Part shown: positions 1 through 64,000 of the stretch, piece by piece | Position numbering within the stretch: position 1 is the stretch's first letter | How the letters are laid out: each line of letters begins with the position of its first letter | Origin: Candidatus Micrarchaeia archaeon | GTDB taxonomy: Archaea; Micrarchaeota; Micrarchaeia; Anstonellales; J096 | Assembly: GCA_041500865.1 (NCBI GenBank) | Contig: JBGQMY010000001.1 | Span: 18,834 to 82,833 of the forward strand | DNA: 64,000 nt | Direction of reading: 5' to 3' | Notes under the pieces: generated by a model | Told to the model about the DNA's origin: nothing | Seen by the model: only the letters and a program-made list of their open reading frames with translations | Database searches by the model: none | Position numbers and translations under genes: made by a program

Positions 1-214
1 CGCTGAAACGCTCAAGGGCGCCTGCGAACTTTGGCGAAGACGCATCCCCCAGGCTCAAGATGCGCCTTAGGGACAGATAGTCTGTCTCAAGCGAAGTGAA
101 CGCTTCCCTGAGCGGCGACTTGTCAAGCCTGCCCGTGGCTTTCTCAATTGAATTTGTCGTGTCCAACGCCCAGCGCATGGCCTCTGCGGCATTCTTTGTG
201 TAAAAATCCGGCAT
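1..214 (-). CDS. hypothetical protein, partial (C-terminus lies outside window)
   Basis: ATG at 214..212 opens a protein-like reading frame (MPDFYTKNAAEAMRWALDTTNSIEK...) that runs off the left edge. It is absent from the ORF track because it is truncated. Confidence 0.3.
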   Translation of the reverse strand, partial: MPDFYTKNAAEAMRWALDTTNSIEKATGRLDKSPLREAFTSLETDYLSLRRILSLGDASSPKFAGALERFS

Positions 215-346
215 GGGGGCCTTTTGGGGAATTGGCCCTTTCTCCTTTTCGGAATTTGGTTTCGCCGCGCGCAAAGCATCCTCAGCCATAAGGATATGTC
301 ATTGGGCATGTATTTAAACGCTGATGCTGGCAGCCAAAAATGGGCA

Positions 347-814
347 TTAGAGGAACATGCTGAAAACAAGCTCGTCCTCGCCCTTGTAATAATGGTCCTT
401 CAGCGTGGCCTCATGCCTGAACCCGAGCGTTCCGTAAAACGACTGGGCGTTCTTGTTTGACGCGTGCGTAAGCAGGTAAACCTTCCGGAGATTGTGGCCG
501 TTCAATCCATAGAATTTCTTGGCGTCCGCAAGCAGCGCGGAAAACAGGGCCGTCGCAATCCCCTTTGAACGGGATTCGGGAAGCACTGCAATCCTGTCCA
601 TCTCCGCAAGCCCGTGCTTCGTCAGGCCATGCATGGTCCAGCTCGCAAGGCCTACGATTTTGCCGTTGTCGTCAGCAACGACATAGCGGTGGCCGTGGGA
701 CAGTTCATTGAGGAAGGCGGCCTTCGCCTCTTCAAACGTTTCCATGTTGTAGCCTCGCAACAGCACTTCAGCTACGCCGCCAGCGTCGCCAACTGTCCCT
801 ATCCTAAGCATCAT
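347..814 (-). CDS. GNAT-family N-acetyltransferase, translationally coupled to glmS
   Basis: GNAT acetyl-CoA-binding motif (RSKGIATALF). The ATG at 814..812 overlaps the glmS TGA at 813..811, giving an ATGA junction. The MM start is preferred over the upstream MRHRQ extension. Confidence 0.75.
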   Translation of the reverse strand: MMLRIGTVGDAGGVAEVLLRGYNMETFEEAKAAFLNELSHGHRYVVADDNGKIVGLASWTMHGLTKHGLAEMDRIAVLPESRSKGIATALFSALLADAKKFYGLNGHNLRKVYLLTHASNKNAQSFYGTLGFRHEATLKDHYYKGEDELVFSMFL

Positions 815-2634
815 TCCACAGTCACCGACTTTGCAAGGTTCTTGGGCTTGTCTATGTCGCATTCCCTGAGCCTTGCTATATGGTATGCAAGCAATTGGAG
901 CGGAAGCACGGTAAGGAACGGATAGGCAAGGCCGCTTGTCTTTGGGACGAACAAAACGGTGTCGCTTATCCTCTTGATTTCCGTGTCGCCTTCCGTAGCT
1001 ATTGATATGACGATTCCTCCCCGCGCCCTTATCTCCTCTATGTTGCTCCTTATCTTGTCATAGGAGCTGTCCTGCACCGCGATTATCACGACCGGCATGG
1101 ACCTGTCTATGAGGGCTATCGGCCCGTGCTTCATCTCGGCTGCAGGATACCCTTCAGCATGGATGTAGCTGACCTCCTTCAGCTTCAGCGCGCCCTCCAG
1201 CGCTATGGGATAGTTGGTTCCCCTGCCAAGGTACAGGGCATTGGGCCTTGCGAAGTGCTTCTGCGCTGTTTTGACTATTTCGCTGTCCTTCTTCAGAAGC
1301 TCCGCCATCTGCGAGGGTATCCGCTCAAGGAACGCCAGCCTCTCTTTCAGGTGTTCTTCGTCCCATGAGCCCCTAAGCTGGGCAAGGTACACGCCGAAAA
1401 GGTAAAGCGCCGCAAGCTGGCTCGTGAACGCCTTTGTTGACGCAACGCCCATCTCCATCCCTGCCCTTGTGTATATGCATTCGTCACTCTCCCTCGGAAG
1501 CGAGCTGCCCATGACATTGCAGATAGAAAGCACCTTTGCGTTCTTGGATTTCGCCTCGCGGACAGCAGCAAGCGTGTCCGCCGTCTCCCCGGACTGGCTT
1601 ATCGCAATCACCAATGTGTCCTTGCCTATTATGGGGTTCCTGTACCTGAACTCCGAAGCGTAATCCACCTCGGTCGGGATTTTCGCAAGCGACTCGAGCA
1701 TGAACTTTCCGGCTATGCCTGCATGCCACGACGTCCCGCACGCGACAATCTTGACCATCTTTATTTTTTTTAGGTAATCTTCGTCAAGCCTGAAATTTTC
1801 AAAAACAACCTTTCCGCCATTTATCCTTCCGCGAAGCGTTTCCCTTATGGCGTCCGGCTGCTCGTATATCTCCTTCAGCATGAAATGCCCGTATTTGCCC
1901 TTCTGTGCCTGCGACATGCCGTAATCCAGCGTTTCTGCTTTCCTGTTTACCTTTTTCCCTGTCACGAAGTTGCTTATCTCCAGCGTCCCGTCAATGGCCG
2001 CCATGTCGCTGTCTTCCAGGAAAACGGCCTTGTTCGTGTATCCGAGGAATGCGGGGACGTCTGATGCCACGAAATGGCCCTTGTCGCCGATTCCAATGAC
2101 CAAGGGAGACGATTTCCTCGCTGCAAGCATGCCCCTGAAGCCTGAATGGATGGCGACTATGGCAAAGCTGCCTTCCAGTTGGTTAAGCGTCTCCCTGAAA
2201 GCGTCCCTGAAGCCCATGCCTTTCTTCATGTTATATTCTATTAGGCAGGGTATGACTTCGGTGTCAGTCTGGCTCCTGAACTGCACGCCGTTTTCCTCAA
2301 GGAATGATTTTAATTCGTAGTAGTTCTCTATTATGCCGTTGTGGACTACTGCGGTCTTCCTGTCTTGGGAAAGGTGCGGGTGCGCGTTTGACTCAGTGAC
2401 CTTTCCGTGCGTCGCCCACCTTGTGTGGCCTATCGTGAGGCCGCTTTGCGGAAGACCCAGCGAGGAGAGCTCAATGCCGCCTATCCTTCCCACTTTTCTG
2501 ACAAGGTTTATCTTTTCCTTGTCAGCCGAGGCGATGCCCCAGGAATCATAGCCCCTGTATTCTAGCTGCTTGAGCCCTTTGAGCACGATTTCGTTGGCGT
2601 CCCCTTCGCCAAGATAGCCGATTATCCCGCACAT
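811..2634 (-). CDS. glmS: glutamine--fructose-6-phosphate aminotransferase (isomerising)
   Basis: N-terminal MCGIIGY with the catalytic Cys of a class-II glutamine amidotransferase, followed by two SIS domains and a C-terminal ...VTVE. Full length of about 607 aa. Confidence 0.95.
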   Translation of the reverse strand: MCGIIGYLGEGDANEIVLKGLKQLEYRGYDSWGIASADKEKINLVRKVGRIGGIELSSLGLPQSGLTIGHTRWATHGKVTESNAHPHLSQDRKTAVVHNGIIENYYELKSFLEENGVQFRSQTDTEVIPCLIEYNMKKGMGFRDAFRETLNQLEGSFAIVAIHSGFRGMLAARKSSPLVIGIGDKGHFVASDVPAFLGYTNKAVFLEDSDMAAIDGTLEISNFVTGKKVNRKAETLDYGMSQAQKGKYGHFMLKEIYEQPDAIRETLRGRINGGKVVFENFRLDEDYLKKIKMVKIVACGTSWHAGIAGKFMLESLAKIPTEVDYASEFRYRNPIIGKDTLVIAISQSGETADTLAAVREAKSKNAKVLSICNVMGSSLPRESDECIYTRAGMEMGVASTKAFTSQLAALYLFGVYLAQLRGSWDEEHLKERLAFLERIPSQMAELLKKDSEIVKTAQKHFARPNALYLGRGTNYPIALEGALKLKEVSYIHAEGYPAAEMKHGPIALIDRSMPVVIIAVQDSSYDKIRSNIEEIRARGGIVISIATEGDTEIKRISDTVLFVPKTSGLAYPFLTVLPLQLLAYHIARLRECDIDKPKNLAKSVTVE

Positions 2635-2728
2635 CAAGGAAGGATTGGGACTGATGGGATTTTATTTGTTCCTGCAATCCAGCTTTTGCAAATGCGGGCC
2701 AAAATGCCATCATGGGACGGCAAGAACG

Positions 2729-2736
2729 TTTAAAAA
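2729..2736 (+). promoter_or_regulatory. TATA-like box (TTTAAAAA) about 33 nt upstream of tRNA-Asn
   Basis: AT-rich box at the spacing expected for an archaeal tRNA promoter. Confidence 0.35.
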
Positions 2737-2768
2737 CCTTAGCCGGCAAGTAAAGCAACTGCAATTTA

Positions 2769-2841
2769 GCCTCGATAGCTCAGCTGGTAGAGCGTCCGAC
2801 TGTTAATCGGAAGGTCGTAGGTTCAAATCCTACTCGGGGCG
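2769..2841 (+). tRNA. tRNA-Asn (anticodon GTT)
   Basis: Hand-folded cloverleaf. Acceptor stem GCCTCGA pairs with TCGGGGC. D-arm is GCTCAGCTGGTAGAGC. Anticodon stem TCCGA/TCGGA carries loop CTGTTAA. T-arm is GTAGG-TTCAAAT-CCTAC. Discriminator is G. No CCA is encoded. Confidence 0.9.
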
Positions 2842-2848
2842 ATATCGC

Positions 2849-3310
2849 CTATTTATTTATACACTCCTGGAACGCCGCTATGAATGCCTTTGACTGCTCC
2901 GGATTGGCAATTATCATCATATGGGCTTCAGCAATAGCCCATTTTTCTGGGTCTGGATTTTTGCTGCCAAAGAAAGCGATTTGCAACGGCGTCCTGTTGG
3001 TCATATTGCCCCTGGCATTAATGTCTGCGCCGTGTTCAATCAGAAGCGCATAGGTTTCGGAATTTCCGCACCATGCTGCATAGTGCAGCGCAGTCCAGCC
3101 CCCCGCATCTGTTGCGTTTATCTCGGCCCCAAGCTCCAGGAGACGCATTACTTCCTTATTGTTGCCAACATTGGCATAATCCAGAAGCTCACTATTGAGC
3201 CGCGCCTGGCGCTCTGCCGTAAGCCTCGGCCTTTCGCTCGGCAGGCCCTCCCTCGGAAGCCTGGGCTTTGGACGATTTGGGGCCCTGCCGGCTTCAAGAC
3301 GCTCTGTCAT
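2849..3310 (-). CDS. ankyrin-repeat protein with a KPRLP N-terminal motif and a C-terminal F-x-x-F-Q-E-C-INK tail
   Basis: Two to three ankyrin repeats (GWTALHYAAWCGN..., LLIEHGADINA). Belongs to the paralog family described in the findings. Confidence 0.8.
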   Translation of the reverse strand: MTERLEAGRAPNRPKPRLPREGLPSERPRLTAERQARLNSELLDYANVGNNKEVMRLLELGAEINATDAGGWTALHYAAWCGNSETYALLIEHGADINARGNMTNRTPLQIAFFGSKNPDPEKWAIAEAHMMIIANPEQSKAFIAAFQECINK

Positions 3311-3363
3311 GGATATTCAGTTAATAATAATGTTTAAAAATGTTTTGTATCATAATAGGCAAC

Positions 3364-3891
3364 ATGGACAAAAAACAGCTCGGCAAGAACAAATTGAAAG
3401 GTAACGCTACTCAGAAGATGCCTAATGTTAAAAAGGCCGTAAGCGCAGGCAAGGACGCCCTTGATGCAAAACTGGTTGCAGCCCAGGCTGTCAAAGCGCC
3501 GGCGCCAAAGGCTGCCGCTGACAAGCTGAAGCTGACGCAGGTGGAGCCTGAAGTTCCGCTTAAGGAAACGCTGAAGTCTGCGTGGAACAAGACTGCCCAC
3601 GTGGTCACCGTCCTGAAGAACATTGTCTGGAAGGCGGTTATCCCGGTTGCTGTAGCAGATTATGCCATCCAAACAATAAACGCATGCCAGCACACCACCA
3701 AGGGCCTGATTGTCGGCATTTCCACTGGATTTAACGCGGTTATGCAGCAGATTAAGCCTATTGTGGCATGGGGAGCAGGGCACACGTTGGGCGTAGTCTT
3801 AATAGTTGTTGGCTACATAGCGCTCAACAGGGCCCTGAAGTTCAGGTTCCATACCGCTTCCGCAAATGAATCCGCAGCGGAACAGAAATAA
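3364..3891 (+). CDS. hypothetical protein with a Lys/Ala-rich N-terminus and a C-terminal transmembrane segment
   Basis: ORF 3340..3891 in the track. The internal ATG at 3364 (MDKKQLGK) is the preferred start. An oligo-T tract follows the stop. Confidence 0.45.
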   Translation: MDKKQLGKNKLKGNATQKMPNVKKAVSAGKDALDAKLVAAQAVKAPAPKAAADKLKLTQVEPEVPLKETLKSAWNKTAHVVTVLKNIVWKAVIPVAVADYAIQTINACQHTTKGLIVGISTGFNAVMQQIKPIVAWGAGHTLGVVLIVVGYIALNRALKFRFHTASANESAAEQK

Positions 3892-3948
3892 TTTTATTTT
3901 TTTAGGTTTCTATTTTTCCTTCTTTTCACTAAAATTATAGAAGCGAGC

Positions 3949-5208
3949 TCAAAGCGATTTTAGTCCGCCTGCTATCCTCTTGATGCGCCTTGCCAGTGCG
4001 CCGGAATCCGCGCTCTCAAGGCAGGCAACAAGGTTCTTGTCTGAGACCTCTTGTGCGTATTTTTTGCAGCGCGCGCTTAGCTCCTCAGAGGCGCTGCCCA
4101 TATATGCCAGCGCAAGCCCGAATTTCAGGATTTCCATTGAATAGCCCACATTAATGCCTTCAAGGTCAGCCAACGTTATCGCCGCCTTGGCGCGTATTGA
4201 TTCCTTAGAAGATTCCATCTTCGGGAAGCCCTTGGCAAGGAGATATTCCATGATTGAGCGCTCATCCGCAAACTTTCCCCTGTGCGTTGAAAGCAGGTAT
4301 TTCAGGACTGCGCGGTATATGCGCTCCTCGTCTGCCCTGTTGGCCTTGGCATTGCCCCAAAGCCCGCCCGAAGGGAAGTCAGAAAGCGATTTGTTGGAAT
4401 AAATCCTTATCATGGTTTCTCCGGCAAAGGCAAGGAGCCGGAACTCGTCCTCCAAAAATCTGTCGGCAAGGATGGCTGGCCTCAAGGCGCCAATGTCCCC
4501 ATCATTCTCGCATCTTTCGCCGGAGACGAACTGGAACCTCCTGACCACGACGATATTGCCTATGCCCTCAGTTGCCTTGTCCCCATAAAGAAGGGCTTCC
4601 TGTATCGCGGCATTGAGCAGGTTGCCTTCGTCCCTAAGCGCGGATATTTTTTCAACTATTTCCTTCGTAGTGCCTTCATTAACCCTTATTGCGTCTGCAA
4701 TTGCTGAAACGTCCTTGGCAGAAAGCATGCGGATAATGGCAACCATATTCCTTGCCTGTAAAGGAAAATCCTGCGCCAGCCTGTTAAATTCATCTGCATA
4801 ATCAGTGCTAAGCGGCAGCATCATGCTTCCGTGCATGTACTCTATCAGGTCGGCCGTTATGAAGCCATCGCCCCTTTTCGCAGTCTCCCTTGGAGCCCTG
4901 ACCATGTCATGCAGAAGCCCTGCCATTATCGAAAGCGCAACCGCCTTTGGCCTTTCCGGGGAATGCTCCGGCATTGCATCCATTATGTATTCTGCCCCCG
5001 CCAGCGCTGTCCTGAGCATATGGCCGCTGTTGTGCGCAGCCTGCCTGATGTGCGTTGCTTCCTGCTTGGAATAGATAGAAATGCAGGAATCCGCGAATGC
5101 GCCGAGCTTTTTGGCCAGCGCATTGGAATTTGTAAAGACATCGCGGACGCGATTTGCTGCATAGACAGCCTCTTCCCCAATTGATTTATGGAGCTTGTTT
5201 TTTGTCAT
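3949..5208 (-). CDS. HD-domain metal-dependent phosphohydrolase
   Basis: H...HD motif (HSGHMLR...LLHDMV). The ATG at 5208..5206 overlaps the upstream methyltransferase TGA at 5207..5205, an ATGA junction, which favours the MTKNK start. Confidence 0.6.
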   Translation of the reverse strand: MTKNKLHKSIGEEAVYAANRVRDVFTNSNALAKKLGAFADSCISIYSKQEATHIRQAAHNSGHMLRTALAGAEYIMDAMPEHSPERPKAVALSIMAGLLHDMVRAPRETAKRGDGFITADLIEYMHGSMMLPLSTDYADEFNRLAQDFPLQARNMVAIIRMLSAKDVSAIADAIRVNEGTTKEIVEKISALRDEGNLLNAAIQEALLYGDKATEGIGNIVVVRRFQFVSGERCENDGDIGALRPAILADRFLEDEFRLLAFAGETMIRIYSNKSLSDFPSGGLWGNAKANRADEERIYRAVLKYLLSTHRGKFADERSIMEYLLAKGFPKMESSKESIRAKAAITLADLEGINVGYSMEILKFGLALAYMGSASEELSARCKKYAQEVSDKNLVACLESADSGALARRIKRIAGGLKSL

Positions 5209-6362
5209 GCAACCGCCTTTCTTTTTGCCATTGAGACGACATTGAGGTTGCCCTTGTTCCTCTTCTTGGTCACAAGCCTGTATTTTTCCATGCACTCCCT
5301 GTCAAAGCAGAAGCCGTTCTCAGCAAAGGCTGTTTCACGCCTCCACGCCCTTTCATGGCCCTCAACCACGTATATGGGCGACTTTGTCCCCTTTTCCGCA
5401 AAAATCTTGCCTACCTCAAACCAGAACTTCAGTATCGCCGCGTCAGCCTTCCTCTCGTCTTCAGAGAGGTTGGCAAATGCCAGGCCGCAGGAAAATGCGT
5501 CAAGATTAAAATATTTCCTGAATGCTGCTGCCCGTTCCTCCACAAAAGGCACCACAAGCGGCGCGCCTGCGCTAATGCGTTTAAAAACGTCTTTTTCTAT
5601 TTCCGCATTCCTGTGTCCTGAACTGTGGTTGGCAAGCAAAGTAAGAAGCCAGTAAACCCTTTCCGGCTTCTCCGAAAGCCCGTCATACCAGTCCCCGCTG
5701 ATGAGAGGGGCGTTTGGCTTAAGGGTCTTGGACATGGCCCCAAGATGGAAATTGAATGAGTTGTGGTGTATCGCCGCATTGGTTATGGCCATGTCAATTG
5801 AACCTGGCTTGATTTGCCGCAACGCCTCGGTTTCAGTCAGGTTATATACAACCGCAATGTTGGCTGCTGCCGTATTTATCTTCCTTATGGCATCAAGCGC
5901 TGCCTTTGTCCTGCTTGAGGACGGCTCAATGAGGGTAAGTTTTATGTTCGGGACTATTGTGCCGCCCAAGGCCGAAAGCATGGCCATTGACGTTGCGCCT
6001 GCGCCTGCGCCCACATCTAGCACAGATATGATTCCGTTCTTGCTGTGGGCAGATGCTGAGGCATATCCTCCTATTAGGGCATTCATGGTCGCATTCACGT
6101 CGCCGAGGCCCGCATTTTCCGAGGCCTTGCCCACAAGCGCGTTCAGCGAAGGGTCTGTGTCCTTCCATTCAACGGAATATGCCTCCTGCGATGCGCCATA
6201 AAGCCAGCCTATGTTTTCAGGGGTTATGCCTATGCCCCAGTTCCTGTATGAATACGAGGTTGCCCTCAGGATGCTGCCAAGCGGAACAGGGGACCAAGAC
6301 GTAAGGTCATCAATCTCGCGAACCCGCCTCTCTATGTCCTTTGTTGAGGTTAATATGTCCAT
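5205..6362 (-). CDS. class I SAM-dependent methyltransferase with a C-terminal extension
   Basis: Motif I (VLDVGAGAGATS) in a Rossmann-like fold. Translationally coupled to the downstream HD-domain gene. Confidence 0.65.
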   Translation of the reverse strand: MDILTSTKDIERRVREIDDLTSWSPVPLGSILRATSYSYRNWGIGITPENIGWLYGASQEAYSVEWKDTDPSLNALVGKASENAGLGDVNATMNALIGGYASASAHSKNGIISVLDVGAGAGATSMAMLSALGGTIVPNIKLTLIEPSSSRTKAALDAIRKINTAAANIAVVYNLTETEALRQIKPGSIDMAITNAAIHHNSFNFHLGAMSKTLKPNAPLISGDWYDGLSEKPERVYWLLTLLANHSSGHRNAEIEKDVFKRISAGAPLVVPFVEERAAAFRKYFNLDAFSCGLAFANLSEDERKADAAILKFWFEVGKIFAEKGTKSPIYVVEGHERAWRRETAFAENGFCFDRECMEKYRLVTKKRNKGNLNVVSMAKRKAVA

Positions 6363-6457
6363 GGTTGTATTGTGTAGATAAATGTTTAAAAATAGTGGTT
6401 ATTATCCGCTCTTTATAAAGATTACTTAGCCGTAACAGGGCATGATTTGGTGAGAAT

Positions 6458-7549
6458 ATGGTCTATGTGAAATCGGTTGCGCCAACAAATATAGCGGTCG
6501 TGAAATACTGGGGGAAGAACCCCTTGTGGGAAACGTACATGATACCCACCAAGAGCTCAGTCTCTTTTACTGTTGAGGGATTCCAGAGCGAAACCGAGCT
6601 GGACGCGCAGGCAGGCAGCGGCAAGGTGGAGTTCACGCTCAACGACAAAGCCATAACGCCGGACATGAAGGAATACGAATACGTGAAGGACATGTTCGGA
6701 AAGGCGTTTGAGCTGTTTCCAAACACCAAAAAGTACGATTATGCCGTAAAGAGCAGGAACAACTTCCCGACTGCGGCAGGATACGCCTCCTCGGCAAGCG
6801 GATTCGCGGCGCTTGCAAGGGCGCTCCAGGGCGCAATGAAGAGGCTTGAACCCGAGTTTTACGGAAAATACATGGCAAATGACAGGCTGCTTTCGGTTTT
6901 TGCGAGGCTGGGCAGCGGCTCCGCGACAAGGAGCGTGCCGAAGAAGGGTGGGTTCGTGCTTTGGAGGCGCGGCATGGGCCCAAAGGCCAAGAGTCCCGAA
7001 GGCATGGACGCAGCAGCAAAGGGGAAGGCAATATTCTCAAGCTGTTCCAAAAGCGTGCTTGCCCCGGAACACTGGCCGGAGCTCAGGATGATATACACAA
7101 AGGTGGAGGAGAAGGAGAAGAAGATAAAGAGCAGGGCAGGCATGAAAACATCTCTGCAGACGTGCCCGATATACTGGGACTGGGTGGATTACGAGGAGAA
7201 AAAGGACCTGCCGGCAGTCATTGACGCTGTCAGGGCAAAGGACTTCCAGGCATTCGCGAGGCTGGCAATGCAATGCAGCAACGGCCTGCATGCGATTATG
7301 GGATATACGTATCCAAGGATATCATACCTTACTGAGGGAAGCCTTGCCATAATAGACGCTGTCCATGCAATGAACGAGACGGAAACAAAGGCCGCGTACA
7401 CGTTTGATGCAGGGCCGAACGCGATAGTCTTCACGCTGGACAAGCATGAAAGCGAAGTGAAGTCCGCGCTTTCCGAGATAGTCGGAAGCGACAAGGTTGC
7501 AGTGACAAGGATGGGCAAGGGCTCACGGATAGAGAAGGTGGAAGGATGA
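6458..7549 (+). CDS. mvaD: diphosphomevalonate decarboxylase (GHMP family)
   Basis: N-terminal APTNIAVVKYWGK signature and a GHMP ATP-binding motif (AAGYASSASGFAA). First gene of a three-gene operon. Confidence 0.8.
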   Translation: MVYVKSVAPTNIAVVKYWGKNPLWETYMIPTKSSVSFTVEGFQSETELDAQAGSGKVEFTLNDKAITPDMKEYEYVKDMFGKAFELFPNTKKYDYAVKSRNNFPTAAGYASSASGFAALARALQGAMKRLEPEFYGKYMANDRLLSVFARLGSGSATRSVPKKGGFVLWRRGMGPKAKSPEGMDAAAKGKAIFSSCSKSVLAPEHWPELRMIYTKVEEKEKKIKSRAGMKTSLQTCPIYWDWVDYEEKKDLPAVIDAVRAKDFQAFARLAMQCSNGLHAIMGYTYPRISYLTEGSLAIIDAVHAMNETETKAAYTFDAGPNAIVFTLDKHESEVKSALSEIVGSDKVAVTRMGKGSRIEKVEG

Positions 7550-8643
7550 ATTCAGTAAACGTTCCTGGCAAGATACTGTTTTACGGCGGGTTCAGCGTGC
7601 TGGAAAGGGGCAACATTGCGCTAAGCGTCGCGGTCTGCGGGGAGGACGGCAGGGGCGTTGTGGCAGGTGCGGAAATAGGGGCAAGGAGGATTGTCTCGCC
7701 CCAGTTCGGGCTTGACATCAGCCCTTCGCTTGCCGACGGCCAGATAGTCTCTTATGCATACGTGTTTGCCGAGACCTACCTCAGGTCATGCGGCAAGTGG
7801 ACAGGCGACATAAGGCTGAAGGTGGAAAACAGCCCTGTGTTCGGGGCCAAGGACAGGAAGACCGGGCTCGGCAGCTCGGCTGCCGCAACCGTGGCCGTGG
7901 TCAAGGCGCTGTTTGAGGCAAACGGCCTGGACTCCAGCGCGCATGTCGAGACTGTGCACAAGCTTTCGCAGCTGGCATATGCCGCATTCTCAAAGAAGGT
8001 CGGCTCCGGGTTCGACATAGCGACAAGCGCATTCGGCAGAAGCATCATATACAATAGGTATGACCCGGCCGAGATTTCGCTTCCTTCTTCGCAGGAGGGA
8101 GCGGAAATCGGAAGGGCGATAGCCGCTTCTGTCAACAGGCCATGGGGGTGGGTGAAGGCAATCCCGTTTGCGTTTCCCAATGACTACAAGATTGTGTTCT
8201 TCAACATAATAAGGGGCAGCACGTCCACGATAAGCAGCGTCAAGGCTGCCATGGAATGGAAAAAGAGCAATGGCGACGAATACAAAAGGCTGATTGCGAA
8301 GCAAAGGGACGCCGAGGCAAAGGCCATTGAAGCCCTTTCTGCGCATAAGAGCGCCGACGTCAGAAAATACACCCATGTTGCGCGCGAGGCCCACCAGGAG
8401 CTGCAGAAAAGGGTCAAGGGGGCCGTGCCGGATTTTGACCCAATAGAGCCGGAACAGCTGACTGCCATAATACAGGATGCGGAGAAGATGGACGGAATTG
8501 TAGCCGGACGGTGCCCTGGCGCAGGCGGATATGACGGCGTGGCCTTCATAGCCGAAAGCAGATTTAGGGAAACTGGGGAGATAGCCGGGCTTGGGAAAAG
8601 GCATGGCCTGAAGCTCGAGCACATACCTTTGAGGGTGCTTTGA
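7546..8643 (+). CDS. phosphomevalonate kinase (Erg8/MvaK2-type GHMP kinase)
   Basis: N-terminal PGKILFYGGFSVLERG and a GHMP motif (KTGLGSSAAATVA). Four-nt ATGA overlap with the decarboxylase gene. Confidence 0.7.
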   Translation: MNSVNVPGKILFYGGFSVLERGNIALSVAVCGEDGRGVVAGAEIGARRIVSPQFGLDISPSLADGQIVSYAYVFAETYLRSCGKWTGDIRLKVENSPVFGAKDRKTGLGSSAAATVAVVKALFEANGLDSSAHVETVHKLSQLAYAAFSKKVGSGFDIATSAFGRSIIYNRYDPAEISLPSSQEGAEIGRAIAASVNRPWGWVKAIPFAFPNDYKIVFFNIIRGSTSTISSVKAAMEWKKSNGDEYKRLIAKQRDAEAKAIEALSAHKSADVRKYTHVAREAHQELQKRVKGAVPDFDPIEPEQLTAIIQDAEKMDGIVAGRCPGAGGYDGVAFIAESRFRETGEIAGLGKRHGLKLEHIPLRVL

Positions 8644-9522
8644 ATGCCTGGAACAGGATACGGCAAGGTCATTTTGTTTGGAGAGCATTTCGTCGTGCAT
8701 AACGAGCCTGCCATAGTCGCAGGACTGAAGAACATGAGGACTGTCATGGAGATAGAGGAAGGGCCGTGGAACCCTGAACTGGACGAGCAGTCAAAGGCAG
8801 GATATTCGGCTGTTGCAAAGGCCTGTGGCATTGAGGGAAAGACATTCACGCTGAATATCAAGGAGACTGTGCCAATAAAGCAGAACCTTGGAAGTTCGGC
8901 TGCATTTTTTGTTGCGTTCGCCAACGCGCTGAACAAAAAATACAGGCGCGGCATGAAAAAGGATGCGATAAACAGGGCGGCATATGAAGGCGAAAAATCC
9001 ATCCACGGCAAGCCCAGCGGCATAGACAATTCCGCGTCAACATACTGCAAGCCTTTGGTGTTCAGGAAAAACGCGGACGGCTCGTTCAGCATAAAGAAGC
9101 TTAGGATAGGGGCGCCGCTGCACCTTGTGATATCAAACACGGGGCCGAAAAAGGGGACAGGGGAGCTTGTTGCGCATTTCAGTTCGCTAAAAGAGAAAAA
9201 TGCCATTTCAAAGGACATGCTCTCGCTTTACAAAAAGATATTCACAAACGCTAAGACCGCGATAAAGGAAGGCAATGCAGATGGGCTCGGATTCCTGATG
9301 AACGTAAACCACGGGCTGCTTGCATCATTTGGCCTTTCCACACCCAAGATAGAGGAGGCGCGGTTCCTGATGCGGGAAAACGGGGCTTTGGGCTCAAAGA
9401 TAACCGGGGCAGGCGGCGGGGGCAACATAATAGGCCTTTTCAGGGGCGAGGAAGAGGCGAACAGGGCGAAGGCAGAAATGGAGAAGGAAGGATTCAAGTC
9501 CTTTTACGCAAGGATTGAGTGA
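8644..9522 (+). CDS. mvk: mevalonate kinase
   Basis: N-terminal GKVILFGEHFVVHNEPAIVAGL and a GHMP motif (NLGSSAAFFVA). The start codon directly abuts the stop of the preceding gene. Confidence 0.85.
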   Translation: MPGTGYGKVILFGEHFVVHNEPAIVAGLKNMRTVMEIEEGPWNPELDEQSKAGYSAVAKACGIEGKTFTLNIKETVPIKQNLGSSAAFFVAFANALNKKYRRGMKKDAINRAAYEGEKSIHGKPSGIDNSASTYCKPLVFRKNADGSFSIKKLRIGAPLHLVISNTGPKKGTGELVAHFSSLKEKNAISKDMLSLYKKIFTNAKTAIKEGNADGLGFLMNVNHGLLASFGLSTPKIEEARFLMRENGALGSKITGAGGGGNIIGLFRGEEEANRAKAEMEKEGFKSFYARIE

Positions 9523-9567
9523 TTCCATTGTTTTGTGCGGCCCAGCCATCGGTTTTGCCTGGGATTG

Positions 9568-10578
9568 TCACTCCGGGCAAAGAAGGGCCATGATGGACAG
9601 CGATTCCCAATCCTCTTGCGGGGTGTTGGCGCATTGCGTCCAAACCTCTTGGTTTGAAAGCTTAAGGAGCGTATTCAGGGCATGGAAAAAGGCCTTGCCG
9701 TCGCTCTCATGCATGGCATGCAGCAGGTATCTTGAAGTTTCGTCGTTTTTGGCAAGCATGCCAAGAATCACGCGCTTGATGTTAATCAGCACCCATAGCC
9801 CGTCCTGCCTTTTTGCCGAATACAAGAAGGGATAATATGTCTGCAGCTCTTTCATCTTACAGAGCGCGCAATCCAGTATGCATATTGACAGCACCGTTGA
9901 AAGGGCGTCCAGGGCCGCCTGCCTGTTGGGCGATGCGCAGGATGCGGCATATGCGCGCATCAGCCTGAGCCCATTAACTTCAAAAAGGACCGTTTTGCCG
10001 CCCTCAATATGATAATTAGCCTCAGGATGGCTGATGCCGATTCCGGAAATGTGCATCTTTCGCACAAGCGGGGCCAATGCCGGGTTCAGCTTATTTTCAG
10101 TTTCATCGCATTGACTGCAAAAGGCCTTGGCATGGCCAAAACTTTCCGAATCAGTTGGAGAATAAAGCATCCTGTAATACTGCTTCATGTTCTTGGCGCG
10201 CCTTGCCACAACGCCAGTCTCATCTGCAACAAAGTCGGAGTATGTCGCTGACATCATATGCCCGAAGCGCGAGAAGAGCCTTATCTCCTTGCATTCTGGG
10301 AAGTTTTCCGGGAACAGCGCCTTCGCAAGGCGCAGAGAGAAGAATTTCTGGAGGTGGTAGGCCGCGTCTGAAGGCGGCCATACTTTGTCGTACCCTTGCC
10401 TGATTGATATGGCAAATTCTTGACTCAGGAAAACATCATTGTGAAAGGGCTGGACGCGCTCAACCAGGTCCTTCTTGCCCGGACCCAGGCATATTCTCGA
10501 AACCCTTGCCTCGTCCCCCTTGCAAAGGGCCGTCCTTTTGCCAAGGCCGCGGACAGGCGGGGCTATCTTGACGCTCAT
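9568..10578 (-). CDS. hypothetical protein
   Basis: Track ORF is 9568..10659. The internal ATG at 10578 is preferred because an ATTTTTAAAT box sits about 27 nt upstream at roughly 10601..10610. No recognisable domain. Confidence 0.4.
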   Translation of the reverse strand: MSVKIAPPVRGLGKRTALCKGDEARVSRICLGPGKKDLVERVQPFHNDVFLSQEFAISIRQGYDKVWPPSDAAYHLQKFFSLRLAKALFPENFPECKEIRLFSRFGHMMSATYSDFVADETGVVARRAKNMKQYYRMLYSPTDSESFGHAKAFCSQCDETENKLNPALAPLVRKMHISGIGISHPEANYHIEGGKTVLFEVNGLRLMRAYAASCASPNRQAALDALSTVLSICILDCALCKMKELQTYYPFLYSAKRQDGLWVLINIKRVILGMLAKNDETSRYLLHAMHESDGKAFFHALNTLLKLSNQEVWTQCANTPQEDWESLSIMALLCPE

Positions 10579-10767
10579 GTTATAAATAATGGTTAATAGT
10601 ATTTTTAAATGGCATGGGACAGGGTCGTGTGAAGCATTATTACTAAAAAAACGCCTCACACAATGGATATATACCTCTTAATTTCCATAATGCCCCAGAA
10701 AATCCCTTTTTGAGCCGTAATCCGCCGATACAAACATATTTAAACACGTTTATACATAAATATACAC

Positions 10768-12201
10768 ATGCAGAGCAAAGCCCTCATCTCCTTCGGCGGG
10801 CCATTCCCCTATGACAGGTCGTTCCGCGGCCAAGGCATAGTCCAAGGCGACCTAATCAAGGAGGCGGCCAGCCGGGGCATGAAATCCGTCGTAATATCCA
10901 AGTACCACGGGCACAGGGACCCGCTCCTGGAAAGGGCGGAGTCCATGCAGAACGTCATAGCGGAAAAGGCGTTCTGCAGCGAAATGGCGTTCATGTACAA
11001 GTCCGATTTCTGCGACGCAAAGAACAGGTGCAAGATGGGCATGCAGACCGGAAAGCCGGGCGCAATAGGGCACTGGGGCAGGTTCTATGGCATAAACCAG
11101 GTAAGGAGGCTCGCTGAAACGTATGGGCAGGTATATTACTTCATGCATTACTACAACTCCAGGTTCATGGACGCGGAATACTTCTCAAGGCTTGTCAAGC
11201 ATGAGAATCTTGGCAGTGCAATAAAGGCATATTACTTCATACATGTCGCCCCGGACCAGCTTGTTGAAAGCGAAAGGGACGGCGGCTGGATGCTAAAGCA
11301 GAACACCGGAGGCGCGGTGGAATCGCTGGTAAAGGCGATTGAGGAGGACTGCTTCAAGGCATTCATAGCAGTAAGCCAGGCTGCAAGGGACATGTGGATA
11401 GAGCTGATAAAGGCATTTGGATATAGCCATGAAACCGTGTCAGCGGCAGAAAAAAGGATAAGGGCGGTGCCCAACGGCATAGACGCCAACCTCTACGGCT
11501 CGTCGTCCCTATTGGATTCCTCTGCCCTTGAAAAGGAAAGGGCGAAGCTGGGGTTCGACCCTTCAGTAAGGAAAATAGTGCTTGTAATGACCAGGCCCAG
11601 CATATCAAAGGGCATAGACAGGATAGAGGGCATCCTTGAGGAATTCAACGATTCAACAGAGGCGAGGCTGAAAAAGATAGGGTTTCTCGTCACAATGCCA
11701 GAAACAGAAGGAACGGAACAGTTCCTTGGAAAAATCAGGCACATGTCAAACCTGGTGGACGGCAACAGGCTGAAGGTCACGCTGGACATATCAAAGATAG
11801 TCAGGAACAGGCCCGAGCTTCACGAGGAGCTTGACAACATCCAGACTCTCATGCCGTTAAGCTACCAGGACGACAGGTTCTACATAAAGCCGATAGGTTA
11901 TCCGCTGACGTACGTTTCGGACGTTTTCCTGCACCTGCCGCATGCCGAGGCGTTCGGCCTTGTCGTTGCAGAGGCGCTGATGTCAGGCTGCGCTGTCGTG
12001 ACCACAGATGCAGGGGGAATACCAGAGGTGACAAAAAACTCGGAAAACAGCGTGATGTTCGACCACAGAAGGATTGACAGGGGCATTGTGGTTGAGGCTG
12101 TTGCCGACATCGAAAAGCCGGCTGCGCCGAACGGCGCGTTTGTCGAGCAGTTCAGTTTAAAAAGACAATTCGACAAGATAGTGGGTGATGGTAATGAATA
12201 G
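10768..12201 (+). CDS. glycosyltransferase family 1 (GT-B fold)
   Basis: C-terminal GT1 signature (EAFGLVVAEALMSGCAVVTTDAGGIPEV). A TATA-like box (ATATTTAAAC) lies about 27 nt upstream. Confidence 0.7.
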   Translation: MQSKALISFGGPFPYDRSFRGQGIVQGDLIKEAASRGMKSVVISKYHGHRDPLLERAESMQNVIAEKAFCSEMAFMYKSDFCDAKNRCKMGMQTGKPGAIGHWGRFYGINQVRRLAETYGQVYYFMHYYNSRFMDAEYFSRLVKHENLGSAIKAYYFIHVAPDQLVESERDGGWMLKQNTGGAVESLVKAIEEDCFKAFIAVSQAARDMWIELIKAFGYSHETVSAAEKRIRAVPNGIDANLYGSSSLLDSSALEKERAKLGFDPSVRKIVLVMTRPSISKGIDRIEGILEEFNDSTEARLKKIGFLVTMPETEGTEQFLGKIRHMSNLVDGNRLKVTLDISKIVRNRPELHEELDNIQTLMPLSYQDDRFYIKPIGYPLTYVSDVFLHLPHAEAFGLVVAEALMSGCAVVTTDAGGIPEVTKNSENSVMFDHRRIDRGIVVEAVADIEKPAAPNGAFVEQFSLKRQFDKIVGDGNE

Positions 12202-12775
12202 TGTGAATCCAAGCCTTGTGCATTACGGAATGAACAGGTATGTCTTCAGGCTGGACAGCAGAAGGAGAATAGAAATAAGGAAGATAGGCAACGATTCGAT
12301 CCTGTTCAAGATAATGAGAAAAAACAGGGCAACAGGCGAAGGCAATGCCCAAAGCTACCTGTTCCGCATGAAGGATATGGGTGAGGATGAAGAAAGCGAC
12401 CTGAAAAGAATCATGACAAACGTAAACATGCTGGCAGACATGATAAAGCTGAAAACAGACAGGGGCGACCAGGACGAGAAGTGGAAGAAGAAGCTCAATT
12501 TCTACCTGATGATACTCGGCCAGAGCAGCATGGCAGACAAGCACCTCAAGAGGATATACGAAAGGGAAGGCATAGCATACAGGAAAGAGGAGCTGCCCAG
12601 GATAAAGAGGCTTGTCATAAGGCTCTTCACCATACCCGAGCCTGAGCATGTGATTGCAAAGGCCGTTGAGAAAAAGATAAGCCTGAAGCCGGACGACGTG
12701 CCCAAAATCTGCTGGGGAATACACGCGTTCCAGCACGCGCTGGACGAGATAAGGGAAGGCAAAAGGATTTACTGA
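12185..12775 (+). CDS. hypothetical protein
   Basis: Charged, helical, 196 aa. Overlaps the end of the glycosyltransferase gene by 17 nt. Confidence 0.4.
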   Translation: MMVMNSVNPSLVHYGMNRYVFRLDSRRRIEIRKIGNDSILFKIMRKNRATGEGNAQSYLFRMKDMGEDEESDLKRIMTNVNMLADMIKLKTDRGDQDEKWKKKLNFYLMILGQSSMADKHLKRIYEREGIAYRKEELPRIKRLVIRLFTIPEPEHVIAKAVEKKISLKPDDVPKICWGIHAFQHALDEIREGKRIY

Positions 12776-12820
12776 TTGCAAAATCATTAGCTTTTTAAGG
12801 GTTTAACTTCAATTCTGCTT

Positions 12821-12863
12821 ATGGCAAACATTCACGATAACAGGGGATACCGTGGCGGCAGGC
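12821..12863 (+). repeat. 43-bp direct repeat, left copy (identical to 16921..16963, the start of the Nop5-like gene)
   Basis: Exact 43-nt identity (atggcaaacattcacgataacaggggataccgtggcggcaggc). Degenerate similarity also runs through the 25 nt of promoter sequence upstream. Confidence 0.9.
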
Positions 12864-13202
12864 GACAGCGGCAGGATTGCGAGGCTCCTGAGGCTCGGCG
12901 CCGACGTTTGGGCAAGGGACAATCTAGGCTTTACCGCACTCATGTGCGCCTCATTTGATGGGCACATCAGCATCTGCGCGCTGCTGCTTGAAAGGCTCGC
13001 GCAGGCAGGCGGGGACACAAGAAAGTATATCGAGACTGTGATAGAGGAAGGCATCCATAAGGGATGGGCTGCATTCACATATGCCGAATATAATCACAGG
13101 AAGCCGGCCAAGTTTCTAAAGGCGGCTCCGTTGCTTGCCGAGTCGATGGGAAACGCGGATTTCGCCAAGTTCCTTTCAGGCTTCAGGGAATGCATGGGCT
13201 GA
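12852..13202 (+). CDS. ankyrin-family C-terminal fragment driven by the duplicated Nop5 promoter/start
   Basis: One ankyrin repeat plus the family's C-terminal FAKFLSGFRECMG tail. GTG start in the track. Reading frame differs from that of the duplicated ATG. Confidence 0.5.
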   Translation: MAAGDSGRIARLLRLGADVWARDNLGFTALMCASFDGHISICALLLERLAQAGGDTRKYIETVIEEGIHKGWAAFTYAEYNHRKPAKFLKAAPLLAESMGNADFAKFLSGFRECMG

Positions 13203-13300
13203 TAATAGTCACAGAATCAAGATATGTTATAAAAATGTCAAAGAAGACGATATTTCTCAAATTTATATAGGTTACTTTTATAAATTATAATAAGTATTAA

Positions 13301-13660
13301 ATGGTCGGTGATTACATGGAAGATATAGAAGAAACTCCAGAGTCAATTACAGTTTCAGATTCTTATTCTTTTAAACTTTATCACGGAAGCAAAAAGAAAT
13401 ATTTACTAAAGGGAACAGGTAATGACAACGTTCAAAAAAGAATTTCAAGGAAACCATATGGTGCGCATGGTGCAATCCACCTAGTTATGGTAAAAGGAAA
13501 GTATGTTCATATCGATTGCAAAAACAAGGGATGCGGTAACAACTGGACAATGGAAAAAAATGGGAAGAATTATACTAACTTTTTTAGTGTGGAAAAAGAA
13601 GCATCTGGTATTGATTTGATTAAGTGCAAGAAATGTGGTGCTGAACACGAAAGTGGTTGA
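13301..13660 (+). CDS. small hypothetical protein with a Zn-ribbon-like CxxC...CxxC pair
   Basis: CKNKGC ... CKKCG. AT-rich (about 33% GC), unlike the surrounding genome. Confidence 0.4.
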   Translation: MVGDYMEDIEETPESITVSDSYSFKLYHGSKKKYLLKGTGNDNVQKRISRKPYGAHGAIHLVMVKGKYVHIDCKNKGCGNNWTMEKNGKNYTNFFSVEKEASGIDLIKCKKCGAEHESG

Positions 13661-13694
13661 TCCGAGATAGAGTAATAATGCAGCGACAAAAGAT

Positions 13695-14138
13695 TCAATC
13701 TTTTATTTTATAAACTTCAAAACCTTCTGCCAAAGCAACTTCTTTTAGATACTTATCCGCTGATGCAAATATTAGTTCATTGTGATTTTTCTTAGCTTCC
13801 AAGGCGCAAGCCAATTGCATTGCATCGAAAGATTCTAATTTTGCGTATTTTTCCATAAGCTGAACGCTTTTTTCCAATATTTCCTTAGTTATCTTTACTG
13901 TATTAAAGGATCTATATTCAACTAAAAAAGCATTTATATCGTTATGCTTCTTCGTCAGATTTGTTATTATTTCGTATGGCAAAAGGGATGAAATTATTAC
14001 ATTTTTAATGCCGCTGGATGCCTTTCCGTCAGATGATTCATTTAATATGGTCCAATATAAATTATTCATTTCGTTCGTACACTGCTCTTGCCTGAATATA
14101 CCAAACAATGCGCTGGTGTCACAGAAATAGTACTTCAT
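13695..14138 (-). CDS. PIN-domain (VapC-like) nuclease
   Basis: N-terminal YFCDTSAL with conserved acidic residues (SFDAMQLA). The ATG at 14138..14136 overlaps the restriction-modification gene TGA as an ATGA junction. AT-rich. Confidence 0.7.
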   Translation of the reverse strand: MKYYFCDTSALFGIFRQEQCTNEMNNLYWTILNESSDGKASSGIKNVIISSLLPYEIITNLTKKHNDINAFLVEYRSFNTVKITKEILEKSVQLMEKYAKLESFDAMQLACALEAKKNHNELIFASADKYLKEVALAEGFEVYKIKD

Positions 14139-16834
14139 TCTAGGCTTTCCTCTATTATTTTCCTTTCTTCATCCGTAATGTCATACAATTTATAGACTTC
14201 TTCATCAATTTCATTATCTAATTTTTGGATTTCTTTTTCAAGACGAATTTTTTCGTCGGTTTGCTTGTCTGATAATAATACAAATTTTTTTGCAAGACTA
14301 AGTCTATTATCAATTAATTTAATGATAATTTGCCTATTTGAATCAATAACTACGGGTAGTATATCTAGAAATTCGCTCCGATATCTCATATATCCTCCGC
14401 CCATATGCATTCCACCAAAAAGTACATTATATACAAAAGAAAGTAATTTACTATTTAATATACCCAATATGTATTTCAGTTCAATATCTTTAATTAAGGT
14501 GGCAAAGTAGACACCTCCTTGAGGAATTCTCTTGTCAAAATCAATAGTTGCACTAATCGTTAAAGCATCTTCCGCAATAATTAATTTATCTTTAAAAGAA
14601 TTCAGGAGCCGTTCAGACTTTTCTCCTGCAACAGTCATCAAATGATGTTTGCTAATATATGTGCCCTCCCTGATAGGGCCCCATTTTTCAAATTGATACT
14701 GTTTAACAATACCAAAATCATTCTTCTGTTTTTCTTCATAATCCACAGGAATTCTGAATCCTTCTGATATCTGTAAAATATCTGACAGTTTCCCATTTTG
14801 ACTCTCAAGTTTTAAAACTAAATTTATTGCTTTCTGGTTTGAGTTTATAGGAAATACTTTATAAGGAACAATAGAAAGATCATTGTTCTTTATATTAGAT
14901 ATTTCAAATTTGTTATTCAAAAAATATGCCAAATTTCTGATAAATCCTAACTTTAAATTTTTTAATTTTTCGCCTTTCCGTATGAGTATAATTACAGGGT
15001 AGTTGCTAGCGTCTTTAAAAATATCCAAATGACTAACACTTAATATTGAACAATCTTCAGAAGAATTCAGTAATAATTCCCGCAATTTTTTTGCTGAGGC
15101 AGCAGCACAAAATTTATTTGGAAGTATAAATCCGAGATACCCTCCTTTCTTTATTAATTTAAGAGATTGCTCAATAAAAAGATAATAAAGGTCGTATTTT
15201 CCTTCGGAAACAATAAACTCATCTTTCCAAAATTCCTTATCTTCTTTATCTAAACTATCAACTCTGACATACGGCGGATTACCAATCACCACGTCAAACC
15301 CATACCCTTCTTTCAGATTGCCGTTTTCGTCGTATTGTATGGTGTCCGGGAACTGCTCGTCCCAATTGAGCGGCTTCTTGTCATCCCACTTTTCGCCGAA
15401 GTATTTCTTCAGCTCCTCTTCCTTCCCGGAAATCAGCGAATTGCCGTTCTTTATGTTCCCGGAAAGCAGGGGGAACATTCCTCTTTTCCGCGAAGTTTCA
15501 ACCGCCTTAAGCAACAGGTTAAGCTCGGATATCTCAATGGCCTTTTTGTCAAGGTCTACGCCGTGTATGTTCTTGGTCAGAATCATGTGGGCATTGCGCG
15601 ATATGTCCTCCGTCAGCATCCCGCTGTCCCCGCCGTACGCCTTCCTGTACGCATCCGCGAACATCCCATAGGCGCGTATCAGGAACGAGCCCGAGCCGCA
15701 TGCCGGGTCAAGCACCTTTATCTTCTGCAGTTTCTCAGGTGTGTCTGCGCCCTTCAAGACCTCGCCAAGCGTGTTTTTGACAATATAATCGACAATGTAA
15801 CGGGGCGTGTAATAAATGCCCATTTCCTTCCTGTTGGCCTCTTTTGCCACCAAACGGCCGCTTTCACGCAATATCGTGGCAAGGTACTGCTCATATATCC
15901 CGCCCAGGACATCAACGTCTATGGCTGAAAAATCCCATTTATAAAGGCCGTCCTCTCCGTCTATGAGCTTCTCGACCACGGCATCGTCAATGTACATTTC
16001 CCCGGCAAAGTGGGGCGAAAACAGGTCACTGTCGTACCATTCTATGAAATCGTCAAAAACCTCCCTTAGGTGGCGCATGAGCTTCTTTTTCCCGTTTTCC
16101 CTCCATATGCGCACGGATTCCCGAAGCCGCTCATTCTCTATCCCAAGGCCCTCGCAGGTCCTTATGAACACGAAGCGGTTAAGCAGCTTCTGGACGCCCT
16201 CATCCACCTGCTCCTTGGAAAGCTTGTTGAGCCTGCTGTGCTCCATGATGTTGTTGGAAAGCGCCTTCCTCCATGCCATCAGGTCGTTAAGGAGCGCCTT
16301 GCCCACCGGCTCAGGCTTTATCTTCTTTCCCACCTTTTCAGCATAAGTGTCTATCTCATTGGAGGCAAACGCCTCCTTTCCAAGGAGCAGCAGTTCGCCA
16401 AGCCGTGAGACATAGTCATCCAGCGTGAATTTAAGGAACCGGCTGTCCTTGTTGTATTTTGCTTCGGCATTGTAGATAATCAGTTCCCTGAAGTTTGTCA
16501 GGACTGCCCATGGAACTGACTTGTAATAGGCATAATCAACCGACTGCTCCGCTTCCTTTTCCTCAAGCTCGACATTCACTGCCTTCGCCTCAAGGAAGAA
16601 CTTAAAGACCCCGGAAACCATGAAGGCATAGTCTGCCCTTGTGCGCAGGACATTGGACTCCATGGAGACTTCCCCAAGATCCTTCATATTCCAGCCAAGA
16701 GCCTCAAGAAGGGGCTCTATAAAAACCCTTTTTGTGTCGGGCTCCCCAAGGCCCTTTAGCATCCCCCTTGCCTCATATCCCTTATATTTTGAGACAAGCT
16801 CGGATATCTTGGCCTTTGCCGCTTCCGTATCCAT
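14135..16834 (-). CDS. Type IIG restriction-modification enzyme, MmeI-like: PD-(D/E)xK nuclease, gamma-class N6-adenine methyltransferase and target-recognition domain
   Basis: N-terminal D...EAK nuclease motif (ADYAF...FLEAKAV). Methyltransferase motif I LDPACGSGSFL at about aa 376 and motif IV GNPPY at aa 518-522. The 899-aa length matches MmeI. GC content drops sharply across the NPPY motif. Confidence 0.8.
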   Translation of the reverse strand: MDTEAAKAKISELVSKYKGYEARGMLKGLGEPDTKRVFIEPLLEALGWNMKDLGEVSMESNVLRTRADYAFMVSGVFKFFLEAKAVNVELEEKEAEQSVDYAYYKSVPWAVLTNFRELIIYNAEAKYNKDSRFLKFTLDDYVSRLGELLLLGKEAFASNEIDTYAEKVGKKIKPEPVGKALLNDLMAWRKALSNNIMEHSRLNKLSKEQVDEGVQKLLNRFVFIRTCEGLGIENERLRESVRIWRENGKKKLMRHLREVFDDFIEWYDSDLFSPHFAGEMYIDDAVVEKLIDGEDGLYKWDFSAIDVDVLGGIYEQYLATILRESGRLVAKEANRKEMGIYYTPRYIVDYIVKNTLGEVLKGADTPEKLQKIKVLDPACGSGSFLIRAYGMFADAYRKAYGGDSGMLTEDISRNAHMILTKNIHGVDLDKKAIEISELNLLLKAVETSRKRGMFPLLSGNIKNGNSLISGKEEELKKYFGEKWDDKKPLNWDEQFPDTIQYDENGNLKEGYGFDVVIGNPPYVRVDSLDKEDKEFWKDEFIVSEGKYDLYYLFIEQSLKLIKKGGYLGFILPNKFCAAASAKKLRELLLNSSEDCSILSVSHLDIFKDASNYPVIILIRKGEKLKNLKLGFIRNLAYFLNNKFEISNIKNNDLSIVPYKVFPINSNQKAINLVLKLESQNGKLSDILQISEGFRIPVDYEEKQKNDFGIVKQYQFEKWGPIREGTYISKHHLMTVAGEKSERLLNSFKDKLIIAEDALTISATIDFDKRIPQGGVYFATLIKDIELKYILGILNSKLLSFVYNVLFGGMHMGGGYMRYRSEFLDILPVVIDSNRQIIIKLIDNRLSLAKKFVLLSDKQTDEKIRLEKEIQKLDNEIDEEVYKLYDITDEERKIIEESLE

Positions 16835-16920
16835 AGAACCAGTATATTCTCAAACAATTATAAACCTTGCCAAGAGAACCCATCCCTCAGGTTTATAAGC
16901 ATTTAACCTAAACTACGTTC

Positions 16921-16963
16921 ATGGCAAACATTCACGATAACAGGGGATACCGTGGCGGCAGGC
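16921..16963 (+). repeat. 43-bp direct repeat, right copy (native 5' end of the Nop5-like gene)
   Basis: Identical to 12821..12863. Confidence 0.9.
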
Positions 16964-17814
16964 ATTACGGCGGAAAGCCCAGCGGAGGCTTTGGAAGGGA
17001 CGGGGGCCGGTTCGGGGGAGGCCAGGGCGGAGGCAGCAACCTCAGGGAAAAGTTCATGCACAGGGCACGCAAGAAGTTCGAGGAGTTCAGGGCAAGGGAA
17101 GATTTATTCTTAATGGAAGTGGACAGGGCCATTGACGACCTGGACAAGATGATAAACCTCATCGGCGAAAGGCTTGAGGAATGGATGGCATTCTACATAA
17201 GCGGCATAAGGCTGGGCGAAAAGGCCAAGCTGGCAAAGCTGACAATACTCATAGCAGACAAGAAGGACATAACAAAAGAGGATCTCAACGCATTCCTCAG
17301 CGAGAAGGAGACTGAAGCGGTCTTTGAAAAGCTGGGGCAAAGGACAAAGGAGGTCAAGGAAAAGGACCTCATTTACATGAAGAAATACGCGGAAATGCTG
17401 CTGAAGATGGTTGAGCTTAACGAGTTTTACGCGAACGAGATTGACGCACTGGCGAACAGGATTGCGCCGAACGCGACATACCTCGTGGGCGGAAAGGTCG
17501 TCGCGAAGATGATTACGCTGGCAAAGGGCCTTGACAGGCTGGCAAAGATGCCATCCAGCACCGTCCAGCTGCTTGGCGCCGAGAAGGCGCTGTTCAATTA
17601 CCTGAAGATGGGAAAGAAGGGCGACCCGCCAAAGCACGGCGTCATACTTTTCTCGCCCCAGGTTTCCGGCGTAAGGAAGGAATACAGGGGCAGGATGGCA
17701 AGGACGCTTGCTGCTAAGCTTTCAATAGCGTTCAGGGTTGACGACGCAAAAGGCGAGTTCTACGGCAAGCAGCTGAAGGAAGCGATAGACAGGAGAATGA
17801 AGGAACTGATTTAG
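16921..17814 (+). CDS. Nop5/Nop56-family (Nop-domain) C/D box RNP protein with an N-terminal Gly/Arg-rich (RGG) extension
   Basis: C-terminal Nop domain (LVGGKVVAKMITLAKGLDRLAKMPSSTVQLLGAEKALF...PKHGVILF...RGRMARTLAAKLSIAFRVD), preceded by a coiled-coil region. The first 40 aa are RGG/GGG-rich. A TTTATAAG box lies about 30 nt upstream of the ATG. Confidence 0.75.
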   Translation: MANIHDNRGYRGGRHYGGKPSGGFGRDGGRFGGGQGGGSNLREKFMHRARKKFEEFRAREDLFLMEVDRAIDDLDKMINLIGERLEEWMAFYISGIRLGEKAKLAKLTILIADKKDITKEDLNAFLSEKETEAVFEKLGQRTKEVKEKDLIYMKKYAEMLLKMVELNEFYANEIDALANRIAPNATYLVGGKVVAKMITLAKGLDRLAKMPSSTVQLLGAEKALFNYLKMGKKGDPPKHGVILFSPQVSGVRKEYRGRMARTLAAKLSIAFRVDDAKGEFYGKQLKEAIDRRMKELI

Positions 17815-17816
17815 GG

Positions 17817-18413
17817 ATGAGATTACTGTTCGTCTCTGACTTGCACGGAAGCGTTGAAGCGCTCAATGCGATAAAAAGGGCGGATTACGGCGCGCTGGTC
17901 ATAGCCGGGGACATCCAGTATGCTGACTGCGCCAGGGAAGTCGCAAAACTAAAAAACGTTTATTTTGTGCCTGGGAATATGGACACAGAACCGGTCCTTG
18001 ATGCAATGAAAGGCAAAAATATACACGGCAAAACTGTCAAGATTGGAAAGATAAAGGTTGCTGGCTTTGGCTTTGCCCCTCCTGGGCCGTTCCACACGCC
18101 AGGCGAGATAAGCGAGGAAAGCATTGCAGAAGGGCTGTCAAGGCTGGAAATTGACGACGATACGGTGCTTGTCACGCATGCCCCGCCTTACGGGATACTG
18201 GACAAATCCGATGGAGGCCGTGCAGGAAGCAAGAGCATAAGAAATTTCGTTCTCGCAAAAAAGCCGTTCATGCATGTTTTCGGCCATATACACGAGGCAA
18301 GCGGAAGCGTGCGCAAAGGAAACACCAATTTCGTGAAACTCCCTCCCGCATACTCGCTAAAGGGTGCATATCTTGATGATGAAACAAGGCAGTACATACT
18401 CTCTCTCATTTGA
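17817..18413 (+). CDS. calcineurin-like metallophosphoesterase
   Basis: Motifs DLHG ... GDI ... GNMD ... THAPP ... GHIH. Confidence 0.7.
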   Translation: MRLLFVSDLHGSVEALNAIKRADYGALVIAGDIQYADCAREVAKLKNVYFVPGNMDTEPVLDAMKGKNIHGKTVKIGKIKVAGFGFAPPGPFHTPGEISEESIAEGLSRLEIDDDTVLVTHAPPYGILDKSDGGRAGSKSIRNFVLAKKPFMHVFGHIHEASGSVRKGNTNFVKLPPAYSLKGAYLDDETRQYILSLI

Positions 18414-18789
18414 GAGAGCAGCCTTCACGGAACTCAGGGACATGGTAGAGCGCATCTTCCCGGATTGCCTTGTGACTGCGGAGAAGGGCGACGCCCTTTT
18501 CAGGGCCTATCTCATTTCCGGCACAATGGGGTTTGTCCACATAGGCATGAGGGACGGCGGATGGAGAATCGTTGGCATAGGCGTAAAGGAAGGCTCCAGG
18601 GGCAATGGATATGGAACGCGCATCCTGGATTTTGCGATAGACCTGATTAGGAGGATGGGCGGGCACAGGATAACGGTCTTGGTCGACAGGAACAATGCAA
18701 CAGCCATAAGGATGTACGCCAGGGCCGGCTTCAGGCTTGCCGGAAAGCACAAGAGCAGGCTCAGGATGGCGCTTGTGCTGAACAACTAG
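18364..18789 (+). CDS. GNAT-family acetyltransferase (start uncertain, probably near 18376-18379)
   Basis: Acetyl-CoA-binding motif (RGNGYGTRIL) and a C-terminal MYARAGFR. The 5' end overlaps the upstream gene. Confidence 0.6.
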   Translation: MHILMMKQGSTYSLSFERAAFTELRDMVERIFPDCLVTAEKGDALFRAYLISGTMGFVHIGMRDGGWRIVGIGVKEGSRGNGYGTRILDFAIDLIRRMGGHRITVLVDRNNATAIRMYARAGFRLAGKHKSRLRMALVLNN

Positions 18790-19625
18790 CGCGCCATTTT
18801 TTTATATATTTCTTTCATCCTCAGCGAATCCTCTGACGTATACGGCGTCTCCGAGATTATGGCCCCTGAATAGCCGTTCTCAGCGCACAGCTTCAGCAAC
18901 GGCCTTATAGGAGGCTCGTTGTTGGAGAACAGCGGCATGTGCGAAAGCTCCCCTGCCTTGCTGTACCTTATTTCCGAGAAATGGGAATGGAAGCTGCTTA
19001 CCGCCTTTTTGCCAAGCTCATTTTCCATGGCGTCAAAAATAACGGCGTAATCCTTTTCGCCCTTTATGGCTCCGCCGTGCCTTGCATGGTAGTGCGCGAA
19101 ATCAACGACAGGGACTGTGTTCGGTATTTCCTTTGCCAGCCGTATTATTTCGGGAAGGTCGCCGAAGGCGCTCTTCTTGCCGGTAAGCTCAGGCCCCAGC
19201 AGTATGTTGCTTATTTTTTTGCCTTCAAGCCATCCGTTTATGGACTCAAGCTCCTTCTTTACGATTTTGAAAACGTCCTCGCTATTCCGTGAAAGATAGA
19301 AGGCAGGATGGAAGACAACGACGCCCCCGCCTGCAAGGCTTAGCTTGCTTGCAGAATCAGTTATGAACTCAATGCTTCTCAAAACTTTGTGCTTTTCCTT
19401 TGCAGCGAGGTTTATCCAGTACGGGGCGTGGCATGAAAGCGCTATGCCGTTCTCCTTTGCCCTTCTGCCGACCTCTGTTGCCGTCGCGTCCGACATGTTG
19501 ACGCCCCTTACGAACTCCAGCTCCATGCAGTCAAGCCCGATTTGCTTCAGGAACTGGGGCGCCTCCAGGCTGCTTTTGCATCCGATTGGCACTCCAGCAG
19601 GTCCGAATTTCAGCATTTGTCGCAC
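18786..19625 (-). CDS. AP endonuclease family 2 / xylose-isomerase-like TIM-barrel protein (endonuclease IV-like)
   Basis: Segments alignable to Nfo: VVFHPA, PELTGKKSAFG, VDFAHYHA, FHSHFSEIRYSKAGELSHMPLF, ISETP. Confidence 0.55.
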   Translation of the reverse strand: MRQMLKFGPAGVPIGCKSSLEAPQFLKQIGLDCMELEFVRGVNMSDATATEVGRRAKENGIALSCHAPYWINLAAKEKHKVLRSIEFITDSASKLSLAGGGVVVFHPAFYLSRNSEDVFKIVKKELESINGWLEGKKISNILLGPELTGKKSAFGDLPEIIRLAKEIPNTVPVVDFAHYHARHGGAIKGEKDYAVIFDAMENELGKKAVSSFHSHFSEIRYSKAGELSHMPLFSNNEPPIRPLLKLCAENGYSGAIISETPYTSEDSLRMKEIYKKMAR

Positions 19626-20156
19626 TCACCTTGAATACGTCCCTACAAGCGTGGCCTGTGCGAGCACGTGCCCCTTCATGGCTTTCTCCAAATCCGCCTT
19701 TTCCGAATCCTCCCCGATGTCCAGCATCGTATCCAAAGCGTAAACTTTGAAGAAATACCTGTGGATGGAACCAGGCGGCGGACAGGGGCCATTGTACTGG
19801 TGCATGCCTCCGTCATTGACGCCTTCAACCGAGCCCTGCGGAACCTCCGCCTCGGGAATTGTTGAAATCGGCGTTATGTTCCATGCAATCCAATGCACCC
19901 AAATCTTCAGCGGCGCATCAGGGTCATCCACTATTATTGCAAGGCTTTTGGCATTGTCCGGAATGCCCTTTATGTCAATGCGCGGGCTGACGTTCTCGCC
20001 TTTGCACGTGTATCTGTCCGGAATCCTTCCCCCATCCGCAAAGGACGGACTTGATATGTTCATTCCCCCCATGTTGACAACCCCCTCCTGCTGGCTGCAG
20101 CCAGCTATAAGCATAAGCGAAACAAGAATTAAAATGCAAGACGTTTGCGCTTGCAT
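19626..20156 (-). CDS. YbhB/YbcL-type PEBP-family protein with signal peptide and lipobox-like Cys
   Basis: Motifs DPDAP...WVHW...GPCPPPGSIHRYFFKVYALD. N-terminal signal peptide ending in LIAGC. Confidence 0.7.
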   Translation of the reverse strand: MQAQTSCILILVSLMLIAGCSQQEGVVNMGGMNISSPSFADGGRIPDRYTCKGENVSPRIDIKGIPDNAKSLAIIVDDPDAPLKIWVHWIAWNITPISTIPEAEVPQGSVEGVNDGGMHQYNGPCPPPGSIHRYFFKVYALDTMLDIGEDSEKADLEKAMKGHVLAQATLVGTYSR

Positions 20157-20200
20157 GGAAGAGTTTGGGCCAGGCAGTTTAAAAGGCTAAAGGAAAGGGG

Positions 20201-21355
20201 TTAAAGGCCGGCCTCCTTCCTCAGCAGCTCCGCCTTGTCCGTCTTCTCCCATGTGAAGTCCGGGTCCTCCCTGCCGAAGTGGCCGTAAGACGCTGTCTTC
20301 CTGTATATCGGCCTTTTCAGATTCAGCTGCGCGACTATGTCCGCTGGCTTGACAGGGAAATATTTTTCCGCAAGCGCGGCAATCTTCTCCTCAGGTATCT
20401 TCGCGGTGCCGAATGTCTCCACATATATGGAAACGGGCTTTGCGACCCCGATGGAATACGCAAGCTGGACCTCGCACTTGTCGGCAAGGCCTGCCGCAAC
20501 GATGTTCTTTGCGATGTACCGCGCGGCGTATGCTGCGCTCCTGTCCACCTTGGACGGGTCTTTTCCAGAGAAGCATCCGCCCCCGTGCCTCGAGTATCCT
20601 CCATAAGTGTCCACTATGATTTTCCTTCCTGTCACGCCAGTGTCGGCCTCAGGGCCGCCGACCGAGAACACGCCTGTCTCGTTGACGAAGAACTTGGTGT
20701 CTGCGTCCAGCCACTTGCCGCAGACCGGCTTGATTATCTGCTCTATGACCTGCGACTTTATCTCCTCCCTTTTCATGTCTGGGTGGTGATGGACTGCGAC
20801 AACGACCGCATCCACCCTCTTGGGCATGCCATCAACATATTCAACTGTCACTTGGGACTTGCCGTCCGGCCTGACCCATTTCAGTATTTCCTTTTTTCTG
20901 ACCTCTGCGAGCCTCATCGTTATGCCGTGCGCGAGCATTATGGGCAATGGCATCAACTGCGGCGTCTCCTTGCACGCAAAGCCGTACATCATGCCCTGGT
21001 CCCCCGCGCCCTGTTCGTGCGACGCGGACGAATTGACGCCAACGGCGATGTTCTTGCTCTGCTCGTGTATCGAGACAAGCACCCCGCAGTCGGACGAATC
21101 AAGCCCGAACTCCGGATTCGTGTATCCGATGTCCTTGAGCGTCTTCCTTATGACGCTCGGTATGTCAACGTAGCAGTTGGTCGTTACCTCGCCCGCGACC
21201 ATGACAAGGCCTGTCGTGGTCAGGCATTCCACGGCGACCCTGGAATCGGGGTCTCCGGCCAGCATCGCGTCAAGTATCGCGTCTGAAACCTGGTCGCATA
21301 TCTTGTCAGGATGCCCCTCAGTAACGGACTCTGATGTCAATTTGAAGCTCTTCAT
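20201..21355 (-). CDS. metK: S-adenosylmethionine synthetase, bacterial/eukaryotic type
   Basis: GHPDKICDQ(V/I)SDA N-terminal signature and the Gly-rich loop GGGAFSGKD. Start taken at MKSFKL, 21 nt inside the track ORF. Confidence 0.9.
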
Positions 21356-21419
21356 CACATAACACCTTGAAACCATTTTAGGGGATAAATTTTTAAAGTA
21401 ATTTTTTCAAGTTGCAGCC

Positions 21420-21743
21420 ATGGCGGAAAAGGCGATAATGGTGGTTTCAACGTTCCCAAGAATGGCGGACGCAAGGAGGATATGCAAGGCGCTTGTCGTA
21501 AAAGGCATGGCCGCATGCGCAAACATAGTGAAAATTGAGAAGTCCATATACAGGTGGAGAGGGAAGGTCTGCGGGGGGCCTGAATGCGCGGCATTCATAA
21601 AGGCCAGGGAAAGGGACTACTTGAAGATTGAGAAGGCGATTAAATCGATGCATCCTTACGAAGTTCCGGAGATAATATCGTTCCGGATAGAAAAGGGAAA
21701 CCCCGGATACATTGCATGGGTTTTGGGCAGGAAAACGCGATAG
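21420..21743 (+). CDS. cutA: divalent-cation tolerance protein CutA
   Basis: About 107 aa with the CutA1 fold pattern (ACANIV...SIYRW.GK ... HPYEVPEII). TATA-like box at about 21389..21400. Confidence 0.75.
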   Translation: MAEKAIMVVSTFPRMADARRICKALVVKGMAACANIVKIEKSIYRWRGKVCGGPECAAFIKARERDYLKIEKAIKSMHPYEVPEIISFRIEKGNPGYIAWVLGRKTR

Positions 21744-21776
21744 GAACATATTTAAACCCTATTAGACACAGATGAT

Positions 21777-22421
21777 ATGATGAATCCCAACATACAAAAT
21801 GCGCCAGCAAAAGAAATGCGCCATGGTCCAGCCTGTGGCATACTGACCGGGGACTGCATGCTGGACGAATCGGAGCCTGCCACAAGAACAGAGATAGTCG
21901 TGAAAATGATGAGGCGGCTGAACAGGCTCCTGGGCCATTACTCAAAGGAGCATGAGGAAAAGCTTGCCATCGACATAATAAACCTCATAGAGAACGGCAT
22001 AAAGAAAGGGCCGCACAACGATTTGATGACAAGGGCTTTCGTGAACAAGCTGGCCAATAACGGAGACTTTCTCAAAGAGGTCTATCTCAGCGCGAAGAAC
22101 GTCACCCTTGAGTTCGGGCTGCTTATGAATGAAGGGGTCATTGAAAGCGGCGCCGAAGATGTGCATGACAATGAAAAGGTTGAGGAAGAAAGAAACAGGG
22201 CAAAAAACATAGTCTGGGTATTGAGGATGGCACTAAGGAGACTGGAACGCCTTATTGGGTTGGAGCAATATGACCATCTCATAACAGAGGGCGTGCAGGA
22301 AACCGCTGTGCAGTTCATAAAAGTCATGAGCTCAGACATAGACGAATTCTGCAAGGTGCATGGCATACAAGAGGATCAGTACAGTATAGTAGCGCCGCCT
22401 AATACCGCATCCCCAGAGTAA
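21777..22421 (+). CDS. hypothetical protein
   Basis: Helical, no recognised motif. The 3' end overlaps the convergent mnmA gene. Confidence 0.4.
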   Translation: MMNPNIQNAPAKEMRHGPACGILTGDCMLDESEPATRTEIVVKMMRRLNRLLGHYSKEHEEKLAIDIINLIENGIKKGPHNDLMTRAFVNKLANNGDFLKEVYLSAKNVTLEFGLLMNEGVIESGAEDVHDNEKVEEERNRAKNIVWVLRMALRRLERLIGLEQYDHLITEGVQETAVQFIKVMSSDIDEFCKVHGIQEDQYSIVAPPNTASPE

Positions 22422-23509
22422 AGGGCCGCAACCTGGCCCGGCGCGACCGCCCATACGGGTTTGCCGCGCATCCTGACTTCTGCAAAGCCGTTATTCTGGA
22501 TTATTACGGCATCCTGCGGCTCCATCCTGTTCCTTACGACGACTTGGCAATCCATCTTCTCTCCGGCTTTCAGCGGCCCAACAGAGGACCAGTTGATGTT
22601 TCCGACGCGGAATGAATCCCTGAGCAGCTCATTGAAGCTCCCGACCGTGACATTTCCTGATTTTACGTCTATCGCCTTTACGAAATGCGGCTCGCTGCCT
22701 TCTATCCCAAGGCCCCTTCTCTGGCCTATCGCGAAACAGTGCACGCCCTCATGCCTTGCAAGGGGCTTGCCTGAGGAATCAATGACATTTCCGCAGAGGC
22801 ATTTGCCCCCCATCCTTGCCCCGATATAGTCCCTTCTTGCCCCTTTCACAAAGCACAGGTCCTGGCTTTCTGCCTTGCCATCCATATGCAGGCCAAGCAT
22901 GGAGGCGATTTCCCTTGTCTTCTTCTTGGCAATGTGGCCAAGCGGAAACAGCGATTTGGACAGCATGCCCTGGGTAAGCATGGAAAGCACGTAGGTCTGG
23001 TCCTTGTTCCTGTCAACAGGCCTCATCAGGACGTGCCTTTTGCCGTTGAAAAACGACCTGGCATAATGCCCTGTTGCGTAAAAGTCGGAAAATTTGAGCG
23101 CATGCTGCATAAGCGCGCCGAACTTTATGGATTGGTTGCACGGGACGCAGGGGTTTGGGGTAAGCCCATTCATGTAGCTGTCAATAAAATAATTAACGAC
23201 TTTTTCCTTGAAAATGCTCTTGACATCCACTGTTTCAAGCCTGATGCCCAATTTGGATGCGACTGTTTTGGCGTCCTCAACCGCCTTGCCGTTGAATGCT
23301 TCGTCGCCTTCGGGCAACGTCAGCATATGGACGCCTGTCACGTCCGCGCCAGCCAGCTTGAGCAGCGCCGCCGTCGTTGAGCTGTCAACGCCGCCGCTCA
23401 TGGCTACTGCCACCTTCTTGCCTTTCACAGACTGGAGAAGGCACAGCATGTCGGCAGGAAGGGCTAGCTCATCTATTGATTCAGCCATAATAATGCACAT
23501 TTGCATCAA
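22376..23509 (-). CDS. mnmA: tRNA-specific 2-thiouridylase (MnmA/TrmU family)
   Basis: PP-loop motif SGGVDSS and catalytic NPCVPCN. The start may instead be MAESIDEL at 23488. Confidence 0.8.
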   Translation of the reverse strand: MMQMCIIMAESIDELALPADMLCLLQSVKGKKVAVAMSGGVDSSTTAALLKLAGADVTGVHMLTLPEGDEAFNGKAVEDAKTVASKLGIRLETVDVKSIFKEKVVNYFIDSYMNGLTPNPCVPCNQSIKFGALMQHALKFSDFYATGHYARSFFNGKRHVLMRPVDRNKDQTYVLSMLTQGMLSKSLFPLGHIAKKKTREIASMLGLHMDGKAESQDLCFVKGARRDYIGARMGGKCLCGNVIDSSGKPLARHEGVHCFAIGQRRGLGIEGSEPHFVKAIDVKSGNVTVGSFNELLRDSFRVGNINWSSVGPLKAGEKMDCQVVVRNRMEPQDAVIIQNNGFAEVRMRGKPVWAVAPGQVAALYSGDAVLGGATILY

Positions 23510-23542
23510 TATGTTTTAATTCCTTGCAGAAGATAGCCAACA

Positions 23543-24196
23543 ATGAAGGCTTTTGCGGCGTTCCTGCTGCTTGCTGTTGCAGCATCCCATGCATGGGACT
23601 GGGACACGCACCAGTGGTTCGCTGAACAGCTGTGCAACGCATACAACTGCAGCTGCATGGACCAAGTCAAGGAAGGCGCGATAGCCCCTGACCAGGTCTT
23701 CAAGGACACGTTTTATCACCATCTTTATGACCCATTGACCTGCGTACCAAGCCCGTATTACACCTGCCCAACGGAATATGACGGCGCAGCGATACAGAGG
23801 ATGGATGCCTGGCTGGCAAACGTTTCAACGCCGTGGGACTGCGAAGACTGGTACAGGATAGGCGTTGCATCGCATTATTTCACTGATTCAAAATGCATCT
23901 GGCACAACGTCAAGAACGAGGATTACGACAAGTGCCATAAGCCGTTCGAGGACAAGGTCGGCGAGTTCTTCAAAAAAGGGCAGACGGATTTCTCTGTCAC
24001 GCAGTGCGGGGAGACCGTTTACGGGAGCAACTTCACTGGATGGGGCAACGAGTTCATCAGGATGATTGAGCCTGGCGGAACCGCAAGGTTCAATGAAACC
24101 AGGCCGCAGGACACAGCTGGCTTGGCGGTCGCGGCGGCAGCGTTCCTGGCGGCAGCCGTCCTAATTGCCGCATTCCGCTTTTGGAGAAAAAGATAA
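23543..24196 (+). CDS. secreted zinc-dependent phospholipase C / P1-nuclease superfamily protein with C-terminal membrane anchor
   Basis: Signal peptide. W-D-W-D-T-H-Q-W N-terminus, HHLYDP and SHYFTD motifs matching the zinc ligands of the PLC/P1 family. C-terminal hydrophobic helix followed by RKR. Confidence 0.5.
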   Translation: MKAFAAFLLLAVAASHAWDWDTHQWFAEQLCNAYNCSCMDQVKEGAIAPDQVFKDTFYHHLYDPLTCVPSPYYTCPTEYDGAAIQRMDAWLANVSTPWDCEDWYRIGVASHYFTDSKCIWHNVKNEDYDKCHKPFEDKVGEFFKKGQTDFSVTQCGETVYGSNFTGWGNEFIRMIEPGGTARFNETRPQDTAGLAVAAAAFLAAAVLIAAFRFWRKR

Positions 24197-24300
24197 AGAC
24201 GCGGATTGATGCACATACACAAATGCGCCAAATTTGGGAAAAGGTTTATATATCCCGGCAATATATCCAAATAAGGATATAGTGGAAAGAGGTTTGCGGA

Positions 24301-25281
24301 ATGCAGTCAATACATGTAAAGGACCTGGCAAAAAGCTTCAACGGCTTCAAGGCAGTCGACGGCATATCGTTTGACGTCAATGAAGGCGAGCTGTTCGGCC
24401 TGCTCGGCCCGAACGGCGCGGGAAAAAGCACGACCATATACATGCTTACGACAATCATAGGGCAGAGCTCCGGCTCCGCAACGGTAAACGGCTTTGACAT
24501 CCGCACCCAAGCTGACGACGTGCGCAAATCCATAGGCATAGTGTTCCAGGACCCGACCGTCGACACGCGCCTAAGCGCATATGACAACCTAGACCTGCAC
24601 GGCAGGCTTTACGGCATGGACGCGAAAGCCAGGAAGGAAAGGATAAAGGAGGTCCTGGAGCTGGTTGAGCTCACGGAATGGAAGGAGAAGATGGTGAGGA
24701 CGTTCTCAGGCGGCATGCGCCGCCGTTTAGAGATTGCGCGCGGCCTGCTTCACACTCCGAAAATACTGTTCCTTGACGAGCCGACGCTTGGGCTTGACCC
24801 GCAGACCCGCAGGCACATCTGGAGCTACATCGAGAAGCTGAAAAAAGAGGGCATAACAATAATATTGACGACGCATTACCTTGAGGAGGCGGATTACCTG
24901 TGCGACAGGGTCGCGATAATAGACCACGGCAGGATAAAGATCATGGACACCCCAAAGAAGCTCAGGAACTCAATCGGCGGCAGCGTTGTGTCCATAGGCT
25001 CAAACGATTCAAATAAGCTCTGCCAGATACTCAGGAAAAACGGCCTTTGCGACGGCGCAAAGATAGACGAGGACGAGGTCTCGTTCAGCGTGAAGGACGG
25101 CGCAACGATGGTGCCGAAAATCATGCAGCTTGCGATGGAAGGCGGCATAAGCGTGGAAAGCATAGAGGTCCACCTTCCGAGCCTGGAGGACGTGTTCCTG
25201 CATTACACAGGCTCAAGCATAAGGGAAGAAGCCGGCGGGGAAGGCGAGATGAGAATGAGGATGAGGACGCATGCGCATTGA
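24301..25281 (+). CDS. ABC transporter ATP-binding protein (ABC-2 subfamily)
   Basis: Walker A GPNGAGKST, signature LSGGMRRRLEIA, Walker B ILFLDEPT. Confidence 0.85.
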   Translation: MQSIHVKDLAKSFNGFKAVDGISFDVNEGELFGLLGPNGAGKSTTIYMLTTIIGQSSGSATVNGFDIRTQADDVRKSIGIVFQDPTVDTRLSAYDNLDLHGRLYGMDAKARKERIKEVLELVELTEWKEKMVRTFSGGMRRRLEIARGLLHTPKILFLDEPTLGLDPQTRRHIWSYIEKLKKEGITIILTTHYLEEADYLCDRVAIIDHGRIKIMDTPKKLRNSIGGSVVSIGSNDSNKLCQILRKNGLCDGAKIDEDEVSFSVKDGATMVPKIMQLAMEGGISVESIEVHLPSLEDVFLHYTGSSIREEAGGEGEMRMRMRTHAH

Positions 25282-26023
25282 GATTTCAAAGGTTTATGCG
25301 GTATGGCTCCGCGAAGTCAAGAGGTTCACAAACTCCAAGTCAAGGATGGTCGGAAGCCTCGGCCAGCCGCTCCTGTTCCTGGTCGCATTGGGCGGAGGAC
25401 TTTCGGCAATGATGCCGGGCTTCAACTACCAGGCCTACATACTTCCGGGGATACTTGCGATGAGCCTGCTTTTCACGTCCATTTTCTCAGGCGTTTCAAT
25501 AATCTGGGACCGCGAGTTCGGATTTTTGAAGGAGATGCTGGTCGCTCCTGCAAGCCGCGAAACAATCGTCATAGGCAGGACGCTCGGCGGGGCAACGGCC
25601 GCGATATTGCAGGGAATCGTGATTTTGGCGCTTGGGATATTGATAACCGGTGTGCCAATCCCGTCAATCCTGCATCTTGCAGCCATGTTCGTGCTGATGG
25701 TGGCGTTCTCGTGCTTCCTTGTGGCAGTCGGCATCGCAATAGCATCCCTTGTGCAGGAGGTTGAGACGTTCCAGCTGATAATGAACCTGCTCATCATGCC
25801 GCTGTTCTTCCTTTCAAACGCGCTTTTCCCGATGAACCAGATGCCAGGCTGGCTTAGCACAATAAGCCAGCTGAACCCGATAAGCTATGCCGTTGACGGG
25901 CTGAGGACCCTGCTGATAGGCCAGGGCAGCTTCCCGCTGATGGTTGACGTGGCTGTTGTCGGCGTTTCGCTTGCGGCATCGCTTGGCGTGGCGTCATACC
26001 TGTTCTCAAAGACGTCGATATGA
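25271..26023 (+). CDS. ABC-2 type transporter permease
   Basis: Six predicted transmembrane segments. Overlaps the ATPase gene by 11 nt. Confidence 0.7.
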   Translation: MRIEISKVYAVWLREVKRFTNSKSRMVGSLGQPLLFLVALGGGLSAMMPGFNYQAYILPGILAMSLLFTSIFSGVSIIWDREFGFLKEMLVAPASRETIVIGRTLGGATAAILQGIVILALGILITGVPIPSILHLAAMFVLMVAFSCFLVAVGIAIASLVQEVETFQLIMNLLIMPLFFLSNALFPMNQMPGWLSTISQLNPISYAVDGLRTLLIGQGSFPLMVDVAVVGVSLAASLGVASYLFSKTSI

Positions 26024-26040
26024 GAGGAAACTGGCGAGCG

Positions 26041-28290
26041 TTAGACGCTGGACTCCAGGACTGGTTTGGTGGAGTCGCTTGCAGGCCCTTTCCTCTTGTA
26101 GTACCTCATAAGCAGCGCGTTGGAAACGACTGATATGGAGCTGAATGCCATTGCGGCTGCGCCCATCATCGGGTTAAGCATGAACCCAATGGGGTAGAGA
26201 ATGCCTGCGGCAACCGGAATGCCGATGCCGTTGTAAAAGAACGCCCAAAACAGGTTCTGCCTTATCTTGCCCAAGACGTATTTGCTGAGGTCGAATGCGG
26301 CAGCCACGTCCTTTATGCTGTTCCTGACGAGCACGATGTCGCCTGCCTCAAGCGCAACATCCGTGGCAGAGCCCATCGCTATTCCAATGTCTGCCTTTGC
26401 CAATGCAGGGGCGTCATTGACCCCGTCCCCGACCACTGCGACTATGCGGCCATTCTGCTGGAGCTTCGCTATCCTGGCCTCCTTGTCCTGCGGCATGATG
26501 CCGGATATCACGGTGCCTATGCCGAGCTTTGCAGCAACCGCTTTCGCAACCCTTTCATTGTCCCCTGTCATCATGGCGATGTCCTTGCCCATTGCCTTGA
26601 GCTCCGAGACTGCGGCCAGCGCATCGTCCCTTATCTCGTCCGCAACGCCTATGATGCCTGCCATCTTCCTGCCGTAAGCAATGAGTATTACGGTCTTGCC
26701 GTCCTTTTCCAGGGAAAGTATGGTTTTTCCGTTCTCCCCTGTTATATGGATTTTGCGCTCGTTGAGAAGCGCTATGCTGCCTGCCAGTATGTTCTTCCCC
26801 TTGTATGCGGCAACCGCGCCCTTTCCTGTTATTGATTCAAAGGAAGACGGCTTTTCCACCGCTATGCCGCTCATCTCTGCCCTTTCCATTATTGACCTTG
26901 CAAGCGGATGCCCGGATTTGCTTTCGGCGATTGCCGCAAGCTCAAGCAGGTCCTTGCTTGAAAGCTTGGCGTCAAACGGGATTATGTCGGTAACCGATAT
27001 CCTTCCGGTCGTGAGCGTGCCCGTCTTGTCGAAAACGACCGTCGTCGCCTTGTGCGCATTCTCCAGCGCCCTCGCGTTCTTGAACAGGATGCCGTTGTTG
27101 GCGCCTATGCCGCTGCCGACAAGTATCGCCGTCGGCGTGGCAAGCCCGAGCGCGCACGGGCATGCGATTATCAGGACCGCCACAAAAATGCCTATTGAGA
27201 ACGCAAAGCTTTGGCCAAGCATGTAATGCCAAGCTAAAAATGCAGCCAATGCAACCATGATGACGCCTATTGCGAAGTATCCGCTAACCTTGTCCGCAAG
27301 CCTCTGGATTGGCGCCTTGCTGGTCTGCGCATCCTCGACAAGGCGTATGATGTGGCTAAGAACCGTGTCCTTGCCGACCTTCGTGGCCCTGAACTCAAGG
27401 TACCCTGTCCCGTTGATGGTTCCGCCTATGACTGCGCTTCCCTCAGCCTTCCTTACAGGCATGCTTTCGCCTGTGACCATGGACTCGTCCACATGGGAAA
27501 GGCCTTCCGTCACCATGCCGTCCACTGCTATCCTCTGCCCCGGCTTTACCACGACTATGTCGCCAACCTTGATTTTTTCAGCCGGAATCTCCTCGTCCCT
27601 GCCGTTCCTTTTTACGATTGCGGTTTTTGGCTGCAGCTGTGCAAGCCTTGTTATCGCCTCTGACGCCTTTCCCTTGGCAACCGCCTCAAGCCATTTCCCA
27701 AAGAGCACTATCGTTATTATCAACGACGACGTCTCAAAATAGATGTTTCCGGACAGCTCGGTCCCAGGAAGCAGCAGCACAGCGGCGCTGTAGAAATATG
27801 CTGCTGACGTGCCTATTGCAATCAGCGTGTCCATGTTCGCGCTCAGCGACTTCAGCGCATAGAACGTTCCTCTATAGAACGTGAAGCCTGCGACGAACTG
27901 GACTGGCGTGGCAAGGGCGAAAAGGACGTATGGCGCATAGGGGATGCTTACGCCTATCCATGCCAGCGGCATTGCGATTATGAAAGCCGGCAGCGAAAAA
28001 AGCAATGACAGGAGAAACATGTCCCTTATCTCCCTTACCTCCTTGGCCTTCTGCTCCTTTTCCTTTTCCAGGATTTCCTCTTCAGCTGTGGCCCAGTAGC
28101 CGAGGCCTTCCACCTTCTTCATTATCTCCTCTTCGGTTATCTTTTTTTCGTCGAACTCGACATTGGCCTTCTCCTGCGTGAAATTGACCTTGAATGACGT
28201 TATGCCTTCTTCCCTTTCAAGCGACGACTCAATGTTGCTCGCGCATGACGCGCAGTGCATCCCGGTTATAAGGAATTTTGCCTTTTTCAT
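26041..28290 (-). CDS. copA: copper-translocating P1B-type ATPase
   Basis: N-terminal HMA domain (GMHCASCA), CPC transmembrane motif, DKTGTLT phosphorylation site, GDGVNDAP. Start taken at MKKAKF (28290), which sits within a repeated start module. Confidence 0.9.
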   Translation of the reverse strand: MKKAKFLITGMHCASCASNIESSLEREEGITSFKVNFTQEKANVEFDEKKITEEEIMKKVEGLGYWATAEEEILEKEKEQKAKEVREIRDMFLLSLLFSLPAFIIAMPLAWIGVSIPYAPYVLFALATPVQFVAGFTFYRGTFYALKSLSANMDTLIAIGTSAAYFYSAAVLLLPGTELSGNIYFETSSLIITIVLFGKWLEAVAKGKASEAITRLAQLQPKTAIVKRNGRDEEIPAEKIKVGDIVVVKPGQRIAVDGMVTEGLSHVDESMVTGESMPVRKAEGSAVIGGTINGTGYLEFRATKVGKDTVLSHIIRLVEDAQTSKAPIQRLADKVSGYFAIGVIMVALAAFLAWHYMLGQSFAFSIGIFVAVLIIACPCALGLATPTAILVGSGIGANNGILFKNARALENAHKATTVVFDKTGTLTTGRISVTDIIPFDAKLSSKDLLELAAIAESKSGHPLARSIMERAEMSGIAVEKPSSFESITGKGAVAAYKGKNILAGSIALLNERKIHITGENGKTILSLEKDGKTVILIAYGRKMAGIIGVADEIRDDALAAVSELKAMGKDIAMMTGDNERVAKAVAAKLGIGTVISGIMPQDKEARIAKLQQNGRIVAVVGDGVNDAPALAKADIGIAMGSATDVALEAGDIVLVRNSIKDVAAAFDLSKYVLGKIRQNLFWAFFYNGIGIPVAAGILYPIGFMLNPMMGAAAMAFSSISVVSNALLMRYYKRKGPASDSTKPVLESSV

Positions 28291-28397
28291 TGCTGTCCCC
28301 CGATGCCTGTTGCGTGGCAAGCCTTAAATATCCTATCTGGGTTTGCCATCATGCGCCCAGCTCGGATGCCTTGTAGCCGAGGCTTTCGATTATCCTG
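28280..28397 (-). repeat. about 118-bp repeat (copy 1): copZ 3' tail, intergenic promoter/RBS and copA start
   Basis: About 88% identical to 28557..28675. Offset of 277 bp, which equals one copZ unit. Confidence 0.8.
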
Positions 28398-28567
28398 ATT
28401 ATGTCCTTTGCCTGGATTTTCGTTTCGTCGAACTCCGCAACGGCCCTGCCGGTTACGGAATTTACTCCAATCGATACGATGCCCTTCTGCTTCCCAACGG
28501 CATTCTCGATGGCCGTCGCGCATGCCGCGCAGTCCATCCCCGATATCACAAACCTTGCCTTTTTCAT
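28349..28567 (-). CDS. copZ: copper chaperone CopZ (HMA domain)
   Basis: MKKARFVISGMDCAACA heavy-metal-associated motif. 72 aa from the preferred ATG at 28567. Confidence 0.8.
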   Translation of the reverse strand: MKKARFVISGMDCAACATAIENAVGKQKGIVSIGVNSVTGRAVAEFDETKIQAKDIIRIIESLGYKASELGA

Positions 28568-28675
28568 TGGTATCCCCCAACGGCTGTTGCGCGGCAAGCC
28601 TTAATTATCCTATCTGGATTTGCCATCAGGCTTCCGCCTCGGATGCCTTGTAGCCGAGGCTTTCGATTATCCTGA
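28557..28675 (-). repeat. about 119-bp repeat (copy 2): mini-ORF 3' tail, intergenic region and copZ start
   Basis: See copy 1. Includes a 37-nt identical coding tail (RIIESLGYKASE). Confidence 0.8.
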
Positions 28676-28760
28676 ACAGCCGTTTGGCACTGTGCATCCT
28701 TCTCACATAAGCCATGTAGCATTTGCATGCCCTTGATGCATTTTGCATAGCATTTTTCAT
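28626..28760 (-). CDS. 44-aa mini-ORF whose C-terminus matches CopZ (possible decayed HMA copy or small regulator)
   Basis: MKNAMQNASRACKCYMAYVRRMHSAKRLFRIIESLGYKASEAEA. A GGTGAT Shine-Dalgarno-like sequence lies 4 nt upstream. Below the size cutoff of the ORF track. Confidence 0.35.
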   Translation of the reverse strand: MKNAMQNASRACKCYMAYVRRMHSAKRLFRIIESLGYKASEAEA

Positions 28761-28764
28761 ATCA

Positions 28765-29469
28765 TCACCCCCCTATTTCCGTTGCCGGATACGTCTTGAA
28801 GATGCCCAAATTGAGTATGCCGTCTTTTGTCGTAACCGTTGAGTCGTATGACACTGCAAACTGGTTTGCTGGCGTGAATTTGACGTTTTTCACGCCATTG
28901 AGCTTGTAAAGCTCGCTTTCAATGAGCGGCGCATGGCCAGAACACGGAATGTCAACCCTTATTGTAAGCGTGCTCGGGGTTGTTTGAACGGCTGGCTGAG
29001 GCTGGGCCGTTGCCGGGATTTGGCATTCCGATGTCGCATTCAGGGGGCATAGGGACGCTGCAGCCGATACGCTAGCTGATGGCGCCGGTATCGCATTCGC
29101 CAATATCGGGAATATCACGAAGAAGAACAGCAGGTTGACCCCAATCGTGGTTCCGTACAGTACAGACAGGTATCCCTTGGCTCTTGCTATTCCCTGCGCT
29201 GAAAGCAGGCCCCTCTTGTTCAGGTAGATGGTTGCAGAGAGCGTTGCAAATGCAAACGACAGCAATATCAGCCCATAAAAGAGGTTCCTGTTCATGAGCA
29301 GCGGCTGGAACAGGGCGCTCATTGCCGTTGCGCCCACTATTGCAAATAGCACGAACGCAATGCACCCTGTATGCGGAATCAATCCGTAGATTATGCCCTC
29401 AAGCAGGCCGTTTGGCTTCCTTTCTTCGCTATCCTTTCCGGTTTCGCAGCACTTGTTTTTTTGTTCCAT
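28765..29469 (-). CDS. membrane protein of the copper locus with an N-terminal Cys-Cys pair and a C-terminal HMA-like domain
   Basis: N-terminal CCETG, 4-5 transmembrane segments, C-terminal beta-alpha region around IPCSGH. Possibly a MerT/CcdA-like metal handler. Confidence 0.45.
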   Translation of the reverse strand: MEQKNKCCETGKDSEERKPNGLLEGIIYGLIPHTGCIAFVLFAIVGATAMSALFQPLLMNRNLFYGLILLSFAFATLSATIYLNKRGLLSAQGIARAKGYLSVLYGTTIGVNLLFFFVIFPILANAIPAPSASVSAAASLCPLNATSECQIPATAQPQPAVQTTPSTLTIRVDIPCSGHAPLIESELYKLNGVKNVKFTPANQFAVSYDSTVTTKDGILNLGIFKTYPATEIGG

Positions 29470-29483
29470 GCCATTTTCCGCGA

Positions 29484-29563
29484 TGAAACGGGCTATTAAA
29501 TATTGTATGAAACTGGTTTCACAGGCGAAACGGCATATAAGCGTTTGTGCCTAACCGGTTTCA
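29484..29563 (-). promoter_or_regulatory. TGAAAC/GTTTCA palindromic half-sites flanking the TATA-like box of the copper-locus membrane gene
   Basis: TGAAACtgGTTTCA at 29508..29521, TGAAAC at 29484..29489, AACCGGTTTCA at 29553..29563, and a TATTAAATATT box at 29494..29504 about 27 nt upstream of the ATG at 29469. Confidence 0.35.
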
Positions 29564-30055
29564 TGCCTTGTGCTGGGGCGCCTTGAGGATTACGACGTTT
29601 GTCATGCCCCTCCTCTTGCGCTCTATCAGCCTGAGCCCCTCAAGCCTGTCCAGCAGCCGCGTGACCTTGACCTTCTGCATGCCGGTCTTGTCAACCAAAT
29701 CGGATTGGAACATGGCGCCTTCTGCCTCAATCAGCGTCCCGATTATGGCGTTTTCGTCTGCTGAAAGTATTTTCGTCACGCTTGCAAACTGCTCCTTTGT
29801 GGGCTTCTGCATGGGCTGGCCAGGCATGCCTTCCTTGAAGAAGAAGGCAAGATAGGCTCCGACAAGGAATATGAATGCCGTTATGCCAAGCGCCACCTTT
29901 GTCTGCGCGTCTATTGTTCCCCACATGGGGCAGGTAGACCCGTGAGAGCAAGACTCGTTGACTATGGCTGTTAGCGCGCTGTTGAATATGTACGTTATGA
30001 ACCCTATCAGGACAGCAACCCCTATCATGAGATAGCCGACATGTTTTGTTTCCAT
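29561..30055 (-). CDS. membrane-anchored winged-helix (MarR-like) transcriptional regulator with a CxxxxC motif
   Basis: Two N-terminal transmembrane helices bracket the sequence CSHGSTCPMWG. The C-terminal winged-helix region reads DLVDKTGMQKVKVTRLLDRLEGLRLIERKRRG. Confidence 0.6.
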   Translation of the reverse strand: METKHVGYLMIGVAVLIGFITYIFNSALTAIVNESCSHGSTCPMWGTIDAQTKVALGITAFIFLVGAYLAFFFKEGMPGQPMQKPTKEQFASVTKILSADENAIIGTLIEAEGAMFQSDLVDKTGMQKVKVTRLLDRLEGLRLIERKRRGMTNVVILKAPQHKA

Positions 30056-30100
30056 GCTCTTCTTTGGAATCAGGGATTTAAAAGGATGTTCTTCTGTAAA

Positions 30101-30973
30101 TCAGGGCGGCAGCCCTGCGCCTTCGCCAAAGCCATACATGATGTTCATGTTCTGCACTGCCTGGCCTGCGGCGCCTTTCATCAGGTTGTCGAGCACGGAA
30201 TGGATCAGAACTTCGCTGCCCTGCTGCCACACATGGATTTCGCAATTGTTGGTGCCTATCAGCGGGTGGGTCTCGACTGTGCTTTCCATCTTTGCCAAGC
30301 GAATTACATTGATGAAACGCTCGCGCATGTAGAACATCTCCAACGCGTTTGCGGCGTCAATCTCCTGTTTCAGCTGCGCATAAATTGTTGAGATGATGCC
30401 GCGGTCTATGTTTTCTATCACTCTCGGGGCAAACAGGATGCCCGTTAACCCAAGCTCCTTTTCCATTTCCGGCACATGGTCGTGCCCCTTTCCTGTCTTG
30501 TATGCCTTGATGTTTCCTATTGGCTTGGGATACTCGCCTGCCCCGGATATGCCAGAATCTGCGACTACAACTGCGCGTTCCACAACGCTTATTATTGGCA
30601 ATAAGCCGGATATCACGCTTGTTGCATAGCAGCCTGGATTGGATACCAGCTTAGCCGTCTTGATTTTTTGCCTGTTCTTCTCAGGGAGGCCATACACGGC
30701 GTCCTTGTCAAGGCGGTATGCCCTGCTGAGGTCAATCACTCTTTTTCCTGCCTTGATTAGCTCAGGCGCCTTTTGCAAGGATATCTGTGAAGGCAGTGCA
30801 AGGAACATCAGCTCTGTTTCATATCTGCTTCCTGTGCTTTTCTTGCTGGATTCGGTGTAGGCCAATTCAACAAGCGGATGGCAGGACAGCAATTCCTCAA
30901 GCACCTGTCCGCTCCTGCCGGTGTTGCCGGTTATGCCTACTTTGGGCTTTTTCCTGACTGTGTTTTGAGCCAT
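30101..30973 (-). CDS. N-acetyl-gamma-glutamyl-phosphate reductase-like semialdehyde dehydrogenase (ArgC/LysY family)
   Basis: N-terminal GITGNTGRSG NAD-binding motif and the catalytic SNPGCYATS motif. Shorter than typical ArgC at 290 aa. Confidence 0.55.
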   Translation of the reverse strand: MAQNTVRKKPKVGITGNTGRSGQVLEELLSCHPLVELAYTESSKKSTGSRYETELMFLALPSQISLQKAPELIKAGKRVIDLSRAYRLDKDAVYGLPEKNRQKIKTAKLVSNPGCYATSVISGLLPIISVVERAVVVADSGISGAGEYPKPIGNIKAYKTGKGHDHVPEMEKELGLTGILFAPRVIENIDRGIISTIYAQLKQEIDAANALEMFYMRERFINVIRLAKMESTVETHPLIGTNNCEIHVWQQGSEVLIHSVLDNLMKGAAGQAVQNMNIMYGFGEGAGLPP

Positions 30974-31021
30974 GGGTTTTTGTTATAGTTTAAGTTTAAA
31001 AAAGTATTCTTATCTCCAGCA

Positions 31022-31816
31022 TTACCTAAGATATGACCCTATGGGAGACGAGACACAGCCCAGAAACTCTTCAACGAACGGCCTTATTGTGTTTTTATTG
31101 AGAACATTGCGCACCTCCTTTTTTTCAAGGAATGTGTTCAGGAAGTTTATCTTGGCTGAGCTGTATTCCCATCCTTGTTTGTGCGCTCTGCGGAATGCAT
31201 CAAAAATAGATGTTCCAAGGCTTTCTTGGGAGCAGTCTGCGCCGTGGGATACGAGCATCGACACCATGGGCATCGACACATCAATTCTGCTGTTGCTTAT
31301 TGCCCAAAGCAACGGACGGTCTCCAAGGTTGGGGTTTGCGCCGGCCTCAAGAAGGGCGCTGGCGTTGTCCAGGCAGCCATTTTGTACGGCTAATGCAAGG
31401 GCCGTTTTTCCGGCACCGCACATTGCGTCCTTGTTTGCGCCGCATCCGATAAGGCACTTGACCACAAGCGTGTTTACTGACATGGAAGCGCTCATCAGCG
31501 GCGTGATGCCATCTTCGATGCTCATATTTACATCCGCCCCGTGCCTAACCAGGAGCGCACATATGTCAGGAAGCGGCTTTTGAACAGCCCTTGCAAGCGG
31601 CGTTGCCCCATATTCATCCCTTGCGTTGGGGTCTGTGCCAGCCTCAAGGCACGCCCTTGCGCCTTCATAATCGTCATTCTTTATTGTTCTGAACAGGCGG
31701 CTTGACTGTTCGGTTTTGAGGCTGTCAAGAATAAGCTCCCTTCCCCTGATTATGTCCTTCATTGGAACCGGGAGATTGGGGGTTTGCACTATGACCCTAA
31801 ACGACTTTTCTGCCAT
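31022..31816 (-). CDS. ankyrin-repeat protein with C-terminal FVEEFLGCVSS motif
   Basis: At least five ankyrin repeats. The internal start (MAEKSF) is preferred because the upstream extension is not protein-like. Confidence 0.75.
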   Translation of the reverse strand: MAEKSFRVIVQTPNLPVPMKDIIRGRELILDSLKTEQSSRLFRTIKNDDYEGARACLEAGTDPNARDEYGATPLARAVQKPLPDICALLVRHGADVNMSIEDGITPLMSASMSVNTLVVKCLIGCGANKDAMCGAGKTALALAVQNGCLDNASALLEAGANPNLGDRPLLWAISNSRIDVSMPMVSMLVSHGADCSQESLGTSIFDAFRRAHKQGWEYSSAKINFLNTFLEKKEVRNVLNKNTIRPFVEEFLGCVSSPIGSYLR

Positions 31817-31876
31817 TTTAACCGTTTGTTTTCGTGGTTGAAAGAGTTTATAATACCTTTCATGGAAAACCAATGC

Positions 31877-32812
31877 ATGAAAGAGAGGGAAAAGCCTGCC
31901 AAAATCCAGAAAAAGGTCCGCGGACGGGTAATCCGGCCAATGTACATGCTTGAATCCAAAAGGGGGCGGGAACTGTATATCCGGCTCCATGACGCGCTTG
32001 TTGGGGTGCCGGGACATCCGGATTGGGAGAAGGCAAGGCAAGCCATCAACGCAGGGGCGGATGTTGAATGCGTCCTGAATGAGCTGTTCAAGACTCCGCT
32101 TATATGCGCTGCCATTTACGGCAATGCGGAGACATGCGCCCTTTTACTGAACAAAGGGGCAGAGATTGATGCCGTTGACAGTGACGGAAGCACTGCATTG
32201 ACATCGGCTGCCATCATGGGAGGGCTTGAGGTTTGCAGGCTTCTGATAAGGAAGGGCGCGAACGTGAATGCAGAGAACGGACATAGCACTGCCCCGCTTG
32301 CGTATGCGGCATCAGGCGGCTGGACGGAGATTTGCAGATTGCTTGTCTCAAAGGGAGCGGATATCAACAATGCCAATATTCTGGGATATACCGCACTCAT
32401 GTCTGCGGCAAAGCAGGGCAAGGCAGAGACGTGCAGGGCTTTGCTGGACATGGGCGCCGACATGGATATGGCAGACAATAGTAACAATACAGCGCCTGAG
32501 CATGCCGCAAGGGAAGGAAACCCGGAAACGTGCAAGGTATTTTTGGAAAGAGGATTAGATATCAATGCAAAACGCTATGAGTCGAGCCTGCTCATGTGCG
32601 CCGCAGACAGCGGAAACATGAAAACCTGCGTGTTCCTGCTTGAGAACGGCGCAGATGTGTCCTCAACAGATGGTCCTGGCCACACGGCGGCGTACATGGC
32701 ACAGGCCAATAACCACAATGCAGTATCGGGATTCCTCAAGCTTATGGAATCGCTTGGCGATGATTCGATAATGCCGTTCCTTTCGGAGTTCAGGGCATGC
32801 GTAAGCCAGTAA
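31877..32812 (+). CDS. ankyrin-repeat protein ending in FLSEFRACVSQ
   Basis: Eight ankyrin repeats. A GTTTATAATA box at about 31845..31854 supports a leaderless start at MKEREKP. Confidence 0.8.
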   Translation: MKEREKPAKIQKKVRGRVIRPMYMLESKRGRELYIRLHDALVGVPGHPDWEKARQAINAGADVECVLNELFKTPLICAAIYGNAETCALLLNKGAEIDAVDSDGSTALTSAAIMGGLEVCRLLIRKGANVNAENGHSTAPLAYAASGGWTEICRLLVSKGADINNANILGYTALMSAAKQGKAETCRALLDMGADMDMADNSNNTAPEHAAREGNPETCKVFLERGLDINAKRYESSLLMCAADSGNMKTCVFLLENGADVSSTDGPGHTAAYMAQANNHNAVSGFLKLMESLGDDSIMPFLSEFRACVSQ

Positions 32813-32842
32813 TATTTAAACCTTTATCATCAAACCCAAACC

Positions 32843-33436
32843 ATGATTGCGGACAGGCTCAGGGACTGGCTTAATGTGAAGCTGTTTTTTCCCATAGGCA
32901 AAATGCTTTATTTCCTTGATCCTAATCTTATGACTGCGCTGGCATATCCGCTTTGCGCGATTGCCGGATATTTCGTTTATGCAAAAGACTATCCGCTTGC
33001 GCTTGTTTTTGTCGTCCTTTCGTCCATTGTCGACAACCTTGACGGAGCGATAGCGAAGGCGAACAACAAAAAGACGTCGTTCGGCTCTTATTTTGACGCG
33101 ATGACGGACAGGATACAGGAATTCTTCATACTTCTGGGTTTTGCGCTTTCCGGCTATGCGGTTGAGGCGTTCGTTGCGATTGCGGCAAGTTTCATGGTGA
33201 GCTACGCGAAGGCCCGCGCGGAAATGATTAAGCCGCTCGGCAACATGGACTGGCCGTCAATCGGCGAAAGGGCGGAGAGGCTGATAATAGTGATGCTGGC
33301 GATGTTGGCCGCGATATTCTACCCGGTCGTTTATGGATACAATACAATAAGCGCAGGGCTGTGGATACTGGCGATTGTCGCGTTCATAGGGACGGTGCAG
33401 AGGTTCTTCTTCGCGAAGCAACTGCTTTCAAAATGA
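32843..33436 (+). CDS. CDP-alcohol phosphatidyltransferase family protein
   Basis: Signature D-x2-DG-x2-AR-x8-G-x3-D-x3-D (DNLDGAIAKANNKKTSFGSYFDAMTDRIQE) in a multi-transmembrane protein. Confidence 0.75.
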   Translation: MIADRLRDWLNVKLFFPIGKMLYFLDPNLMTALAYPLCAIAGYFVYAKDYPLALVFVVLSSIVDNLDGAIAKANNKKTSFGSYFDAMTDRIQEFFILLGFALSGYAVEAFVAIAASFMVSYAKARAEMIKPLGNMDWPSIGERAERLIIVMLAMLAAIFYPVVYGYNTISAGLWILAIVAFIGTVQRFFFAKQLLSK

Positions 33437-34117
33437 GACGCATTCCAGGAAATTCATTCCGAACGCCTTTGCGGCGTATTCTGGGAGTATGTTGTGCAGC
33501 TTAACGAAACGTATCATATAATGTCTTGCGTCCTTTCCGATTGCCAGATCCCACGCGCTATAACTGTCAACATCCCTCTTTATGTTCGGGTCGGCGCCTG
33601 CAGCAAGCAGAACCATTGCCGCGTTAATCATAGTCATGCGATCTAAAGAACTTCCGGCAACGGCTTCGTGGAGCGGGGTGCTGCCGTATCTGTCAGTCGC
33701 ATTAACATTTGCTCCTTTGGTTATCAAGATGCTGCATATATCTGCGCATCCAGACCCTGCGGCAAGGTGCAGTGCTGTACTGCCACGGCTAGTCTTTGCG
33801 GTAATGAACCGCTTTACGCCTCCATTTGATTTTGCGCATTGTTCTATAAGCAGTGCGCAGGTTTGGTAATATCTCTTATTTGCAGCAAGATGCAGGGCAG
33901 TCCAGCCTGTATCGTCCTTTGCTGTGATGTTTGCGCCTTTCCTTATGAGCTTCACTATTTCCTCGTTGTTGCCGTTCCACGCGGCGCTGCGAAGCGCTTT
34001 ATTGAGCCGCCTCTGCTCTTTTGTGGATAATATGATCATTTCGCTCGGCAGTATGTCCATTGCCAGCCTTGGGCTTGAAGGCAGAATCTGTTTGATTTGG
34101 CTTTTTTCCTGCGCCAT
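33428..34117 (-). CDS. ankyrin-repeat protein, array member 4, ending in FGMNFLECVSF
   Basis: Ankyrin repeats. The start ATG directly follows the TAG of the upstream array gene. Confidence 0.8.
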   Translation of the reverse strand: MAQEKSQIKQILPSSPRLAMDILPSEMIILSTKEQRRLNKALRSAAWNGNNEEIVKLIRKGANITAKDDTGWTALHLAANKRYYQTCALLIEQCAKSNGGVKRFITAKTSRGSTALHLAAGSGCADICSILITKGANVNATDRYGSTPLHEAVAGSSLDRMTMINAAMVLLAAGADPNIKRDVDSYSAWDLAIGKDARHYMIRFVKLHNILPEYAAKAFGMNFLECVSF

Positions 34118-34684
34118 CTAGCCACCGCCCGATATGCATCCCTTGAATCCGGAAAGGAATTCCTTGAGGGATTTATTTCCAATCAGTTGCTGCAAAAACT
34201 CCATATTTTCAAGAAATAGGGCTGTGGCGGTGCTTTTCTGCTCTAGGGCAATCATGCGCGCAGTCCTTTTGAGATTGTCCCTTGCGCCGACATTTGCGCC
34301 TTTTTCAATCAGCAGTTTGCAGATTTTCGTATGGCCCTTGTATGCGGCAACCATGAGCGCGGTCCAGTTGTAGCTGGTCTTTGCCTCGATATCCGCGCCA
34401 TTTTCAATCAGGAGGGTGCAGATATCAAACTGCTCCTGTATTGCGGCCTTCATGAGCGCAGTAATCTCCTTAAGCGCATCCCTTGCGTTCGGGTTTGCGC
34501 CTTTGCCCAACAGAATCTTGACATCTTTTATCCGACCATACCTGACTTTCTGGAAAAGATCATCATTCAGCTGCTCTTGCGTCATTTCGCCAAACATAAT
34601 CCCATCTATTGCATACTTATGCTTGACAAGCCTTGGCTTCTCTTGTACGGGCATATCCTTCGGGAGATTCTTTAGCTGCGCCAT
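34118..34684 (-). CDS. ankyrin-repeat protein, array member 3, ending in FLSGFKGCISGGG
   Basis: Ankyrin repeats. N-terminal MAQLKN...EKPRL. Confidence 0.8.
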   Translation of the reverse strand: MAQLKNLPKDMPVQEKPRLVKHKYAIDGIMFGEMTQEQLNDDLFQKVRYGRIKDVKILLGKGANPNARDALKEITALMKAAIQEQFDICTLLIENGADIEAKTSYNWTALMVAAYKGHTKICKLLIEKGANVGARDNLKRTARMIALEQKSTATALFLENMEFLQQLIGNKSLKEFLSGFKGCISGGG

Positions 34685-35233
34685 TCAGGCACCGCCCCAT
34701 ATGCAATCCAGGAAGCTCTTTCCGAACGGGATTGTGTTACTGCCAATCAGCTCTTTTGTGTCCTCAAAATGGACGAGCGCAAGCCTCATCTTTCCCCTTC
34801 CGTTGGCAAAGTCCCATGCGTTGTTCGCCTCGCGGCTGCAAGTTTCGTAGATGTCGGGGTCTGCCCCATGGAAAACCAGCAGCAACGAGGCATCATAGTG
34901 GTTGTTGATTATGGCAGCCATAAGCGCATTGTAGCCATTGCTGTCCTGCTGGTTGGCGTTTGCCCCGTTTTTGAGAAGAATCCTGCATATGTCCGTACAG
35001 CCCTTGGAGGCGGCGATGGAAAGCATTGGCTGACGCTGAAACGGCTTGCCATTGGACTTTGTATTAGGGTTTGCGCCTTCCTTGATGCATCTGGAGACAA
35101 GGGAAACGTCCCCGGTCTTTACGGCATATTCAAGCGAATAATCCGCCAGGTCCTGCTTATCAGAATCAGTTGTTTTGAGCTTGGCAAGGTTTGGCTTCTT
35201 TTGCTGGTCTTTTTCCTGCTTTTGGAGCTGCAT
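34685..35233 (-). CDS. ankyrin-repeat protein, array member 2, ending in FGKSFLDCIWGGA
   Basis: Ankyrin repeats. Confidence 0.8.
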   Translation of the reverse strand: MQLQKQEKDQQKKPNLAKLKTTDSDKQDLADYSLEYAVKTGDVSLVSRCIKEGANPNTKSNGKPFQRQPMLSIAASKGCTDICRILLKNGANANQQDSNGYNALMAAIINNHYDASLLLVFHGADPDIYETCSREANNAWDFANGRGKMRLALVHFEDTKELIGSNTIPFGKSFLDCIWGGA

Positions 35234-35893
35234 TCAGGCACCACCCACGCATTCGCGGAAGGATTTCGTGAATGAAACCATTCCCTCTTGCCCTAGGGAC
35301 CTGCGCATGCGGTTAAAGAAAATCAGCAAACCTGCGACTTCGGGATGTTCGGCCCATACTGCCCTGCGCCAAGGCGCCCAGCCTTTTTTGTCCTTTGCTG
35401 TCATGTCGGCGCCGTTTTCAATCAGCAATGCGCATACGTCAATGTGCCCGGCCCAGGCTGCGCAATGGAGCGGCGTGTTGCCATCTTCGTCCTTTGCATT
35501 GACATCCGCTCCTTTGCTTATCAAAATGGCGCAGGCGCGGGCGTTTCCGCCGTTTGCGGCATGGTGCAGGGCCGCACTGCCGTGATTGTCCTTTAGCTCC
35601 ATGTCAGCGCCGTTTTCAATAAGCGCTGAACAGGCTTCCGGGGTGCCGTGCTTTATCGCATAATGCAGCGGCGTCTGGCCGTCCTTGTCCGTAGCATTGA
35701 CATTTGCTCCGTCATGAATGCTTTGCTGGATTCGTTCAATATCTCCATCAAGTGCGCCATTGAACAGCGCATTGGTCCTAAGAAGCTGGCCGTAGTCCTG
35801 CGGCTTTGGGCTTTTTTCCAGCAATGTTTCATCAGGCAGCCTGGGCTTCTGGGGCTGGGAACCGCTTTTTCCTGCTTTCCGGCTTTCCTGCAT
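35234..35893 (-). CDS. ankyrin-repeat protein, array member 1, ending in FTKSFRECVGGA
   Basis: Ankyrin repeats. N-terminal ...QKPRLP. A TATA-like box lies about 27 nt upstream, at roughly 35914..35925. Confidence 0.8.
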   Translation of the reverse strand: MQESRKAGKSGSQPQKPRLPDETLLEKSPKPQDYGQLLRTNALFNGALDGDIERIQQSIHDGANVNATDKDGQTPLHYAIKHGTPEACSALIENGADMELKDNHGSAALHHAANGGNARACAILISKGADVNAKDEDGNTPLHCAAWAGHIDVCALLIENGADMTAKDKKGWAPWRRAVWAEHPEVAGLLIFFNRMRRSLGQEGMVSFTKSFRECVGGA

Positions 35894-35933
35894 GCTTCCG
35901 CTTATTGCAACAGACCTGTTAAAAACCTATCCG

Positions 35934-35954
35934 GCACAGCCAAGTCGGCTGTGC
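35934..35954. promoter_or_regulatory. perfect 8-bp inverted repeat (GCACAGCC-aagtc-GGCTGTGC) between two divergent TATA-like boxes
   Basis: Lies between the promoter of the ankyrin array on the minus strand and the promoter of the 35995 ankyrin gene on the plus strand. Confidence 0.3.
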
Positions 35955-35994
35955 AAAAAGCTTAAAAAACCTTACAGATATATAGTAATTTTTA

Positions 35995-36588
35995 ATGGCC
36001 AATGAAACTTTCGCAAGAGGGGCGGAAAGGCCCGGAAACAGAACGCTTTCTTATGGCAAGGAACCTCTTTTTGACAGCCAAACGAAGCGCTGGCAGGATA
36101 GCGCGCTCCTAGTAGCAGTGCGCAACAGGAGCGTGGAAAGCGCGCTAATGGCAATAGACAAAGGCGCAAGCATAGACACAAAGGACATAAGCGGCAGCAC
36201 TGCGCTGATGATAGCGGCTGAAAGCGGTGATGCGGCTATGTGCAGGGCTCTTCTGTGCAAAGGGGCCGACATTGAGGCAAGGATGATAAACACCGATATC
36301 GGGCTCGGGACGTGCGAAACCGCGCTGATAACTTCGGCAAAGCACGGCAAAAAAGACGTTTGCATCCTTTTGCTGGAAAAAGGCGCAGACCCAAACGCAA
36401 AAGACAGGTACAAGACAACTGCGCTCATGTATGCTGCGCAGTTGGGGCATCCGGACGTTTGCACGGCCCTGCTGGAGCATGGGGCGGACCCGCGCCTAAA
36501 GGACGTGAACTTAATGACTGCGCTCCAGCTTTCAAGGAATGGCGCAAGCGAGGCCATACAGGAATACCTTGCCCATTTTAAAGTGTAA
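35995..36588 (+). CDS. ankyrin-repeat protein without the Cys-containing tail
   Basis: Five ankyrin repeats. Ends in ...EYLAHFKV. Confidence 0.8.
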   Translation: MANETFARGAERPGNRTLSYGKEPLFDSQTKRWQDSALLVAVRNRSVESALMAIDKGASIDTKDISGSTALMIAAESGDAAMCRALLCKGADIEARMINTDIGLGTCETALITSAKHGKKDVCILLLEKGADPNAKDRYKTTALMYAAQLGHPDVCTALLEHGADPRLKDVNLMTALQLSRNGASEAIQEYLAHFKV

Positions 36589-36630
36589 TCTGTGTTTAAA
36601 CGTGTATTTTTAAGTATTTCCTTTGATATT

Positions 36631-38058
36631 ATGGCTGTGCAAACGATAACCAAGGAAAAAAGCGTGCCCGCAAGGAGGATGGACCTTTCCAGATTCAAAC
36701 CAGACACAAAAAGGATAGAAAAGGAATGGGACCACCACGGCAGCTACCAGTGGACATATTTCGTTGAGGAGCAGAAACGACTCATTAATTTTTTCCTGTC
36801 AGAAAGGGCAGGCCCAAGGAACCTGGAAATCGGCGGGGGCTGGTACCAGTCATACCCAGGCTCAACCGCCATAGACGTATCAGCAGTATGCCTGGAATAC
36901 AACGAGGCGCGGAAAAAGGTGCAATATGACCTGGATTATGTAGCTGCCGGCTGCACGCTGCCGTTCAAGGACCGTTCGTTTGACTCCGCAACCATGATAA
37001 GCGTCTGGCAATACCTCCAAGACCCTGTTGCATTGCTGAAGGAGCTGGAAAGGGTGCTTGCGCCGGGCGGCGAGGTCTATGTCATCAACGGCCAGGGGGG
37101 AGGCGTGGAAGGGCTTGTGAAAAGCGCGTCAAGGTCTGAATCGATATTGGAAACGGCAATGCGATGCGGGTACGACGCAATGCTGCAAACCATCCCGACA
37201 ATGGATGGCGAGAGGGACACGTTCAAGTCTGTGTGCATCGCAATGCCGGACAGCACGCTGTTCGGCAAAAAATCGCAGATAATTGACAAAAGCAAAAGGG
37301 CAAGGAGATTGGGCAGCCCAGGGGAATTCCTTGAAAGATACGCGGAATGGGAACTTGAAAAAATCATGGGAAAGCTTTGGCAGCTTAGGACGTACCCGGT
37401 AACTGAATATTCTCGGCATTACCTTGAAGCGTGCGAGAATGCAAGCCAAGCGTTCAGCAAGAAAGCAGGAAGGTTCCCTGTCCTTTATTCGGAATCGCAC
37501 CAGGTCGAGATTGACATGTACGTCAAAGGCGGGTTCATAATGAGCCACGAGCTGATGATGGATGGTGTTTCCAACAAGGAGCCATTCAATGATTTTGCAA
37601 AACCGTTTGGGATTGGGTTCAGCGGATACTACGGCAGTTCTGTCAGCGATTACATCAAAAGGCACTTGGAAGGGAAGAACATCCTCCCGGAGATTCGCTC
37701 TGATTGGGGAAGGACGCGGGAAAGGGACGGCGCAATCTATAGCCTTGCAAGCTTCATCGTGTCAATACCGTTGAACAGCCATACGAAAAGCCTGCAGCAG
37801 TCCTTGCTTGAAAAGCTGGAGAAGGAGGCACCTAATGCAAAGGATGTGGTTGCTAGGGCAACGGCCAGGCGCCTGTATTCGTTATGCTACGAATACAAGC
37901 AAAGGAGGGGCATTGACAAGCTCATAAAAAGGAAAAGCGAACTAGGGGGAATGGAAGTAATCAAAGAGGCGGCCCTTGACATTGAAAAGGAGTTTCCCTA
38001 CTTCAGGAACTTCATTTTGGAGATTCCCATGGCTTGCGACGATTCCGGCATGGATTGA
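36631..38058 (+). CDS. SAM-dependent methyltransferase domain protein with a roughly 300-aa C-terminal domain of unknown function
   Basis: Motif I LEIGGGWY with DxxxxA downstream. The internal ATG at 36631 is preferred. Confidence 0.55.
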   Translation: MAVQTITKEKSVPARRMDLSRFKPDTKRIEKEWDHHGSYQWTYFVEEQKRLINFFLSERAGPRNLEIGGGWYQSYPGSTAIDVSAVCLEYNEARKKVQYDLDYVAAGCTLPFKDRSFDSATMISVWQYLQDPVALLKELERVLAPGGEVYVINGQGGGVEGLVKSASRSESILETAMRCGYDAMLQTIPTMDGERDTFKSVCIAMPDSTLFGKKSQIIDKSKRARRLGSPGEFLERYAEWELEKIMGKLWQLRTYPVTEYSRHYLEACENASQAFSKKAGRFPVLYSESHQVEIDMYVKGGFIMSHELMMDGVSNKEPFNDFAKPFGIGFSGYYGSSVSDYIKRHLEGKNILPEIRSDWGRTRERDGAIYSLASFIVSIPLNSHTKSLQQSLLEKLEKEAPNAKDVVARATARRLYSLCYEYKQRRGIDKLIKRKSELGGMEVIKEAALDIEKEFPYFRNFILEIPMACDDSGMD

Positions 38059-38106
38059 AAAAAGGCGATTGGCTTGCTTTTAAAAGCCAATGACTAAAAT
38101 GATTTC

Positions 38107-40899
38107 ATGCCTGGATTCAAGGACTTGGGCAACGCAACCTGGCTCATGGAAAAGGAAGGAATCATGCGGGTTCCTGCAGTCATAATCGGCACAAAGGCCT
38201 TGGTTGACGCCATGAGCAAGGACAGGACAATCGGCCAGCTCAGGAACATGGCATCATTGCCAGGAATAGTCAAGAACGCAGTGCTTATGCCAGACGGCCA
38301 CGAGGGCTACGGCTTCCCGATAGGCGGGGTTGCGGCTTTTGACAGCGAAGAAGGCATCGTTTCACCGGGCGGAATCGGATATGACATAAATTGTTTGCTT
38401 CCAAAAACGAGAATAACGAACGCGTATGGATATTATCGGAATATTGAAAACTATCAGTCTTACTTTTCAAAAAAATATGAAAAGAACGGGGTTTTATTGT
38501 TTGATGGAATGACAAGGATAAGTAGCGGAAGGAAATACGGAAATGCAACACATTACATGCACAAGAGATATTCCGGAAAAATCTATGAGATAACTGCCAT
38601 GGCCGGGAAGATAAAAGCTACGCCAGACCATCCCTTTATCACAAAAAAAGGGAAAATGCTGCCTGGGCATTTGAAAAGGAATGACTTCATACTATCCTAT
38701 CCTTTTGAAGGCATCCGCTATAGAAGATATTGCAAAAATGAGGATGAACTGGCGATTTACGCCAAACTTATAGGATATGCCACTGGAGACGGCAGCATAA
38801 CATCAGGTAATGGCAAGAGAAGTGTCCGGTTCTATAGCAAATACAAGAATGACCTTGAAGATATATTAAGAGATATAGAAAAGCTGGGGTATAATGGAAG
38901 TATATTTGAAAGGACCAGAAAGCATGATATAAATGGAAAAAAATTTACATCAACATCATTTGAGCTTGTGGTATATGCTAAGAAATTTGCCGAAAAAATG
39001 CTGGAATTTGGCTGTATAGAGGGACTCAAAACAGAAAAGGATGTTAGGGTGCCCAAATGGATAATGAAAGCGCCGTTGTGGATAAAACGATTGTATCTTG
39101 CCGCATTTTTTGGCGCGGAGATGTCTTCGCCAAAAACGTCAAGCAAAACCGGATTTTATATGCCGCAGATCAGCCAAAATAAGATAAAGTCCAAGGAAGG
39201 GAGCCTCAGGCAATTTTTTAGCGATATTTCAGAGATGCTGGATGAATTTGGGGTCAAAACAAACAAGGTAAGCTTTGTCGAAAAGATAAAATCAAAAATC
39301 AGATTGAGGATTATTCTTGGCGGAAGCGAAAATGACATAGAAAGACTTTATTCAACCATAGGCTTTGAATATAATGAGGAAAGGATGTTCAAGGCGCTTG
39401 CGGCCATTCTTTATATACGGATGAAAAGGCTGCATCGGCAAAAAAGGGAAGAAACAAGGAAAATGGCGCAAAAATACAGGAAAGCCGGAATTGGTCTGAA
39501 AAATGTCCAGAAAAAACTTGTTTCAAAATGGGCAAATTCCAGATTCATAGAAAGGGCATATTATGAAAACGTTTCTCCAAGAGCGCCATTGGATATCCAA
39601 AGCTTTAATGAATTTGAAAATCACCAGAAAAAGATATACAAAAAATATGGCGCACTTGAAGATATAGTGTTGGACATCAAAACAAGCGAGTATTCTGGAA
39701 AAGTATATGACTTCAGTGTTGAGAAGATGCATAAATTTGTAGCTAATGGCATATTGGTATCAAACTGCGGCGTCCGCCTGCTCAAGACCGGGCTGGAAAA
39801 GGGCGAGGTTGAAGAAAAGAGGCGCGACATAATAGAGTCAATATTCCACGAGGTGCCAAGCGGCGTAGGCAGTGAAAGCGACAACAGGATGACGGTTGAA
39901 TCGCTGGACAGCATCGCGGAGCTTGGGATGGACTGGGCAATTGACAACGGCTATGCAGAAAAATCCGAAAAAGGGAGGATAGAGGAATACGGCAGGATGG
40001 AAGGCGCAGAGCCGTCAAAGACGTCTGCGACTGCAAAGGCAAGGGGAAGGCGGCAGGTGGGAACGCTTGGCGCAGGCAACCATTTCCTTGAAATCCAATA
40101 CGTTGAAAAAATCCTGTATCCGGAGATTGCAAAGAAATTCGGGCTTCATGAAAATCAGGTGGTCATGATGATCCACACGGGCTCAAGGGGATATGGCCAC
40201 CAGATAGCGTCAGATTACATAAACGCGATAATGAGGGAAGGCCTGCCAAAAGGCATCCCCGACCCGGAGCTTGCATACGCAAAACTGGGAAGCAAGGTTG
40301 CGGACGATTACCTTTCGGCAATGAAGTGCGCGGTCAATTTCGCGTTCGTGAACAGGCAGATGATAACGCACAACGTGAGGAATGCGTTCAACAAGGTATT
40401 CGGCAACGTTGAGCTGGAGCTGCTTTACGACGTGGCGCACAATATAGGGAAATACGAGAAGCACAGCGTTGACGGGAAAAACAGGGAGCTGTTCATACAC
40501 AGGAAAGGCGCTACAAGGGCGTTCCCGGCAGGCAGGGAAGAGCTCCCTTCAATATACAGGGAAACCGGCCAGCCTGTCATAATCCCAGGCTCAATGGGCA
40601 CCGCAAGCTACGTGCTGGTCGGCGAGCAGAAAGGGCTGGACGTAAGCTTTGGCTCAACGTGCCATGGCGCAGGAAGGGCGCTGAGCAGGCATGCGGCGAT
40701 ACGGGAGTTCAAGAGCGACAATATAATAAAGCAGCTTGCGAAAAACGACATCTATTTCAGGTCGGATTCCAAAACCGCGGCATCGGAGGAGGCGCCTGGC
40801 GCGTACAAGGACATTGACGAGATAGTAAAATCGGTGGAATTGGCAGGCATAAGCAGGATTGTCGCAAGGCTGAGGCCGATTGGCGTTGTGAAAGGCTAA
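38107..40899 (+). CDS. rtcB: RNA-splicing ligase RtcB interrupted by a 458-aa intein (extein 472 aa)
   Basis: N-extein ...SPGGIGYDIN. C-extein CGVRLL...NHFLEIQYV...HTGSRGYGHQIA...CHGAGR contains the RtcB metal-binding motifs. Confidence 0.9.
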   Translation: MPGFKDLGNATWLMEKEGIMRVPAVIIGTKALVDAMSKDRTIGQLRNMASLPGIVKNAVLMPDGHEGYGFPIGGVAAFDSEEGIVSPGGIGYDINCLLPKTRITNAYGYYRNIENYQSYFSKKYEKNGVLLFDGMTRISSGRKYGNATHYMHKRYSGKIYEITAMAGKIKATPDHPFITKKGKMLPGHLKRNDFILSYPFEGIRYRRYCKNEDELAIYAKLIGYATGDGSITSGNGKRSVRFYSKYKNDLEDILRDIEKLGYNGSIFERTRKHDINGKKFTSTSFELVVYAKKFAEKMLEFGCIEGLKTEKDVRVPKWIMKAPLWIKRLYLAAFFGAEMSSPKTSSKTGFYMPQISQNKIKSKEGSLRQFFSDISEMLDEFGVKTNKVSFVEKIKSKIRLRIILGGSENDIERLYSTIGFEYNEERMFKALAAILYIRMKRLHRQKREETRKMAQKYRKAGIGLKNVQKKLVSKWANSRFIERAYYENVSPRAPLDIQSFNEFENHQKKIYKKYGALEDIVLDIKTSEYSGKVYDFSVEKMHKFVANGILVSNCGVRLLKTGLEKGEVEEKRRDIIESIFHEVPSGVGSESDNRMTVESLDSIAELGMDWAIDNGYAEKSEKGRIEEYGRMEGAEPSKTSATAKARGRRQVGTLGAGNHFLEIQYVEKILYPEIAKKFGLHENQVVMMIHTGSRGYGHQIASDYINAIMREGLPKGIPDPELAYAKLGSKVADDYLSAMKCAVNFAFVNRQMITHNVRNAFNKVFGNVELELLYDVAHNIGKYEKHSVDGKNRELFIHRKGATRAFPAGREELPSIYRETGQPVIIPGSMGTASYVLVGEQKGLDVSFGSTCHGAGRALSRHAAIREFKSDNIIKQLAKNDIYFRSDSKTAASEEAPGAYKDIDEIVKSVELAGISRIVARLRPIGVVKG
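38392..39765 (+). mobile_element. intein with a LAGLIDADG homing-endonuclease domain inserted in RtcB
   Basis: Begins with Cys, ends in SN, followed by extein Cys. Two LAGLIDADG blocks (LIGYATGDGS and LYLAAFFGAE). The insert is about 33% GC against about 55% in the exteins. Confidence 0.85.
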
Positions 40900-40902
40900 A
40901 AA

Positions 40903-43900
40903 TCAAAACGTTAGTTTGAAATACACGCTTACACCCCAGTTGTTGGGATTGAGCCTCTGCCTGGACATGTAGTTCCATGACCAGATGTCAGTACTGTAAT
41001 ACGGCAGCGGGCCTGTGCCCCCTGCAACGCCTATGCCCCATTCGTTCGGCAGCCTCGTGTGGGTGTATTCCGCCCCAAGGCCTATATAATCCCTGGCATC
41101 CATGTACCTTCCATAAGTCAGGTGGAACTGGAGCTTGCCTCCGACCTGGTTGACGTCAACCCAGGCGCGGTCCAGCCCGGCCGTCACCGACCAGTCCTTT
41201 TCCGTCTGAAAGGTGTCAGGCGCGATTATCAGCTTATGACGTTTCCTGTCAGCAAACACATACCATGCAGTTGCTGCATGCTCTACAAGCGTGGGCGCCT
41301 CTACAGTCGTCCCGGTTATTATTACTTGCCACTCGTTCAGCTCCGCGTCGTTCATCCTCTTGGTTCCTCCGACTAGCCCCAGTATGATGTCGGACTTTGC
41401 GGTCCTGCTCTGGTCGTCATTCTGCCTCAGGAATTTCCAAAGCAGCTGCCCGCTGCCGCCCCTTGTCGCAACAGCGGTTCCGGACACGTTCTGGTCGACC
41501 ATGAGCGTAGGCCCGCCCAGAACCCTGAACCGGTCCTTCAGGCCGCCGCCCAGGAACAGGTCCGGGTAGAACTCGCCCTGCGTGCCCCTCAGCGTTGAGG
41601 TGATGCCCTCAAGCCAGCCTTTGACATTCTGGTTTGCGTCGCTGAAGAATAAATATCCTCTCATGCTCGCGCTCCTTGCCTCAAGGTCCGTTGCCCCGAC
41701 AAGGTAGAACTTGCCGTCAACCCCCATGCCAAGCGCGTAGTTCTGCACATCCTTGGACTTGAGCTGGTCAGCGACTTCCTGGATTGCTGCTTTGTATATT
41801 ATCGCAGCTTCTTGGGGATTTAGCGTCGCCTGCTCTTCTGCATTCGTGATGGTCTGGTTTATGCCGTTCATCCATTGCGGCACCTTCTCGCCTGCGGCGA
41901 GCATGTTGAACCTGTGGGCCCAGACAATCAGGGTCGCCATCCCGTATCCCTGCTGCTCAAGGTCGCCCATCTGGTCCCTGACCATTGAATACATGTAGGT
42001 TCCGGAAACGAACGCCCCTGTGTTTTGCGCGTCGTTCCTCTTCCAGCCATAGACGTTGGTGAGGAAATTGGACATGTTTGACTGCAGCCCAAGCAGCTGC
42101 GTCTCGTCTATTCCGCTGTAAACGAGCGTTCCGCCAAGGCCGCTGAGGCCGGCCATTTTCTCTGTCTTTACCTGCAGGCCGCCCACATTGCTTCCTCCCA
42201 ATACCGCTATTACTGCAGCGGACTTTGAGATCTCAGCAGGCACATACCTGTACTTTAGCTCAATGTTGAAGTTGTATTGCTCATTCCCTATGGAGGTTCT
42301 CCTGTACGTGCCGATTACCGCGTCGTCCTTGTTGAACACGTTTGACTTGGACAGGCTTGCCGCCTGCTCGTTGGCCACCGTGCTCAGGCTGTTCCCGTTC
42401 CTAAGGACTATCTGGTTCCATAGGCCTGAGGCTGCGACAGTCCCTGCAGTGAAGCCCACAGCGGCACCGTTGAATGGCGCGTCCTTGTCCGGTATGTACG
42501 TTTTCAGGCTCGCAAGCACGTTGGTTGCGTTCGCCTCGCCGAACTGGTAGTTCATCAGCTTGTCCCTTGTGTCGGTGCCCATCCTGACCTCGTAGGCATC
42601 GCCGCCCTTTGTGACCCAGTACCAGCCCTCCTTTGTCCTTGAGTCCTTGTCATACGGGGAAAGCCCCCAGTTGCCCGTGAAATACGTAAGCATGTCCCCT
42701 TTGTCCTTTGCGACAGGGGCGAAAAGCCTGGCTGCCTCGGTTGCCATGTTCCTTTCCTCATAGGTTCCGGCTGCCGTTGCCGTGTTGACGTTGAAGCCCA
42801 TGTTGACCTTGCTGGCGTCAATGTCATGTGTCATGATGAAATTGTCGCCGGTCTTGCCGCCAGTCACTTCCGTTGTCACTCCGCCGCCGGCGCCGGTCTT
42901 TGCCACGCCCCTTGCGCCGACCTCGACGTACCTGTTCGCGGCCCCGAACCCGCCCTCCATGGAGCCGCCTATCCAGTCATTGTAATACTGTTCGTTGCCG
43001 TACCTTTTCGCGAATATCTTGTTCAGTTCCGTTATCAACGTATTGACATGCGCCCTCTCTATCCGGGCCATCTGCGGTACAGGCGGCCTGAAGTTGTTTC
43101 CTGGCGGGTTTAGCTCCGCATTGAGCCTGTTGTATATGTCAAAGGCGCCTTGCATCAGCAAAGGCATGGACCAGGAGAAGTAGCCGTTGTGGTAGTTCGC
43201 CTGGTTCGGCATGAGGCTCAGCGTCCTGTACTGCATAGGCACGTTGAGCATCGGGAAATAACTCCCCATCTTCGTCATCTCAGACTGTTTCACGTCATAA
43301 TAATACGGGCTCTCGTACGTCCTTGTCTTGTTCCAGATGTCATAGAAGAGGTCCTTGTGCGTGACGTTCGCCACCGGTATTCTTGGAAGGTCAGCGGAGA
43401 TGGCTCTGAACCTCGAAAGCATGTTCTCCCTTTCTGTCATGTTGAAGACATTTTTGCTGAGCCTGGTCTGCAGTTGGGCGCCGAATGTCGCGAAAAACAG
43501 CTGCACGTCGGTGTCTGCATTGGACAGCTGGGCAAACGCCGGAACGACGTAATGCAGGTATCCTGCAATTAGGTACGGGTCCCTGGTTGAAAGCGTCATT
43601 ATGTTCTCCATGAGCCCAGCATATGTCTTGGTGTCCGTTAGGCCCTTTGCCTCCAGGGCGTCGAGCGCGCCTCCAAGGAGCTTTACGTCCATGAGCGTCA
43701 TTATTGAGAATGCCTTGTCAATCGCCAATGCCTTTGACGAAAGCGAGTCCTCTGTCATGCCGCCTGTGCCCTGGTAGTAATTCATTACCTTGGACTTCAG
43801 GGCCTGGAACCTGCTCTTGTCGGATGAAAGCGCGTCGTAGTTCTGCGATATCCACTTGCCGAGCTGGACGGGATTAGATATTCCAAGCGCATCGCCGAGC

Positions 43901-45060
43901 GTTTGGAAGTCTATCCACTTTCCCATTGTCCTGTAGCTTCCATTGAAGACTGCATTGTAGTCGTTGAGCGCGTCATTGAACGTGCTCTTTTGCGCGGTGG
44001 ACGCGCTGAGCGACATGAGCACCTCGCCCTTCAGTGGGTCTATCTTCCTAAGGGCGTCCACCGCGCCAGCAGATTTTTGGCGGCCGTAGAAGTCCGGCCT
44101 GAACAGGTATTTCCATTCATCGAAAATGCCTGCTTTGTCCAGATAGTATTTTATCATGCCAAGGTACAGCTTGTTTGCATCCGAAGACATCTTCATGCCC
44201 GAATAGATGTTGTAGGACCTGTCGAAGTTTGCCTTGTATTTCTCGTCCGTGGTGGAGACATATAGCGTGAAATTCTTCATCATGTTGGAAATGTCGTTTA
44301 TCTTGTCCTGGTTCAGCATCCCTGTGTAAAACGAGACCATGGACGTCTTCGTGTCATTGTAGTTTTTTTCTCCGGATTCGTAGGCCTTTCTCATGCCGTC
44401 TATCGCCGTTTCGGCGCTGGCCGCATAATTGAATATCATTGCCGATAGGTCCTTGTCGCCCATGGACTCAACTTTCTTGGAGTACGCCTGCAGGTCGACA
44501 AGTATGTCGTGTATCTTTGCCACTGTGTTCTTGACCCTGGTTGTGTCGGCAGGAGTCGTGCCTTCCTTCGGGAAAAGCTTCTGCGCCGCTTTTTTTGCCA
44601 CCACCTCGGAGGACATGACGTTCGCGAAATCGGGGCCGTATTTTTCCCTTACGGCGTCTGGATTGGAGACGACGCTGTCCCTTGCATACTGGATGGCGTC
44701 AAGGAAGTCTGCCCTTGAGAACCTGCCTGCCTTCTTCACGTACGCTTCCCTGAGCTCAGAATAGACATTCGGCTGGGAGGGCTTGGCCAGCTCCGACGGG
44801 CCGTACTTGTCGGCAAAGGACTTTATCGCCTTGTCCGCCTTTGCCTTGTTTTCGGCGCCGCCTTTCATGACGAAAGATTCAAAGGCCTTGAAGACTGCTT
44901 CCCTGTCCTTCTCAATGCCCTTTTCCACTGCAACAGCGTTCTTGGATGTATCGCCCATGTTTTCACCGGCCGTTTTGAACTTCGCATAGGCCGGCCCTAA
45001 TGCCAGCCCTGCAACAATGCTACTGTATATGATAGCTTTTTTAAAGTCAATGTGAGCCAT
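40903..45060 (-). CDS. large secreted or surface protein, 1385 aa, with a beta-rich C-terminus ending in aromatic residues
   Basis: Signal peptide MAHIDFKKAIIYSSIVAGLALGPAYA. No catalytic motifs recognised. The C-terminal 120 aa are rich in G/Y/W with alternating hydrophobic residues, ending VSVYFKLTF. Confidence 0.55.
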   Translation of the reverse strand: MAHIDFKKAIIYSSIVAGLALGPAYAKFKTAGENMGDTSKNAVAVEKGIEKDREAVFKAFESFVMKGGAENKAKADKAIKSFADKYGPSELAKPSQPNVYSELREAYVKKAGRFSRADFLDAIQYARDSVVSNPDAVREKYGPDFANVMSSEVVAKKAAQKLFPKEGTTPADTTRVKNTVAKIHDILVDLQAYSKKVESMGDKDLSAMIFNYAASAETAIDGMRKAYESGEKNYNDTKTSMVSFYTGMLNQDKINDISNMMKNFTLYVSTTDEKYKANFDRSYNIYSGMKMSSDANKLYLGMIKYYLDKAGIFDEWKYLFRPDFYGRQKSAGAVDALRKIDPLKGEVLMSLSASTAQKSTFNDALNDYNAVFNGSYRTMGKWIDFQTLGDALGISNPVQLGKWISQNYDALSSDKSRFQALKSKVMNYYQGTGGMTEDSLSSKALAIDKAFSIMTLMDVKLLGGALDALEAKGLTDTKTYAGLMENIMTLSTRDPYLIAGYLHYVVPAFAQLSNADTDVQLFFATFGAQLQTRLSKNVFNMTERENMLSRFRAISADLPRIPVANVTHKDLFYDIWNKTRTYESPYYYDVKQSEMTKMGSYFPMLNVPMQYRTLSLMPNQANYHNGYFSWSMPLLMQGAFDIYNRLNAELNPPGNNFRPPVPQMARIERAHVNTLITELNKIFAKRYGNEQYYNDWIGGSMEGGFGAANRYVEVGARGVAKTGAGGGVTTEVTGGKTGDNFIMTHDIDASKVNMGFNVNTATAAGTYEERNMATEAARLFAPVAKDKGDMLTYFTGNWGLSPYDKDSRTKEGWYWVTKGGDAYEVRMGTDTRDKLMNYQFGEANATNVLASLKTYIPDKDAPFNGAAVGFTAGTVAASGLWNQIVLRNGNSLSTVANEQAASLSKSNVFNKDDAVIGTYRRTSIGNEQYNFNIELKYRYVPAEISKSAAVIAVLGGSNVGGLQVKTEKMAGLSGLGGTLVYSGIDETQLLGLQSNMSNFLTNVYGWKRNDAQNTGAFVSGTYMYSMVRDQMGDLEQQGYGMATLIVWAHRFNMLAAGEKVPQWMNGINQTITNAEEQATLNPQEAAIIYKAAIQEVADQLKSKDVQNYALGMGVDGKFYLVGATDLEARSASMRGYLFFSDANQNVKGWLEGITSTLRGTQGEFYPDLFLGGGLKDRFRVLGGPTLMVDQNVSGTAVATRGGSGQLLWKFLRQNDDQSRTAKSDIILGLVGGTKRMNDAELNEWQVIITGTTVEAPTLVEHAATAWYVFADRKRHKLIIAPDTFQTEKDWSVTAGLDRAWVDVNQVGGKLQFHLTYGRYMDARDYIGLGAEYTHTRLPNEWGIGVAGGTGPLPYYSTDIWSWNYMSRQRLNPNNWGVSVYFKLTF

Positions 45061-45182
45061 AAATAATAGAATATAGATATAATAAGGTTTTTAAATAGTG
45101 TCTCAACGTGGATAAATGTATCAAACAGAAACATGAATAGTGGCAACAAAAGTTTAAAATGTTATATGCTGGAATGGTGCTT

Positions 45183-46622
45183 ATGGGCAAATACGAGACA
45201 ATACTCAACTTCTGCTTCAAGAAGGGCTATTTTTACCCGAGCAACGAAATTTACGAGAACATCGCGGGATTCTATGATTACGGCCCGATAGGTGCGAGAA
45301 TAAAGCGGAAGATAGTCGACATCTGGAGGAATGTGTTCATAGACAGGCCAGGATTCCATGAGGTCGAGTCCACCATAATAGGCCCCGAAATAATGTACAA
45401 GGCCTCAGGCCACGTTGACGAGTTCACTGACCCGGCAGCCGAGTGCCTCAACTGCCACTCAATAATAAGGGTGGACAAGCTTATAGAAGAAAAGCTCGGC
45501 ATCCCATGGGACGGCAAGATGGAGACGCTGGAAAGCATACACAACCAGCACAAGCTCAAGTGCCCCGTATGCGGCGGAGAGATAGGCAAGTTCAGGAAAG
45601 TCAATTTGATGTTCAGCACGACCATAGGGTATGGCGGAACTGCGGCGTACCTTAGGCCTGAAACCGCGCAGGGCATTTACACCTCTGCAATAAGGAACGC
45701 CAAGACGCTTGGCCTGAAGTTGCCTTTCGGCATAGGGCAGATGGGAAAAGTTTTCAGGAACGAGATAAGCCCGAGGCAGGGCCTTTTGAGGCTGAGGGAG
45801 TTCTCGCAGCTTGAGCTTGAGTATTTCGTTGACCCGAGCAACTTCAGCTGCAGCATTTACGACAGGTACAAGGATATGGCGATTCCGTTCATGGCTCAGG
45901 ACGGCAAGACCGTGAAGAATGTGAAGATAGGCAAACTGCTTGACGACAAAAAGATAAACAAGCCTTTCGGCTCTCTGCTCGGCATGGACATGGAAATGCT
46001 CACAAGGGCTGGCGTAGACATGTCAAAGGTCCGGTTCAGGCATTTGAGGGACGATGAGAAGGCGCACTACTCAAAGATAAGCGTTGACGTTGAGATTGAG
46101 ACGTCTGCGGGCATCCTTGAGGTCATAAGCAACGCGCACAGGGCTGATTACGACCTCGGAAGGCACCAGCAGTTCTCTGGAAAGAATTTAACGCTTCAGA
46201 CGGAAAAGGGAAACATAGTGCCGAACTGCGTTGAATCGTCTATAGGGCTTGACAGGCTGTTCTACTGCATAATAGACCACAGCTACAAGGAGGCGTCCAA
46301 GGAAAGGGAGAATGAGTGGCTCAGCATAAGCAAGGAGATAGCCCCTTACAGCGTTGCCGTGTTCCCGCTTGAAAGGAGGGACGGCCTTGACGCCAAGGCA
46401 AAGGAGGCCATGGACATGCTGACATCCAACGGCCTTTCGGTGTTCTACAGCGAGACAGGGAGCATCGGCAGGAGGTATGCCCGCGCGGATGAGATAGGGA
46501 TTCCGCTTTCCATCACTGTTGACTATGAGATGCTTGATTCCGGAACTATAACGCTCAGGGACAGGGAAACCATGAAGCAGGAAAGGATAAAGGTTTCGGA
46601 TGCGCTGAAGAGGATATCATGA
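45183..46622 (+). CDS. glyS: glycyl-tRNA synthetase, alpha2 (archaeal/eukaryotic) type
   Basis: AGFYDYGPIG motif 1 region and class II motifs. A TATA-like box at about 45148..45156 supports the MGKYE start. Confidence 0.9.
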   Translation: MGKYETILNFCFKKGYFYPSNEIYENIAGFYDYGPIGARIKRKIVDIWRNVFIDRPGFHEVESTIIGPEIMYKASGHVDEFTDPAAECLNCHSIIRVDKLIEEKLGIPWDGKMETLESIHNQHKLKCPVCGGEIGKFRKVNLMFSTTIGYGGTAAYLRPETAQGIYTSAIRNAKTLGLKLPFGIGQMGKVFRNEISPRQGLLRLREFSQLELEYFVDPSNFSCSIYDRYKDMAIPFMAQDGKTVKNVKIGKLLDDKKINKPFGSLLGMDMEMLTRAGVDMSKVRFRHLRDDEKAHYSKISVDVEIETSAGILEVISNAHRADYDLGRHQQFSGKNLTLQTEKGNIVPNCVESSIGLDRLFYCIIDHSYKEASKERENEWLSISKEIAPYSVAVFPLERRDGLDAKAKEAMDMLTSNGLSVFYSETGSIGRRYARADEIGIPLSITVDYEMLDSGTITLRDRETMKQERIKVSDALKRIS

Positions 46623-47173
46623 AACTGCTTTTCGCGACGCACAACAAGGGGAAGCTTGCAGAGGCGCGGCAAATCCTTGGCCAGAAGGGGGTTGAGATAG
46701 GGCACCTTGAGGTTGAGTATGGCGAGCCGCGCGGGGAGGACACTTCCGAGATAGCGCGCAAGAGCGCTGAGCAGCTTTATCCGATCGTGAAAAAGCCGCT
46801 TTTCCTTGACGACAGCGGGCTTTTCGTTGATGCGCTGAAGGGATTTCCTGGGCCTTATTCCGCTTTTGTCTATAAAAGAATCGGATATGCCGGCATACTT
46901 AATTTGCTTAGCGGGAATTCCAACAGGAAGGCATATTTCAAGTGCTCAATTGCATATGCTGACGAAGACGGCGTCAAGGTTTTTGACGGGACAGTAAACG
47001 GCGGCATATCAAATGCGCCAAGGGGAGATGACGGATTCGGCTATGACCCTGTTTTCGTGCCTGACGGATTTTCCGAGACGTTTGCTGAGATGGATGACAA
47101 GGAGAAGAACGCGATTTCGCACAGGGGAAAGGCATTGGCCCTGTTCGCGGAATGGGTGGCAAAGAAGGATTAG
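46619..47173 (+). CDS. non-canonical purine NTP pyrophosphatase (Ham1/RdgB/ITPase)
   Basis: FATHNKGK N-terminus, FVPDG, and the SHRG C-terminal motif. ATGA overlap with glyS. Confidence 0.85.
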   Translation: MKLLFATHNKGKLAEARQILGQKGVEIGHLEVEYGEPRGEDTSEIARKSAEQLYPIVKKPLFLDDSGLFVDALKGFPGPYSAFVYKRIGYAGILNLLSGNSNRKAYFKCSIAYADEDGVKVFDGTVNGGISNAPRGDDGFGYDPVFVPDGFSETFAEMDDKEKNAISHRGKALALFAEWVAKKD

Positions 47174-47943
47174 GCGGCGAGGCAATCGCTGAAGGATTTC
47201 ATGAATGGGCTGAATGCTTCATTCCCAACCATTACCTCAAGCAATTTGGACGCAAGGAACTCCATGGGCAAGACATGCCCGCTCAGTATGGCCATGCCCA
47301 ATGGCGTATTGCCTGAATTGCTCCTTATGGCGATATCGGCGCCGTTTTCCATCAGCAGGGCGCAAGTCCTGGTGTCGATGTTGGTTGCGGCATAGTGCAG
47401 TGGCGTCATTCCGGCATAGTCTTTTGAGTTGATGAGCTCTATTACGTTTCCGCCTGCTTTTGCGTATTCTTCTATCAGCAGTTTGCAGATGTCGGTATTT
47501 CCAGACGCTGCGGCACGGTGAAGGGCTGTCTTGCCGGCATTGTCCTTTGCGTTCACGTCCGCTCCCTTTTCAAGCAGTAAAGCGCAGGTCTCGGTATGTC
47601 CGTTCGCTACGGCATACATGAGCGCAGTTGTACCATAATTGCTCTTTGCGTTCACGTCCGCTCCGTTCTTTATCAGCATGGTGCAGGTGTCGGTGTGTCC
47701 GTTCACTGCGGCAAGCATGAGCGCAGTCCAGCCGTCCTTGTCCTTTGCCTCGATGGTTGCGCCTTTCTTGATGAGCCGCTCTATCTCATTGATATTGCTA
47801 TTCTTTGCGGCGCTGATGAGTTCATCATTGAGTTTCTTCTGCGCTTCTTCTGGCACTTTTGGCTTCTCGCTTGGCAAAATATCGGCTTTATGGTTTATTG
47901 GTTTCTTTGTTGTACTCTTTAGGCTCCGCTTCCTTTCCTGCAT
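47170..47943 (-). CDS. ankyrin-repeat protein ending in FMKSFSDCLAA
   Basis: Six ankyrin repeats. The internal start MQERKR is preferred because the upstream extension overlaps the divergent MBL gene and is not protein-like. Confidence 0.75.
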   Translation of the reverse strand: MQERKRSLKSTTKKPINHKADILPSEKPKVPEEAQKKLNDELISAAKNSNINEIERLIKKGATIEAKDKDGWTALMLAAVNGHTDTCTMLIKNGADVNAKSNYGTTALMYAVANGHTETCALLLEKGADVNAKDNAGKTALHRAAASGNTDICKLLIEEYAKAGGNVIELINSKDYAGMTPLHYAATNIDTRTCALLMENGADIAIRSNSGNTPLGMAILSGHVLPMEFLASKLLEVMVGNEAFSPFMKSFSDCLAA

Positions 47944-47994
47944 GCATCCATCGTGCGGCAAAGGGATTAAAATGCTATTGGGCAATGAGATTCC

Positions 47995-48579
47995 ATGGAC
48001 GAAGTCAAGGTTCTTGTTGAAGGCTATGCCAGGAGGATGAAAAACGGCTGGGCGGCAAGCTCCGCAGCTATATTGGTAAGAAGCAGCGGCAAAACGATAA
48101 TCGTTGACCCTGGCTGCAACAGGCAAAGGCTGATGGGCGCGCTGAAAAGGGAAAGGCTCAGGACCGGCGATATTGATTTTGTTTTTCTCACGCACAGCCA
48201 TTTTGACCATTCCATGCTTGCCGGCATATTTGAGAATGCGAAAGTGATTGACTGCGAGGAGATTTTCGACGGCGACATGCAGGTCTCCCATCACGGGGCC
48301 ATACCTGGAACAGGACTGAAAATAATCCAGACGCCGGGCCACACCGACGACCATTGCTCGCTGCTTGCAAACACGGAAAAAGGCGTGTGCGCGATAGCCG
48401 GAGACGTCTTCTGGTGGGAAGAAGGCGAGAGGCAGTCAATTGACATAGGCAAGCCTGACGCCGCGCATCCCAGCGACGTGAAAAAACTTGCAAAAAGCAG
48501 GAAAATGCTGCTGGAAAGGGCGGACTGGGTAATACCGGGCCATGGCGGGCCGTTTAACACAAAGGGACGGCCAGATTGA
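47995..48579 (+). CDS. MBL-fold metallo-hydrolase
   Basis: Metallo-beta-lactamase metal-binding motif LTHSHFDH (HxHxDH) with downstream His and Asp ligands. Confidence 0.75.
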   Translation: MDEVKVLVEGYARRMKNGWAASSAAILVRSSGKTIIVDPGCNRQRLMGALKRERLRTGDIDFVFLTHSHFDHSMLAGIFENAKVIDCEEIFDGDMQVSHHGAIPGTGLKIIQTPGHTDDHCSLLANTEKGVCAIAGDVFWWEEGERQSIDIGKPDAAHPSDVKKLAKSRKMLLERADWVIPGHGGPFNTKGRPD

Positions 48580-48751
48580 AGAGGCTCGCCTTCTTTGACA
48601 GCTTCAAGGGGTGCATTTCAGCGAAGGCACATGCCAAACGATAGTTTCTAAGCAAGGCAGCGCTTGGAGCGCTCCGACGCAGGTATAACCCGCAAAATAG
48701 GGATAAGTTTAAAAATGCTATCCTGCATATAATGTGTCAAGGTGTTGAAAT

Positions 48752-49288
48752 ATGGCAGGACCATGCGAAAAAGCAGCTACTGAGTTGGTTAATGCTCTGT
48801 TCAAGGAGATGCCCGATGCATCCATAAAATCCTACATGGAAACGAAGCTCAACGAGAAATTCGTTGCGCAGTTCAAGTCCATGAAGGAGGATTTCCTCAT
48901 GGAGGTCGTCCCAAAGCTGAACGACGTACAGGAAGACATGAAAGCAATCATAGCCAAGAAGGGCAAGGAGAACGTGAACTACGGCGTCGCAATGCTCATG
49001 TATTATGCGGCAGCATGCAACGTCGGGAAGGACGAAATAAACAGCTTCCTTGTGTCATACGGCAAGGGCGGAAAGGAGCTGCTTGCGAAGTATCTCAGCG
49101 CTTCAGGAAATGCCGCTCTTATTGAGAAAAAGACTGTGTCTGCGATGGAAGTCGCGCTCAGCCTTGAGGAAGCAGTGTCTGAAACTACGTTCAGGGCCTT
49201 CAGCACCGAACTCTACAAATTCGCGGAAAAGGGCAAGAAGGGCGCTGAAACTGAAGGAACGGACGTGCTTTACCACAAAGTAGCGTGA
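48752..49288 (+). CDS. hypothetical helical protein, first gene of the AAA+/VWA operon
   Basis: 178 aa, no motif recognised. TTTAAAAA box at 48708..48715. Confidence 0.45.
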   Translation: MAGPCEKAATELVNALFKEMPDASIKSYMETKLNEKFVAQFKSMKEDFLMEVVPKLNDVQEDMKAIIAKKGKENVNYGVAMLMYYAAACNVGKDEINSFLVSYGKGGKELLAKYLSASGNAALIEKKTVSAMEVALSLEEAVSETTFRAFSTELYKFAEKGKKGAETEGTDVLYHKVA

Positions 49289-49294
49289 TAGCCT

Positions 49295-51925
49295 ATGCCA
49301 CAGGCGACCGTGCAGAGGTTCCCCTCGCTAGAGGAGGGCAAAAAAACCAAGCTGCACGGCGCACTTTCTTCTAAAACCGGAAAGTACGGGGAAATGCTTA
49401 GGGTAATCCCACAGATAAGCACTTTTACGGTAAACAACACCATAAAGATGCACCCCGCGTTCACGTGCAACGCGATGTGCATGTTCCTGGACATGACCAT
49501 GGGCGAGAAGCAGCCCTTTGTCCCCTATCTTGTCGGAAACCCCGGGACGGGCAAGACGTTTGCGGCGGAGATGCTGCTTGACGTAGCCCTAACTAAGATG
49601 AAGGGCGTGTTCTCGTCCCAGGAAGGCACCGAAAAAGGCATCACTGAAACGCTTGCGAAATGCGTGGACAACGGCATGCTGGAGTCCGACTTCAGGCCCG
49701 AAAAATCCAAGGCATTCGTCAAATACTTCGGAAAATCAAACGTGCTTGCTGAAATCGCCTCTGCCATGGCCGACGCGTATGCTGCCTCGCCGCCTGCAAA
49801 GATGGGGCAGATAAAGAGCAGGTTCGAGGAGATGATGATATCGCTCAAGGCGATAGCCAACGCGTCCGGGAAATCAAGGGATGAAATCGCGAAGGAGCTT
49901 GACAAAAGCATAAGCACGGATGTTTACGTTTTGCCTTCGGCGTCCTCCGCAACCGACATAATATCCGAAGAGGCCTATGTCATAAGCTCGTCAGGCATAG
50001 AAAGGGTGGTGAAGCACCCGATAATAAGGATGCTCGCAGAGGCTTACGAGGGAAAGATAAGCACGCTGATAATAGACGAGGCAAGCGAGACGCTGAAGGA
50101 GAAGGCCGCGGCAAGGGTGAAGAACCTCCATCCGCTGATTGACGCGCAGGTCAACGGAAAAACGCTGCTGGTTTCCATAAACCCGGAAAACGTGGACGAG
50201 GAAGGCAGGGACATGCTTGCGCAGCTCGGGTCCGCAGTGGAAAAAAGGATGAAGGAAGGCGGACTATGGGCAGAGGACAACATGGACGACATGAAGGCGC
50301 TGTCAAAGGACATAGGCGCAGCGCTTGAAGGAAAGAGAATCCAGCTGTCCATACCGATGCCCAATACGTCATGCATCATCATGACAGGCAACGTGAGGCA
50401 GGAATACGAGCAGATAGGGCTTACAGGGGCGACTTGGAGAAGGATACAGCCCATAATGTTCTCGTACCTGCCGCCGGAGCACATGGGGAAGTTCCTCAAC
50501 GACCTTAAGGACAGGTACAAGCAGGAGCTAAGCGCCGCGATGGGAAGCGACTTCAATTCCATAGAGGCGGACATGGGCCAGAGGAGGGACGAGTTCGTGA
50601 GGAGGCTTGTTGACGTATACAGGAGCATGTACGACAGCTACGTGGCCGAGCCCGCTAAGTTCGCAAACAGGATGCTGCCTTCGCTCAGGAGCATGGCATA
50701 CGCGCTCAGGTCGTTTGAGAGCTACTACGCAATGTCAAGCATAATAAGGGAGTCCGATGACTTTGACAAGGTGGAGTGCGCGGAAATCTCGCTCAACCTG
50801 ACTTCGCATGGCGGCCAAAGGTTCGTGGAGATGAAGAAGGACAAAAAAGGCCTGAAGGGGGTTCTGCCGAGCCAGCAGAGGTACGGCGAATTCCTGCTGG
50901 CGTCAATGGAGCTCTCGACATACATACCGGTCGGCAGCTTCACCGAGACCAGCGAGAGCAGGAGCGGCGAAAGCGAGATGACGCTCAGGTCAAAGGCAAG
51001 GGAGATATTCGCGGCAAGGGGCCTCAAGGGAGGCAGCACGCAGGAAAGGATGATATCCATAAGGCTCGGAAAAAAGGAATATGTGTATTCGGAGCCGAAC
51101 TACATGTACGTGATGTACGGGCTTGCAAACTCCCTGTCAAGGCAGAGGCTGATGCTGCTTGTCGGGGAAAGCCAGGAGGGAAAGACGACGACTGTTGATT
51201 TCACGCAGGCGTTCCTCAGGGAAAACGGGAAGAGCTTCGGTTTCGACGAAGTGAAATACGTCGGCATAGACGACATAGAGGAGTTCACGCTAAGGACCCC
51301 GAACATAAAAAGGAGGGAACAGGGGACTGAAAGGGCCGTGAAGAAATCCCTGCTCAGGGAAACGGTGGAAGACGCCAACGCAAACCCCGAAACGACGTTC
51401 ATAGTCCGCGTGGACGAAGTAGACAATTTAAGGTTCTCGCAGGAGCTCAATGCGCTGTTCACCAGGGACAGGATAACGATGGGCGGCAAGGCATACAACA
51501 TAGGGAACATCGTAATCATGGGAACGTCCAACATATCCCGGATTATGCTGGACAACTTCGTGAGCAGGGGCGGCATACCCCTTGTCTTCACCGGGTCAAC
51601 GTCAAAGGTTGAATATCCCGGCCAGAACTTCGACATAAGGAACATCTACCTCATGCATGCCGCTATGGAAAGGTCTCTCGGCAGCGCCGGAAAGGCCAAT
51701 GAGATAATGGGGCACCTGCTGAGCGACGCGAACACGGTTGACCAGATATCAAGGATAGACTTTTATGAGATAGCGAAGACGCAGGGCAAGCTTGCATCCA
51801 AGTACATGGCTGCAGTTGAGAAAGGGATGCCGGCAGAGGACTACGTCGGCGCTGTCTCCGCATACATAAGGTCCATCACCCAAACCGACACTGAGCGGGA
51901 GCAGGTGAAGAGGGGGGCGGTCTGA
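49295..51925 (+). CDS. tandem MoxR-type AAA+ ATPase with two AAA+ modules in one polypeptide
   Basis: Module 1: Walker A GNPGTGKT (aa 81-88), Walker B TLIIDEAS (about aa 257), sensor-1 SINPENVDEEG. Module 2: Walker A GESQEGKT (aa 624-631), Walker B FIVRVDEVDN (about aa 703), sensor-1 IMGTSN...LDNF. The NPxxxEG and LD(R/N)F pattern is typical of the MoxR class. Confidence 0.75.
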   Translation: MPQATVQRFPSLEEGKKTKLHGALSSKTGKYGEMLRVIPQISTFTVNNTIKMHPAFTCNAMCMFLDMTMGEKQPFVPYLVGNPGTGKTFAAEMLLDVALTKMKGVFSSQEGTEKGITETLAKCVDNGMLESDFRPEKSKAFVKYFGKSNVLAEIASAMADAYAASPPAKMGQIKSRFEEMMISLKAIANASGKSRDEIAKELDKSISTDVYVLPSASSATDIISEEAYVISSSGIERVVKHPIIRMLAEAYEGKISTLIIDEASETLKEKAAARVKNLHPLIDAQVNGKTLLVSINPENVDEEGRDMLAQLGSAVEKRMKEGGLWAEDNMDDMKALSKDIGAALEGKRIQLSIPMPNTSCIIMTGNVRQEYEQIGLTGATWRRIQPIMFSYLPPEHMGKFLNDLKDRYKQELSAAMGSDFNSIEADMGQRRDEFVRRLVDVYRSMYDSYVAEPAKFANRMLPSLRSMAYALRSFESYYAMSSIIRESDDFDKVECAEISLNLTSHGGQRFVEMKKDKKGLKGVLPSQQRYGEFLLASMELSTYIPVGSFTETSESRSGESEMTLRSKAREIFAARGLKGGSTQERMISIRLGKKEYVYSEPNYMYVMYGLANSLSRQRLMLLVGESQEGKTTTVDFTQAFLRENGKSFGFDEVKYVGIDDIEEFTLRTPNIKRREQGTERAVKKSLLRETVEDANANPETTFIVRVDEVDNLRFSQELNALFTRDRITMGGKAYNIGNIVIMGTSNISRIMLDNFVSRGGIPLVFTGSTSKVEYPGQNFDIRNIYLMHAAMERSLGSAGKANEIMGHLLSDANTVDQISRIDFYEIAKTQGKLASKYMAAVEKGMPAEDYVGAVSAYIRSITQTDTEREQVKRGAV

Positions 51926-52300
51926 ATGGCAAAAATGATTACTGCGGCCGAGGCAAGGCAGGTTATCATGACGCTGGAAGGCGCGGAAAGGTTCGCGCCG
52001 GCCTGGATAGCGTCCGGCTCAAGGAAGAACGTTTCCGGCTTCAGGGACGCATACCAGTTCCTGGCAAAAAGGTTCGCAAAATACCTGGAAGGCAGGTTCG
52101 GCGCGGAAAAGATGGAAAAGGAGGCGTTCTCCCGCCTTTTCACCAAATTCCTCATGCCATTCTGCTCGCCTGAGTTCATGGAAGGGCATGAAAAAAGCCA
52201 GTACAAGGCATGGAAGGCCATTGAAAGGATGCTTGACAGCTGCATGGACGGCATGGACCTGGCCTACGCCATAGGGAACGGCGAGTTCGTGGCGGCTTAG
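51926..52300 (+). CDS. small hypothetical protein between the AAA+ and VWA genes
   Basis: 124 aa, helical. Its start abuts the stop of the AAA+ gene. Confidence 0.45.
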   Translation: MAKMITAAEARQVIMTLEGAERFAPAWIASGSRKNVSGFRDAYQFLAKRFAKYLEGRFGAEKMEKEAFSRLFTKFLMPFCSPEFMEGHEKSQYKAWKAIERMLDSCMDGMDLAYAIGNGEFVAA

Positions 52301-52313
52301 GAGGCGGCTGACC

Positions 52314-55300
52314 ATGGCCCAATCCGCTTTTGACGTGATGAAAGAGGAGCCTACGCAGCGGAAGGGCGGCCCTCGCGAAAGAAAAAGGCTAATGGAATCC
52401 TCAGGCCTTGGCACGGCGGGGATGGAAAAGGGTGTAAGGCTTTTCACCGACTATGGGGCATTCACGGATTTTGCTTCAAGATTCAATGGGGACGTGGTGA
52501 CGGCATACGAGGCCGCGAAGCAGGGCACGGTCGAGGAGGCAGGCAGGATAGCCGAAGACCTGTTTCCGACAAAGGGCAACAGGGCCACGTTCGGGAAAGC
52601 GGTGCGGAAATTCTGCGACGACTCGTTCTCAATGCTGTTCGCGATGGTGCTCATGGAAGGCCAGCTGGACAGGAATTACACGGCCCACGTGGAATCCGCG
52701 CTTTCCCAAAGGGCGAAGAACCTGATGAGCTTCATAAGGGATTTTGAGGACATGAAGAGCCCGGAAAGGATGAGGGAAAGGGTGATTTCAACTATTGGGA
52801 CATTCAAGGACGAGTTTCCCTTTGCATTGATGCAGCAGCTTGACAAGTTCGAGGCAGGGGTAAGGAAAGGGGCTTATGACGACATGCTTGCGCAGATATC
52901 AAAGGCCTACATGGAGACCAGGATGGGGGAGCAAAAGGGGTTTGAGGCGTACTTTTTCATAAATTACAGGGAAAACGCGTTCTTTGACATCATAACGCTT
53001 GCGATGGAGAACTCCGCCATGGGCATGATAAAGAAGGACGACATGCTGGCCATGTTCAGGCGCGAAAGCCCTGAGCAGGTATTCCTGTTTCCCTCGCTTT
53101 TCGTCCCCATATACGGGGCGGACGAGTTCATGAGGCTCAGAGCCGGCAAGGTCGTAGCGGACATTCCGATAGACGACGGCCTGAGAGCCGTGCTCTCGGA
53201 GCAGGAGATGTGGAAGGACATCCCGATAAGGCCGGCAGAGCAGGTAATACCGCCGCTGGGCAACGTCGCGCAGCTCATAAGGGATATGCCGTCCGCTAAC
53301 GTGGACGCGGTCAGCAGGGCAGAGGCCAACACGCTGCCGCCGCAGGAGATGAAAAGCTTCATATTCAGGAGGATGGCCGAAAGGAAGATATCGCCAGTGC
53401 TTGACGTGGTCCCGTCAGGGTGCTCCATAGGCGAAAGGGACAGGATAAGGGCCAATGCCTCCACGAGGACCGTGCAGTACGGCGTAAACGACACCTTCCC
53501 GGAAATGGACATGGGAATCGGCATAAGCATCATGTTCCACCACCTTTCCGACAGGATGAAATTCGTAAACAGGATGGAAAACGCCCTTGGCTACACTGAC
53601 GGCGCAGGCATATACCTGTTCCCGTATTACTCAAGGATGCCGACAAGGGACCTCAATGCGTACCTGCTGTTCAACGTGGGCAGGCACGAGTGGGGCCACA
53701 TATCCATGGGCTCCTTTGAGTACACTGCCGGAAATGTGCCGAAGATAGACCTTTTCGCTCCGCTTGAAAGGGACGCCTCGTATGCCAAAAGGTATGAAGA
53801 AAAGGGAAAGGAGAACATAGCGCAGCTGCAGGAATTCATCAATGGGATCATGCGCTCAGTGGACGCTGAGCTCAGCAAAAGGGAGAACGGCAAGGCAACG
53901 CTCAGGGAGATATACAAGACGATAGACGGCACAATCAAGTCGCACTACAAAAAAGAGGAGCACAGCAAAAACCCCTACATCAAGAGGTTCTACGAGTATT
54001 TCGGGACAGAGCTGTACAGGCACATAGACAACGTGATAGACGACTACAGGATAGACAGGTCGTTCTATGACGGCAAGGGAAGGGACGAGATACTGTATGA
54101 GATGGGCGTGGCTGAAACGGACAAGCTGAGGAAGATTTACAGGGTTTCAACGTATCTCAGGGCCATGAACAGGGCGGTATCTATGCATGAGCAGTTCAAG
54201 GAGGAGCCAAACAAGTCAAATGCCGTGGACACGCTTTTCCTGAGGACGATACTTGATGAAAAGTCTTTCAGCGAACTGGTTGGCCCAAGCGTGGACCCGC
54301 TGTTCAGGGACATTTGCGAGATAGCGATGTCAGAGGTGTACAAGGGGGCGGATACGCCAAGAAGGGTGAACGAGGTCATGTGCGCGTCAATGGAATTCAT
54401 GGCGCTTGCGATGATTTTTGACGACGCCATAAAGCCGCCAAAGGTCGTAAGGCAGAAAAAGAAAGGTGAAGGCGGCGAGAAAGGTGGCGAAAAGGGGGAG
54501 AAGGGCGAGGGAGAACAGCAGGGCGGCACGCCAAAAGAGGACCTTGACAAGGAAAAGGGGGAGAAAGAAAAGGGCGGCAAGGGGGATAAGAAAGGGGACA
54601 AAGGAGATGAAGACGAAGGCCAGGGGGACAGCCTTATTGACAAAGACCAGGACGGAAACGTCAACATCAACAAGGATGACAAGAAGGTAGAAGGAAGGGA
54701 AAAGGAAGTTGAGAATTTAAATGCAGCGGAGAAGCACGGGTACGAGACAATTGAGGTCCGGGCTGAAAAGGTGGAGATGTTCAAGCAGTTCTTCCGCGAC
54801 CTGAGGATAGACAGGATGGTCATCATAACGGAACTCGGCAAGAGGGGCGCAAGGGTTGACGTTGACGAGCTTGTGAAATTCATGTACAGGAAAGGCGCAA
54901 GGGAAGCGACGTTTTTGGAAAAGAAGGTCATGGAAACCGACGTCGGAAGCCACCTGGAGGCAAGGCCCATAGACATATACATAGGCGTTGACACGAGCGG
55001 CAGCATGACCGGCGATTCCGGAAGGATGAAAAACTCCAAGAGGATATCGCTTGAGATGCTTGCAGGCTACAACGAGGTTGCGGCCGAGATGAGGTCCGCC
55101 AACATAAGGCTGCACCTGATATCCGTTGCCACGGAAGGCGACCATATCGCCATAAGGGACTGGGACGCCACAAAGGGCCTGATGGTGGAGAAGAAAGGCG
55201 ACTTCTACTCTATTTCATACAAGTTCAGCGAGATAAACGGGGCCACGGACCTGCCGGCCATGATAACCCAGTTCCAGTCGTTCGTTGAGGAAATAAAGAA

Positions 55301-55691
55301 GAACACGATAGGCGAGATAATCAGGGGCAGGAATGCGCTGAACCCTTCAGTGATGATAATGTACATAACGGATTTCGGGGACAACGCCGGTGACCTGGAA
55401 GGCGTAGTTTCGGCCACAAGGCAATTCGGGACGTTTGCCAGAAAATACAGGGCAGATTCCAAGACTGTCAATTACATCTCCAACGACGCGGGCATAGCCA
55501 CGCTGTTCGTTGTCCCGGACGAGCACAGCGACAGCGACGACATAATGGGCGCGGTTGAAAGGGCGACAAGCGGGGCCGTTGTCAAGTTCACCGGCGAGAA
55601 CGAGAGGGACGTTCTTGACAAGATGAACGCGCTCAGGCCCGTCCTTGAGGGGCTCAGGGCAAGCAACGTGGCTGAGAAGGCTGAAAAGTGA
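52314..55691 (+). CDS. large VWA-domain protein with MIDAS motif, HExxH motif and K/E/G-rich low-complexity linker
   Basis: HEWGH at aa 458-462 (nt 53685..53699). K/E/G-rich linker at about aa 716-800. C-terminal VWA domain with MIDAS motif DTSGS at aa 893-897 (nt 54990..55004). This is the AAA+ partner architecture seen in CobT, ChlD and NorD. Confidence 0.75.
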   Translation: MAQSAFDVMKEEPTQRKGGPRERKRLMESSGLGTAGMEKGVRLFTDYGAFTDFASRFNGDVVTAYEAAKQGTVEEAGRIAEDLFPTKGNRATFGKAVRKFCDDSFSMLFAMVLMEGQLDRNYTAHVESALSQRAKNLMSFIRDFEDMKSPERMRERVISTIGTFKDEFPFALMQQLDKFEAGVRKGAYDDMLAQISKAYMETRMGEQKGFEAYFFINYRENAFFDIITLAMENSAMGMIKKDDMLAMFRRESPEQVFLFPSLFVPIYGADEFMRLRAGKVVADIPIDDGLRAVLSEQEMWKDIPIRPAEQVIPPLGNVAQLIRDMPSANVDAVSRAEANTLPPQEMKSFIFRRMAERKISPVLDVVPSGCSIGERDRIRANASTRTVQYGVNDTFPEMDMGIGISIMFHHLSDRMKFVNRMENALGYTDGAGIYLFPYYSRMPTRDLNAYLLFNVGRHEWGHISMGSFEYTAGNVPKIDLFAPLERDASYAKRYEEKGKENIAQLQEFINGIMRSVDAELSKRENGKATLREIYKTIDGTIKSHYKKEEHSKNPYIKRFYEYFGTELYRHIDNVIDDYRIDRSFYDGKGRDEILYEMGVAETDKLRKIYRVSTYLRAMNRAVSMHEQFKEEPNKSNAVDTLFLRTILDEKSFSELVGPSVDPLFRDICEIAMSEVYKGADTPRRVNEVMCASMEFMALAMIFDDAIKPPKVVRQKKKGEGGEKGGEKGEKGEGEQQGGTPKEDLDKEKGEKEKGGKGDKKGDKGDEDEGQGDSLIDKDQDGNVNINKDDKKVEGREKEVENLNAAEKHGYETIEVRAEKVEMFKQFFRDLRIDRMVIITELGKRGARVDVDELVKFMYRKGAREATFLEKKVMETDVGSHLEARPIDIYIGVDTSGSMTGDSGRMKNSKRISLEMLAGYNEVAAEMRSANIRLHLISVATEGDHIAIRDWDATKGLMVEKKGDFYSISYKFSEINGATDLPAMITQFQSFVEEIKKNTIGEIIRGRNALNPSVMIMYITDFGDNAGDLEGVVSATRQFGTFARKYRADSKTVNYISNDAGIATLFVVPDEHSDSDDIMGAVERATSGAVVKFTGENERDVLDKMNALRPVLEGLRASNVAEKAEK

Positions 55692-56284
55692 TGGCAACCA
55701 GGATACGGCAAGCCAACCAAGGGGGCGGCGGGACAGAGACTGTATTAAATCTTGCGAAGCCTGAGCCAGATAAAAATCCAAATGCTTTTGCATCCAAGCC
55801 GGATACAGACAAAGAGGCGCTTTCGGCAGAGAATATGGATATTCTTACCGACGCGCTTATTTTTGAGATACGGCATGGCGGCATAAAAAACGTAAATTAC
55901 AGGCTTAGTGAAGGAGCCGACCCGAACAGGACAGACAAGGAAGGCATCTTGCCGATGGCAGCGGCAGTTTGCGTAAATAAAATCAATGTATGCAGGCTGT
56001 TGCTGAAAAAAGGGGCGGATGTAGATGGCAAGGACAGGCGCGGCTGGACTGCGCTCATGTATGCCGCCTGGGCCAACAACGCGATGATGTGCAGGTTTTT
56101 GCTGGGCCATGGGGCAGACGCCCTGATAATGGACAAAGAGAAAAATTCAACATACGGCCTGCCGAATGAAAAGGAAACGAAGGCACTGTTGAAGATGTTT
56201 GCATGGAAAAGCAAGGCCCTGAAAAGCCTGCTCAGTGGCAGGATTGGGGCGTTCAAGGAGCATTTTGGGCTCTGCGTTTCTTGA
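55691..56284 (+). CDS. ankyrin-repeat protein translationally coupled to the VWA gene, ending in FKEHFGLCVS
   Basis: TGATG overlap with the VWA stop. The track ORF begins with GTG at 55688. Confidence 0.75.
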   Translation: MATRIRQANQGGGGTETVLNLAKPEPDKNPNAFASKPDTDKEALSAENMDILTDALIFEIRHGGIKNVNYRLSEGADPNRTDKEGILPMAAAVCVNKINVCRLLLKKGADVDGKDRRGWTALMYAAWANNAMMCRFLLGHGADALIMDKEKNSTYGLPNEKETKALLKMFAWKSKALKSLLSGRIGAFKEHFGLCVS

Positions 56285-56414
56285 TAATCTGTATTCTAAG
56301 TAAGAAAATCCTTCCGTCTAAGCGGAAACTACAGCAACATTTATAAAACCTATCATGACATCATCATGATTGTATCGTGACTTCGTCAAGGCGAAATCAT
56401 GACACGGTGTAAGC

Positions 56415-56867
56415 ATGGAAGAAAGGGAATTTAAAGGTTCGCCCGATTGGGAGAACGACATAGAGAAGGAAGCCAAGAAAACGCTCACAAGGCTCAGAGA
56501 GGACCCAGTGATGCTCGGAGTTCTCATGTCCAAGATTCTGGAGGAACGGGAAAACACCAATAGGCTGCTAAAGAACCTGCTTCAAAGGATAGAGCAGCTT
56601 GAATCCAGGACCGTCAAGAACAGCGAGGTACAAGAGATTCGCGAAGCGATGCTGCCGGAAATCGACGAGCAGATTGTGGGATACATAAGGGAGAAGGGAA
56701 AGGCGAGCGCGGAGGACGTACGGGTTAGATTCAATTATAAAGGCACCAATGCGGCCTCCGCGCGGCTGAACAGGCTTTATAGCATCGGCATAGTAGACAA
56801 GAAACAGGCGGGCAAAAGGGTTTATTTCTTTTTGCCGTCATGGCAAGGCGACCAACCCCCCGGTTAG
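56415..56867 (+). CDS. winged-helix DNA-binding protein
   Basis: C-terminal winged-helix pattern (IVGYIREKGKASAEDVRVRFNY...RLNRLYSIGIV). TCATGA repeats lie upstream. Confidence 0.5.
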   Translation: MEEREFKGSPDWENDIEKEAKKTLTRLREDPVMLGVLMSKILEERENTNRLLKNLLQRIEQLESRTVKNSEVQEIREAMLPEIDEQIVGYIREKGKASAEDVRVRFNYKGTNAASARLNRLYSIGIVDKKQAGKRVYFFLPSWQGDQPPG

Positions 56868-56905
56868 TCCCCGCACTATACAGGCCATATACACCCCAAG
56901 AGAAA

Positions 56906-58393
56906 TCAGCCGAACTCGCTTCCCTTTTCCATCCTTTTCATTGAGAAATCGGATTGGCTTGCCTTCCACCAGTTTTTGTCGTACCTGTCAAACAGCTGCT
57001 CCTCTATCGTCTTTGCGTGGTTTATGGCTTCCAAAACGTGCCTTTTCTCTATCAGGCTGCTTCCTTCTCCTACTGCGCTGTCCCCGGAAAGGCGCACGAT
57101 GCCCGAAAGCTTCCTTAGCCTCAGCGTAAGGGACTTGGGCGCATTGTCCACGTTGTCCGCAATCCTCTTGGCCTCCTTGATTATCTCTTCAACGGCCTCC
57201 CTCGTGGCATGGGGTATCTTCTTGTCCCTTGCCACTTCCTGCGCCACGAACTGCACGAGCTTTGCCCTGCTCTCCGGCGTGTCAGGGACCTTGACGTCAA
57301 GCAAGACCTCGTAGCCTTCCCCCCTTATCCTGCTCCTGAGCGCGGGGTTTATCTCAGATATGTCGGTAACGTTCATTGCGCCTATGAATATGAAGTCGCA
57401 CGGCACGCCGTCCACCCTCACTATGGCACCTGTGCTTGTCGTGTTCCTTCCCAGTATCGGGAAGTTCTTGTCCTGCATCGCGGTAAGTATGCACTTCTGC
57501 AAAGGATAGTCTATGGACGTCAGCTCGTCAATGAAAAGCACGCCCTCGTGCGCCGAATGCACTGCCCCTGGGACGACCCTCATGAACGGCGGGATGCCTA
57601 TCTCCGGATGCCCCCCGTACGGGTCATGCTGTATGTCGCCAAGAAGCTCGCTTTCGCTTGCTCCCGTCGCCTGCACGAACGTGCTCCTGTTTATGGGCAC
57701 AAGGACCTTCTTTTCGTCCTTTATGCTGCTGGACGCCTTTTTCATCTCATCCTGCGTCAGCACCCTTATCTTTCCCTCGAACTGCTCGTAGATGACGATT
57801 TCCTTCTTGCCCAGCGGGTCCCTCTTTTCCGCCTTGACGAACTTCTTCCTTGAAGGCACGTCCCTTTGGGGGGCAATGAGGTCGTTGAACGGGTTTGAGA
57901 AGCTGGCATGCTTGGCCGCGCTGCAGTTCGGGCAGATGCCCAATTCGGGGTTGCTCAGCTCCCCGCAGCGCGAGCACCTGAATCCCAGCTCTTCAGCAAC
58001 GAAGATGGGCGCGTCCTGCGGCTCTATCAGCTTGCCTATTGAGGGCTGCGACGGCGCCTTTGTTGCCACGTCCTCCCTCCTTTCCAGCTTGAGTATGGGC
58101 CTTTCAGGCTTCCCGGCATTGTGCAGCACCGATATCTGCATCTTCGGCATCGGAAGGATTGTTGCCACGGCCCTTGCTATCATGCTTTTGCCTGTGCCCG
58201 GCGGGCCTACGAGGAGAAGATGCCTTTTCTGCATGGCCGAGACTCGCGCGAACTTCACTGCCCTTTCCTGGCCGATAATGCAGAAGAACGGGTCGTCCGG
58301 AACCGGTATCTCCGATGTGTCGCTGTAAGCCTCAACGGATTTCATGAGCTCCTGCTCGACTTTCTCCTTCAGGTGGCTGACGGCTGAAAACAT
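56906..58393 (-). CDS. LonB-like AAA+ ATPase lacking the protease domain, with an inserted Zn-ribbon
   Basis: IIGQERAV...LLLVGPPGTGKSM...ILP matches the archaeal LonB N-terminal module. Inserted CSRCG...CPNCS. Ends after the AAA helical subdomain. No S16 protease Ser-Lys dyad. Confidence 0.65.
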   Translation of the reverse strand: MFSAVSHLKEKVEQELMKSVEAYSDTSEIPVPDDPFFCIIGQERAVKFARVSAMQKRHLLLVGPPGTGKSMIARAVATILPMPKMQISVLHNAGKPERPILKLERREDVATKAPSQPSIGKLIEPQDAPIFVAEELGFRCSRCGELSNPELGICPNCSAAKHASFSNPFNDLIAPQRDVPSRKKFVKAEKRDPLGKKEIVIYEQFEGKIRVLTQDEMKKASSSIKDEKKVLVPINRSTFVQATGASESELLGDIQHDPYGGHPEIGIPPFMRVVPGAVHSAHEGVLFIDELTSIDYPLQKCILTAMQDKNFPILGRNTTSTGAIVRVDGVPCDFIFIGAMNVTDISEINPALRSRIRGEGYEVLLDVKVPDTPESRAKLVQFVAQEVARDKKIPHATREAVEEIIKEAKRIADNVDNAPKSLTLRLRKLSGIVRLSGDSAVGEGSSLIEKRHVLEAINHAKTIEEQLFDRYDKNWWKASQSDFSMKRMEKGSEFG

Positions 58394-58519
58394 ATGGTTT
58401 AAGGTTGCATATACCTGTTTATAACGCTTTGCGCAGTCGGAAAAAGAAAAGCGTTTTTAACCTATGCCAAGAATATATGGTAAGCCTTTTAGCAAAAGGC
58501 TTAAGCGAAAAACGTATGT

Positions 58520-58593
58520 GGGGCCTTGGGGTAACCTGGTTAGCCTGTTGGCTTCGGGAGCCAGAGATCCGAGTTCAAATCTCGGAGGCCCCA
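58520..58593 (+). tRNA. tRNA-Pro (anticodon CGG); coordinates uncertain by about 1 nt
   Basis: Hand-folded. Acceptor GGGGCCT/AGGCCCC, anticodon stem TTGGC/GCCAG with loop TTCGGGA, T-arm CCGAG-TTCAAAT-CTCGG, discriminator A, no CCA. A TTTATAAA box lies immediately downstream. Confidence 0.85.
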
Positions 58594-58626
58594 TTCTTTA
58601 TAAAACGTTTAATGCAAAATAAAGGC

Positions 58627-59187
58627 ATGGCGCAGGAAAGGCATAGGCTTGCTGCTAAGATTACCGAGCAAAAACGGCCCAAACTGGCAGGCAAGAAGCT
58701 GCCGGCAGACAAAGGCATTCAATACGAGAAGAAACAGAAGCGGCTCAACGGACAACTGCTTAAAGTTGCCGGAAAGGGAAATGCTGAAAAGGTGAAGCGC
58801 CTGCTGGAGCTTGGCGCAGACATAAATGCAAAAGACAGCGAGGGCTTTACAGCGCTCATGTTTGCCTTGAACGCGAGACATACCGATATCGCCATGTTCC
58901 TGATAGGATTAGGGGCGGACGTGCATGGAAAGGAAAGAGGCATGACTCCCCTTATGATTGCCGCATCATACGGCTATATAGGCATTTGCGAGCTGCTGAT
59001 TGGAAAAGGCGCGGATATCGGAGCAGAGGATCAGGCACGCCGGACTGCATATGACTGGGCAAAGATAAGGTTTGAGGAAGAAATGGTCGACTTCCTGATA
59101 TATGCGAAGCGTTTGGTGAAAGTGACTGGCAAGGACGGCTTCAGGACATTCCTTTCGGATTTCAGGGCTTGCGCCGGAAGCGCCTAG
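58627..59187 (+). CDS. ankyrin-repeat protein ending in FLSDFRACAGSA
   Basis: The track ORF 58405..59187 runs through the tRNA. The start is taken at MAQERH, about 25 nt downstream of the TTTATAAA box. Confidence 0.7.
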   Translation: MAQERHRLAAKITEQKRPKLAGKKLPADKGIQYEKKQKRLNGQLLKVAGKGNAEKVKRLLELGADINAKDSEGFTALMFALNARHTDIAMFLIGLGADVHGKERGMTPLMIAASYGYIGICELLIGKGADIGAEDQARRTAYDWAKIRFEEEMVDFLIYAKRLVKVTGKDGFRTFLSDFRACAGSA

Positions 59188-59226
59188 TTTTATAAACTCT
59201 TTTCAACATGAATTGAAACGATTGTA

Positions 59227-59988
59227 ATGAAGCTGGCCCGCAGAATAACCAACACTAAAAAGGTCGCTGGCAGCTTAATTTATAGAACAAATGTCCTTGA
59301 CCAGGAAGCGTTAAACAAAAAGCTTTTTGAGACAATAGATAACTTTGGCGGAAGGCCTGAAGTCTCATACTGGATAATGCAGGGCGCAAACATAGAGGCA
59401 AGGAACTCTAAAAAAGAGACACCGCTATTCATGGCAGTGTACCGCGGCGGGCCGGCAATAATAAATCTCCTGCTGGAATGCGGCGCAAATATAGACGCAA
59501 AGGACAAATGGGGCCGGACGCCGCTCATGAATGCAGTAATGCAATCAGACCGCGGCACAGAGGCATGGCTCCTTATAGAAAAGGGGGCGGATGTGCATGC
59601 AAAGGACAAAGGGGGCACGCCCGTCATTTGCTTTGCTGCGCTGTACGGAAGGAACCAAATTGTGTATGACCTCCTCAAAAAAGGCGCTGACATAAACGCA
59701 ACGGACAGGTGGGGCAAGACGCCGCTGATGATTGCAGTAAAGGAAAACAATCTCAAACTTATAGCGATGCTCATAGAGATGGGCGCGGACATAACGATAA
59801 TGGACAATGAAGGAATGACAGTGCTTGACCAAGCCAGAAGGCAGGAAAATGCCGAAAAATTCGGAACACTGCAGATAATATTCCTTGCAGGATTCGGAAA
59901 AGAGACATTCACGGCATTCAGGAAAAGCTTCAGGGAATGCATCGTCAAGGAAAGGGGATACATTTCCGCATCCAGCTACCTTTTATAA
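59227..59988 (+). CDS. ankyrin-repeat protein with FRKSFRECIV near the C-terminus
   Basis: Six ankyrin repeats. Confidence 0.8.
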   Translation: MKLARRITNTKKVAGSLIYRTNVLDQEALNKKLFETIDNFGGRPEVSYWIMQGANIEARNSKKETPLFMAVYRGGPAIINLLLECGANIDAKDKWGRTPLMNAVMQSDRGTEAWLLIEKGADVHAKDKGGTPVICFAALYGRNQIVYDLLKKGADINATDRWGKTPLMIAVKENNLKLIAMLIEMGADITIMDNEGMTVLDQARRQENAEKFGTLQIIFLAGFGKETFTAFRKSFRECIVKERGYISASSYLL

Positions 59989-60014
59989 AGGCTTTGCACC
60001 CAGAGGATTATTGC

Positions 60015-61133
60015 ATGAAGATTGGATTTTTCGTTGACAGGCTTCACCTTACCGACGGCGTAAGCATAGCCCTCGAGCTTCTGAGGAAGGAGCTGGAAGC
60101 AAAGGGCCATGAGGCATACGTGTTCTCGCCTGGGGAAAGGAAAAGGAAGGAGGAAAACAAGGACCCGAAGGTGTTCTTCTTCACCTCGCCCATATTCAAG
60201 GACTACCCGGACTTCAACATTGTAACGTTTCCGAACAACTCTGCCTACGAACTGGCAAAGAAGCTTGATTTGGACATAATACACTCGTTCGCGATGGGCA
60301 CGATGGGCGTGGCCGCGTCAAACGTGGCAAGCAAGATGAAAAAGCCTTCCGTTCTAACTGCCTACAGCCTGCCGCACAGGCAGATAGACAGCATTTTTGG
60401 GGACGGGCTGGGCAGCATAGTGCACAAGCTTTCCACCAAATACATGAGGTGGTACCTCTCAAGCTTCAGGTGCTTCTGCGTGCCGTCTGAATACGTGAAG
60501 GCCAGCATAGAGAAAGAAATGGGGATAAAGGCCAACGAGGTGCTGTCCCTGGGCATAGACTACGAGGCAGCGAAGGCCGGCCTGAAGTCAAAAAAGGAAC
60601 GGGGCAAGTTCGTCTATGCCGGAAAGATAGCGAAGGAGAAGGACCTGGACCTCCTGGTTTCGTCAATGCCGTCAATATCCAACAGGCTCAACGACGCGGA
60701 CATCCTCATATACGGCGAAGGCCCGTACAGGGAGACGCTGATAGAGAAGGCCATATCCACGAAGATAGACGACCACGTTTTCGTGGGCTCTTTCCTTACC
60801 AAGAGGAGGCTCATGGCAGAGCTTTCCAACGCGTCATTGTTCCTTTTCCCTTCGCAGAGCGACACCCAGAGCCTTTCGCTGGTTGAGGCCATGGCTGAAG
60901 GCGTAATCCCGATATGCCCGCAGGACTCCTGCGCATACGAGCTTGTGAAGGGCACCCCGCTTGAGAGGTTCAGCTTCAACAACAAAAAAGATTTTTCAGA
61001 AAAGGTGGTGTCGGCATACAGCGACGTCAACGACAATGACAGGGCGCTTGCGTCCGAAATCGCATCCCGTTATGACATAAGGGAGATAGCGAAAAGGCAC
61101 GTGGCGCTTTACGAGTCGCTGTCAAAAAAGTAG
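60015..61133 (+). CDS. glycosyltransferase family 4 (GT-B)
   Basis: EAMAEGVIPI motif. The internal start MKIGFF is preferred, with a TTTTATAAAGG box about 30 nt upstream. Confidence 0.75.
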   Translation: MKIGFFVDRLHLTDGVSIALELLRKELEAKGHEAYVFSPGERKRKEENKDPKVFFFTSPIFKDYPDFNIVTFPNNSAYELAKKLDLDIIHSFAMGTMGVAASNVASKMKKPSVLTAYSLPHRQIDSIFGDGLGSIVHKLSTKYMRWYLSSFRCFCVPSEYVKASIEKEMGIKANEVLSLGIDYEAAKAGLKSKKERGKFVYAGKIAKEKDLDLLVSSMPSISNRLNDADILIYGEGPYRETLIEKAISTKIDDHVFVGSFLTKRRLMAELSNASLFLFPSQSDTQSLSLVEAMAEGVIPICPQDSCAYELVKGTPLERFSFNNKKDFSEKVVSAYSDVNDNDRALASEIASRYDIREIAKRHVALYESLSKK

Positions 61134-61135
61134 AC

Positions 61136-63625
61136 TCAGCCTTTCAGCTGCTTGAGCTTGCTCTCCAGCTCGCTTAGCGTCATCAGCATGACATCGCCCG
61201 TGTCAATGTAGAACTTGAGCGTTGAGGAAAGCCTGCTGCCATCCGATATGGCATCAAGGAAGTCCCTCTTGGACGCATCGTCCTCGAAAACTATGAAGAC
61301 GAGGCCGTTCTTGACAAGGCCCCTGAAGTTGTCCTTTATGTACTTTATCTCCTTTGGTTCGTAGAAATAGACAAAGAACGAGTTCCACATGAGCTTGAGC
61401 TCCACATGGTATCCCTTGCTCCTGCCTATCTCGCTGAACGGGACGGTGTTCTCTATGCACATGTCCCTCAACGAGCGGAACATGGAAAGCTGCTTTATCG
61501 TGAAGCCGGAGTCCTTTTCCCACGACATAAGGCCATAGAAGTCGTTTTCCTCCTTGACGTCGCCCTCCTTCTTGAGTATGTCCATTATGTATTCTATGTT
61601 GAAGTCGCTCGCGTATATCCTGCTTCCCTTGTAGTATATGCTGGAAAGCTGCCTCTTTATGTCCTGTATTGAAACAGGCGTGTAATTCCACTTGTAGAAC
61701 TCGTTTATGTCCTCGAAAAGCTTCAGGAACGTGTTCCTGCTGAGCGGTATCCTTATGGCCTCTATGGACGGGAAGTCCGGAACGTCTATGCCGAATACCA
61801 GCTCTTCCTTCCGTGTCAGGAATACCCCGGCAAAGTAAATCAGCAGCGAGACTATGCCCACGAGTATGTTTGTAGTGTTGAAGACCCTGCCGAGGCCCGT
61901 CGTGTCCGGCCTTGAGACGGTAATCACGGTCTTGAAGCTGCCGGCCTGGACCGTGAAGTTGTATTTTCCGACAGGCACCGCGCCGTTGAAATAGTCGGAC
62001 ATGGATACCTTGAAGTTGGTCCTCCTTCCGGTGAATGAGTAGGACCTGTTGCCGCATGAGGTGCACGTGACCGTTGCGCTCTCGACCTCCTGCGGCCTTC
62101 CCTGCGAGCTGAAATTGAAGACGAACGCGGCATCATTGAAGTTGGGAATTACCTTTACGTCAAGCCCGCCGAACTGGATGTACGTGCGCGCGTACCTTTC
62201 GCTTCCGGACACGTCAAAGATGTAGGGCGCCGCGCCGAGTTCGTTCTTGACGTATTGGTAGTAAATTGGCGAGTTCAGGTTTGACTGGTCCAAATGGACT
62301 TTGTCGTCTTCCGTTCCATTGGCCGCAATCACGGACATGCTCATCGTCGGGTCTGAGTCGGCCCCTACCGTGCCATCCGCTATAAGCTCAAGCCTGGAGC
62401 CCTGGCCCGAGATGGAATAGGCGAGAAGCTTTGGCGCCTCAGTGTCTTGCGCATACAGGCTTCCGGCATAATCCTTCAGCGCGGACCTTATGTCAAGCGT
62501 TGAAAACGAAACGTTTTTCGGGTTGTAGACGTCAAACCTGATAAGCTCGAACACGTGGCTTCCGAGCTTGAACATGTCCGAGCCAAAGTAGTGGCTTTTG
62601 CCAATCGCGGGGTTCGCCATGACTACGGGACCTGGCATGAAAGCCGCCCACTTGTCAAACGAGGACGCAACCTTGAAGGCGTCCATTGCGGCGCTCTTGC
62701 CGTCGTCCCATCCGTTGTCCAGCGAGTTCGGGATGAACACCATGTTCCAATTCGAGTTTTTTGGCGCTATTATGGACACCGCGTCGTAGACCTTCGTTGC
62801 GTCGCTGGCCACGTAGAGGGCATTTCTCATATTGAGCGCCTTTATCTGTATGTCAGTTTGCACCTGGAACGAGATTCCCAGGCTGTTCCAGAACGGCATC
62901 AGGGGGGCCTGGTTCCCGTCCGGGTTGATTTTGAAATCCGGCATCACGCCGATGTACATGAACGTTATGTATTTCATCCTGTTCTGGCTGAATTGCGAAA
63001 CCAGCTCGTCCTGCGGATAGTCGTACGGCACCATGACCGTGGAGCCGTCAGGCACCCTTGACAGGTCAAGCCCGTTGACCACGACCGGATTGAGGCCCGA
63101 GGCGGTTGCGCTCTTGGAAAACTGGAAAACGAACTCGTCAAGCCTGGATTCGTTGCCGCCTGGCTGGATGCTTCTGGGCAGGACCAGGTAAACGTCCTTG
63201 GACAGGGGCCTGTCCGTGACATACACGGTCAGCGCGGAGGTGGAATTCTCGGATGCTGAGAGGTTTATTACGTTGACAACGGCATTCTGCTTGTTTTCGT
63301 AGCTGCCATAGTCGGCATACTGGACGCCCTTTATGTCCATTGACCCGTAGGGCGGCACAGGCTGCACGTTCAGCAGCGCGCTTATCTGGGATGCGAAGGA
63401 GGATATGAACAGGATTATCCCAAAAAAGACCAGCAGCCCCACGAGGACTGGCACGTAATTCACGAAATTGATTGGCTTCTTCGGCGCCTCTTCCTCGCCC
63501 TTCCTTGCAACGCGCCTGCCGAATATGGACTCCCTAATTGCCTCAAGCAGGGGCTTTTCGACTCTCTTCAGCCTGTACTTGACCTCAAAGGGCTTGAGCA
63601 GCTGCAGCCTTACCTTGTCCTTCAT
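61136..63625 (-). CDS. large membrane protein with an extracytoplasmic domain of about 560 aa and a cytoplasmic C-terminal domain
   Basis: Transmembrane segment near aa 50-75 and a second near aa 600. No catalytic motif recognised. Flanked by glycosyltransferases. Confidence 0.45.
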   Translation of the reverse strand: MKDKVRLQLLKPFEVKYRLKRVEKPLLEAIRESIFGRRVARKGEEEAPKKPINFVNYVPVLVGLLVFFGIILFISSFASQISALLNVQPVPPYGSMDIKGVQYADYGSYENKQNAVVNVINLSASENSTSALTVYVTDRPLSKDVYLVLPRSIQPGGNESRLDEFVFQFSKSATASGLNPVVVNGLDLSRVPDGSTVMVPYDYPQDELVSQFSQNRMKYITFMYIGVMPDFKINPDGNQAPLMPFWNSLGISFQVQTDIQIKALNMRNALYVASDATKVYDAVSIIAPKNSNWNMVFIPNSLDNGWDDGKSAAMDAFKVASSFDKWAAFMPGPVVMANPAIGKSHYFGSDMFKLGSHVFELIRFDVYNPKNVSFSTLDIRSALKDYAGSLYAQDTEAPKLLAYSISGQGSRLELIADGTVGADSDPTMSMSVIAANGTEDDKVHLDQSNLNSPIYYQYVKNELGAAPYIFDVSGSERYARTYIQFGGLDVKVIPNFNDAAFVFNFSSQGRPQEVESATVTCTSCGNRSYSFTGRRTNFKVSMSDYFNGAVPVGKYNFTVQAGSFKTVITVSRPDTTGLGRVFNTTNILVGIVSLLIYFAGVFLTRKEELVFGIDVPDFPSIEAIRIPLSRNTFLKLFEDINEFYKWNYTPVSIQDIKRQLSSIYYKGSRIYASDFNIEYIMDILKKEGDVKEENDFYGLMSWEKDSGFTIKQLSMFRSLRDMCIENTVPFSEIGRSKGYHVELKLMWNSFFVYFYEPKEIKYIKDNFRGLVKNGLVFIVFEDDASKRDFLDAISDGSRLSSTLKFYIDTGDVMLMTLSELESKLKQLKG

Positions 63626-63637
63626 CCGCGTTCATCC

Positions 63638-63997
63638 TCAGATTGGCTTGACGTAGTCATTCGATATCATGTCCTGCACGACGTTCATGACCCTTTGCTC
63701 GGCTATCTCGTAACGCTCCGAAAATGCCCCTATGTCAAGCTCGCCGCCATGGTCCTTGAGCCATTCAGATATCTTGAGCTGCAGCACCTCGTCGCTGAAC
63801 TTCATGAACTTCTCCAGCTTCGCCTCGGTCGAGGAAAGCCTGTTGCCGACTGTGTAGAGCTTCTTGGTCATCTCCTCGTTCTCGTGCTTGTAGTTGTTCA
63901 GCAGCGCCGTGGTCTCGTTGAGCTTGCTCTTGAGCTTGTCCCTTTCGATGTAAACGTCCTTGGAGCCTGCCGGTATCATGGATTCCATGTCTTTCAC
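63638..63997 (-). CDS. coiled-coil hypothetical protein; the ORF may extend beyond the window edge
   Basis: Heptad-like charged sequence. Start not certain. Confidence 0.35.
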   Translation of the reverse strand: MKDMESMIPAGSKDVYIERDKLKSKLNETTALLNNYKHENEEMTKKLYTVGNRLSSTEAKLEKFMKFSDEVLQLKISEWLKDHGGELDIGAFSERYEIAEQRVMNVVQDMISNDYVKPI

Positions 63998-64000
63998 GAG

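Follow-up and report, generated by a model that had tools for sequence, protein, structure and literature searches.

Models of the box C/D RNP, archaeal and eukaryotic alike, all seat fibrillarin through the N-terminal domain (NTD) of Nop5, Nop56 or Nop58. To our knowledge, every structurally characterised contact between these proteins and fibrillarin is made through this domain, and a Nop5 lacking it would thus have no known way to position fibrillarin, which alone is a poor enzyme. Such a Nop5 is encoded in the 64-kb stretch of Micrarchaeota DNA analysed here (the window), and the question that it raises is what the protein does in a phylum with fibrillarin, L7Ae and a conserved Nop5 core; Micrarchaeota thereby offer a natural test of whether the tether is indispensable. 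Each possible outcome, be it a new mode of recruitment, a methylation-independent scaffold role or a new effector, would be informative, and the question is experimentally addressable because co-cultures of Micrarchaeota exist, that of Mia14 for example.

The initial annotation, made from the sequence, had recognised a Nop5-like coiled coil and Nop domain in the gene product and had reported the fibrillarin-binding NTD of roughly 120 aa to be missing, and both observations were borne out (Table 1). Nop (PF01798) was the sole Pfam family matched in the protein (residues 71-294; E=8e-44), which aligns with Nop5 from end to end over residues 41-297; in a phmmer search against the PDB, residues 117-374 of S. 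solfataricus Nop5 were paired with residues 41-296 without large gaps (E=9e-43). The NCBIfam equivalog model of aNOP56 (NF011121) was matched with E=1e-58 over model positions 124-375 of 417 only, and the score of 199.4 bits falls well short of its equivalog cut-off, 452; model positions 1-123, equivalent to the NTD, have no counterpart in the 297-aa protein. The archaeal Nop5 N-domain (PF21572) was not matched in a Pfam search of the protein, and an NTD HMM retrieved nothing from it or from a six-frame search of the window. An NTD hidden 5' of the reading frame is impossible because the upstream neighbour, a divergent minus-strand gene, ends at 16834, leaving a spacer of 86 bp; an in-frame TAA (16909-16911) stands three codons (9 nt) before the ATG. 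Relatives are named by NCBI 'NOP5/NOP56 family protein' only.

Table 1. Features of the short Nop5 locus, numbered by position in the window.
Feature	Position	Strand	Remarks
TATA-box-like TTTATAA	16892..16898	+	Ends 23 nt before ATG; read from sequence
Nop5 ORF	16921..17814	+	297 aa, ATG start
Disordered GAR-like tract MANIHDNRGYRGGRHYGGKPSGGFGRDGGRFGGGQGGGSN	16921..17040	+	Codons 1-40; 16 G + 5 R
Linker helix, antiparallel coiled coil and tip insertion (Nop5 dimerisation module)	17041..17466	+	Residues 41-182
Nop-domain core (L7Ae/K-turn RNA-binding module) and stop codon	17467..17814	+	Residues 183-297
YfcE/MJ0936-type metallophosphoesterase, 198 aa	17817..18413	+	Pfam Metallophos_2, Metallophos; 2 nt after Nop5 stop
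GNAT (RimI-like) acetyltransferase	18376..18789	+	Pfam Acetyltransf_1, E=2e-13; overlaps phosphoesterase gene end
Stem and T-run at GNAT gene end	18774..18803	+	Only terminator-like + strand site in 16700-19000

What remains of the protein is well preserved. When a family alignment was built from 86 short and canonical Nop5 sequences, all 20 of the invariant columns proved to be kept, 19 of them within residues 183-297; they include P183, N184, Q216 with the GAE.ALF motif, PPK.G, R256, G257, R261, A270 and D274, and the conserved Nop-domain motifs are present as GAEKALF, PPKHG and RGK.AR. The AlphaFold2 model (pLDDT 87 overall, with residues 1-36 disordered) places coiled-coil helices at residues 60-92 and 147-181 with a pLDDT of 84-97, and its fold matches Nop5 structures, 3PLA_A among them (Foldseek TMq 0.78, rmsd 2.4 Å); a coiled-coil dimerisation module is predicted from alignment, helices and fold together. 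The short Nop5 has an intact coiled coil, an intact Nop domain and every family-invariant residue. Comparison of the core with that of L090, a relative 82% identical, gave 60 synonymous and 30 non-synonymous codon differences, by which strong purifying selection is evident, and the identical protein is present in two assemblies (NCBI and JGI). The archaeal TATA box typically lies at about -26 from the transcription start, and a promoter role for TTTATAA is suggested because its position matches this usual site; the transcript from the ATG at 16921 would then be leaderless or near-leaderless. L090 has TTTTTAA at the same offset.

Compared with the archaeal Nop5/aNOP56 proteins of known structure (3ID5 and 3PLA of S. 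solfataricus, 2NNW and 3NMU of P. furiosus), the short form has the same coiled coil and Nop domain, at 33-35% identity and a TM of 0.72-0.78, but lacks their ~120-aa NTD (PF21572) and differs in its N-terminal RG tract and in being followed by a metallophosphoesterase gene, not fibrillarin; as with canonical Nop5, some short relatives are linked to fibrillarin or L7Ae genes. Its domain content is near-identical to that of 3NVI, in which a truncated P. furiosus Nop5 is bound to L7Ae and box C/D RNA (Foldseek TMt 0.88, 35% identity over 243 columns), and the existence of that structure means that an NTD-truncated Nop5 still assembles with L7Ae and C/D RNA. However, 3NVI is a laboratory construct, whereas the short Nop5 occurs in nature, throughout a clade, and here bears an RG tail. 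Prp31 of the U4 snRNP (2OZB, 3SIU) shares the coiled coil and Nop domain, has no fibrillarin-binding NTD, and binds a composite 15.5K/L7Ae-K-turn platform; it resembles the short Nop5 far less in sequence (E~1e-13, 21% identity), and is eukaryotic and spliceosomal, with a C-terminal domain of its own that the short Nop5 lacks.

The short form is neither a one-off nor, as the initial annotation had allowed, a paralog or a Prp31-like protein. In a genome scan, the Nop5 of all 22 GTDB species loci titled Micrarchaeota was found to lack the NTD, with at most ~100 non-NTD residues preceding the core, while nearly all the other archaeal loci scanned had an NTD of 80-150 aa and most of those an adjoining fibrillarin gene. 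About 65 of the best 120 database homologues are NTD-less, and in a neighbour-joining tree the NTD-less proteins form a single clade. No canonical Nop5 was found among the 22 species loci or the Micrarchaeota-named proteins, which speaks against a paralog, and a Prp31-like identity is contradicted by the matches themselves (E~1e-43 to Nop5 against E~1e-13 to Prp31). Mancarchaeum acidiphilum Mia14, a micrarchaeon in cultivation, carries a single fibrillarin, a single member of the Nop5 family (arCOG01923) and a single L7Ae (PMC5498576, supplementary data 3). Since COG1498 and COG1889 serve as archaeal single-copy markers (PMC9258230), the short Nop5 also affects annotation and completeness marker sets. 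No description of an NTD-less Nop5 was returned by literature searches that paired fibrillarin or Nop5 with Micrarchaeota or DPANN, suggesting that, within the literature searched, the natural form is undescribed.

The Gly/Arg-rich tract that the initial annotation had placed at the N-terminus is present, and at the Gly frequency of the rest of the protein, at least 16 Gly in 40 residues would have a probability of 3e-10. It holds one RGG, two RG, three GR and two R.GG motifs, and in the AlphaFold2 model residues 1-19 and 21-35 have a pLDDT below 50 and no secondary structure; no nucleotide tandem repeat was found in codons 1-40. The tract is translated, judging by codon-level comparison, because the start (MA.IHDNRGYRG...) and frame are kept in the close homologues P0002, P0003 and P0004 despite indels, and because synonymous changes separate it from L090: 16 codons are identical, 11 synonymous and 12 non-synonymous, with one whole-codon gap, conservation over residues 1-25 being accompanied by synonymous changes. 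It is the sole genuine RG tract within the window and has the clustered RG motifs in a Gly-rich disordered region that define GAR/RGG domains, at the weak end of their range since the tracts of P0004 and P0017-P0030 are longer and more typical.

That the tract replaced the NTD, as had been proposed, was upheld in so far as the one is present and the other missing; the linkage between them was overstated, because NTD loss is clade-wide and the RG tract occurs in some subclades only. Across the NTD-less proteins the tract ranges from 0 to 144 aa and appears in at least five subclades, some members carry a basic C-terminal tail instead, and many have neither NTD nor RG tract; by these alignments it is a variable accessory, recurrent and differing in length and position. 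Nor is such a tail exotic, as canonical crenarchaeal Nop5 proteins also bear basic disordered tails, K/R/G-rich and 25-45 aa long, at their C-termini. Low-complexity tails on snoRNP-type proteins are familiar from eukaryotes, as the GAR/RGG regions of fibrillarin, Gar1 and nucleolin and the KKE/D tails of Nop56 and Nop58. The eukaryotic GAR is a similar disordered G/R/F-rich tail, and RPSGGFGGRP-like units in relatives of the short Nop5 resemble its RGGF repeats; there, however, the tail is on fibrillarin, whereas here it is on Nop5 and short (40 aa, 5 Arg). Archaeal fibrillarins have no GAR domains (PMC7608942). Beyond the eukaryotes, too, GAR-like tails have arisen more than once, here on a snoRNP-type protein of archaea.

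Downstream, the initial annotation had noted a phosphoesterase with no fibrillarin following, and this was confirmed. The phosphoesterase gene occupies the site held by fibrillarin in other archaea, and its translation shows the catalytic motifs DLH, GD, GNMD, TH and GHIH; TIGR00040 (yfcE) was matched below its cut-off and MPPED2 in the PDB weakly. Of the 22 species loci of Micrarchaeota, 15 have its ortholog (E 1e-27 to 1e-39) directly 3' of the short Nop5, as do L006 and L093; Nop5 identities across these loci are only ~33-38%, and the junction is a 4-nt overlap in L093 and L095-L101. In L090 and L091, 82%-identical relatives, the phosphoesterase is absent after Nop5 and the GNAT gene stands directly there. 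A phosphoesterase partner specific to Micrarchaeota was considered and rejected, since the family is broad, extending to Iainarchaeum, Nanoarchaeota, Bathyarchaeia and Acidobacteria, and the PDB and NCBIfam matches are generic. The GNAT gene, which matched TIGR01575 (rimI) below its cut-off and corresponds to the gene call in L001 (window 18376-18789), is found at the same position in eight Micrarchaeota loci, and the stem and T-run at its end are likely to close a three-gene transcription unit, a function assigned from sequence. Most Micrarchaeota loci uncouple the Nop5 and fibrillarin genes, with the phosphoesterase now in the place of fibrillarin, an arrangement that speaks against cooperation between the two proteins.

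The lack of a downstream fibrillarin does not mean a lineage without fibrillarin, because Micrarchaeota-named fibrillarins are abundant and of normal size (median 219 aa). The phylum has kept genes for both fibrillarin and L7Ae. In the window, six-frame HMM and phmmer searches found no fibrillarin, Nop5 NTD or L7Ae. The same L7Ae query did retrieve an unmistakable L7Ae from L044, some 0.5 kb upstream of the short Nop5 there. In two relatives, L080 and L092, the gene for a fibrillarin of 217-218 aa directly follows the short Nop5. An RG-tailed short Nop5 (P0047) probably shares a contig with a fibrillarin (P0219, SRR28579829_175); for each of these two, and for a phosphoesterase (P0279), the longest contig listed measures 36,873 bp.

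Other arrangements that might supply the missing domain were rejected. A split gene, with the NTD either separate or fused to fibrillarin, was not supported by ~400 kb of Micrarchaeota loci, in which NTD-HMM matches amounted to weak noise on the Nop5 proteins themselves, and fusion was set aside because Micrarchaeota fibrillarins are normal in length. Two candidate adaptors were dismissed as well: in L088, the product of a 190-aa ORF that precedes fibrillarin and is coupled to it looks Cys-rich, with a signal-peptide-like N-terminus, and in L092 fibrillarin is followed by a 152-aa ORF for which the other loci hold no relative. As for guide RNAs, an Rfam scan of the window at gathering thresholds gave two tRNAs only and no C/D sRNA, and a scan of 2.8 kb of intergenic sequence for C and D boxes with a stem gave nothing. 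Strict and relaxed scans for C/D'/C'/D motifs gave 0-1 matches in the window and two in 382 kb of Micrarchaeota loci, by a method that is insensitive because control loci from crenarchaea and Thermococcus (265 kb) also yielded just 1-2 matches.

The reading that we favour, at a probability of roughly 0.6, is that the protein is the sole Nop5 (aNOP56) ortholog of its Micrarchaeota (DPANN) genome, that the NTD was deleted in the ancestor of the clade, and that the protein still functions as the scaffold of a methylation RNP. The short Nop5 would homodimerise via its coiled coil, and in a small guide RNA each Nop domain would dock on a K-turn (the C/D or C'/D' motif) with its bound L7Ae; such docking without the NTD is plausible because the engineered, truncated Pyrococcus Nop5 does so (3NVI). 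Judged by its composition, the flexible RG tail would add non-specific, electrostatic RNA binding. This might make the guide-substrate or rRNA contact more stable or favour local concentration, much like the part ascribed to the GAR and KKE tails of eukaryotic snoRNP proteins. With the canonical NTD tether gone, recruitment of fibrillarin would have to be weak or depend on a non-canonical contact, for which the RG tail, coiled coil and guide-substrate duplex are candidates; that the two proteins may still cooperate is indicated by the adjacency of their genes in one subclade (L080/L092). The conserved residues, the structural equivalence to 3NVI and the L7Ae gene close to Nop5 in L044 give indirect support, suggesting that the short Nop5 may bind the L7Ae-K-turn complex and serve guide-directed 2'-O-methylation.

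An appreciable, if minority, chance is given to the protein being a fibrillarin-independent, Prp31-like RNP scaffold or RNA chaperone, in which the dimer, L7Ae and K-turn RNAs would assemble with the aid of the RG tract; the complex would only base-pair with rRNA or other RNAs and chaperone them, and fibrillarin would work on its own or alongside a different partner. Throughout the clade, the one module known to bind fibrillarin is gone; in most Micrarchaeota the Nop5 and fibrillarin genes lie apart; neither a split NTD nor a conserved adaptor was seen near either gene in the loci examined; and the architecture equals both the Prp31 core and the 3NVI construct, which binds L7Ae and RNA without fibrillarin. 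Yet L080 and L092 keep the short Nop5 beside fibrillarin, the sequence is much nearer Nop5 than Prp31, and fibrillarin, a poor enzyme by itself, is retained in these reduced genomes.

A bolder proposal, which we consider rather unlikely, is that the box C/D RNP of Micrarchaeota has been rewired, either by a new fibrillarin contact through the GAR-like tail or coiled coil or by repurposing of the platform for phosphoesterase delivery or as an RNA chaperone. The Nop5 NTD has been treated as an added dead RuvC-like module (PMC12045711); if the proposal were true, the rewired RNP would be the first natural cellular Nop5 working without this dead-RuvC-like NTD, and a living counterpart of the solo-Nop stage in the scenario leading from TIGR-Tas to box C/D.

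In a further reading, the effector itself would have been exchanged: the Nop-domain RNP would now bring the metallophosphoesterase of its operon to RNA targets, and perhaps the GNAT as well. Effectors do vary among Nop-domain proteins, in that TIGR-Tas systems use RuvC or HNH and C/D RNPs use fibrillarin (PMC12045711), a precedent for modularity, and the phosphoesterase has intact catalytic motifs, directly follows Nop5 in the 15 species loci and in L006 and L093, and is joined to it by translationally coupled junctions (a 2-nt gap here, 4-nt overlaps elsewhere). This exchange is nonetheless improbable: the enzyme belongs to a generic YfcE-like family of several phyla, L090 and L091 do without it at this site, the clade of L080 and L092 has fibrillarin instead, and synteny within a single phylum is weak evidence of physical interaction.

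The inspected portion being 64 kb of the genome, and the score falling under the NCBIfam equivalog cut-off, the protein might instead be a second copy, paralogous or degenerate, with a canonical full-length Nop5 encoded elsewhere in the same genome. We consider this very improbable in view of the non-canonical form of all 22 Micrarchaeota loci and the named proteins, the single arCOG01923 member of Mia14, the strong purifying selection and the retention of all family-invariant residues. The chance of an annotation artefact is slight: the real start could be Met46, with the tract untranslated, or the NTD could have been lost by truncation, frameshift or assembly error, and one homologue (P0005, 252 aa, on a 1.4-kb contig) is indeed called from an internal Met. 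Against this stand the in-frame stop and the divergent gene just upstream, the recurrence of the identical protein in both assemblies, the frame and start kept in P0002-P0004, the synonymous substitutions in the tract and the conserved TATA-like box.

A TasA-like solo-Nop protein of the TIGR-Tas RNA-guided system, which has the same minimal architecture of coiled coil and Nop domain with a Nop5-like coiled-coil dimer and no N-terminal nuclease or dead-RuvC domain (PMC12045711), has a negligible chance of being represented here, being contradicted by the absence of any TIGR (tandem interspaced guide RNA) array beside Nop5 or elsewhere in the 64-kb window, by coding flanks with housekeeping-type synteny, and by the aNOP56 equivalog match and 35% identity to Nop5 structures. 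Unlike TasA, the short Nop5 is nested in the tree among box C/D Nop5 proteins, and for this reason secondary loss of the NTD is the more likely history.

The protein has a disordered N-terminal tail, the Gly/Arg-rich (RG) tract of residues 1-40, leading into a coiled coil and then a Nop core in which the invariant residues are conserved. Nop (PF01798) is its sole Pfam domain (residues 71-294, E=8e-44), and phmmer aligned residues 41-296 with residues 117-374 of S. solfataricus Nop5 in the PDB (E=9e-43), the match to Prp31 reaching only ~1e-13; the initial annotation of these regions as Nop5-like thus stands. So does its claim that the fibrillarin-binding N-terminal domain (NTD) is absent: only positions 124-375 of the 417 in the NCBIfam aNOP56 equivalog model were matched (199 bits; cut-off, 452), and with an in-frame TAA three codons 5' of the ATG and an 86-bp spacer to the divergent neighbor, no NTD is hidden upstream. 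An AlphaFold2 model from an 86-sequence alignment (mean pLDDT 87) has residues 1-36 disordered, long helices 60-92 and 147-181, separated by a tip insertion, making up the coiled coil, and a helical Nop core at residues 183-296. The top Foldseek match was Nop5 of the active S. solfataricus C/D RNP (3PLA_A; TMq 0.78, rmsd 2.4 Å); against 3NVI, an engineered, N-terminally truncated Pyrococcus Nop5 with L7Ae and C/D RNA, the target-normalized TM-score was 0.88. In its predicted working the protein is closest to archaeal Nop5. Two features that define the curated aNOP56 family are missing, namely the NTD and a score above the equivalog cut-off, and the protein therefore belongs with Nop5 as an NTD-less variant rather than with canonical aNOP56, Prp31 or TasA. 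Database labels read only 'NOP5/NOP56 family protein' or 'nucleolar protein 56', and full-text literature searches turned up no account of an NTD-less Nop5 or of GAR-like tails on archaeal Nop5.

Features of the window and their coordinates
Feature	Position	Strand	Remarks
Mevalonate-pathway gene cluster (MVD-like, GHMP kinases)	6458-9522	+	Precomputed gene table
Ankyrin-repeat protein	12852-13202		
MmeI/Eco57I-like type IIG restriction-modification fusion enzyme	13695-16834	-	899 aa; divergent, directly upstream of Nop5
TATA-like TTTATAA	16892-16898	+	Ends 23 nt 5' of Nop5 ATG
Nop5 ORF	16921-17814	+	297 aa
MetK, bacterial-type S-adenosylmethionine synthetase	20201-21376	-	391 aa; no intein
RtcB RNA ligase split by intein	38107-40899	+	930 aa
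Large ORF	40903-45060	-	1385 aa; no or only faint Pfam match
Ankyrin-repeat protein	47170-48354	-	
99-bp tandem repeat in an ankyrin-repeat gene	47533-47748		
Large ORF	49295-51925	+	876 aa; no or only faint Pfam match
Large ORF	52314-55691	+	1125 aa; no or only faint Pfam match
Relaxed C/D'/C'/D match	53822-53877	-	2 mismatches; antisense within 1125-aa ORF
Ankyrin-repeat protein	55688-56284		
Ankyrin-repeat protein	58405-59187		
Ankyrin-repeat protein	59227-59988		
Large ORF	61136-63625	-	829 aa; no or only faint Pfam match

That this is the lineage's Nop5 orthologue is highly probable, much more so than its mechanism. With a probability of roughly 0.6, the protein would dimerize and bind L7Ae-K-turn RNA as the construct in 3NVI does, the RG tail would contribute non-specific RNA affinity, and fibrillarin would be recruited weakly or through a non-canonical contact. 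Six-frame and profile searches of the 64-kb window found no fibrillarin, Nop5 NTD or L7Ae encoded there. The phylum nonetheless retains both fibrillarin and L7Ae: in Mia14, a cultivated micrarchaeon, there is a single fibrillarin gene (arCOG00078) and a single Nop5-family member (arCOG01923), together with L7Ae (PMC5498576, supplementary data 3). Starting from one Micrarchaeota fibrillarin, a search gave over 100 relatives; some 20 carry the names Micrarchaeota, Micrarchaeia, Norongarragalinales or Gugararchaeum (median 219 aa), and in these neither a fused NTD nor a GAR domain was found. Fibrillarin lies directly 3' of a bare short Nop5 (259-266 aa) in the Micrarchaeota MAGs L080 and L092, and at locus L044 the gene for L7Ae is found 0.5 kb 5' of the short Nop5. 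Neither a separately encoded NTD nor a conserved adaptor adjoining fibrillarin was found in the Micrarchaeota loci. A fibrillarin-independent, Prp31-like scaffold or chaperone is the strongest of the alternatives, if an unlikely one.

The locus scan took one genome per GTDB species and yielded 80 loci. Fibrillarin fell within the fetched flank in 48 of the 58 not titled Micrarchaeota, directly downstream in 46. At the Methanomassiliicoccales/Methanomicrobiales loci (L013, L026, L030, L056, L059, L078, L081, L082) the N-terminal region of Nop5 is shortened to 86-105 aa and fibrillarin is not adjacent (~8 kb upstream in L078 and L081), so Nop5-fibrillarin uncoupling is not unique to Micrarchaeota. 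Searches for C/D sRNAs in the window and the Micrarchaeota loci were negative, and because the scans are insensitive these negatives do not discriminate between the readings of Nop5. The single relaxed match in the window is probably due to chance.

As had been noted from the sequence, a phosphoesterase and not fibrillarin follows Nop5. This 198-aa YfcE/MJ0936-type metallophosphoesterase, its catalytic motifs intact, starts 2 nt past the stop and is followed by an overlapping RimI-like GNAT gene and a T-run. An orthologue lies directly 3' of short Nop5 in 15 of 22 Micrarchaeota species loci, as well as in L006 and L093, with GNAT next in order at 8 of these 22 loci; the three genes show 4-nt overlaps in the RG-tailed clade to which homologue P0047 belongs. 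The synteny is real and extends across the phylum, but it only suggests a functional link. The case for one is weakened by the 82%-identical relatives L090 and L091, where GNAT directly follows Nop5 and the phosphoesterase is absent, by the L080/L092 clade, where fibrillarin occupies its position, and by the breadth of the family (Iainarchaeum, Nanoarchaeota, Bathyarchaeia, Acidobacteria). An effector swap to the phosphoesterase is improbable. On the other side of Nop5, the type IIG enzyme gene looks like an insertion, since MJ0538-like and KaiC-like ATPase genes hold its position in L006 and the P0021 locus; a PIN-domain protein gene comes next after it.

The NTD-less form is clade-wide and not peculiar to this gene. 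About 65 of the best 120 database homologues are NTD-less (250-330 aa), those with names being Micrarchaeota, Micrarchaeia or Anstonellales, the last within Micrarchaeia in the DPANN kingdom Nanobdellati. The window's own match is MAG GCA_041480205.1. All 22 Micrarchaeota-titled loci have at most ~100 non-NTD residues ahead of the core (~150-200, RG-rich, in L036), and an NTD of 80-150 aa is present in 55 of the 58 others (Thermoproteota, Bathyarchaeia, Thermococci, Heimdallarchaeota and others). The remaining three, also short, lie on contigs without a Micrarchaeota label (L087, a Marsarchaeota-labeled MAG; L085, 'archaeon MAG1'; L057, LFW-281_7); either these bins are mislabeled or contaminated, or the short form reaches beyond the phylum. 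A neighbor-joining tree of the core region placed every NTD-less protein in one clade nested beside canonical Nop5, consistent with one loss in a common ancestor. The 20 columns that do not vary between short and canonical Nop5 are all retained, including the GAE.ALF, PPK.G and RG...R motifs, and the core differs from L090 by 60 synonymous and 30 non-synonymous codons, the gene being under purifying selection. A paralogue beside a canonical Nop5 is very improbable.

The Gly/Arg-rich character first reported for the N-terminus is confirmed by 16 Gly and 5 Arg in residues 1-40, with RG, RGG and GR motifs, an enrichment far above the rest of the protein (P~3e-10). No other genuine tract of this kind occurs among the real genes of the window. 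Four lines of evidence argue that it is translated. Homologues P0002, P0003 and P0004 (86, 82 and 65% identity), on other contigs, keep the frame of an RG-rich start despite its differing lengths (41, 39 and 144 aa), and the first two share the start MA.[RI]HDNRGYRG. Of the 40 codons, 16 match L090 exactly, 11 differ synonymously and 12 non-synonymously, and one is a whole-codon gap; almost nothing changes over residues 1-25. The TATA-like element, with TTTTTAA at the same offset in L090, has the spacing usual for archaeal TATA boxes, which suggests a leaderless mRNA starting at the ATG (16921). No nucleotide tandem repeat was found in the tract. An artifact of start codon or assembly is very improbable.

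The NTD-less clade has at least five separate subclades with an N-terminal RG tract (22-144 aa); many members are bare, and others carry K/R/G-rich C-terminal tails of up to 235 aa. In L044 (9022-10981) a disordered R/G/N-rich tail is likewise C-terminal. RPSGGFGGRP-like units, common to distant subclades, are similar to the RGGF repeats found in GAR domains of eukaryotes. Given that crenarchaeal canonical Nop5 also has basic C-terminal tails (25-45 aa), basic disordered tails are a general family trait; this tract stands out by its Gly/Arg/Phe flavor and its N-terminal position. The suggestion that the tract 'replaces' the NTD holds for the loss and fails for one-to-one functional replacement, the tract being a variable accessory.

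The Nop5 NTD has been read as a dead RuvC-like module recruiting fibrillarin, alongside the solo-Nop TasA proteins of TIGR-Tas (PMC12045711). The present clade, a cellular Nop5 of box C/D type, has no such module, which it most likely lost secondarily. A TasA-like protein is the least probable reading of all, the window holding no TIGR array.

Elsewhere in the window, the RtcB ORF has the Pfam order RtcB, Intein_splicing, LAGLIDADG_3, RtcB, its intein bearing a LAGLIDADG homing-endonuclease domain. MetK carries a LAGLIDADG intein in the 82%-related MAGs (L090 7400-9907, 835 aa), a presence/absence polymorphism between close relatives. Pfam status of the four large ORFs was taken from precomputed gene tables. 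At least five ankyrin-repeat proteins are encoded in the 64 kb, a density that seems unusual in an archaeon.

Follow-up and report, generated by a model that had tools for sequence, protein, structure and literature searches.

Zero-spaced, diverged ankyrin genes of a Micrarchaeota archaeon form a probable operon translated by termination-reinitiation

Why should neighbouring ankyrin genes that differ over most of their length meet at nearly identical stop-start junctions? The question is raised by four minus-strand ORFs in the genome of a Micrarchaeota (DPANN) archaeon that adjoin without spacer, an arrangement reported in a first-pass annotation and borne out here by both the ORF list and the junction strings. 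The window (the whole 64-kb stretch of DNA that was analysed) carries the following features at this locus.

35234..35893, minus strand: cassette a1, ankyrin protein of 219 aa, C-terminus ...FRECVGGA, then TGA
34685..35233, minus strand: cassette a2, ankyrin protein of 182 aa, C-terminus ...FLDCIWGGA, then TGA
34118..34684, minus strand: cassette a3, ankyrin protein of 188 aa, C-terminus ...FKGCISGGG, then TAG
33428..34117, minus strand: cassette a4, 229-aa ankyrin protein closing the array, C-terminus ...FLECVSF, then TGA, with no Gly-Gly tail
35919..35925, minus strand: TATA-like box TTTTTAA, −32 to −26 from the a1 ATG, putative promoter element
35239..35245, minus strand: Shine-Dalgarno (SD)-like GGTGGTG within the last three a1 codons (Gly-Gly-Ala), ending 5 nt before the a2 ATG
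34690..34696, minus strand: SD-like GGCGGTG within the a2 Gly-Gly-Ala codons, ending 5 nt before the a3 ATG
34123..34129, minus strand: SD-like GGCGGTG within the a3 Gly-Gly-Gly codons, ending 5 nt before the a4 ATG
33428..33436: tail-to-tail overlap of 9 nt between a4 and the CDP-alcohol phosphatidyltransferase gene
32843..33436, plus strand: CDP-alcohol phosphatidyltransferase gene (Pfam PF01066), convergent with the array

All four cassettes matched Pfam Ank_2 (E-values 1e-16 to 2e-44; 61.6–150.6 bits against a cut-off of 27.3), and with profile matches above curated cut-offs, a1 to a4 are ankyrin-repeat proteins (Pfam Ank clan). Their ORFs occupy a single reading frame of 822 codons, with three internal stops and a final stop. 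The 9-nt overlap at the far end reads TCATTTTGA for a4 (Ser-Phe-stop) opposite TCAAAATGA for the phosphatidyltransferase gene (Ser-Lys-stop), and the same 9-nt overlap is found in three related lineages (L002, L005 and L008). The phosphatidyltransferase gene is a conserved synteny anchor, with 78–83% identity in three array-bearing relatives; it is not claimed as a member of the operon.

The explanation we favour, at a probability of about 0.8, is that the array is one operon of anciently duplicated small ankyrin genes translated by termination-reinitiation. Transcription would start about 26–32 nt downstream of the TATA-like box, and the polycistronic mRNA from which a1 is read would have no leader or almost none. 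For genes 2 to 4, a ribosome terminating at the abutting stop would reinitiate on the adjoining ATG, and an SD (GGUG/GGAGG) 5 nt upstream of that ATG would aid the start of each later gene. As this SD lies inside the upstream ORF, a Gly-Gly-x extension would be forced onto the upstream protein. That there is one mRNA, that its start is leaderless and that translation is coupled we infer from sequence. The encoded proteins likely serve as protein-binding modules produced at fixed ratios, probably to interact with a host cell.

Read in order along the minus strand, the junctions are GGTGCCTGA followed by ATGCAG, GGTGCCTGA followed by ATGGCG, and GGTGGCTAG followed by ATGGCG, and some 30 nt are close to identical although the cassettes are dissimilar elsewhere. 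The C-x-x-GG tail described in the first-pass annotation fits C-I-W-G-G-A and C-I-S-G-G-G but not the first tail, C-V-G-G-A, which has one residue between the Cys and the Gly-Gly. Each junction would combine the last part of a conserved C-terminal helix (F-x3-F-x2-C-[IVT]-S), an SD coded as Gly-Gly-[Val/Ala/Gly], the stop codon, and an ATG opening the family-typical Met-Ala-Gln start. Spacing was 0 nt at 19 of 19 junctions of homologous arrays in six lineages, the window included. A 39-nt spacer after a1 of L002 was a gene-caller artefact; the ATG there adjoins the stop and opens a Met-Ala-Gln-Glu start. By a crude gene call, the window has 34 same-strand neighbour pairs, with zero spacing in two of the 31 non-ankyrin pairs (8643/8644 and 51925/51926) and a −4 overlap (n = 5) as the commonest short spacing outside the array. 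The zero-spaced ankyrin junctions are more than a chance occurrence. A metagenome scan with the a1 orthologue alignment, in which one back-translated pattern was a generic ankyrin motif, recovered 80 loci of unrelated ankyrins (35–49% identity) that are of use only as a negative control; none of the 80 carried the junction motif, and none the F..C tail.

The stop codons at the 19 junctions are TGA in nine cases and TAG in ten, with no TAA, compared to 35 TGA, 13 TAG and 11 TAA among ordinary window genes, so that TAG is over-represented at junctions (10/19 vs 13/59). The TAA absence and TAG excess are not accounted for by the operon and coupling explanation. An alternative genetic code was rejected, since ordinary long ORFs of the window end at each of TGA, TAG and TAA.

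A distance of −8 to +6 nt between genes is considered indicative of termination-reinitiation, and in both Haloferax and E. coli reinitiation dropped steeply with growing distance (PMC10666635). The 0-nt junctions fall within this range, and, as in coupled pairs, an SD-like motif in the 3′ end of the upstream ORF is suitably spaced for the start codon that follows. The uniform 0-nt spacing, in place of the usual −4 overlap, would be best explained by inheritance: if new cassettes arose from recombination between existing junctions, the junction architecture would have been copied with them.

The Gly-Gly-x tail is best read as the SD site of the next gene. SD-type tails were found in all 19 internal genes, i.e., those followed by an abutting cassette, and in none of the 15 terminal or isolated family members (Fisher p = 5e-10, a value that overstates independence because the lineages share descent). 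Most internal tails are GGx; the variants are Ala-Glu-Gly-Ser (coded by GCGGAGGGTAGC), in which the SD (GGAGGGT) is kept and the Gly-Gly lost, and Ser-Gly-Gly-Gly (coded by TCAGGAGGCGGC). In W_a4 and L5_a5, each the final gene of its array, the protein ends are CVSF and CILS; their orthologue L2_a5, which is followed by an extra cassette, ends CVSGGS. This is in effect a natural experiment, the GGx tail being gained only in the genome with an extra following cassette. GGT is the rarest Gly codon in window genes (3.8%, 58/1541) and is the penultimate Gly codon at 13 of 14 junctions (3/3 in the window), an enrichment that reads as nucleotide-level selection.

Pairing of the tails with the anti-SD was predicted using an assumed archaeal/bacterial consensus, the 3′ end of this organism's 16S rRNA lying outside the window. 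Under this assumption the a1, a2 and a3 tails gave duplexes of −9.4, −9.3 and −10.3 kcal/mol, of which the first is reached by 2.6% of coding 20-mers and the last by 0.9% of background 20-mers, and on average internal genes were predicted at −7.6 kcal/mol, first genes at −2.0 and the coding background at −3.9. SD-like 4-mers at −18 to −4 precede 11 of the 17 non-ankyrin internal genes of the window but only 5 of its 38 first genes (p = 2e-4), and most first or isolated genes have TTTAAA or TTTTTAA about 25–32 nt upstream of their ATG, as does a1. The a1 gene has a TATA-like box without an SD, the internal cassettes have a strong SD without a TATA, and the same split between leaderless-type and SD-type starts is seen across the window. 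A non-ankyrin pair (49295-51925 and 51926-52300) shows the same layout (...GGGGCGGTCTGA followed by ATGGCA), suggesting that zero-spaced, SD-bearing junctions are not special to ankyrins.

No TATA-like hexamers were found inside the array, and few would be expected in 2.5 kb. A scan for bacterial-type promoters and terminators gave counts equal to the shuffled expectation and is ill-suited to archaea. The Rfam scan returned two tRNAs only, and no RNA element within the array. RNA structure at the three junctions did not exceed that of shuffled sequence (z = −0.49, +0.56 and +0.75), and a hairpin hiding the SD gains no support from these folds.

It is possible, although unlikely, that the junction serves mainly as a recombination substrate, with unequal crossing-over keeping the junctions alike and shuffling or amplifying cassettes for ankyrin diversity. 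The first-pass annotation had leaned this way, proposing repeated unequal crossing-over of a cassette unit bounded by the conserved tail and start. Syntenic arrays occur in five related Micrarchaeota lineages besides the window, and the three complete ones have 2, 5 and 7 cassettes as against 4 here; whole cassettes have been gained or lost between these relatives, the extra ones always sitting exactly between zero-spaced junctions. One of them, L2_a6, resembles the N-terminal half of an a4-type cassette (49% over 116 aa) and may be a partial duplicate. The a1 protein begins MQES at the head of an array and MAQQES or MAQES behind another cassette, an extension by Ala-Gln or, in one lineage, by Ala only. 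These observations, and the roughly 30 nt of near-identity at the junctions of dissimilar cassettes, count in favour of recombination.

The cassettes themselves speak against continued exchange. Paralogous cassettes share 28–37% protein identity, and those of the same genome are no closer to each other than to cassettes of other genomes. At the nucleotide level, likeness outside the junctions is low, limited to about 70% identity over ankyrin-consensus stretches of about 120 nt, which is the very result that the first-pass annotation had named as telling against its proposal. By these measures the four cassettes are old, diverged paralogues and not recent copies. Orthologues of a1 are 81, 69, 63, 58 and 58% identical to that of the window (P0002 to P0006, the last named Candidatus Micrarchaeota archaeon). 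Positional orthologues show 81/63/58% identity for a1, 37–43% for a3 (43% for L5_a3 and 37% for L2_a4) and 46–50% for a4; a2 is the fastest-diverging cassette and has no clear orthologue, its best match to any cassette being at most 31%. Neighbouring genes are 72–94% identical between the window and L002, and the internal cassettes diverge far faster than these. Cassettes are positional orthologues across genomes, and the retention of position while a1 has fallen to 58–81% identity points to slow turnover; neither concerted evolution nor shuffling still under way left a visible trace. The high nucleotide identity, mosaics and greater similarity within than between genomes that mark a diversity array were not seen, L2_a6 being the one possible partial duplicate.

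What remains of the recombination proposal is the cassette as a unit of a tandem family, with the conserved tail and start as its boundary, and the zero-spaced junction kept at every gain, which fits unequal or illegitimate recombination at that point; repeated, ongoing shuffling was not seen, and the idea that it generates ankyrin diversity finds no support. The SD, stop, start and protein motif account for the conserved bases, and the GGx disappears exactly where no gene follows. Junction likeness is probably due to selection on function, namely the SD coded in the tail together with the conserved helix motif. On this reading the look-alike junctions are an ordinary coupling device and not a generator of diversity.

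A scan of genomes from the phosphatidyltransferase anchor found two distant Micrarchaeota-like genomes (anchor 60–61% identical) without an adjoining ankyrin array, and otherwise recovered only a Lake Pavin MAG. Among the species genomes searched, the array appears confined to a narrow clade.

We consider it very improbable that nucleotide conservation is secondary and that the Cys motif, the Gly-Gly tail or both act as a protein-level signal, such as CaaX-like lipidation, processing or conjugation. The Cys is invariant in all tail-bearing family members and lies exactly four residues from the end in 10 of the 15 terminal or isolated genes (CVSF, CVSQ, CINK, CLAA, CISF twice, CILS, CTSS, CTSQ and CTQN), and the Gly-Gly is mostly kept as amino acids. 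However, three of the four array genes break a strict C-a-a-X box, with Cys at −5 in a1 (CVGGA) and at −6 in a2 (CIWGGA) and a3 (CISGGG); only a4 (CVSF) fits by position, and the a2 position of its box is Ser. Terminal orthologues lack the Gly-Gly, the rare GGT codon is selected, and the AEGS tail retains the SD when the Gly-Gly is gone. The AlphaFold2 model of a3 (mean pLDDT 84) predicts a disordered segment (residues 1-31), the paired helices of the repeat region (36-148) and two further helices (152-168 and 170-185). In this model F176, F180 and C183 fall on helix 170-185 with a spacing of i, i+4, i+7, which suggests that the F-x3-F-x2-C residues share one helix face and have a packing role. 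To our knowledge, neither a eukaryotic host nor an archaeal CaaX prenyltransferase is known for Micrarchaeota. A search for homologues of the tail by itself gave 14 candidates having words in common with the query, none at E ≤ 10. A profile search with the C-terminal tails and three full-length orthologues retained the full 219 positions and so amounted to a general ankyrin search (687,786 matches) that was uninformative on the spread of the tail.

A related and equally doubtful idea is that this private ankyrin family is a fast-evolving host-interaction battery in which the Cys-x-x-x end is a CaaX-like signal, swapped for an SD in those genes that are not last in their operon; if so, modification or anchoring would be confined to the final product of each operon. 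Least credible is that the in-frame junction stops are recoded or, as the first-pass annotation suggested, read through to give fused multi-ankyrin proteins: the 822-codon frame and the lack of TAA at 19 junctions might invite it, but the shared frame follows automatically from zero spacing, TGA and TAG interchange at orthologous junctions (after a1, TGA for the window, L002, L005 and L094 but TAG for L008 and L095), all three stops end ordinary window genes, the junctions lack stable flanking RNA structure (z −0.49 to +0.75), and every cassette has its own ATG, SD, disordered N-terminus and C-terminal helix.

The array is part of a larger set of ankyrin genes in the window.

35995..36588, plus strand: ankyrin gene D, 197 aa, divergent from the array, without the F..F..C tail, with its own TATA-like box
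31022..31816, minus strand: family member B, outside the array, 264 aa if begun at the 31816 ATG, tail FLGCVSSPIGSYLR
31877..32812, plus strand: family member C, 311 aa, outside the array, tail FRACVSQ
2849..3310, minus strand: isolated family member, 153 aa, ankyrin repeats and tail FQECINK
47170..48354, minus strand: isolated family member, 394 aa, ankyrin repeats and tail FSDCLAA
55691..56284, plus strand: family member, 197 aa, ankyrin repeats and tail FGLCVS

Gene D is 88% identical to its L002 orthologue, and the ankyrin gene at 55691..56284 closes a tightly packed gene row (48752-56284). Ankyrins make up at least 10 of the approximately 59 genes in the 64-kb window, a dense, lineage-specific expansion in a clade of freshwater-sediment Micrarchaeota. 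A full-text search of one literature collection for ankyrin with Micrarchaeota or DPANN found no paper on such an expansion.

If the operon reading is correct, the array shows cleanly, in nature, how a signal for translation can dictate the sequence of a protein: the next gene obtains its ribosome-binding site at the cost of a Gly-Gly-x extension of the upstream protein, which comes and goes in orthologues with the following gene. Annotators should avoid taking such tails for protein motifs or for evidence of recoding. The ankyrin genes are candidates for studies of host interaction in DPANN archaea. The current understanding of the mechanism is unchanged by these findings.

In CaaX-box effectors such as Legionella AnkB, a Cys stands fourth from the C-terminal end, behind an ankyrin domain, and the terminal and isolated members of the present family share this outline. 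The family differs in that the Cys of a1 to a3 is at −5 or −6, the a2 position of the box is usually Ser, and the Cys is predicted to lie on a helix face with two Phe. Expansions of ankyrin-repeat genes are known from symbionts and intracellular bacteria, e.g., Wolbachia, Legionella and sponge symbionts, and here too a host-dependent organism of small genome size carries numerous short ankyrin genes that diverge quickly. Known relatives of this archaeon attach to other archaea, not eukaryotes; the proteins of this family combine a C-terminal F-x3-F-x2-C helix specific to the lineage with an N-terminus that is basic and disordered, and a secretion signal or system was not identified here. Archaeal start signals, in Sulfolobus and others, follow a pattern of leaderless first genes and SD-led internal operon genes, of which the array is an instance with no substantive difference, inferred from sequence only.

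Also comparable are the termination-reinitiation pairs, which have been linked to proteins that a cell requires at set proportions (Huber et al. 2019, PMC6728339; Huber et al. 2023, PMC10666635). The ankyrin junctions resemble them in joining same-direction neighbours inside −8 to +6 nt, in having an SD-like motif inside the upstream ORF, at its 3′ end, and in their conservation across species. Coupling here is read from the sequence; none of the 19 junctions departs from a spacing of 0 nt, whereas −4 or −1 overlaps dominate other genomes and the remainder of the window, and the genes joined are paralogues of one family, not different subunits.

Four abutting minus-strand ORFs make up the array, and the ORF list places them exactly where the first-pass annotation had drawn them:

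a1: 35893-35234, minus strand, ankyrin cassette of 219 aa
a2: 35233-34685, minus strand, ankyrin cassette of 182 aa
a3: 34684-34118, minus strand, ankyrin cassette of 188 aa
a4: 34117-33428, minus strand, ankyrin cassette of 229 aa

All four share a single reading frame and encode ankyrin-repeat proteins (Pfam Ank_2, E-values 1e-16 to 2e-44). The junctions, where a stop abuts the next ATG, read as previously described on the minus strand (...GGGTGGTGCCTGA/ATGCAG, ...GGCGGTGCCTGA/ATGGCG and ...GGCGGTGGCTAG/ATGGCG), but the C-x-x-GG tail attributed to them needs amending for the first, C-V-G-G-A, which has one residue rather than two between the Cys and the Gly-Gly. The a1-specific peptide HCAAWAGH or the DNA pattern TCNGGTGGTGNCTRRATGGC could serve as a search key for further genomes of this clade. 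The 3' end of the last cassette, a4, overlaps that of the convergent CDP-alcohol phosphatidyltransferase gene by 9 nt (window 33428-33436; TCAAAATGA / TCATTTTGA), Ser-Phe-stop on one strand being Ser-Lys-stop on the other, and this overlap is also present in the related loci L002, L005 and L008.

Syntenic array loci in relatives were recovered by exact-protein look-ups of a1 orthologues. An RtcB/methyltransferase pair bounds them at one end and the convergent CDP-alcohol phosphatidyltransferase gene at the other.

Homologous array loci: identity of a1 to that of the window, and cassettes present
L002: 81%; 7 cassettes
L005: 63%; 5 cassettes
L008: 58%; 2 cassettes and a second pair on the opposite strand
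L094: 69%; short contig, a1 abutted by cassettes on both sides
L095: 58%; short contig, a1 abutted by cassettes on both sides

Spacing is zero at all 19 junctions of the window and these five loci. This count includes a junction of L002 with an apparent gap of 39 nt, where an ATG directly abutting the stop opens the usual MAQE start.

Nine ankyrin genes of the window have in common a private C-terminal F-x3-F-x2-C motif. Five of the genes carrying this tail lie outside the array (B, 31022-31816, minus strand; C, 31877-32812, plus strand; 2849-3310; 47170-48354; 55691-56284), and it was found on none of 80 unrelated ankyrin loci checked. In an AlphaFold2 model of a3 (mean pLDDT 84), a disordered, basic N-terminus (residues 1-31) precedes the ankyrin repeat helices (36-148) and two additional helices (152-168 and 170-185). 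Three residues of the tail are invariant, F176, F180 and C183; they fall on the last helix at i, i+4 and i+7 and would therefore share a single face of it, an arrangement suggestive of packing and not of a free signal. By position, the Cys could have a CaaX-like role in 10 of the 15 family members without an abutting downstream gene (window a4, C, 2849-3310 and 47170-48354; L002 a6; L005 a5; L008 x0, a2, b2 and c). The Cys lies exactly four residues from the end in these, and the endings (CVSF, CVSQ, CINK, CLAA, CISF, CILS, CTSS, CTSQ and CTQN) are CaaX-like by position. The same role fails in a1-a3, whose Cys residues are at -5 or -6. An N-terminal K-P-R-L-like motif contains a Pro that is invariant family-wide. 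Within the disordered basic N-termini, K-P-R-L (often followed by ..H-K) is found in a1 and a3 types, and D-I-L-P-S-E in a4-type cassettes (W_a4, L2_a5, L5_a5) and in L2_a0, L2_a3 and L2_a6; both may be docking motifs.

Alignment of all family members showed that genes with an abutting downstream cassette end ...F-x-x-C-[IVT]-x-G-G-x-stop, while those with nothing abutting have a stop three residues past the Cys (CVSF, CVSQ, CISF, CILS, CTSQ and others) or other endings. This tail was present in 19/19 genes followed by an abutting cassette and in 0/15 without one, the latter never ending in Gly-Gly. For example, the a4-type protein ends CVSF in the window and CILS in L005, where it is the last gene, and its orthologue in L002, which has an extra cassette after it, ends CVSGGS. 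The Gly-Gly-x codons spell GGTGGTG, GGCGGTG or AGGTGGT, and the penultimate Gly codon is GGT at 13 of 14 junctions (3/3 in the window), although only 3.8% of Gly codons in the window's genes are GGT, the lowest share of any. One tail (GCG GAG GGT AGC, or AEGS) has dropped the Gly-Gly and kept the nucleotide signal GGAGGGT, and another spells the canonical TCAGGAGGCGGC. The motif ends 5 nt upstream of the ATG. All this would be expected of a Shine-Dalgarno (SD) site lying within the upstream ORF. The position rule, the codon bias and the AEGS variant all speak against the Gly-Gly acting at the protein level. Stop-codon read-through, raised in the first-pass annotation, is not supported: stop identity varies at orthologous junctions, TGA, TAG and TAA all terminate ordinary window genes, and the junction RNA is unstructured. 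The 19 junction stops, which are phylogenetically non-independent, comprise no TAA, nine TGA and ten TAG, against 11, 35 and 13 for window genes overall; the TAG excess may come from shared descent of junction types.

As paralogues, a1-a4 are old. The near-identical junctions had been ascribed to unequal crossing-over of a cassette unit, but an all-against-all comparison found protein identities of only 28-37% among a1-a4 and low nucleotide similarity outside the junctions, matches being confined to ankyrin-consensus stretches (~70% over ~120 nt). This is the very outcome that the first-pass annotation had set as the one that would refute its proposal. Best matches follow positional orthology: W_a1 = L2_a1 = L5_a1 = L8_a1 (81, 63 and 58%), W_a3 = L5_a3 = L2_a4 (43 and 37%) and W_a4 = L5_a5 = L2_a5 (50 and 46%); W_a2 has no partner above 31% among the cassettes compared. 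Within a genome, no paralogues are closer to each other than orthologues are; concerted evolution is therefore absent. The flanking genes are 72-94% identical between the window and L002, so the internal cassettes have been diverging much faster than the genes around them. Entire cassettes have been gained or lost several times (L2_a0, L2_a2, L2_a6, L5_a4), with the junction intact each time. Ongoing shuffling as a source of ankyrin diversity fails on this orthology and divergence, while the origin of new cassettes by recombination at existing junctions survives. The a1 N-terminus fits such recombination: the protein begins MQES when its gene heads the array, and MAQQES or MAQES when another cassette lies upstream. 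L002 also carries a tandem duplicate of the B-type ankyrin gene (15621-16430 and 16479-17285; 67% identical). In contrast to the coupled, zero-spaced array, these copies are separated by 48 nt and lack the Gly-Gly tail, and upstream of each is an AT-rich stretch, possibly with a TATA-like box of its own.

Starts were also compared on a crude gene call of the window, and the signals used across it agree with the SD reading. SD-like 4-mers at -18 to -4 occur in 11/17 non-ankyrin genes closely following another gene and in 5/38 first or isolated genes (p = 2e-4). With an assumed anti-SD (GAUCACCUCCU), random coding 20-mers have a mean predicted pairing energy of -3.9 kcal/mol; first genes pair more weakly (mean -2.0), internal genes more strongly (mean -7.6), and the three ankyrin junctions reach -9.3 to -10.3 kcal/mol. 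First genes carry TTTAAA or TTTTTAA ~25-32 nt upstream of the ATG, the place expected for an archaeal TATA box in the case of leaderless transcripts, and a1 has TTTTTAA at -32 to -26 (35925-35919). The layout of the array is not unique in the window, as an unrelated pair (49295-51925 / 51926-52300) has a like one (...GGGGCGGTCTGA/ATGGCA).

At least 10 of the ~59 genes in the 64-kb window encode ankyrin repeats (2849-3310, 31022-31816, 31877-32812, 33428-35893, 35995-36588, 47170-48354 and 55691-56284), and the array indicates a dense expansion of ankyrins in one Micrarchaeota clade; a full-text search of a paper collection (ankyrin with Micrarchaeota or DPANN) found no paper on such an expansion. 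Archaeal housekeeping genes in the window include intein-containing RtcB, LonB, dimeric-type GlyRS and GlmS, and the closest named a1 relative (P0006, 58% identical) is from a "Candidatus Micrarchaeota archaeon" MAG (Lake Pavin sediment, GCA_026396375.1). This identifies the window as a piece of a DPANN archaeal chromosome.

RtcB (38107-40899; G+C is low, 0.42, in the 38-40 kb region) is 930 aa with its intein (NCBIfam intein-containing RtcB, 914 bits), whereas the syntenic L002 and L005 proteins are 472 aa without one; the intein is therefore present in some lineages of the clade and missing in others. A low-G+C island (12001-16000, especially 14135-16834; 0.38-0.43 against ~0.52 elsewhere) encodes an 899-aa protein that partly matches BREX PglX-type adenine methyltransferases, with every match under the curated cut-offs, and this is probably an acquired restriction or defence gene. 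A tight same-strand row of five genes (48752-56284; gaps 6, 0, 13 and -1 nt) encodes a 178-aa unknown, an 876-aa AAA/STAND-like NTPase, a 124-aa unknown, a 1125-aa protein without family match and a 197-aa ankyrin of the F-x3-F-x2-C tail family, and may be a functional module recruiting an ankyrin. No Pfam or NCBIfam match was found for the proteins of 40903-45060 (1385 aa), 52314-55691 (1125 aa) and 61136-63625 (829 aa). The first is syntenic in relatives; its L002 and L005 counterparts are 87% and just 41% identical, so it is fast-evolving.

The feature is real and conserved, and has an ordinary explanation. On the best-supported reading, a1-a4 would lie on one polycistronic, leaderless or nearly leaderless mRNA, with cassettes 2 to 4 translated through SD-assisted termination-reinitiation; we infer this coupling, and take the array to be an archaeal operon with coupled translation, built from one lineage-specific subfamily of ankyrins. 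It neatly illustrates how an SD site imposes a Gly-Gly-x extension on the C-terminus of the protein encoded upstream. Exactly 0 nt at every junction is unusual, since the predominant spacing elsewhere in the window, as in the literature, is -4. This uniformity is best explained by inheritance, new cassettes arising when existing junctions recombine. In Haloferax volcanii and E. coli, reinitiation drops steeply as distance grows, and -8 to +6 nt is taken as the range indicative of termination-reinitiation (PMC10666635). Such pairs are enriched among genes with complex-forming products (PMC10666635), and the a1-a4 products may likewise form a complex.

Follow-up and report, generated by a model that had tools for sequence, protein, structure and literature searches.

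The conserved unit in this archaeal DNA is a chromosomal cassette of four genes found in DPANN-type archaea, in which a tandem AAA+ ATPase is encoded beside a large protein combining a zincin-like domain with a VWA/MIDAS domain, together with two small proteins. The reading that we favour, with a probability of roughly 0.55, is that the products of the cassette form a complex that uses ATP to remodel and process proteins; the cassette looks like a very rare variant of the known remodelling machines that join an ATPase motor to a VWA adaptor. All coordinates are positions on the forward strand of the window, the 64,000-nt stretch analysed, which belongs to contig JBGQMY010000001.1 of Candidatus Micrarchaeia archaeon (GCA_041500865.1), a tiny symbiotic-type archaeon (Micrarchaeia, DPANN).

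An ORF scan returned exactly five forward-strand frames between 48752 and 56284, confirming the layout given in a preliminary description of this DNA, including the abutment at 51925/51926 and the TGATG overlap. Genes 1 to 4 are separated by gaps of 6, 0 and 13 nt, and the TGA stop of gene 4 (55689-55691) overlaps the ATG of an ankyrin-repeat gene (55691-55693). Base composition in the cassette region matches that elsewhere in the window (GC 0.52-0.55). Comparisons of orthologues gave dN/dS values of 0.15-0.34 across genes 1-4, which indicates purifying selection and therefore that these are real genes. Two TATA-like, A/T-rich boxes can be read in the sequence 20-45 nt 5' of the gene 1 ATG, TTTAAAAAT at 48708-48716 and ATATAAT at about 48727-48733, and this region (48708..48733) is the probable archaeal promoter of the cassette.

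The ankyrin-repeat gene (55691..56284; Ank_2, E 1.7e-15) encodes 197 aa from its ATG, or 198 aa if a GTG start at 55688 is used. It had been described as a coupled fifth member of the operon, a claim that the DNA alignment with relatives contradicts: the gene is a clean indel of ~590 nt and is absent from the same place in the closest relatives (L001, L002, L003, L004 and L006). It is a recent local, lineage-specific insertion outside the conserved cassette and should be left out when the parts of the system are counted. About 13 ankyrin ORFs occur in the window. Ankyrin genes near other cassettes were considered as orthologues and rejected, their ~30% identity to the window gene reflecting similarity at the level of the repeat.

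Across related loci the order is a small gene, a tandem ATPase of ~870-950 aa, a protein of ~100-125 aa and an HExxH-VWA protein of ~1100-1330 aa. Besides the window, L001, L003, L004, L006, L016, L018, L019, L021 and L023 keep this order, and L020 has the cassette without the small third gene. The L018 contig ends so that gene 1 and the ATPase N-terminus are missing, and L002 and L005, also cut by contig ends, agree with the order as far as they reach. Wherever both gene ends lie on the contig, the ATPase gene adjoins the VWA gene or is separated from it by one small gene. The initial proposal, an AAA+ ATPase paired with a VWA/MIDAS protein and accompanied by two small dedicated partners, is upheld by tight linkage and by an order retained in 10 other loci, where identity of the large protein falls to 17-26%; what is conserved across the related loci is the four-gene order and not the five-gene order originally envisaged.

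The cassette family is very rare, with 16 matches among 1.84 billion representative proteins. Two relatives come from named genome records, both Micrarchaeia/Micrarchaeota, and the distant loci L018-L023 have archaeal gene content. The cassette is single-copy at each recovered locus. The genes flanking it differ between lineages, and the surroundings in every related locus are archaeal housekeeping genes, among them those for ribosomal proteins, tRNA synthetases, the thermosome, ATP synthase and LSM proteins. Literature searches on the assembly accessions, on DUF2201, on DPANN with von Willebrand and on Micrarchaeota with VWA or ankyrin found no description of such a cassette. Downstream in the window, a 150-aa candidate regulator (56415..56867) with weak winged-helix (wHTH/MarR-type) matches has its own TATA-like box, TTTATAAAA, and the region upstream of it (56290-56414) is near-invariant. 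The gene is present beside the cassette in L001-L004 and L006 and absent in L016; because it is a neighbour in the closer relatives only, it probably does not belong to the core of the cassette.

Gene 2 (49295..51925) encodes an 876-aa protein with two complete P-loop modules. Module 1 contains the Walker A sequence GNPGTGKT (residues 81-88, nt 49535-49558), the Walker B sequence LIIDEASE (residues 258-265, nt 50066-50089), a sensor-1 TGN, an invariant Arg383 and large helical inserts. Module 2 contains GESQEGKT (residues 624-631, nt 51164-51187), VRVDEVDN (residues 704-711, nt 51404-51427), a sensor-1 TSN and an LDNFxSR motif. In both modules the Walker A motif, the Walker B Glu, the sensor-1 Asn and the Arg residues are invariant, and the module 2 Walker B Asp is replaced by Asn in two lineages; eight members were aligned for the ATPase. 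The protein has the general features of AAA+ enzymes, namely Walker A and B motifs, a catalytic Glu, sensor-1, an Arg finger and an alpha/beta core with a helical lid, and we assign it the AAA+ fold with moderate confidence. Its predicted model is of mediocre quality (pLDDT 63.5), with the nucleotide-binding loops as its worst parts.

The two modules had been called MoxR-like. The two P-loop modules are confirmed, and the MoxR label is not, since AAA_5 stays below its cut-off of 22 bits: the full protein scored 15.2 bits, and insert-free module 1 constructs scored 12.9-19.1 bits in three of five cases and were unlisted in the other two. The AAA_3 and bpMoxR models were never listed in profile searches with the protein or its module constructs. 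AAA_22 was the top model for module 2 of the native protein and for three of the five insert-free module 1 constructs, and generic AAA or AAA_14 led for three divergent module 2 constructs. One trait of MoxR-type ATPases does hold, the genomic pairing with a VWA-domain gene. A MoxR annotation of this ATPase should therefore be avoided.

Gene 4 (52314..55691) encodes a protein of 1125 aa, identified as zincin-like plus VWA/MIDAS by its motifs and by hhalign. An N-terminal region of ~380 aa, in which no family was detected, precedes a TDG...HEWGH core (HEWGH at residues 458-462, nt 53685-53699). An NxxxDDYRID motif follows at nt 54030-54056, then a low-complexity charged linker rich in K, E, G and D (~nt 54450-54713) and finally the VWA domain (~nt 54951-55643), with DTSGS at residues 893-897 (nt 54990-55004). 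Both the HExxH and the VWA/MIDAS motifs noticed in the preliminary description are present, and HExxH, N..D..ID, DxSxS, GGTD and TDFG are invariant in 11 family sequences of 17-48% identity. In the same sequences the MIDAS set D893, S895, S897, T978 and D1020 is invariant, with the right order and spacing. The motif N573-x3-D577-x3-D581 (NIxEDYRID), likewise invariant, lies 115-150 residues past HExxH and resembles by eye the DUF2201_N motif WNxAxDxxIN, which sits some 20 residues past HExxH; hhalign left it unaligned.

The Pfam VWA and VWA_2 models matched three of the 11 members weakly (E 4e-4 to 1e-3) and the window protein not at all, and PDB VWA matches of the gene 4 profile were sub-threshold. 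An AF2 model of the protein from a 5-sequence alignment reached pLDDT 36 and pTM 0.25; because of this value, assignment of the VWA and zincin folds is based on the motifs and on profile alignments of 60-80 columns.

Those alignments identify the nearest known relative. The comparison was made with Pfam-verified proteins containing DUF2201_N (PF13203), a putative metallopeptidase family, and DUF2201 (PF09967), a VWA-like family. In hhalign the zincin core of gene 4 aligned to these proteins with E 1.5e-5 (Prob 80%), and the VWA core with E 5.1e-7 (Prob 92%, 80 columns). The real scores were 46 and 57, whereas the controls, 30 shuffles of the columns and a reversal of the profile, reached at most 19 (shuffled Prob at most 0.4%). 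The result is remote homology of the zincin (TDG..I..P...HExxH) and VWA-like (DxSGS...GGGT) cores to DUF2201_N and DUF2201, in the same order. A bridging sequence, P0026 (573 aa), connects the two sides by matching both families. Direct searches with PF13203 and PF09967 gave no match for the window protein (E up to 1) or for any of 11 members of its family (E up to 0.1); bona fide DUF2201_N and DUF2201 members score 122-176 and 75-85 bits. Fusion of HExxH and VWA domains had been suggested as novel; it follows an architecture already known, matched here profile to profile.

The resemblance extends to gene arrangement. DUF2201_N+DUF2201 proteins, such as the phage N4 gp25-like proteins and the Synechocystis Sll7028/Sll7029-type pairs, also have a zincin-like core (TDG...HExxH) followed by a VWA-like domain that contains DxSGS and GGGT(D), and the reference proteins adjoin AAA/MoxR ATPase genes, with the ATPase gene upstream and often a small gene between. 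There are also differences. DUF2201_N+DUF2201 proteins measure 370-440 aa, whereas the gene 4 family, at 1100-1330 aa, is about threefold larger, with the ~380-aa N-terminal extension, the charged low-complexity linker, inserts in the VWA domain and a 115-150-aa insert separating HExxH from the N..D..ID motif. The partner ATPase here is a tandem two-module protein, and against the MoxR-annotated partners of DUF2201 genes hhalign matched it at Walker A alone (Prob 26-42%). The hosts differ too: archaeal chromosomes carry the cassette, whereas phages and plasmids carry the DUF2201 pairs. The DUF2201 family, although the nearest known relative, gives no functional anchor.

That contrast in hosts bears on the possibility that the cassette is a domesticated or resident module of a mobile element or virus, in effect an enlarged form of the AAA + DUF2201 pair known from phages and plasmids that would serve the element in its replication or assembly. 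Pairs of DUF2201_N+DUF2201 with neighbouring ATPase genes are indeed common, both among N4-like phages (639 phage records) and among plasmids (87 records), and PMC7159879 cites a report of a MoxR/VWA pair that assists tail development of an archaeal virus. However, the IMG/VR viral contigs contained no relative of either large protein, GenBank phages none of the 1125-aa protein and PLSDB plasmids none of the 876-aa protein. The 20-kb neighbourhoods yielded no capsid, terminase or replication genes, and the sole trace of an integrase was a faint Phage_int_SAM_4 match ~4 kb away in L020. With GC equal to that of the rest of the window and host-gene synteny maintained across relatives, we consider a mobile origin of this kind very unlikely.

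Gene 1 (48752..49288) encodes 178 aa and always opens the cassette, with positional orthologues at all loci (dN/dS 0.24-0.34). Profile searches detected no family for its product, which is probably helical to judge from its sequence and has a conserved N-terminal P-C-E motif and a conserved C-terminal LYxK motif. Gene 3 (51926..52300), starting directly after the gene 2 stop, encodes 124 aa and has positional orthologues at every locus except L020 (dN/dS 0.19-0.28). Its product, for which no family was detected either, is probably also helical, with one invariant Gly close to the C-terminus. That residue raised the idea of a ubiquitin-like modifier cleaved at the conserved Gly, which was rejected because the sequence looks helical and not beta-grasp and the alignment is thin. 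A weak match of gene 3 to a botulinum toxin in the PDB search (E 0.007, on a helical segment) was judged to be chance. PDB sequence and profile searches with all four cassette proteins returned noise or generic P-loop matches alone.

Other systems that combine an AAA+ protein with a VWA/MIDAS partner include ChlI/ChlD, CobS/CobT, RavA-ViaA, NorQ-NorD, CbbQ-CbbO and CoxD-CoxE. A corresponding role in metal-cofactor insertion or enzyme maturation, of the CobS/CobT, ChlI/ChlD, NorQ/NorD, CbbQ/CbbO or CoxD/CoxE type and directed at some metalloenzyme, would draw on the best-studied AAA+/VWA pairs. ChlD and CobT have an acidic or charged linker ahead of the VWA domain, which the pre-VWA linker of gene 4 recalls; one distant member has a faint CobT match (E 0.046) on this low-complexity linker, and a Mg_chelatase-family AAA+ gene lies downstream in convergent orientation in the closer relatives. 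That gene is gone from the neighbourhood at the distant loci, however, and no candidate client metalloenzyme is linked at any locus. Membership of the CobST, ChlID, NorQD or CbbQO families, the outcome that the preliminary description had set against its own proposal, was not found for either large protein in profile searches (Pfam, NCBIfam), nor was membership of the RavA-ViaA or CoxD-CoxE families, and the ATPase falls below the AAA_5 and AAA_3 models typical of such pairs. The cassette further departs from the chelatase and chaperone pairs in its tandem ATPase and its zincin-like domain, and we know of no description of an invariant HExxH zincin-like domain in the CobST, ChlID, NorQD, CbbQO or CoxD/CoxE pairs. 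A maturation chaperone of this type is accordingly improbable.

A defence or effector-remodelling role had also been suggested for the cassette, and in this form it would be an NTP-dependent anti-virus or conflict system in which an AAA+/VWA threshold switch frees a protease effector upon infection, as has been put forward for the bacterial MoxR-vWA ternary systems. Those systems are built on the same combination of AAA+, vWA and peptidase, with metallopeptidases among their effectors in rare cases, and likewise have extra small or adaptor components besides the AAA+/vWA pair; their vWA component may carry a fused peptidase domain (Kaur, Burroughs, Iyer, Aravind 2020; PMC7159879). The related DUF2201 pairs also occur often in phages and on plasmids, and some loci have, a few kb off, a ParE toxin gene and a GT4 gene weakly matching a glycosyltransferase family of conflict systems. 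Unlike the ternary systems, the cassette showed no VMAP, iSTAND, FtsH or beta-propeller third component and no bpMoxR match in profile searches, and PADLOC gave noise only (E 1.9e-4, 19 bits). The described systems, moreover, come from bacteria and are over-represented in multicellular taxa (PMC7159879). The presence of one copy per recovered locus, the constant order over very deep divergence, purifying selection with neither a hypervariable part nor effector variability, the lack of viral or plasmid relatives in the databases named above and the housekeeping neighbours all speak against defence, which we regard as an improbable explanation.

The remodelling and processing complex that we favour can be outlined as follows; in it we infer that a complex forms, how many subunits make up the ring, that the zincin-like domain acts as a peptidase, what the small proteins do and which client is engaged. 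The 876-aa protein, with two AAA+ modules per chain that both retain catalytic motifs, would form a ring motor, either as a trimer (six modules) or as a hexamer (two tiers). A MIDAS site commonly grips an acidic side chain on its partner or docks on the ATPase ring, and the 1125-aa protein, with its complete MIDAS site in the C-terminal VWA domain, would act as the adaptor. The flexible charged linker would tether the VWA domain, an arrangement shared with ChlD, CobT and midasin. Upstream of it, the zincin-like domain, in which the motifs TDG...HExxH...NxxxDxxID are invariant throughout, may cleave or hold the engaged client, and the two small proteins may be dedicated cofactors or clients.

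A more specific form of this model takes midasin/Rea1 as its template, a eukaryotic AAA+ protein of ribosome assembly with a C-terminal MIDAS domain. As in midasin, there are several AAA+ modules per chain and a charged low-complexity segment immediately before the MIDAS domain. However, midasin carries six AAA_5 modules, a long linker, a D/E-rich region and the MIDAS domain in one polypeptide, whereas the cassette has two modules, both below AAA_5, and a MIDAS domain on a separate chain; the cassette adds a zincin-like domain, and no UBL-domain client is linked to it. The gene 4 VWA profile matched the midasin MIDAS domain (6qt8) below threshold (E 0.9). The resemblance is architectural only, scores being low and the model of modest quality. 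AAA+/VWA pairs power the assembly of ribosomes, chelatases, Rubisco, nitric-oxide reductase and viral tails, and solenoid (ankyrin/HEAT) proteins crowd the cassette neighbourhood. It is conceivable, if rather unlikely, that a split midasin-like machine operates in DPANN archaea, in which the AAA+ motor and the tethered MIDAS protein would use ATP to pull out a protein factor and the zincin domain would clip it during assembly of a core complex or maturation of ankyrin/HEAT solenoids. If true, this would define an unrecognised, lineage-specific class of housekeeping chaperone-protease and open a first way into the function of the widespread DUF2201 superfamily.

Taken as a whole, the cassette is a very rare and deeply conserved archaeal relative of the zincin plus VWA-like (DUF2201) branch. 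Because its motifs are intact and purifying selection maintains it in genomes reduced to little more than the essential genes, it is a good candidate lineage-specific core machine in DPANN archaea, and it is a useful comparison point for the role of zincin-MIDAS adaptors.

We rescanned the locus for ORFs, and the five plus-strand ORFs of the preliminary description were reproduced exactly: gene 1 (178 aa, 48752-49288), gene 2 (876 aa, 49295-51925), gene 3 (124 aa, 51926-52300), gene 4 (1125 aa, 52314-55691) and an ankyrin gene (197 aa from its ATG, 55691-56284). Genes 1-4, here termed the cassette, are separated by 6, 0 and 13 nt in order, and the TGA of gene 4 (55689-55691) shares one base with the ankyrin ATG (55691-55693), as had been described. 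The 172-nt spacer 5' of gene 1 contains TATA-like A/T boxes at 48708-48716 and about 48727-48733, forming a putative promoter. GC content of the cassette region (0.52-0.55) is the same as in the remaining window, whose archaeal genes include ProRS, Ham1 and the tRNA-splicing ligase RtcB (38107-40899, +), the last split by an intein that carries a homing-endonuclease domain of the LAGLIDADG type; CdvB-type genes were seen in syntenic relatives. Both relatives found in reference genomes (n=2) are Candidatus Micrarchaeia / Micrarchaeota MAGs, of the kingdom Nanobdellati in the DPANN group. Two ORFs without a Pfam match, of 1385 aa (40903-45060, -) and 829 aa (61136-63625, -), also keep their position in related loci.

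Eleven related loci on other contigs with their upstream part on the contig were then read (L017 duplicates L016). Except in L020, which has no small third gene, they share one order: a small gene, then the tandem ATPase gene, another small gene and the HExxH-VWA gene. The full order was found in the close relatives L001, L003, L004 and L006 (69-90% identity); L002/L015, another close relative, agrees as far as visible, its contig ending inside the ATPase gene. L016 (47-52% identity) shows the same order, with L005 covering its first half, and L018, L019, L021 and L023 retain it at 17-26% identity, gene 1 of L018 lying outside view because that contig breaks off within the ATPase gene. At 18-22% identity, the two small proteins are recognised mainly through position, gene 1 having a P-C-E motif at the N-terminus and LYxK at the C-terminus, and gene 3 one invariant Gly close to the C-terminus. 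Across genes 1-4, dN/dS was 0.15-0.34.

The cassette flanks are lineage-specific and consist of archaeal housekeeping genes, including a ribosomal protein operon, thermosome, LSM, ATP synthase D, tRNA synthetases and geranylgeranyl reductase. In L018 (5789-8636), the ribosomal protein operon S17-L14-L24-S4e-L5-S14-S8 directly follows the cassette in the same orientation, ~160 nt away. With such flanks, and with no PADLOC match for the 1125-aa protein, we saw no sign of the defence system suggested earlier; a conflict system, whose defining features are absent from the cassette, is accordingly improbable. Searches of IMG/VR yielded no relative of the 876-aa or the 1125-aa protein, a phage collection none of the latter, and the PLSDB plasmids none of the former. 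A resident mobile-element module likewise has defining features that the cassette lacks, and we consider it the least probable reading.

The ankyrin gene does not belong to this conserved unit: of the five genes proposed as one operon, the first four stood, and the fifth is missing at the corresponding place in L001, L002, L003, L004 and L006. Aligning the window DNA with that of its two nearest relatives revealed the ankyrin gene as a clean ~590-nt indel placed exactly between the VWA gene end and the promoter region, itself conserved, of the following gene. The TGATG overlap suggests that the inserted gene is co-expressed with the cassette in the window genome alone. Ankyrin genes near the cassettes of L002, L005/L016, L020 and L023 differ in position and strand, and those compared (L002, L005, L016) share only about 30% identity with the window gene; in L019, four large HEAT-repeat genes (1471-3726 and 12998-21066) take their place around the cassette. 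Because these genomes are repeat-rich, the recurrence of ankyrin genes near cassettes is no evidence of coupling.

Solenoid-repeat neighbours thus recur in differing forms. The window itself holds ~13 ankyrin ORFs in 64 kb (2852-3316, 12807-13199, seven within 31025-36585, 47173-48435, 55691-56284, 58381-59184 and 59212-59985), both immediate cassette neighbours among them. They are densest at 31-36.6 kb, an expansion unusual for a small archaeal genome that may relate to host interaction. A 394-aa ankyrin ORF (47170-48354, -) and a 194-aa metallo-beta-lactamase-fold ORF (47995-48579, +) overlap by ~360 nt on opposite strands; one true start probably lies further in. Downstream, the spacer 56290-56414 preceding a 150-aa winged-helix-like gene is nearly invariant among the window, L002 and L001, even though the genes on either side differ at synonymous sites (dS 0.3-0.5). 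Within the spacer are TTTATAAAA, several copies of the repeat ATCATGA and a small inverted repeat, TTCCGTCTAAGCGGAA; it probably serves as operator, promoter and/or terminator. Convergent to the cassette lies a gene (56906-58393, -) for a 495-aa Mg_chelatase/MCM-like AAA+ protein whose lid is of the LonB type; the gene keeps this position in all closer relatives and not in distant ones.

The 876-aa protein carries two complete P-loop modules, bearing out the tandem arrangement first described: GNPGTGKT (81-88), LIIDEASE (258-265), TGN (364-366) and Arg383 in module 1, and GESQEGKT (624-631), VRVDEVD (704-710), TSN (744-746) and LDNFVSR (752-758) in module 2. Across an alignment that extends down to 23% identity, these residues do not vary, with one exception, the Walker B Asp of module 2 being Asn in two lineages. 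In Pfam, module 2 matched AAA_22 at 40 bits (cut-off 27), and native module 1 matched at Walker A level only. After removal of its two helical inserts, AAA_22 ranked top for module 1 in 3 of 5 members (25-34 bits), a further member matching generic AAA best; AAA_5 scored 13-19 bits where listed, under the cut-off of 22, and AAA_3 and bpMoxR were never listed for native protein or insert-free constructs. Against MoxR-annotated partners of genuine DUF2201 genes, hhalign aligned Walker A alone (Prob 26-42%). The label "MoxR-type" is not supported. In an AF2 model of moderate quality (pLDDT 63.5, pTM 0.61), with dynein as the top Foldseek match (E 9.6e-5, TM 0.27), the protein reads as a genuine tandem AAA+ ATPase whose two modules may pack as ring neighbours.

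The 1125-aa protein had no match in Pfam, NCBIfam, PADLOC, PHROG or PDB sequence searches. A word-indexed search of 5.8 billion proteins returned only five close relatives, and when 1.84 billion representatives were searched exhaustively with a HMMER profile, 16 proteins were returned, ~12 of them full-length (1100-1330 aa). Among 11 of these 16 (17-48% identity), T428-D-G430, N448, H458-E-x-x-H462, G466, N573-x3-D577-x3-D581 and the full MIDAS set (D893, S895, S897, T978, D1020) are invariant; in all members a low-complexity K/E/G/D-rich linker joins the helical middle part to the VWA domain. Three members gave a weak VWA or VWA_2 match, and the AF2 model reached pLDDT 36, so that the zincin-like and VWA domains are predicted from sequence motifs and short profile alignments.

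Since a TDG..I..P ... HExxH pattern ahead of a VWA-like domain recalls the Pfam pair DUF2201_N + DUF2201, we tested for homology. A short consensus probe was used to retrieve reference proteins of plasmids and phages; these were confirmed by Pfam (PF13203, 122-176 bits; PF09967, 75-85 bits), and seven were aligned. Using hhalign, the zincin region matched at Prob 80% (E 1.5e-5, score 46) and the VWA region, aligned from DxSGS through GGGTD, at Prob 92% (E 5.1e-7, score 57); 30 column-shuffled references and a reversed one scored at most 19 (Prob at most 0.4%). P0026, a 573-aa sequence returned by the exhaustive search, forms a bridge between the two families. The HExxH-VWA fusion, previously regarded as possibly novel, is thus a known architecture. 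Genuine DUF2201 genes are plentiful in N4-like phages (639 phage records) and have AAA/MoxR-family ATPase genes as neighbours, often across a small intervening gene; a literature search found no published functional study of DUF2201. New features are the size of the HExxH-VWA protein, which is three times that of DUF2201 proteins because it is extended at the N-terminus and carries a charged linker and, after HExxH, a long insert; the tandem build of the partner ATPase; and the location on archaeal chromosomes, in contrast to phages and plasmids.

Taken together, the observations of the preliminary description largely held and its interpretation did so in part. Gene linkage, motif integrity, selection and profile-level relationships best support an ATP-driven remodelling and processing complex, to which we assign a probability of roughly 0.55. 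We infer complex formation, stoichiometry, peptidase activity and a client as follows: a ring of tandem AAA+ subunits would be the motor, the 1125-aa protein would be the adaptor by way of its MIDAS domain, which a flexible charged linker would tether, and would act on the engaged client with its zincin-like site, and the two small proteins would be cofactors or clients. A DPANN-specific split midasin-like chaperone-protease is a doubtful alternative, and a metal-cofactor maturation chaperone, its defining features absent from the cassette, is as improbable as a conflict system. The cassette is an archaeal variation on the AAA+/VWA theme, both rare and deeply conserved, and an expanded, distant relative of the DUF2201 architecture.
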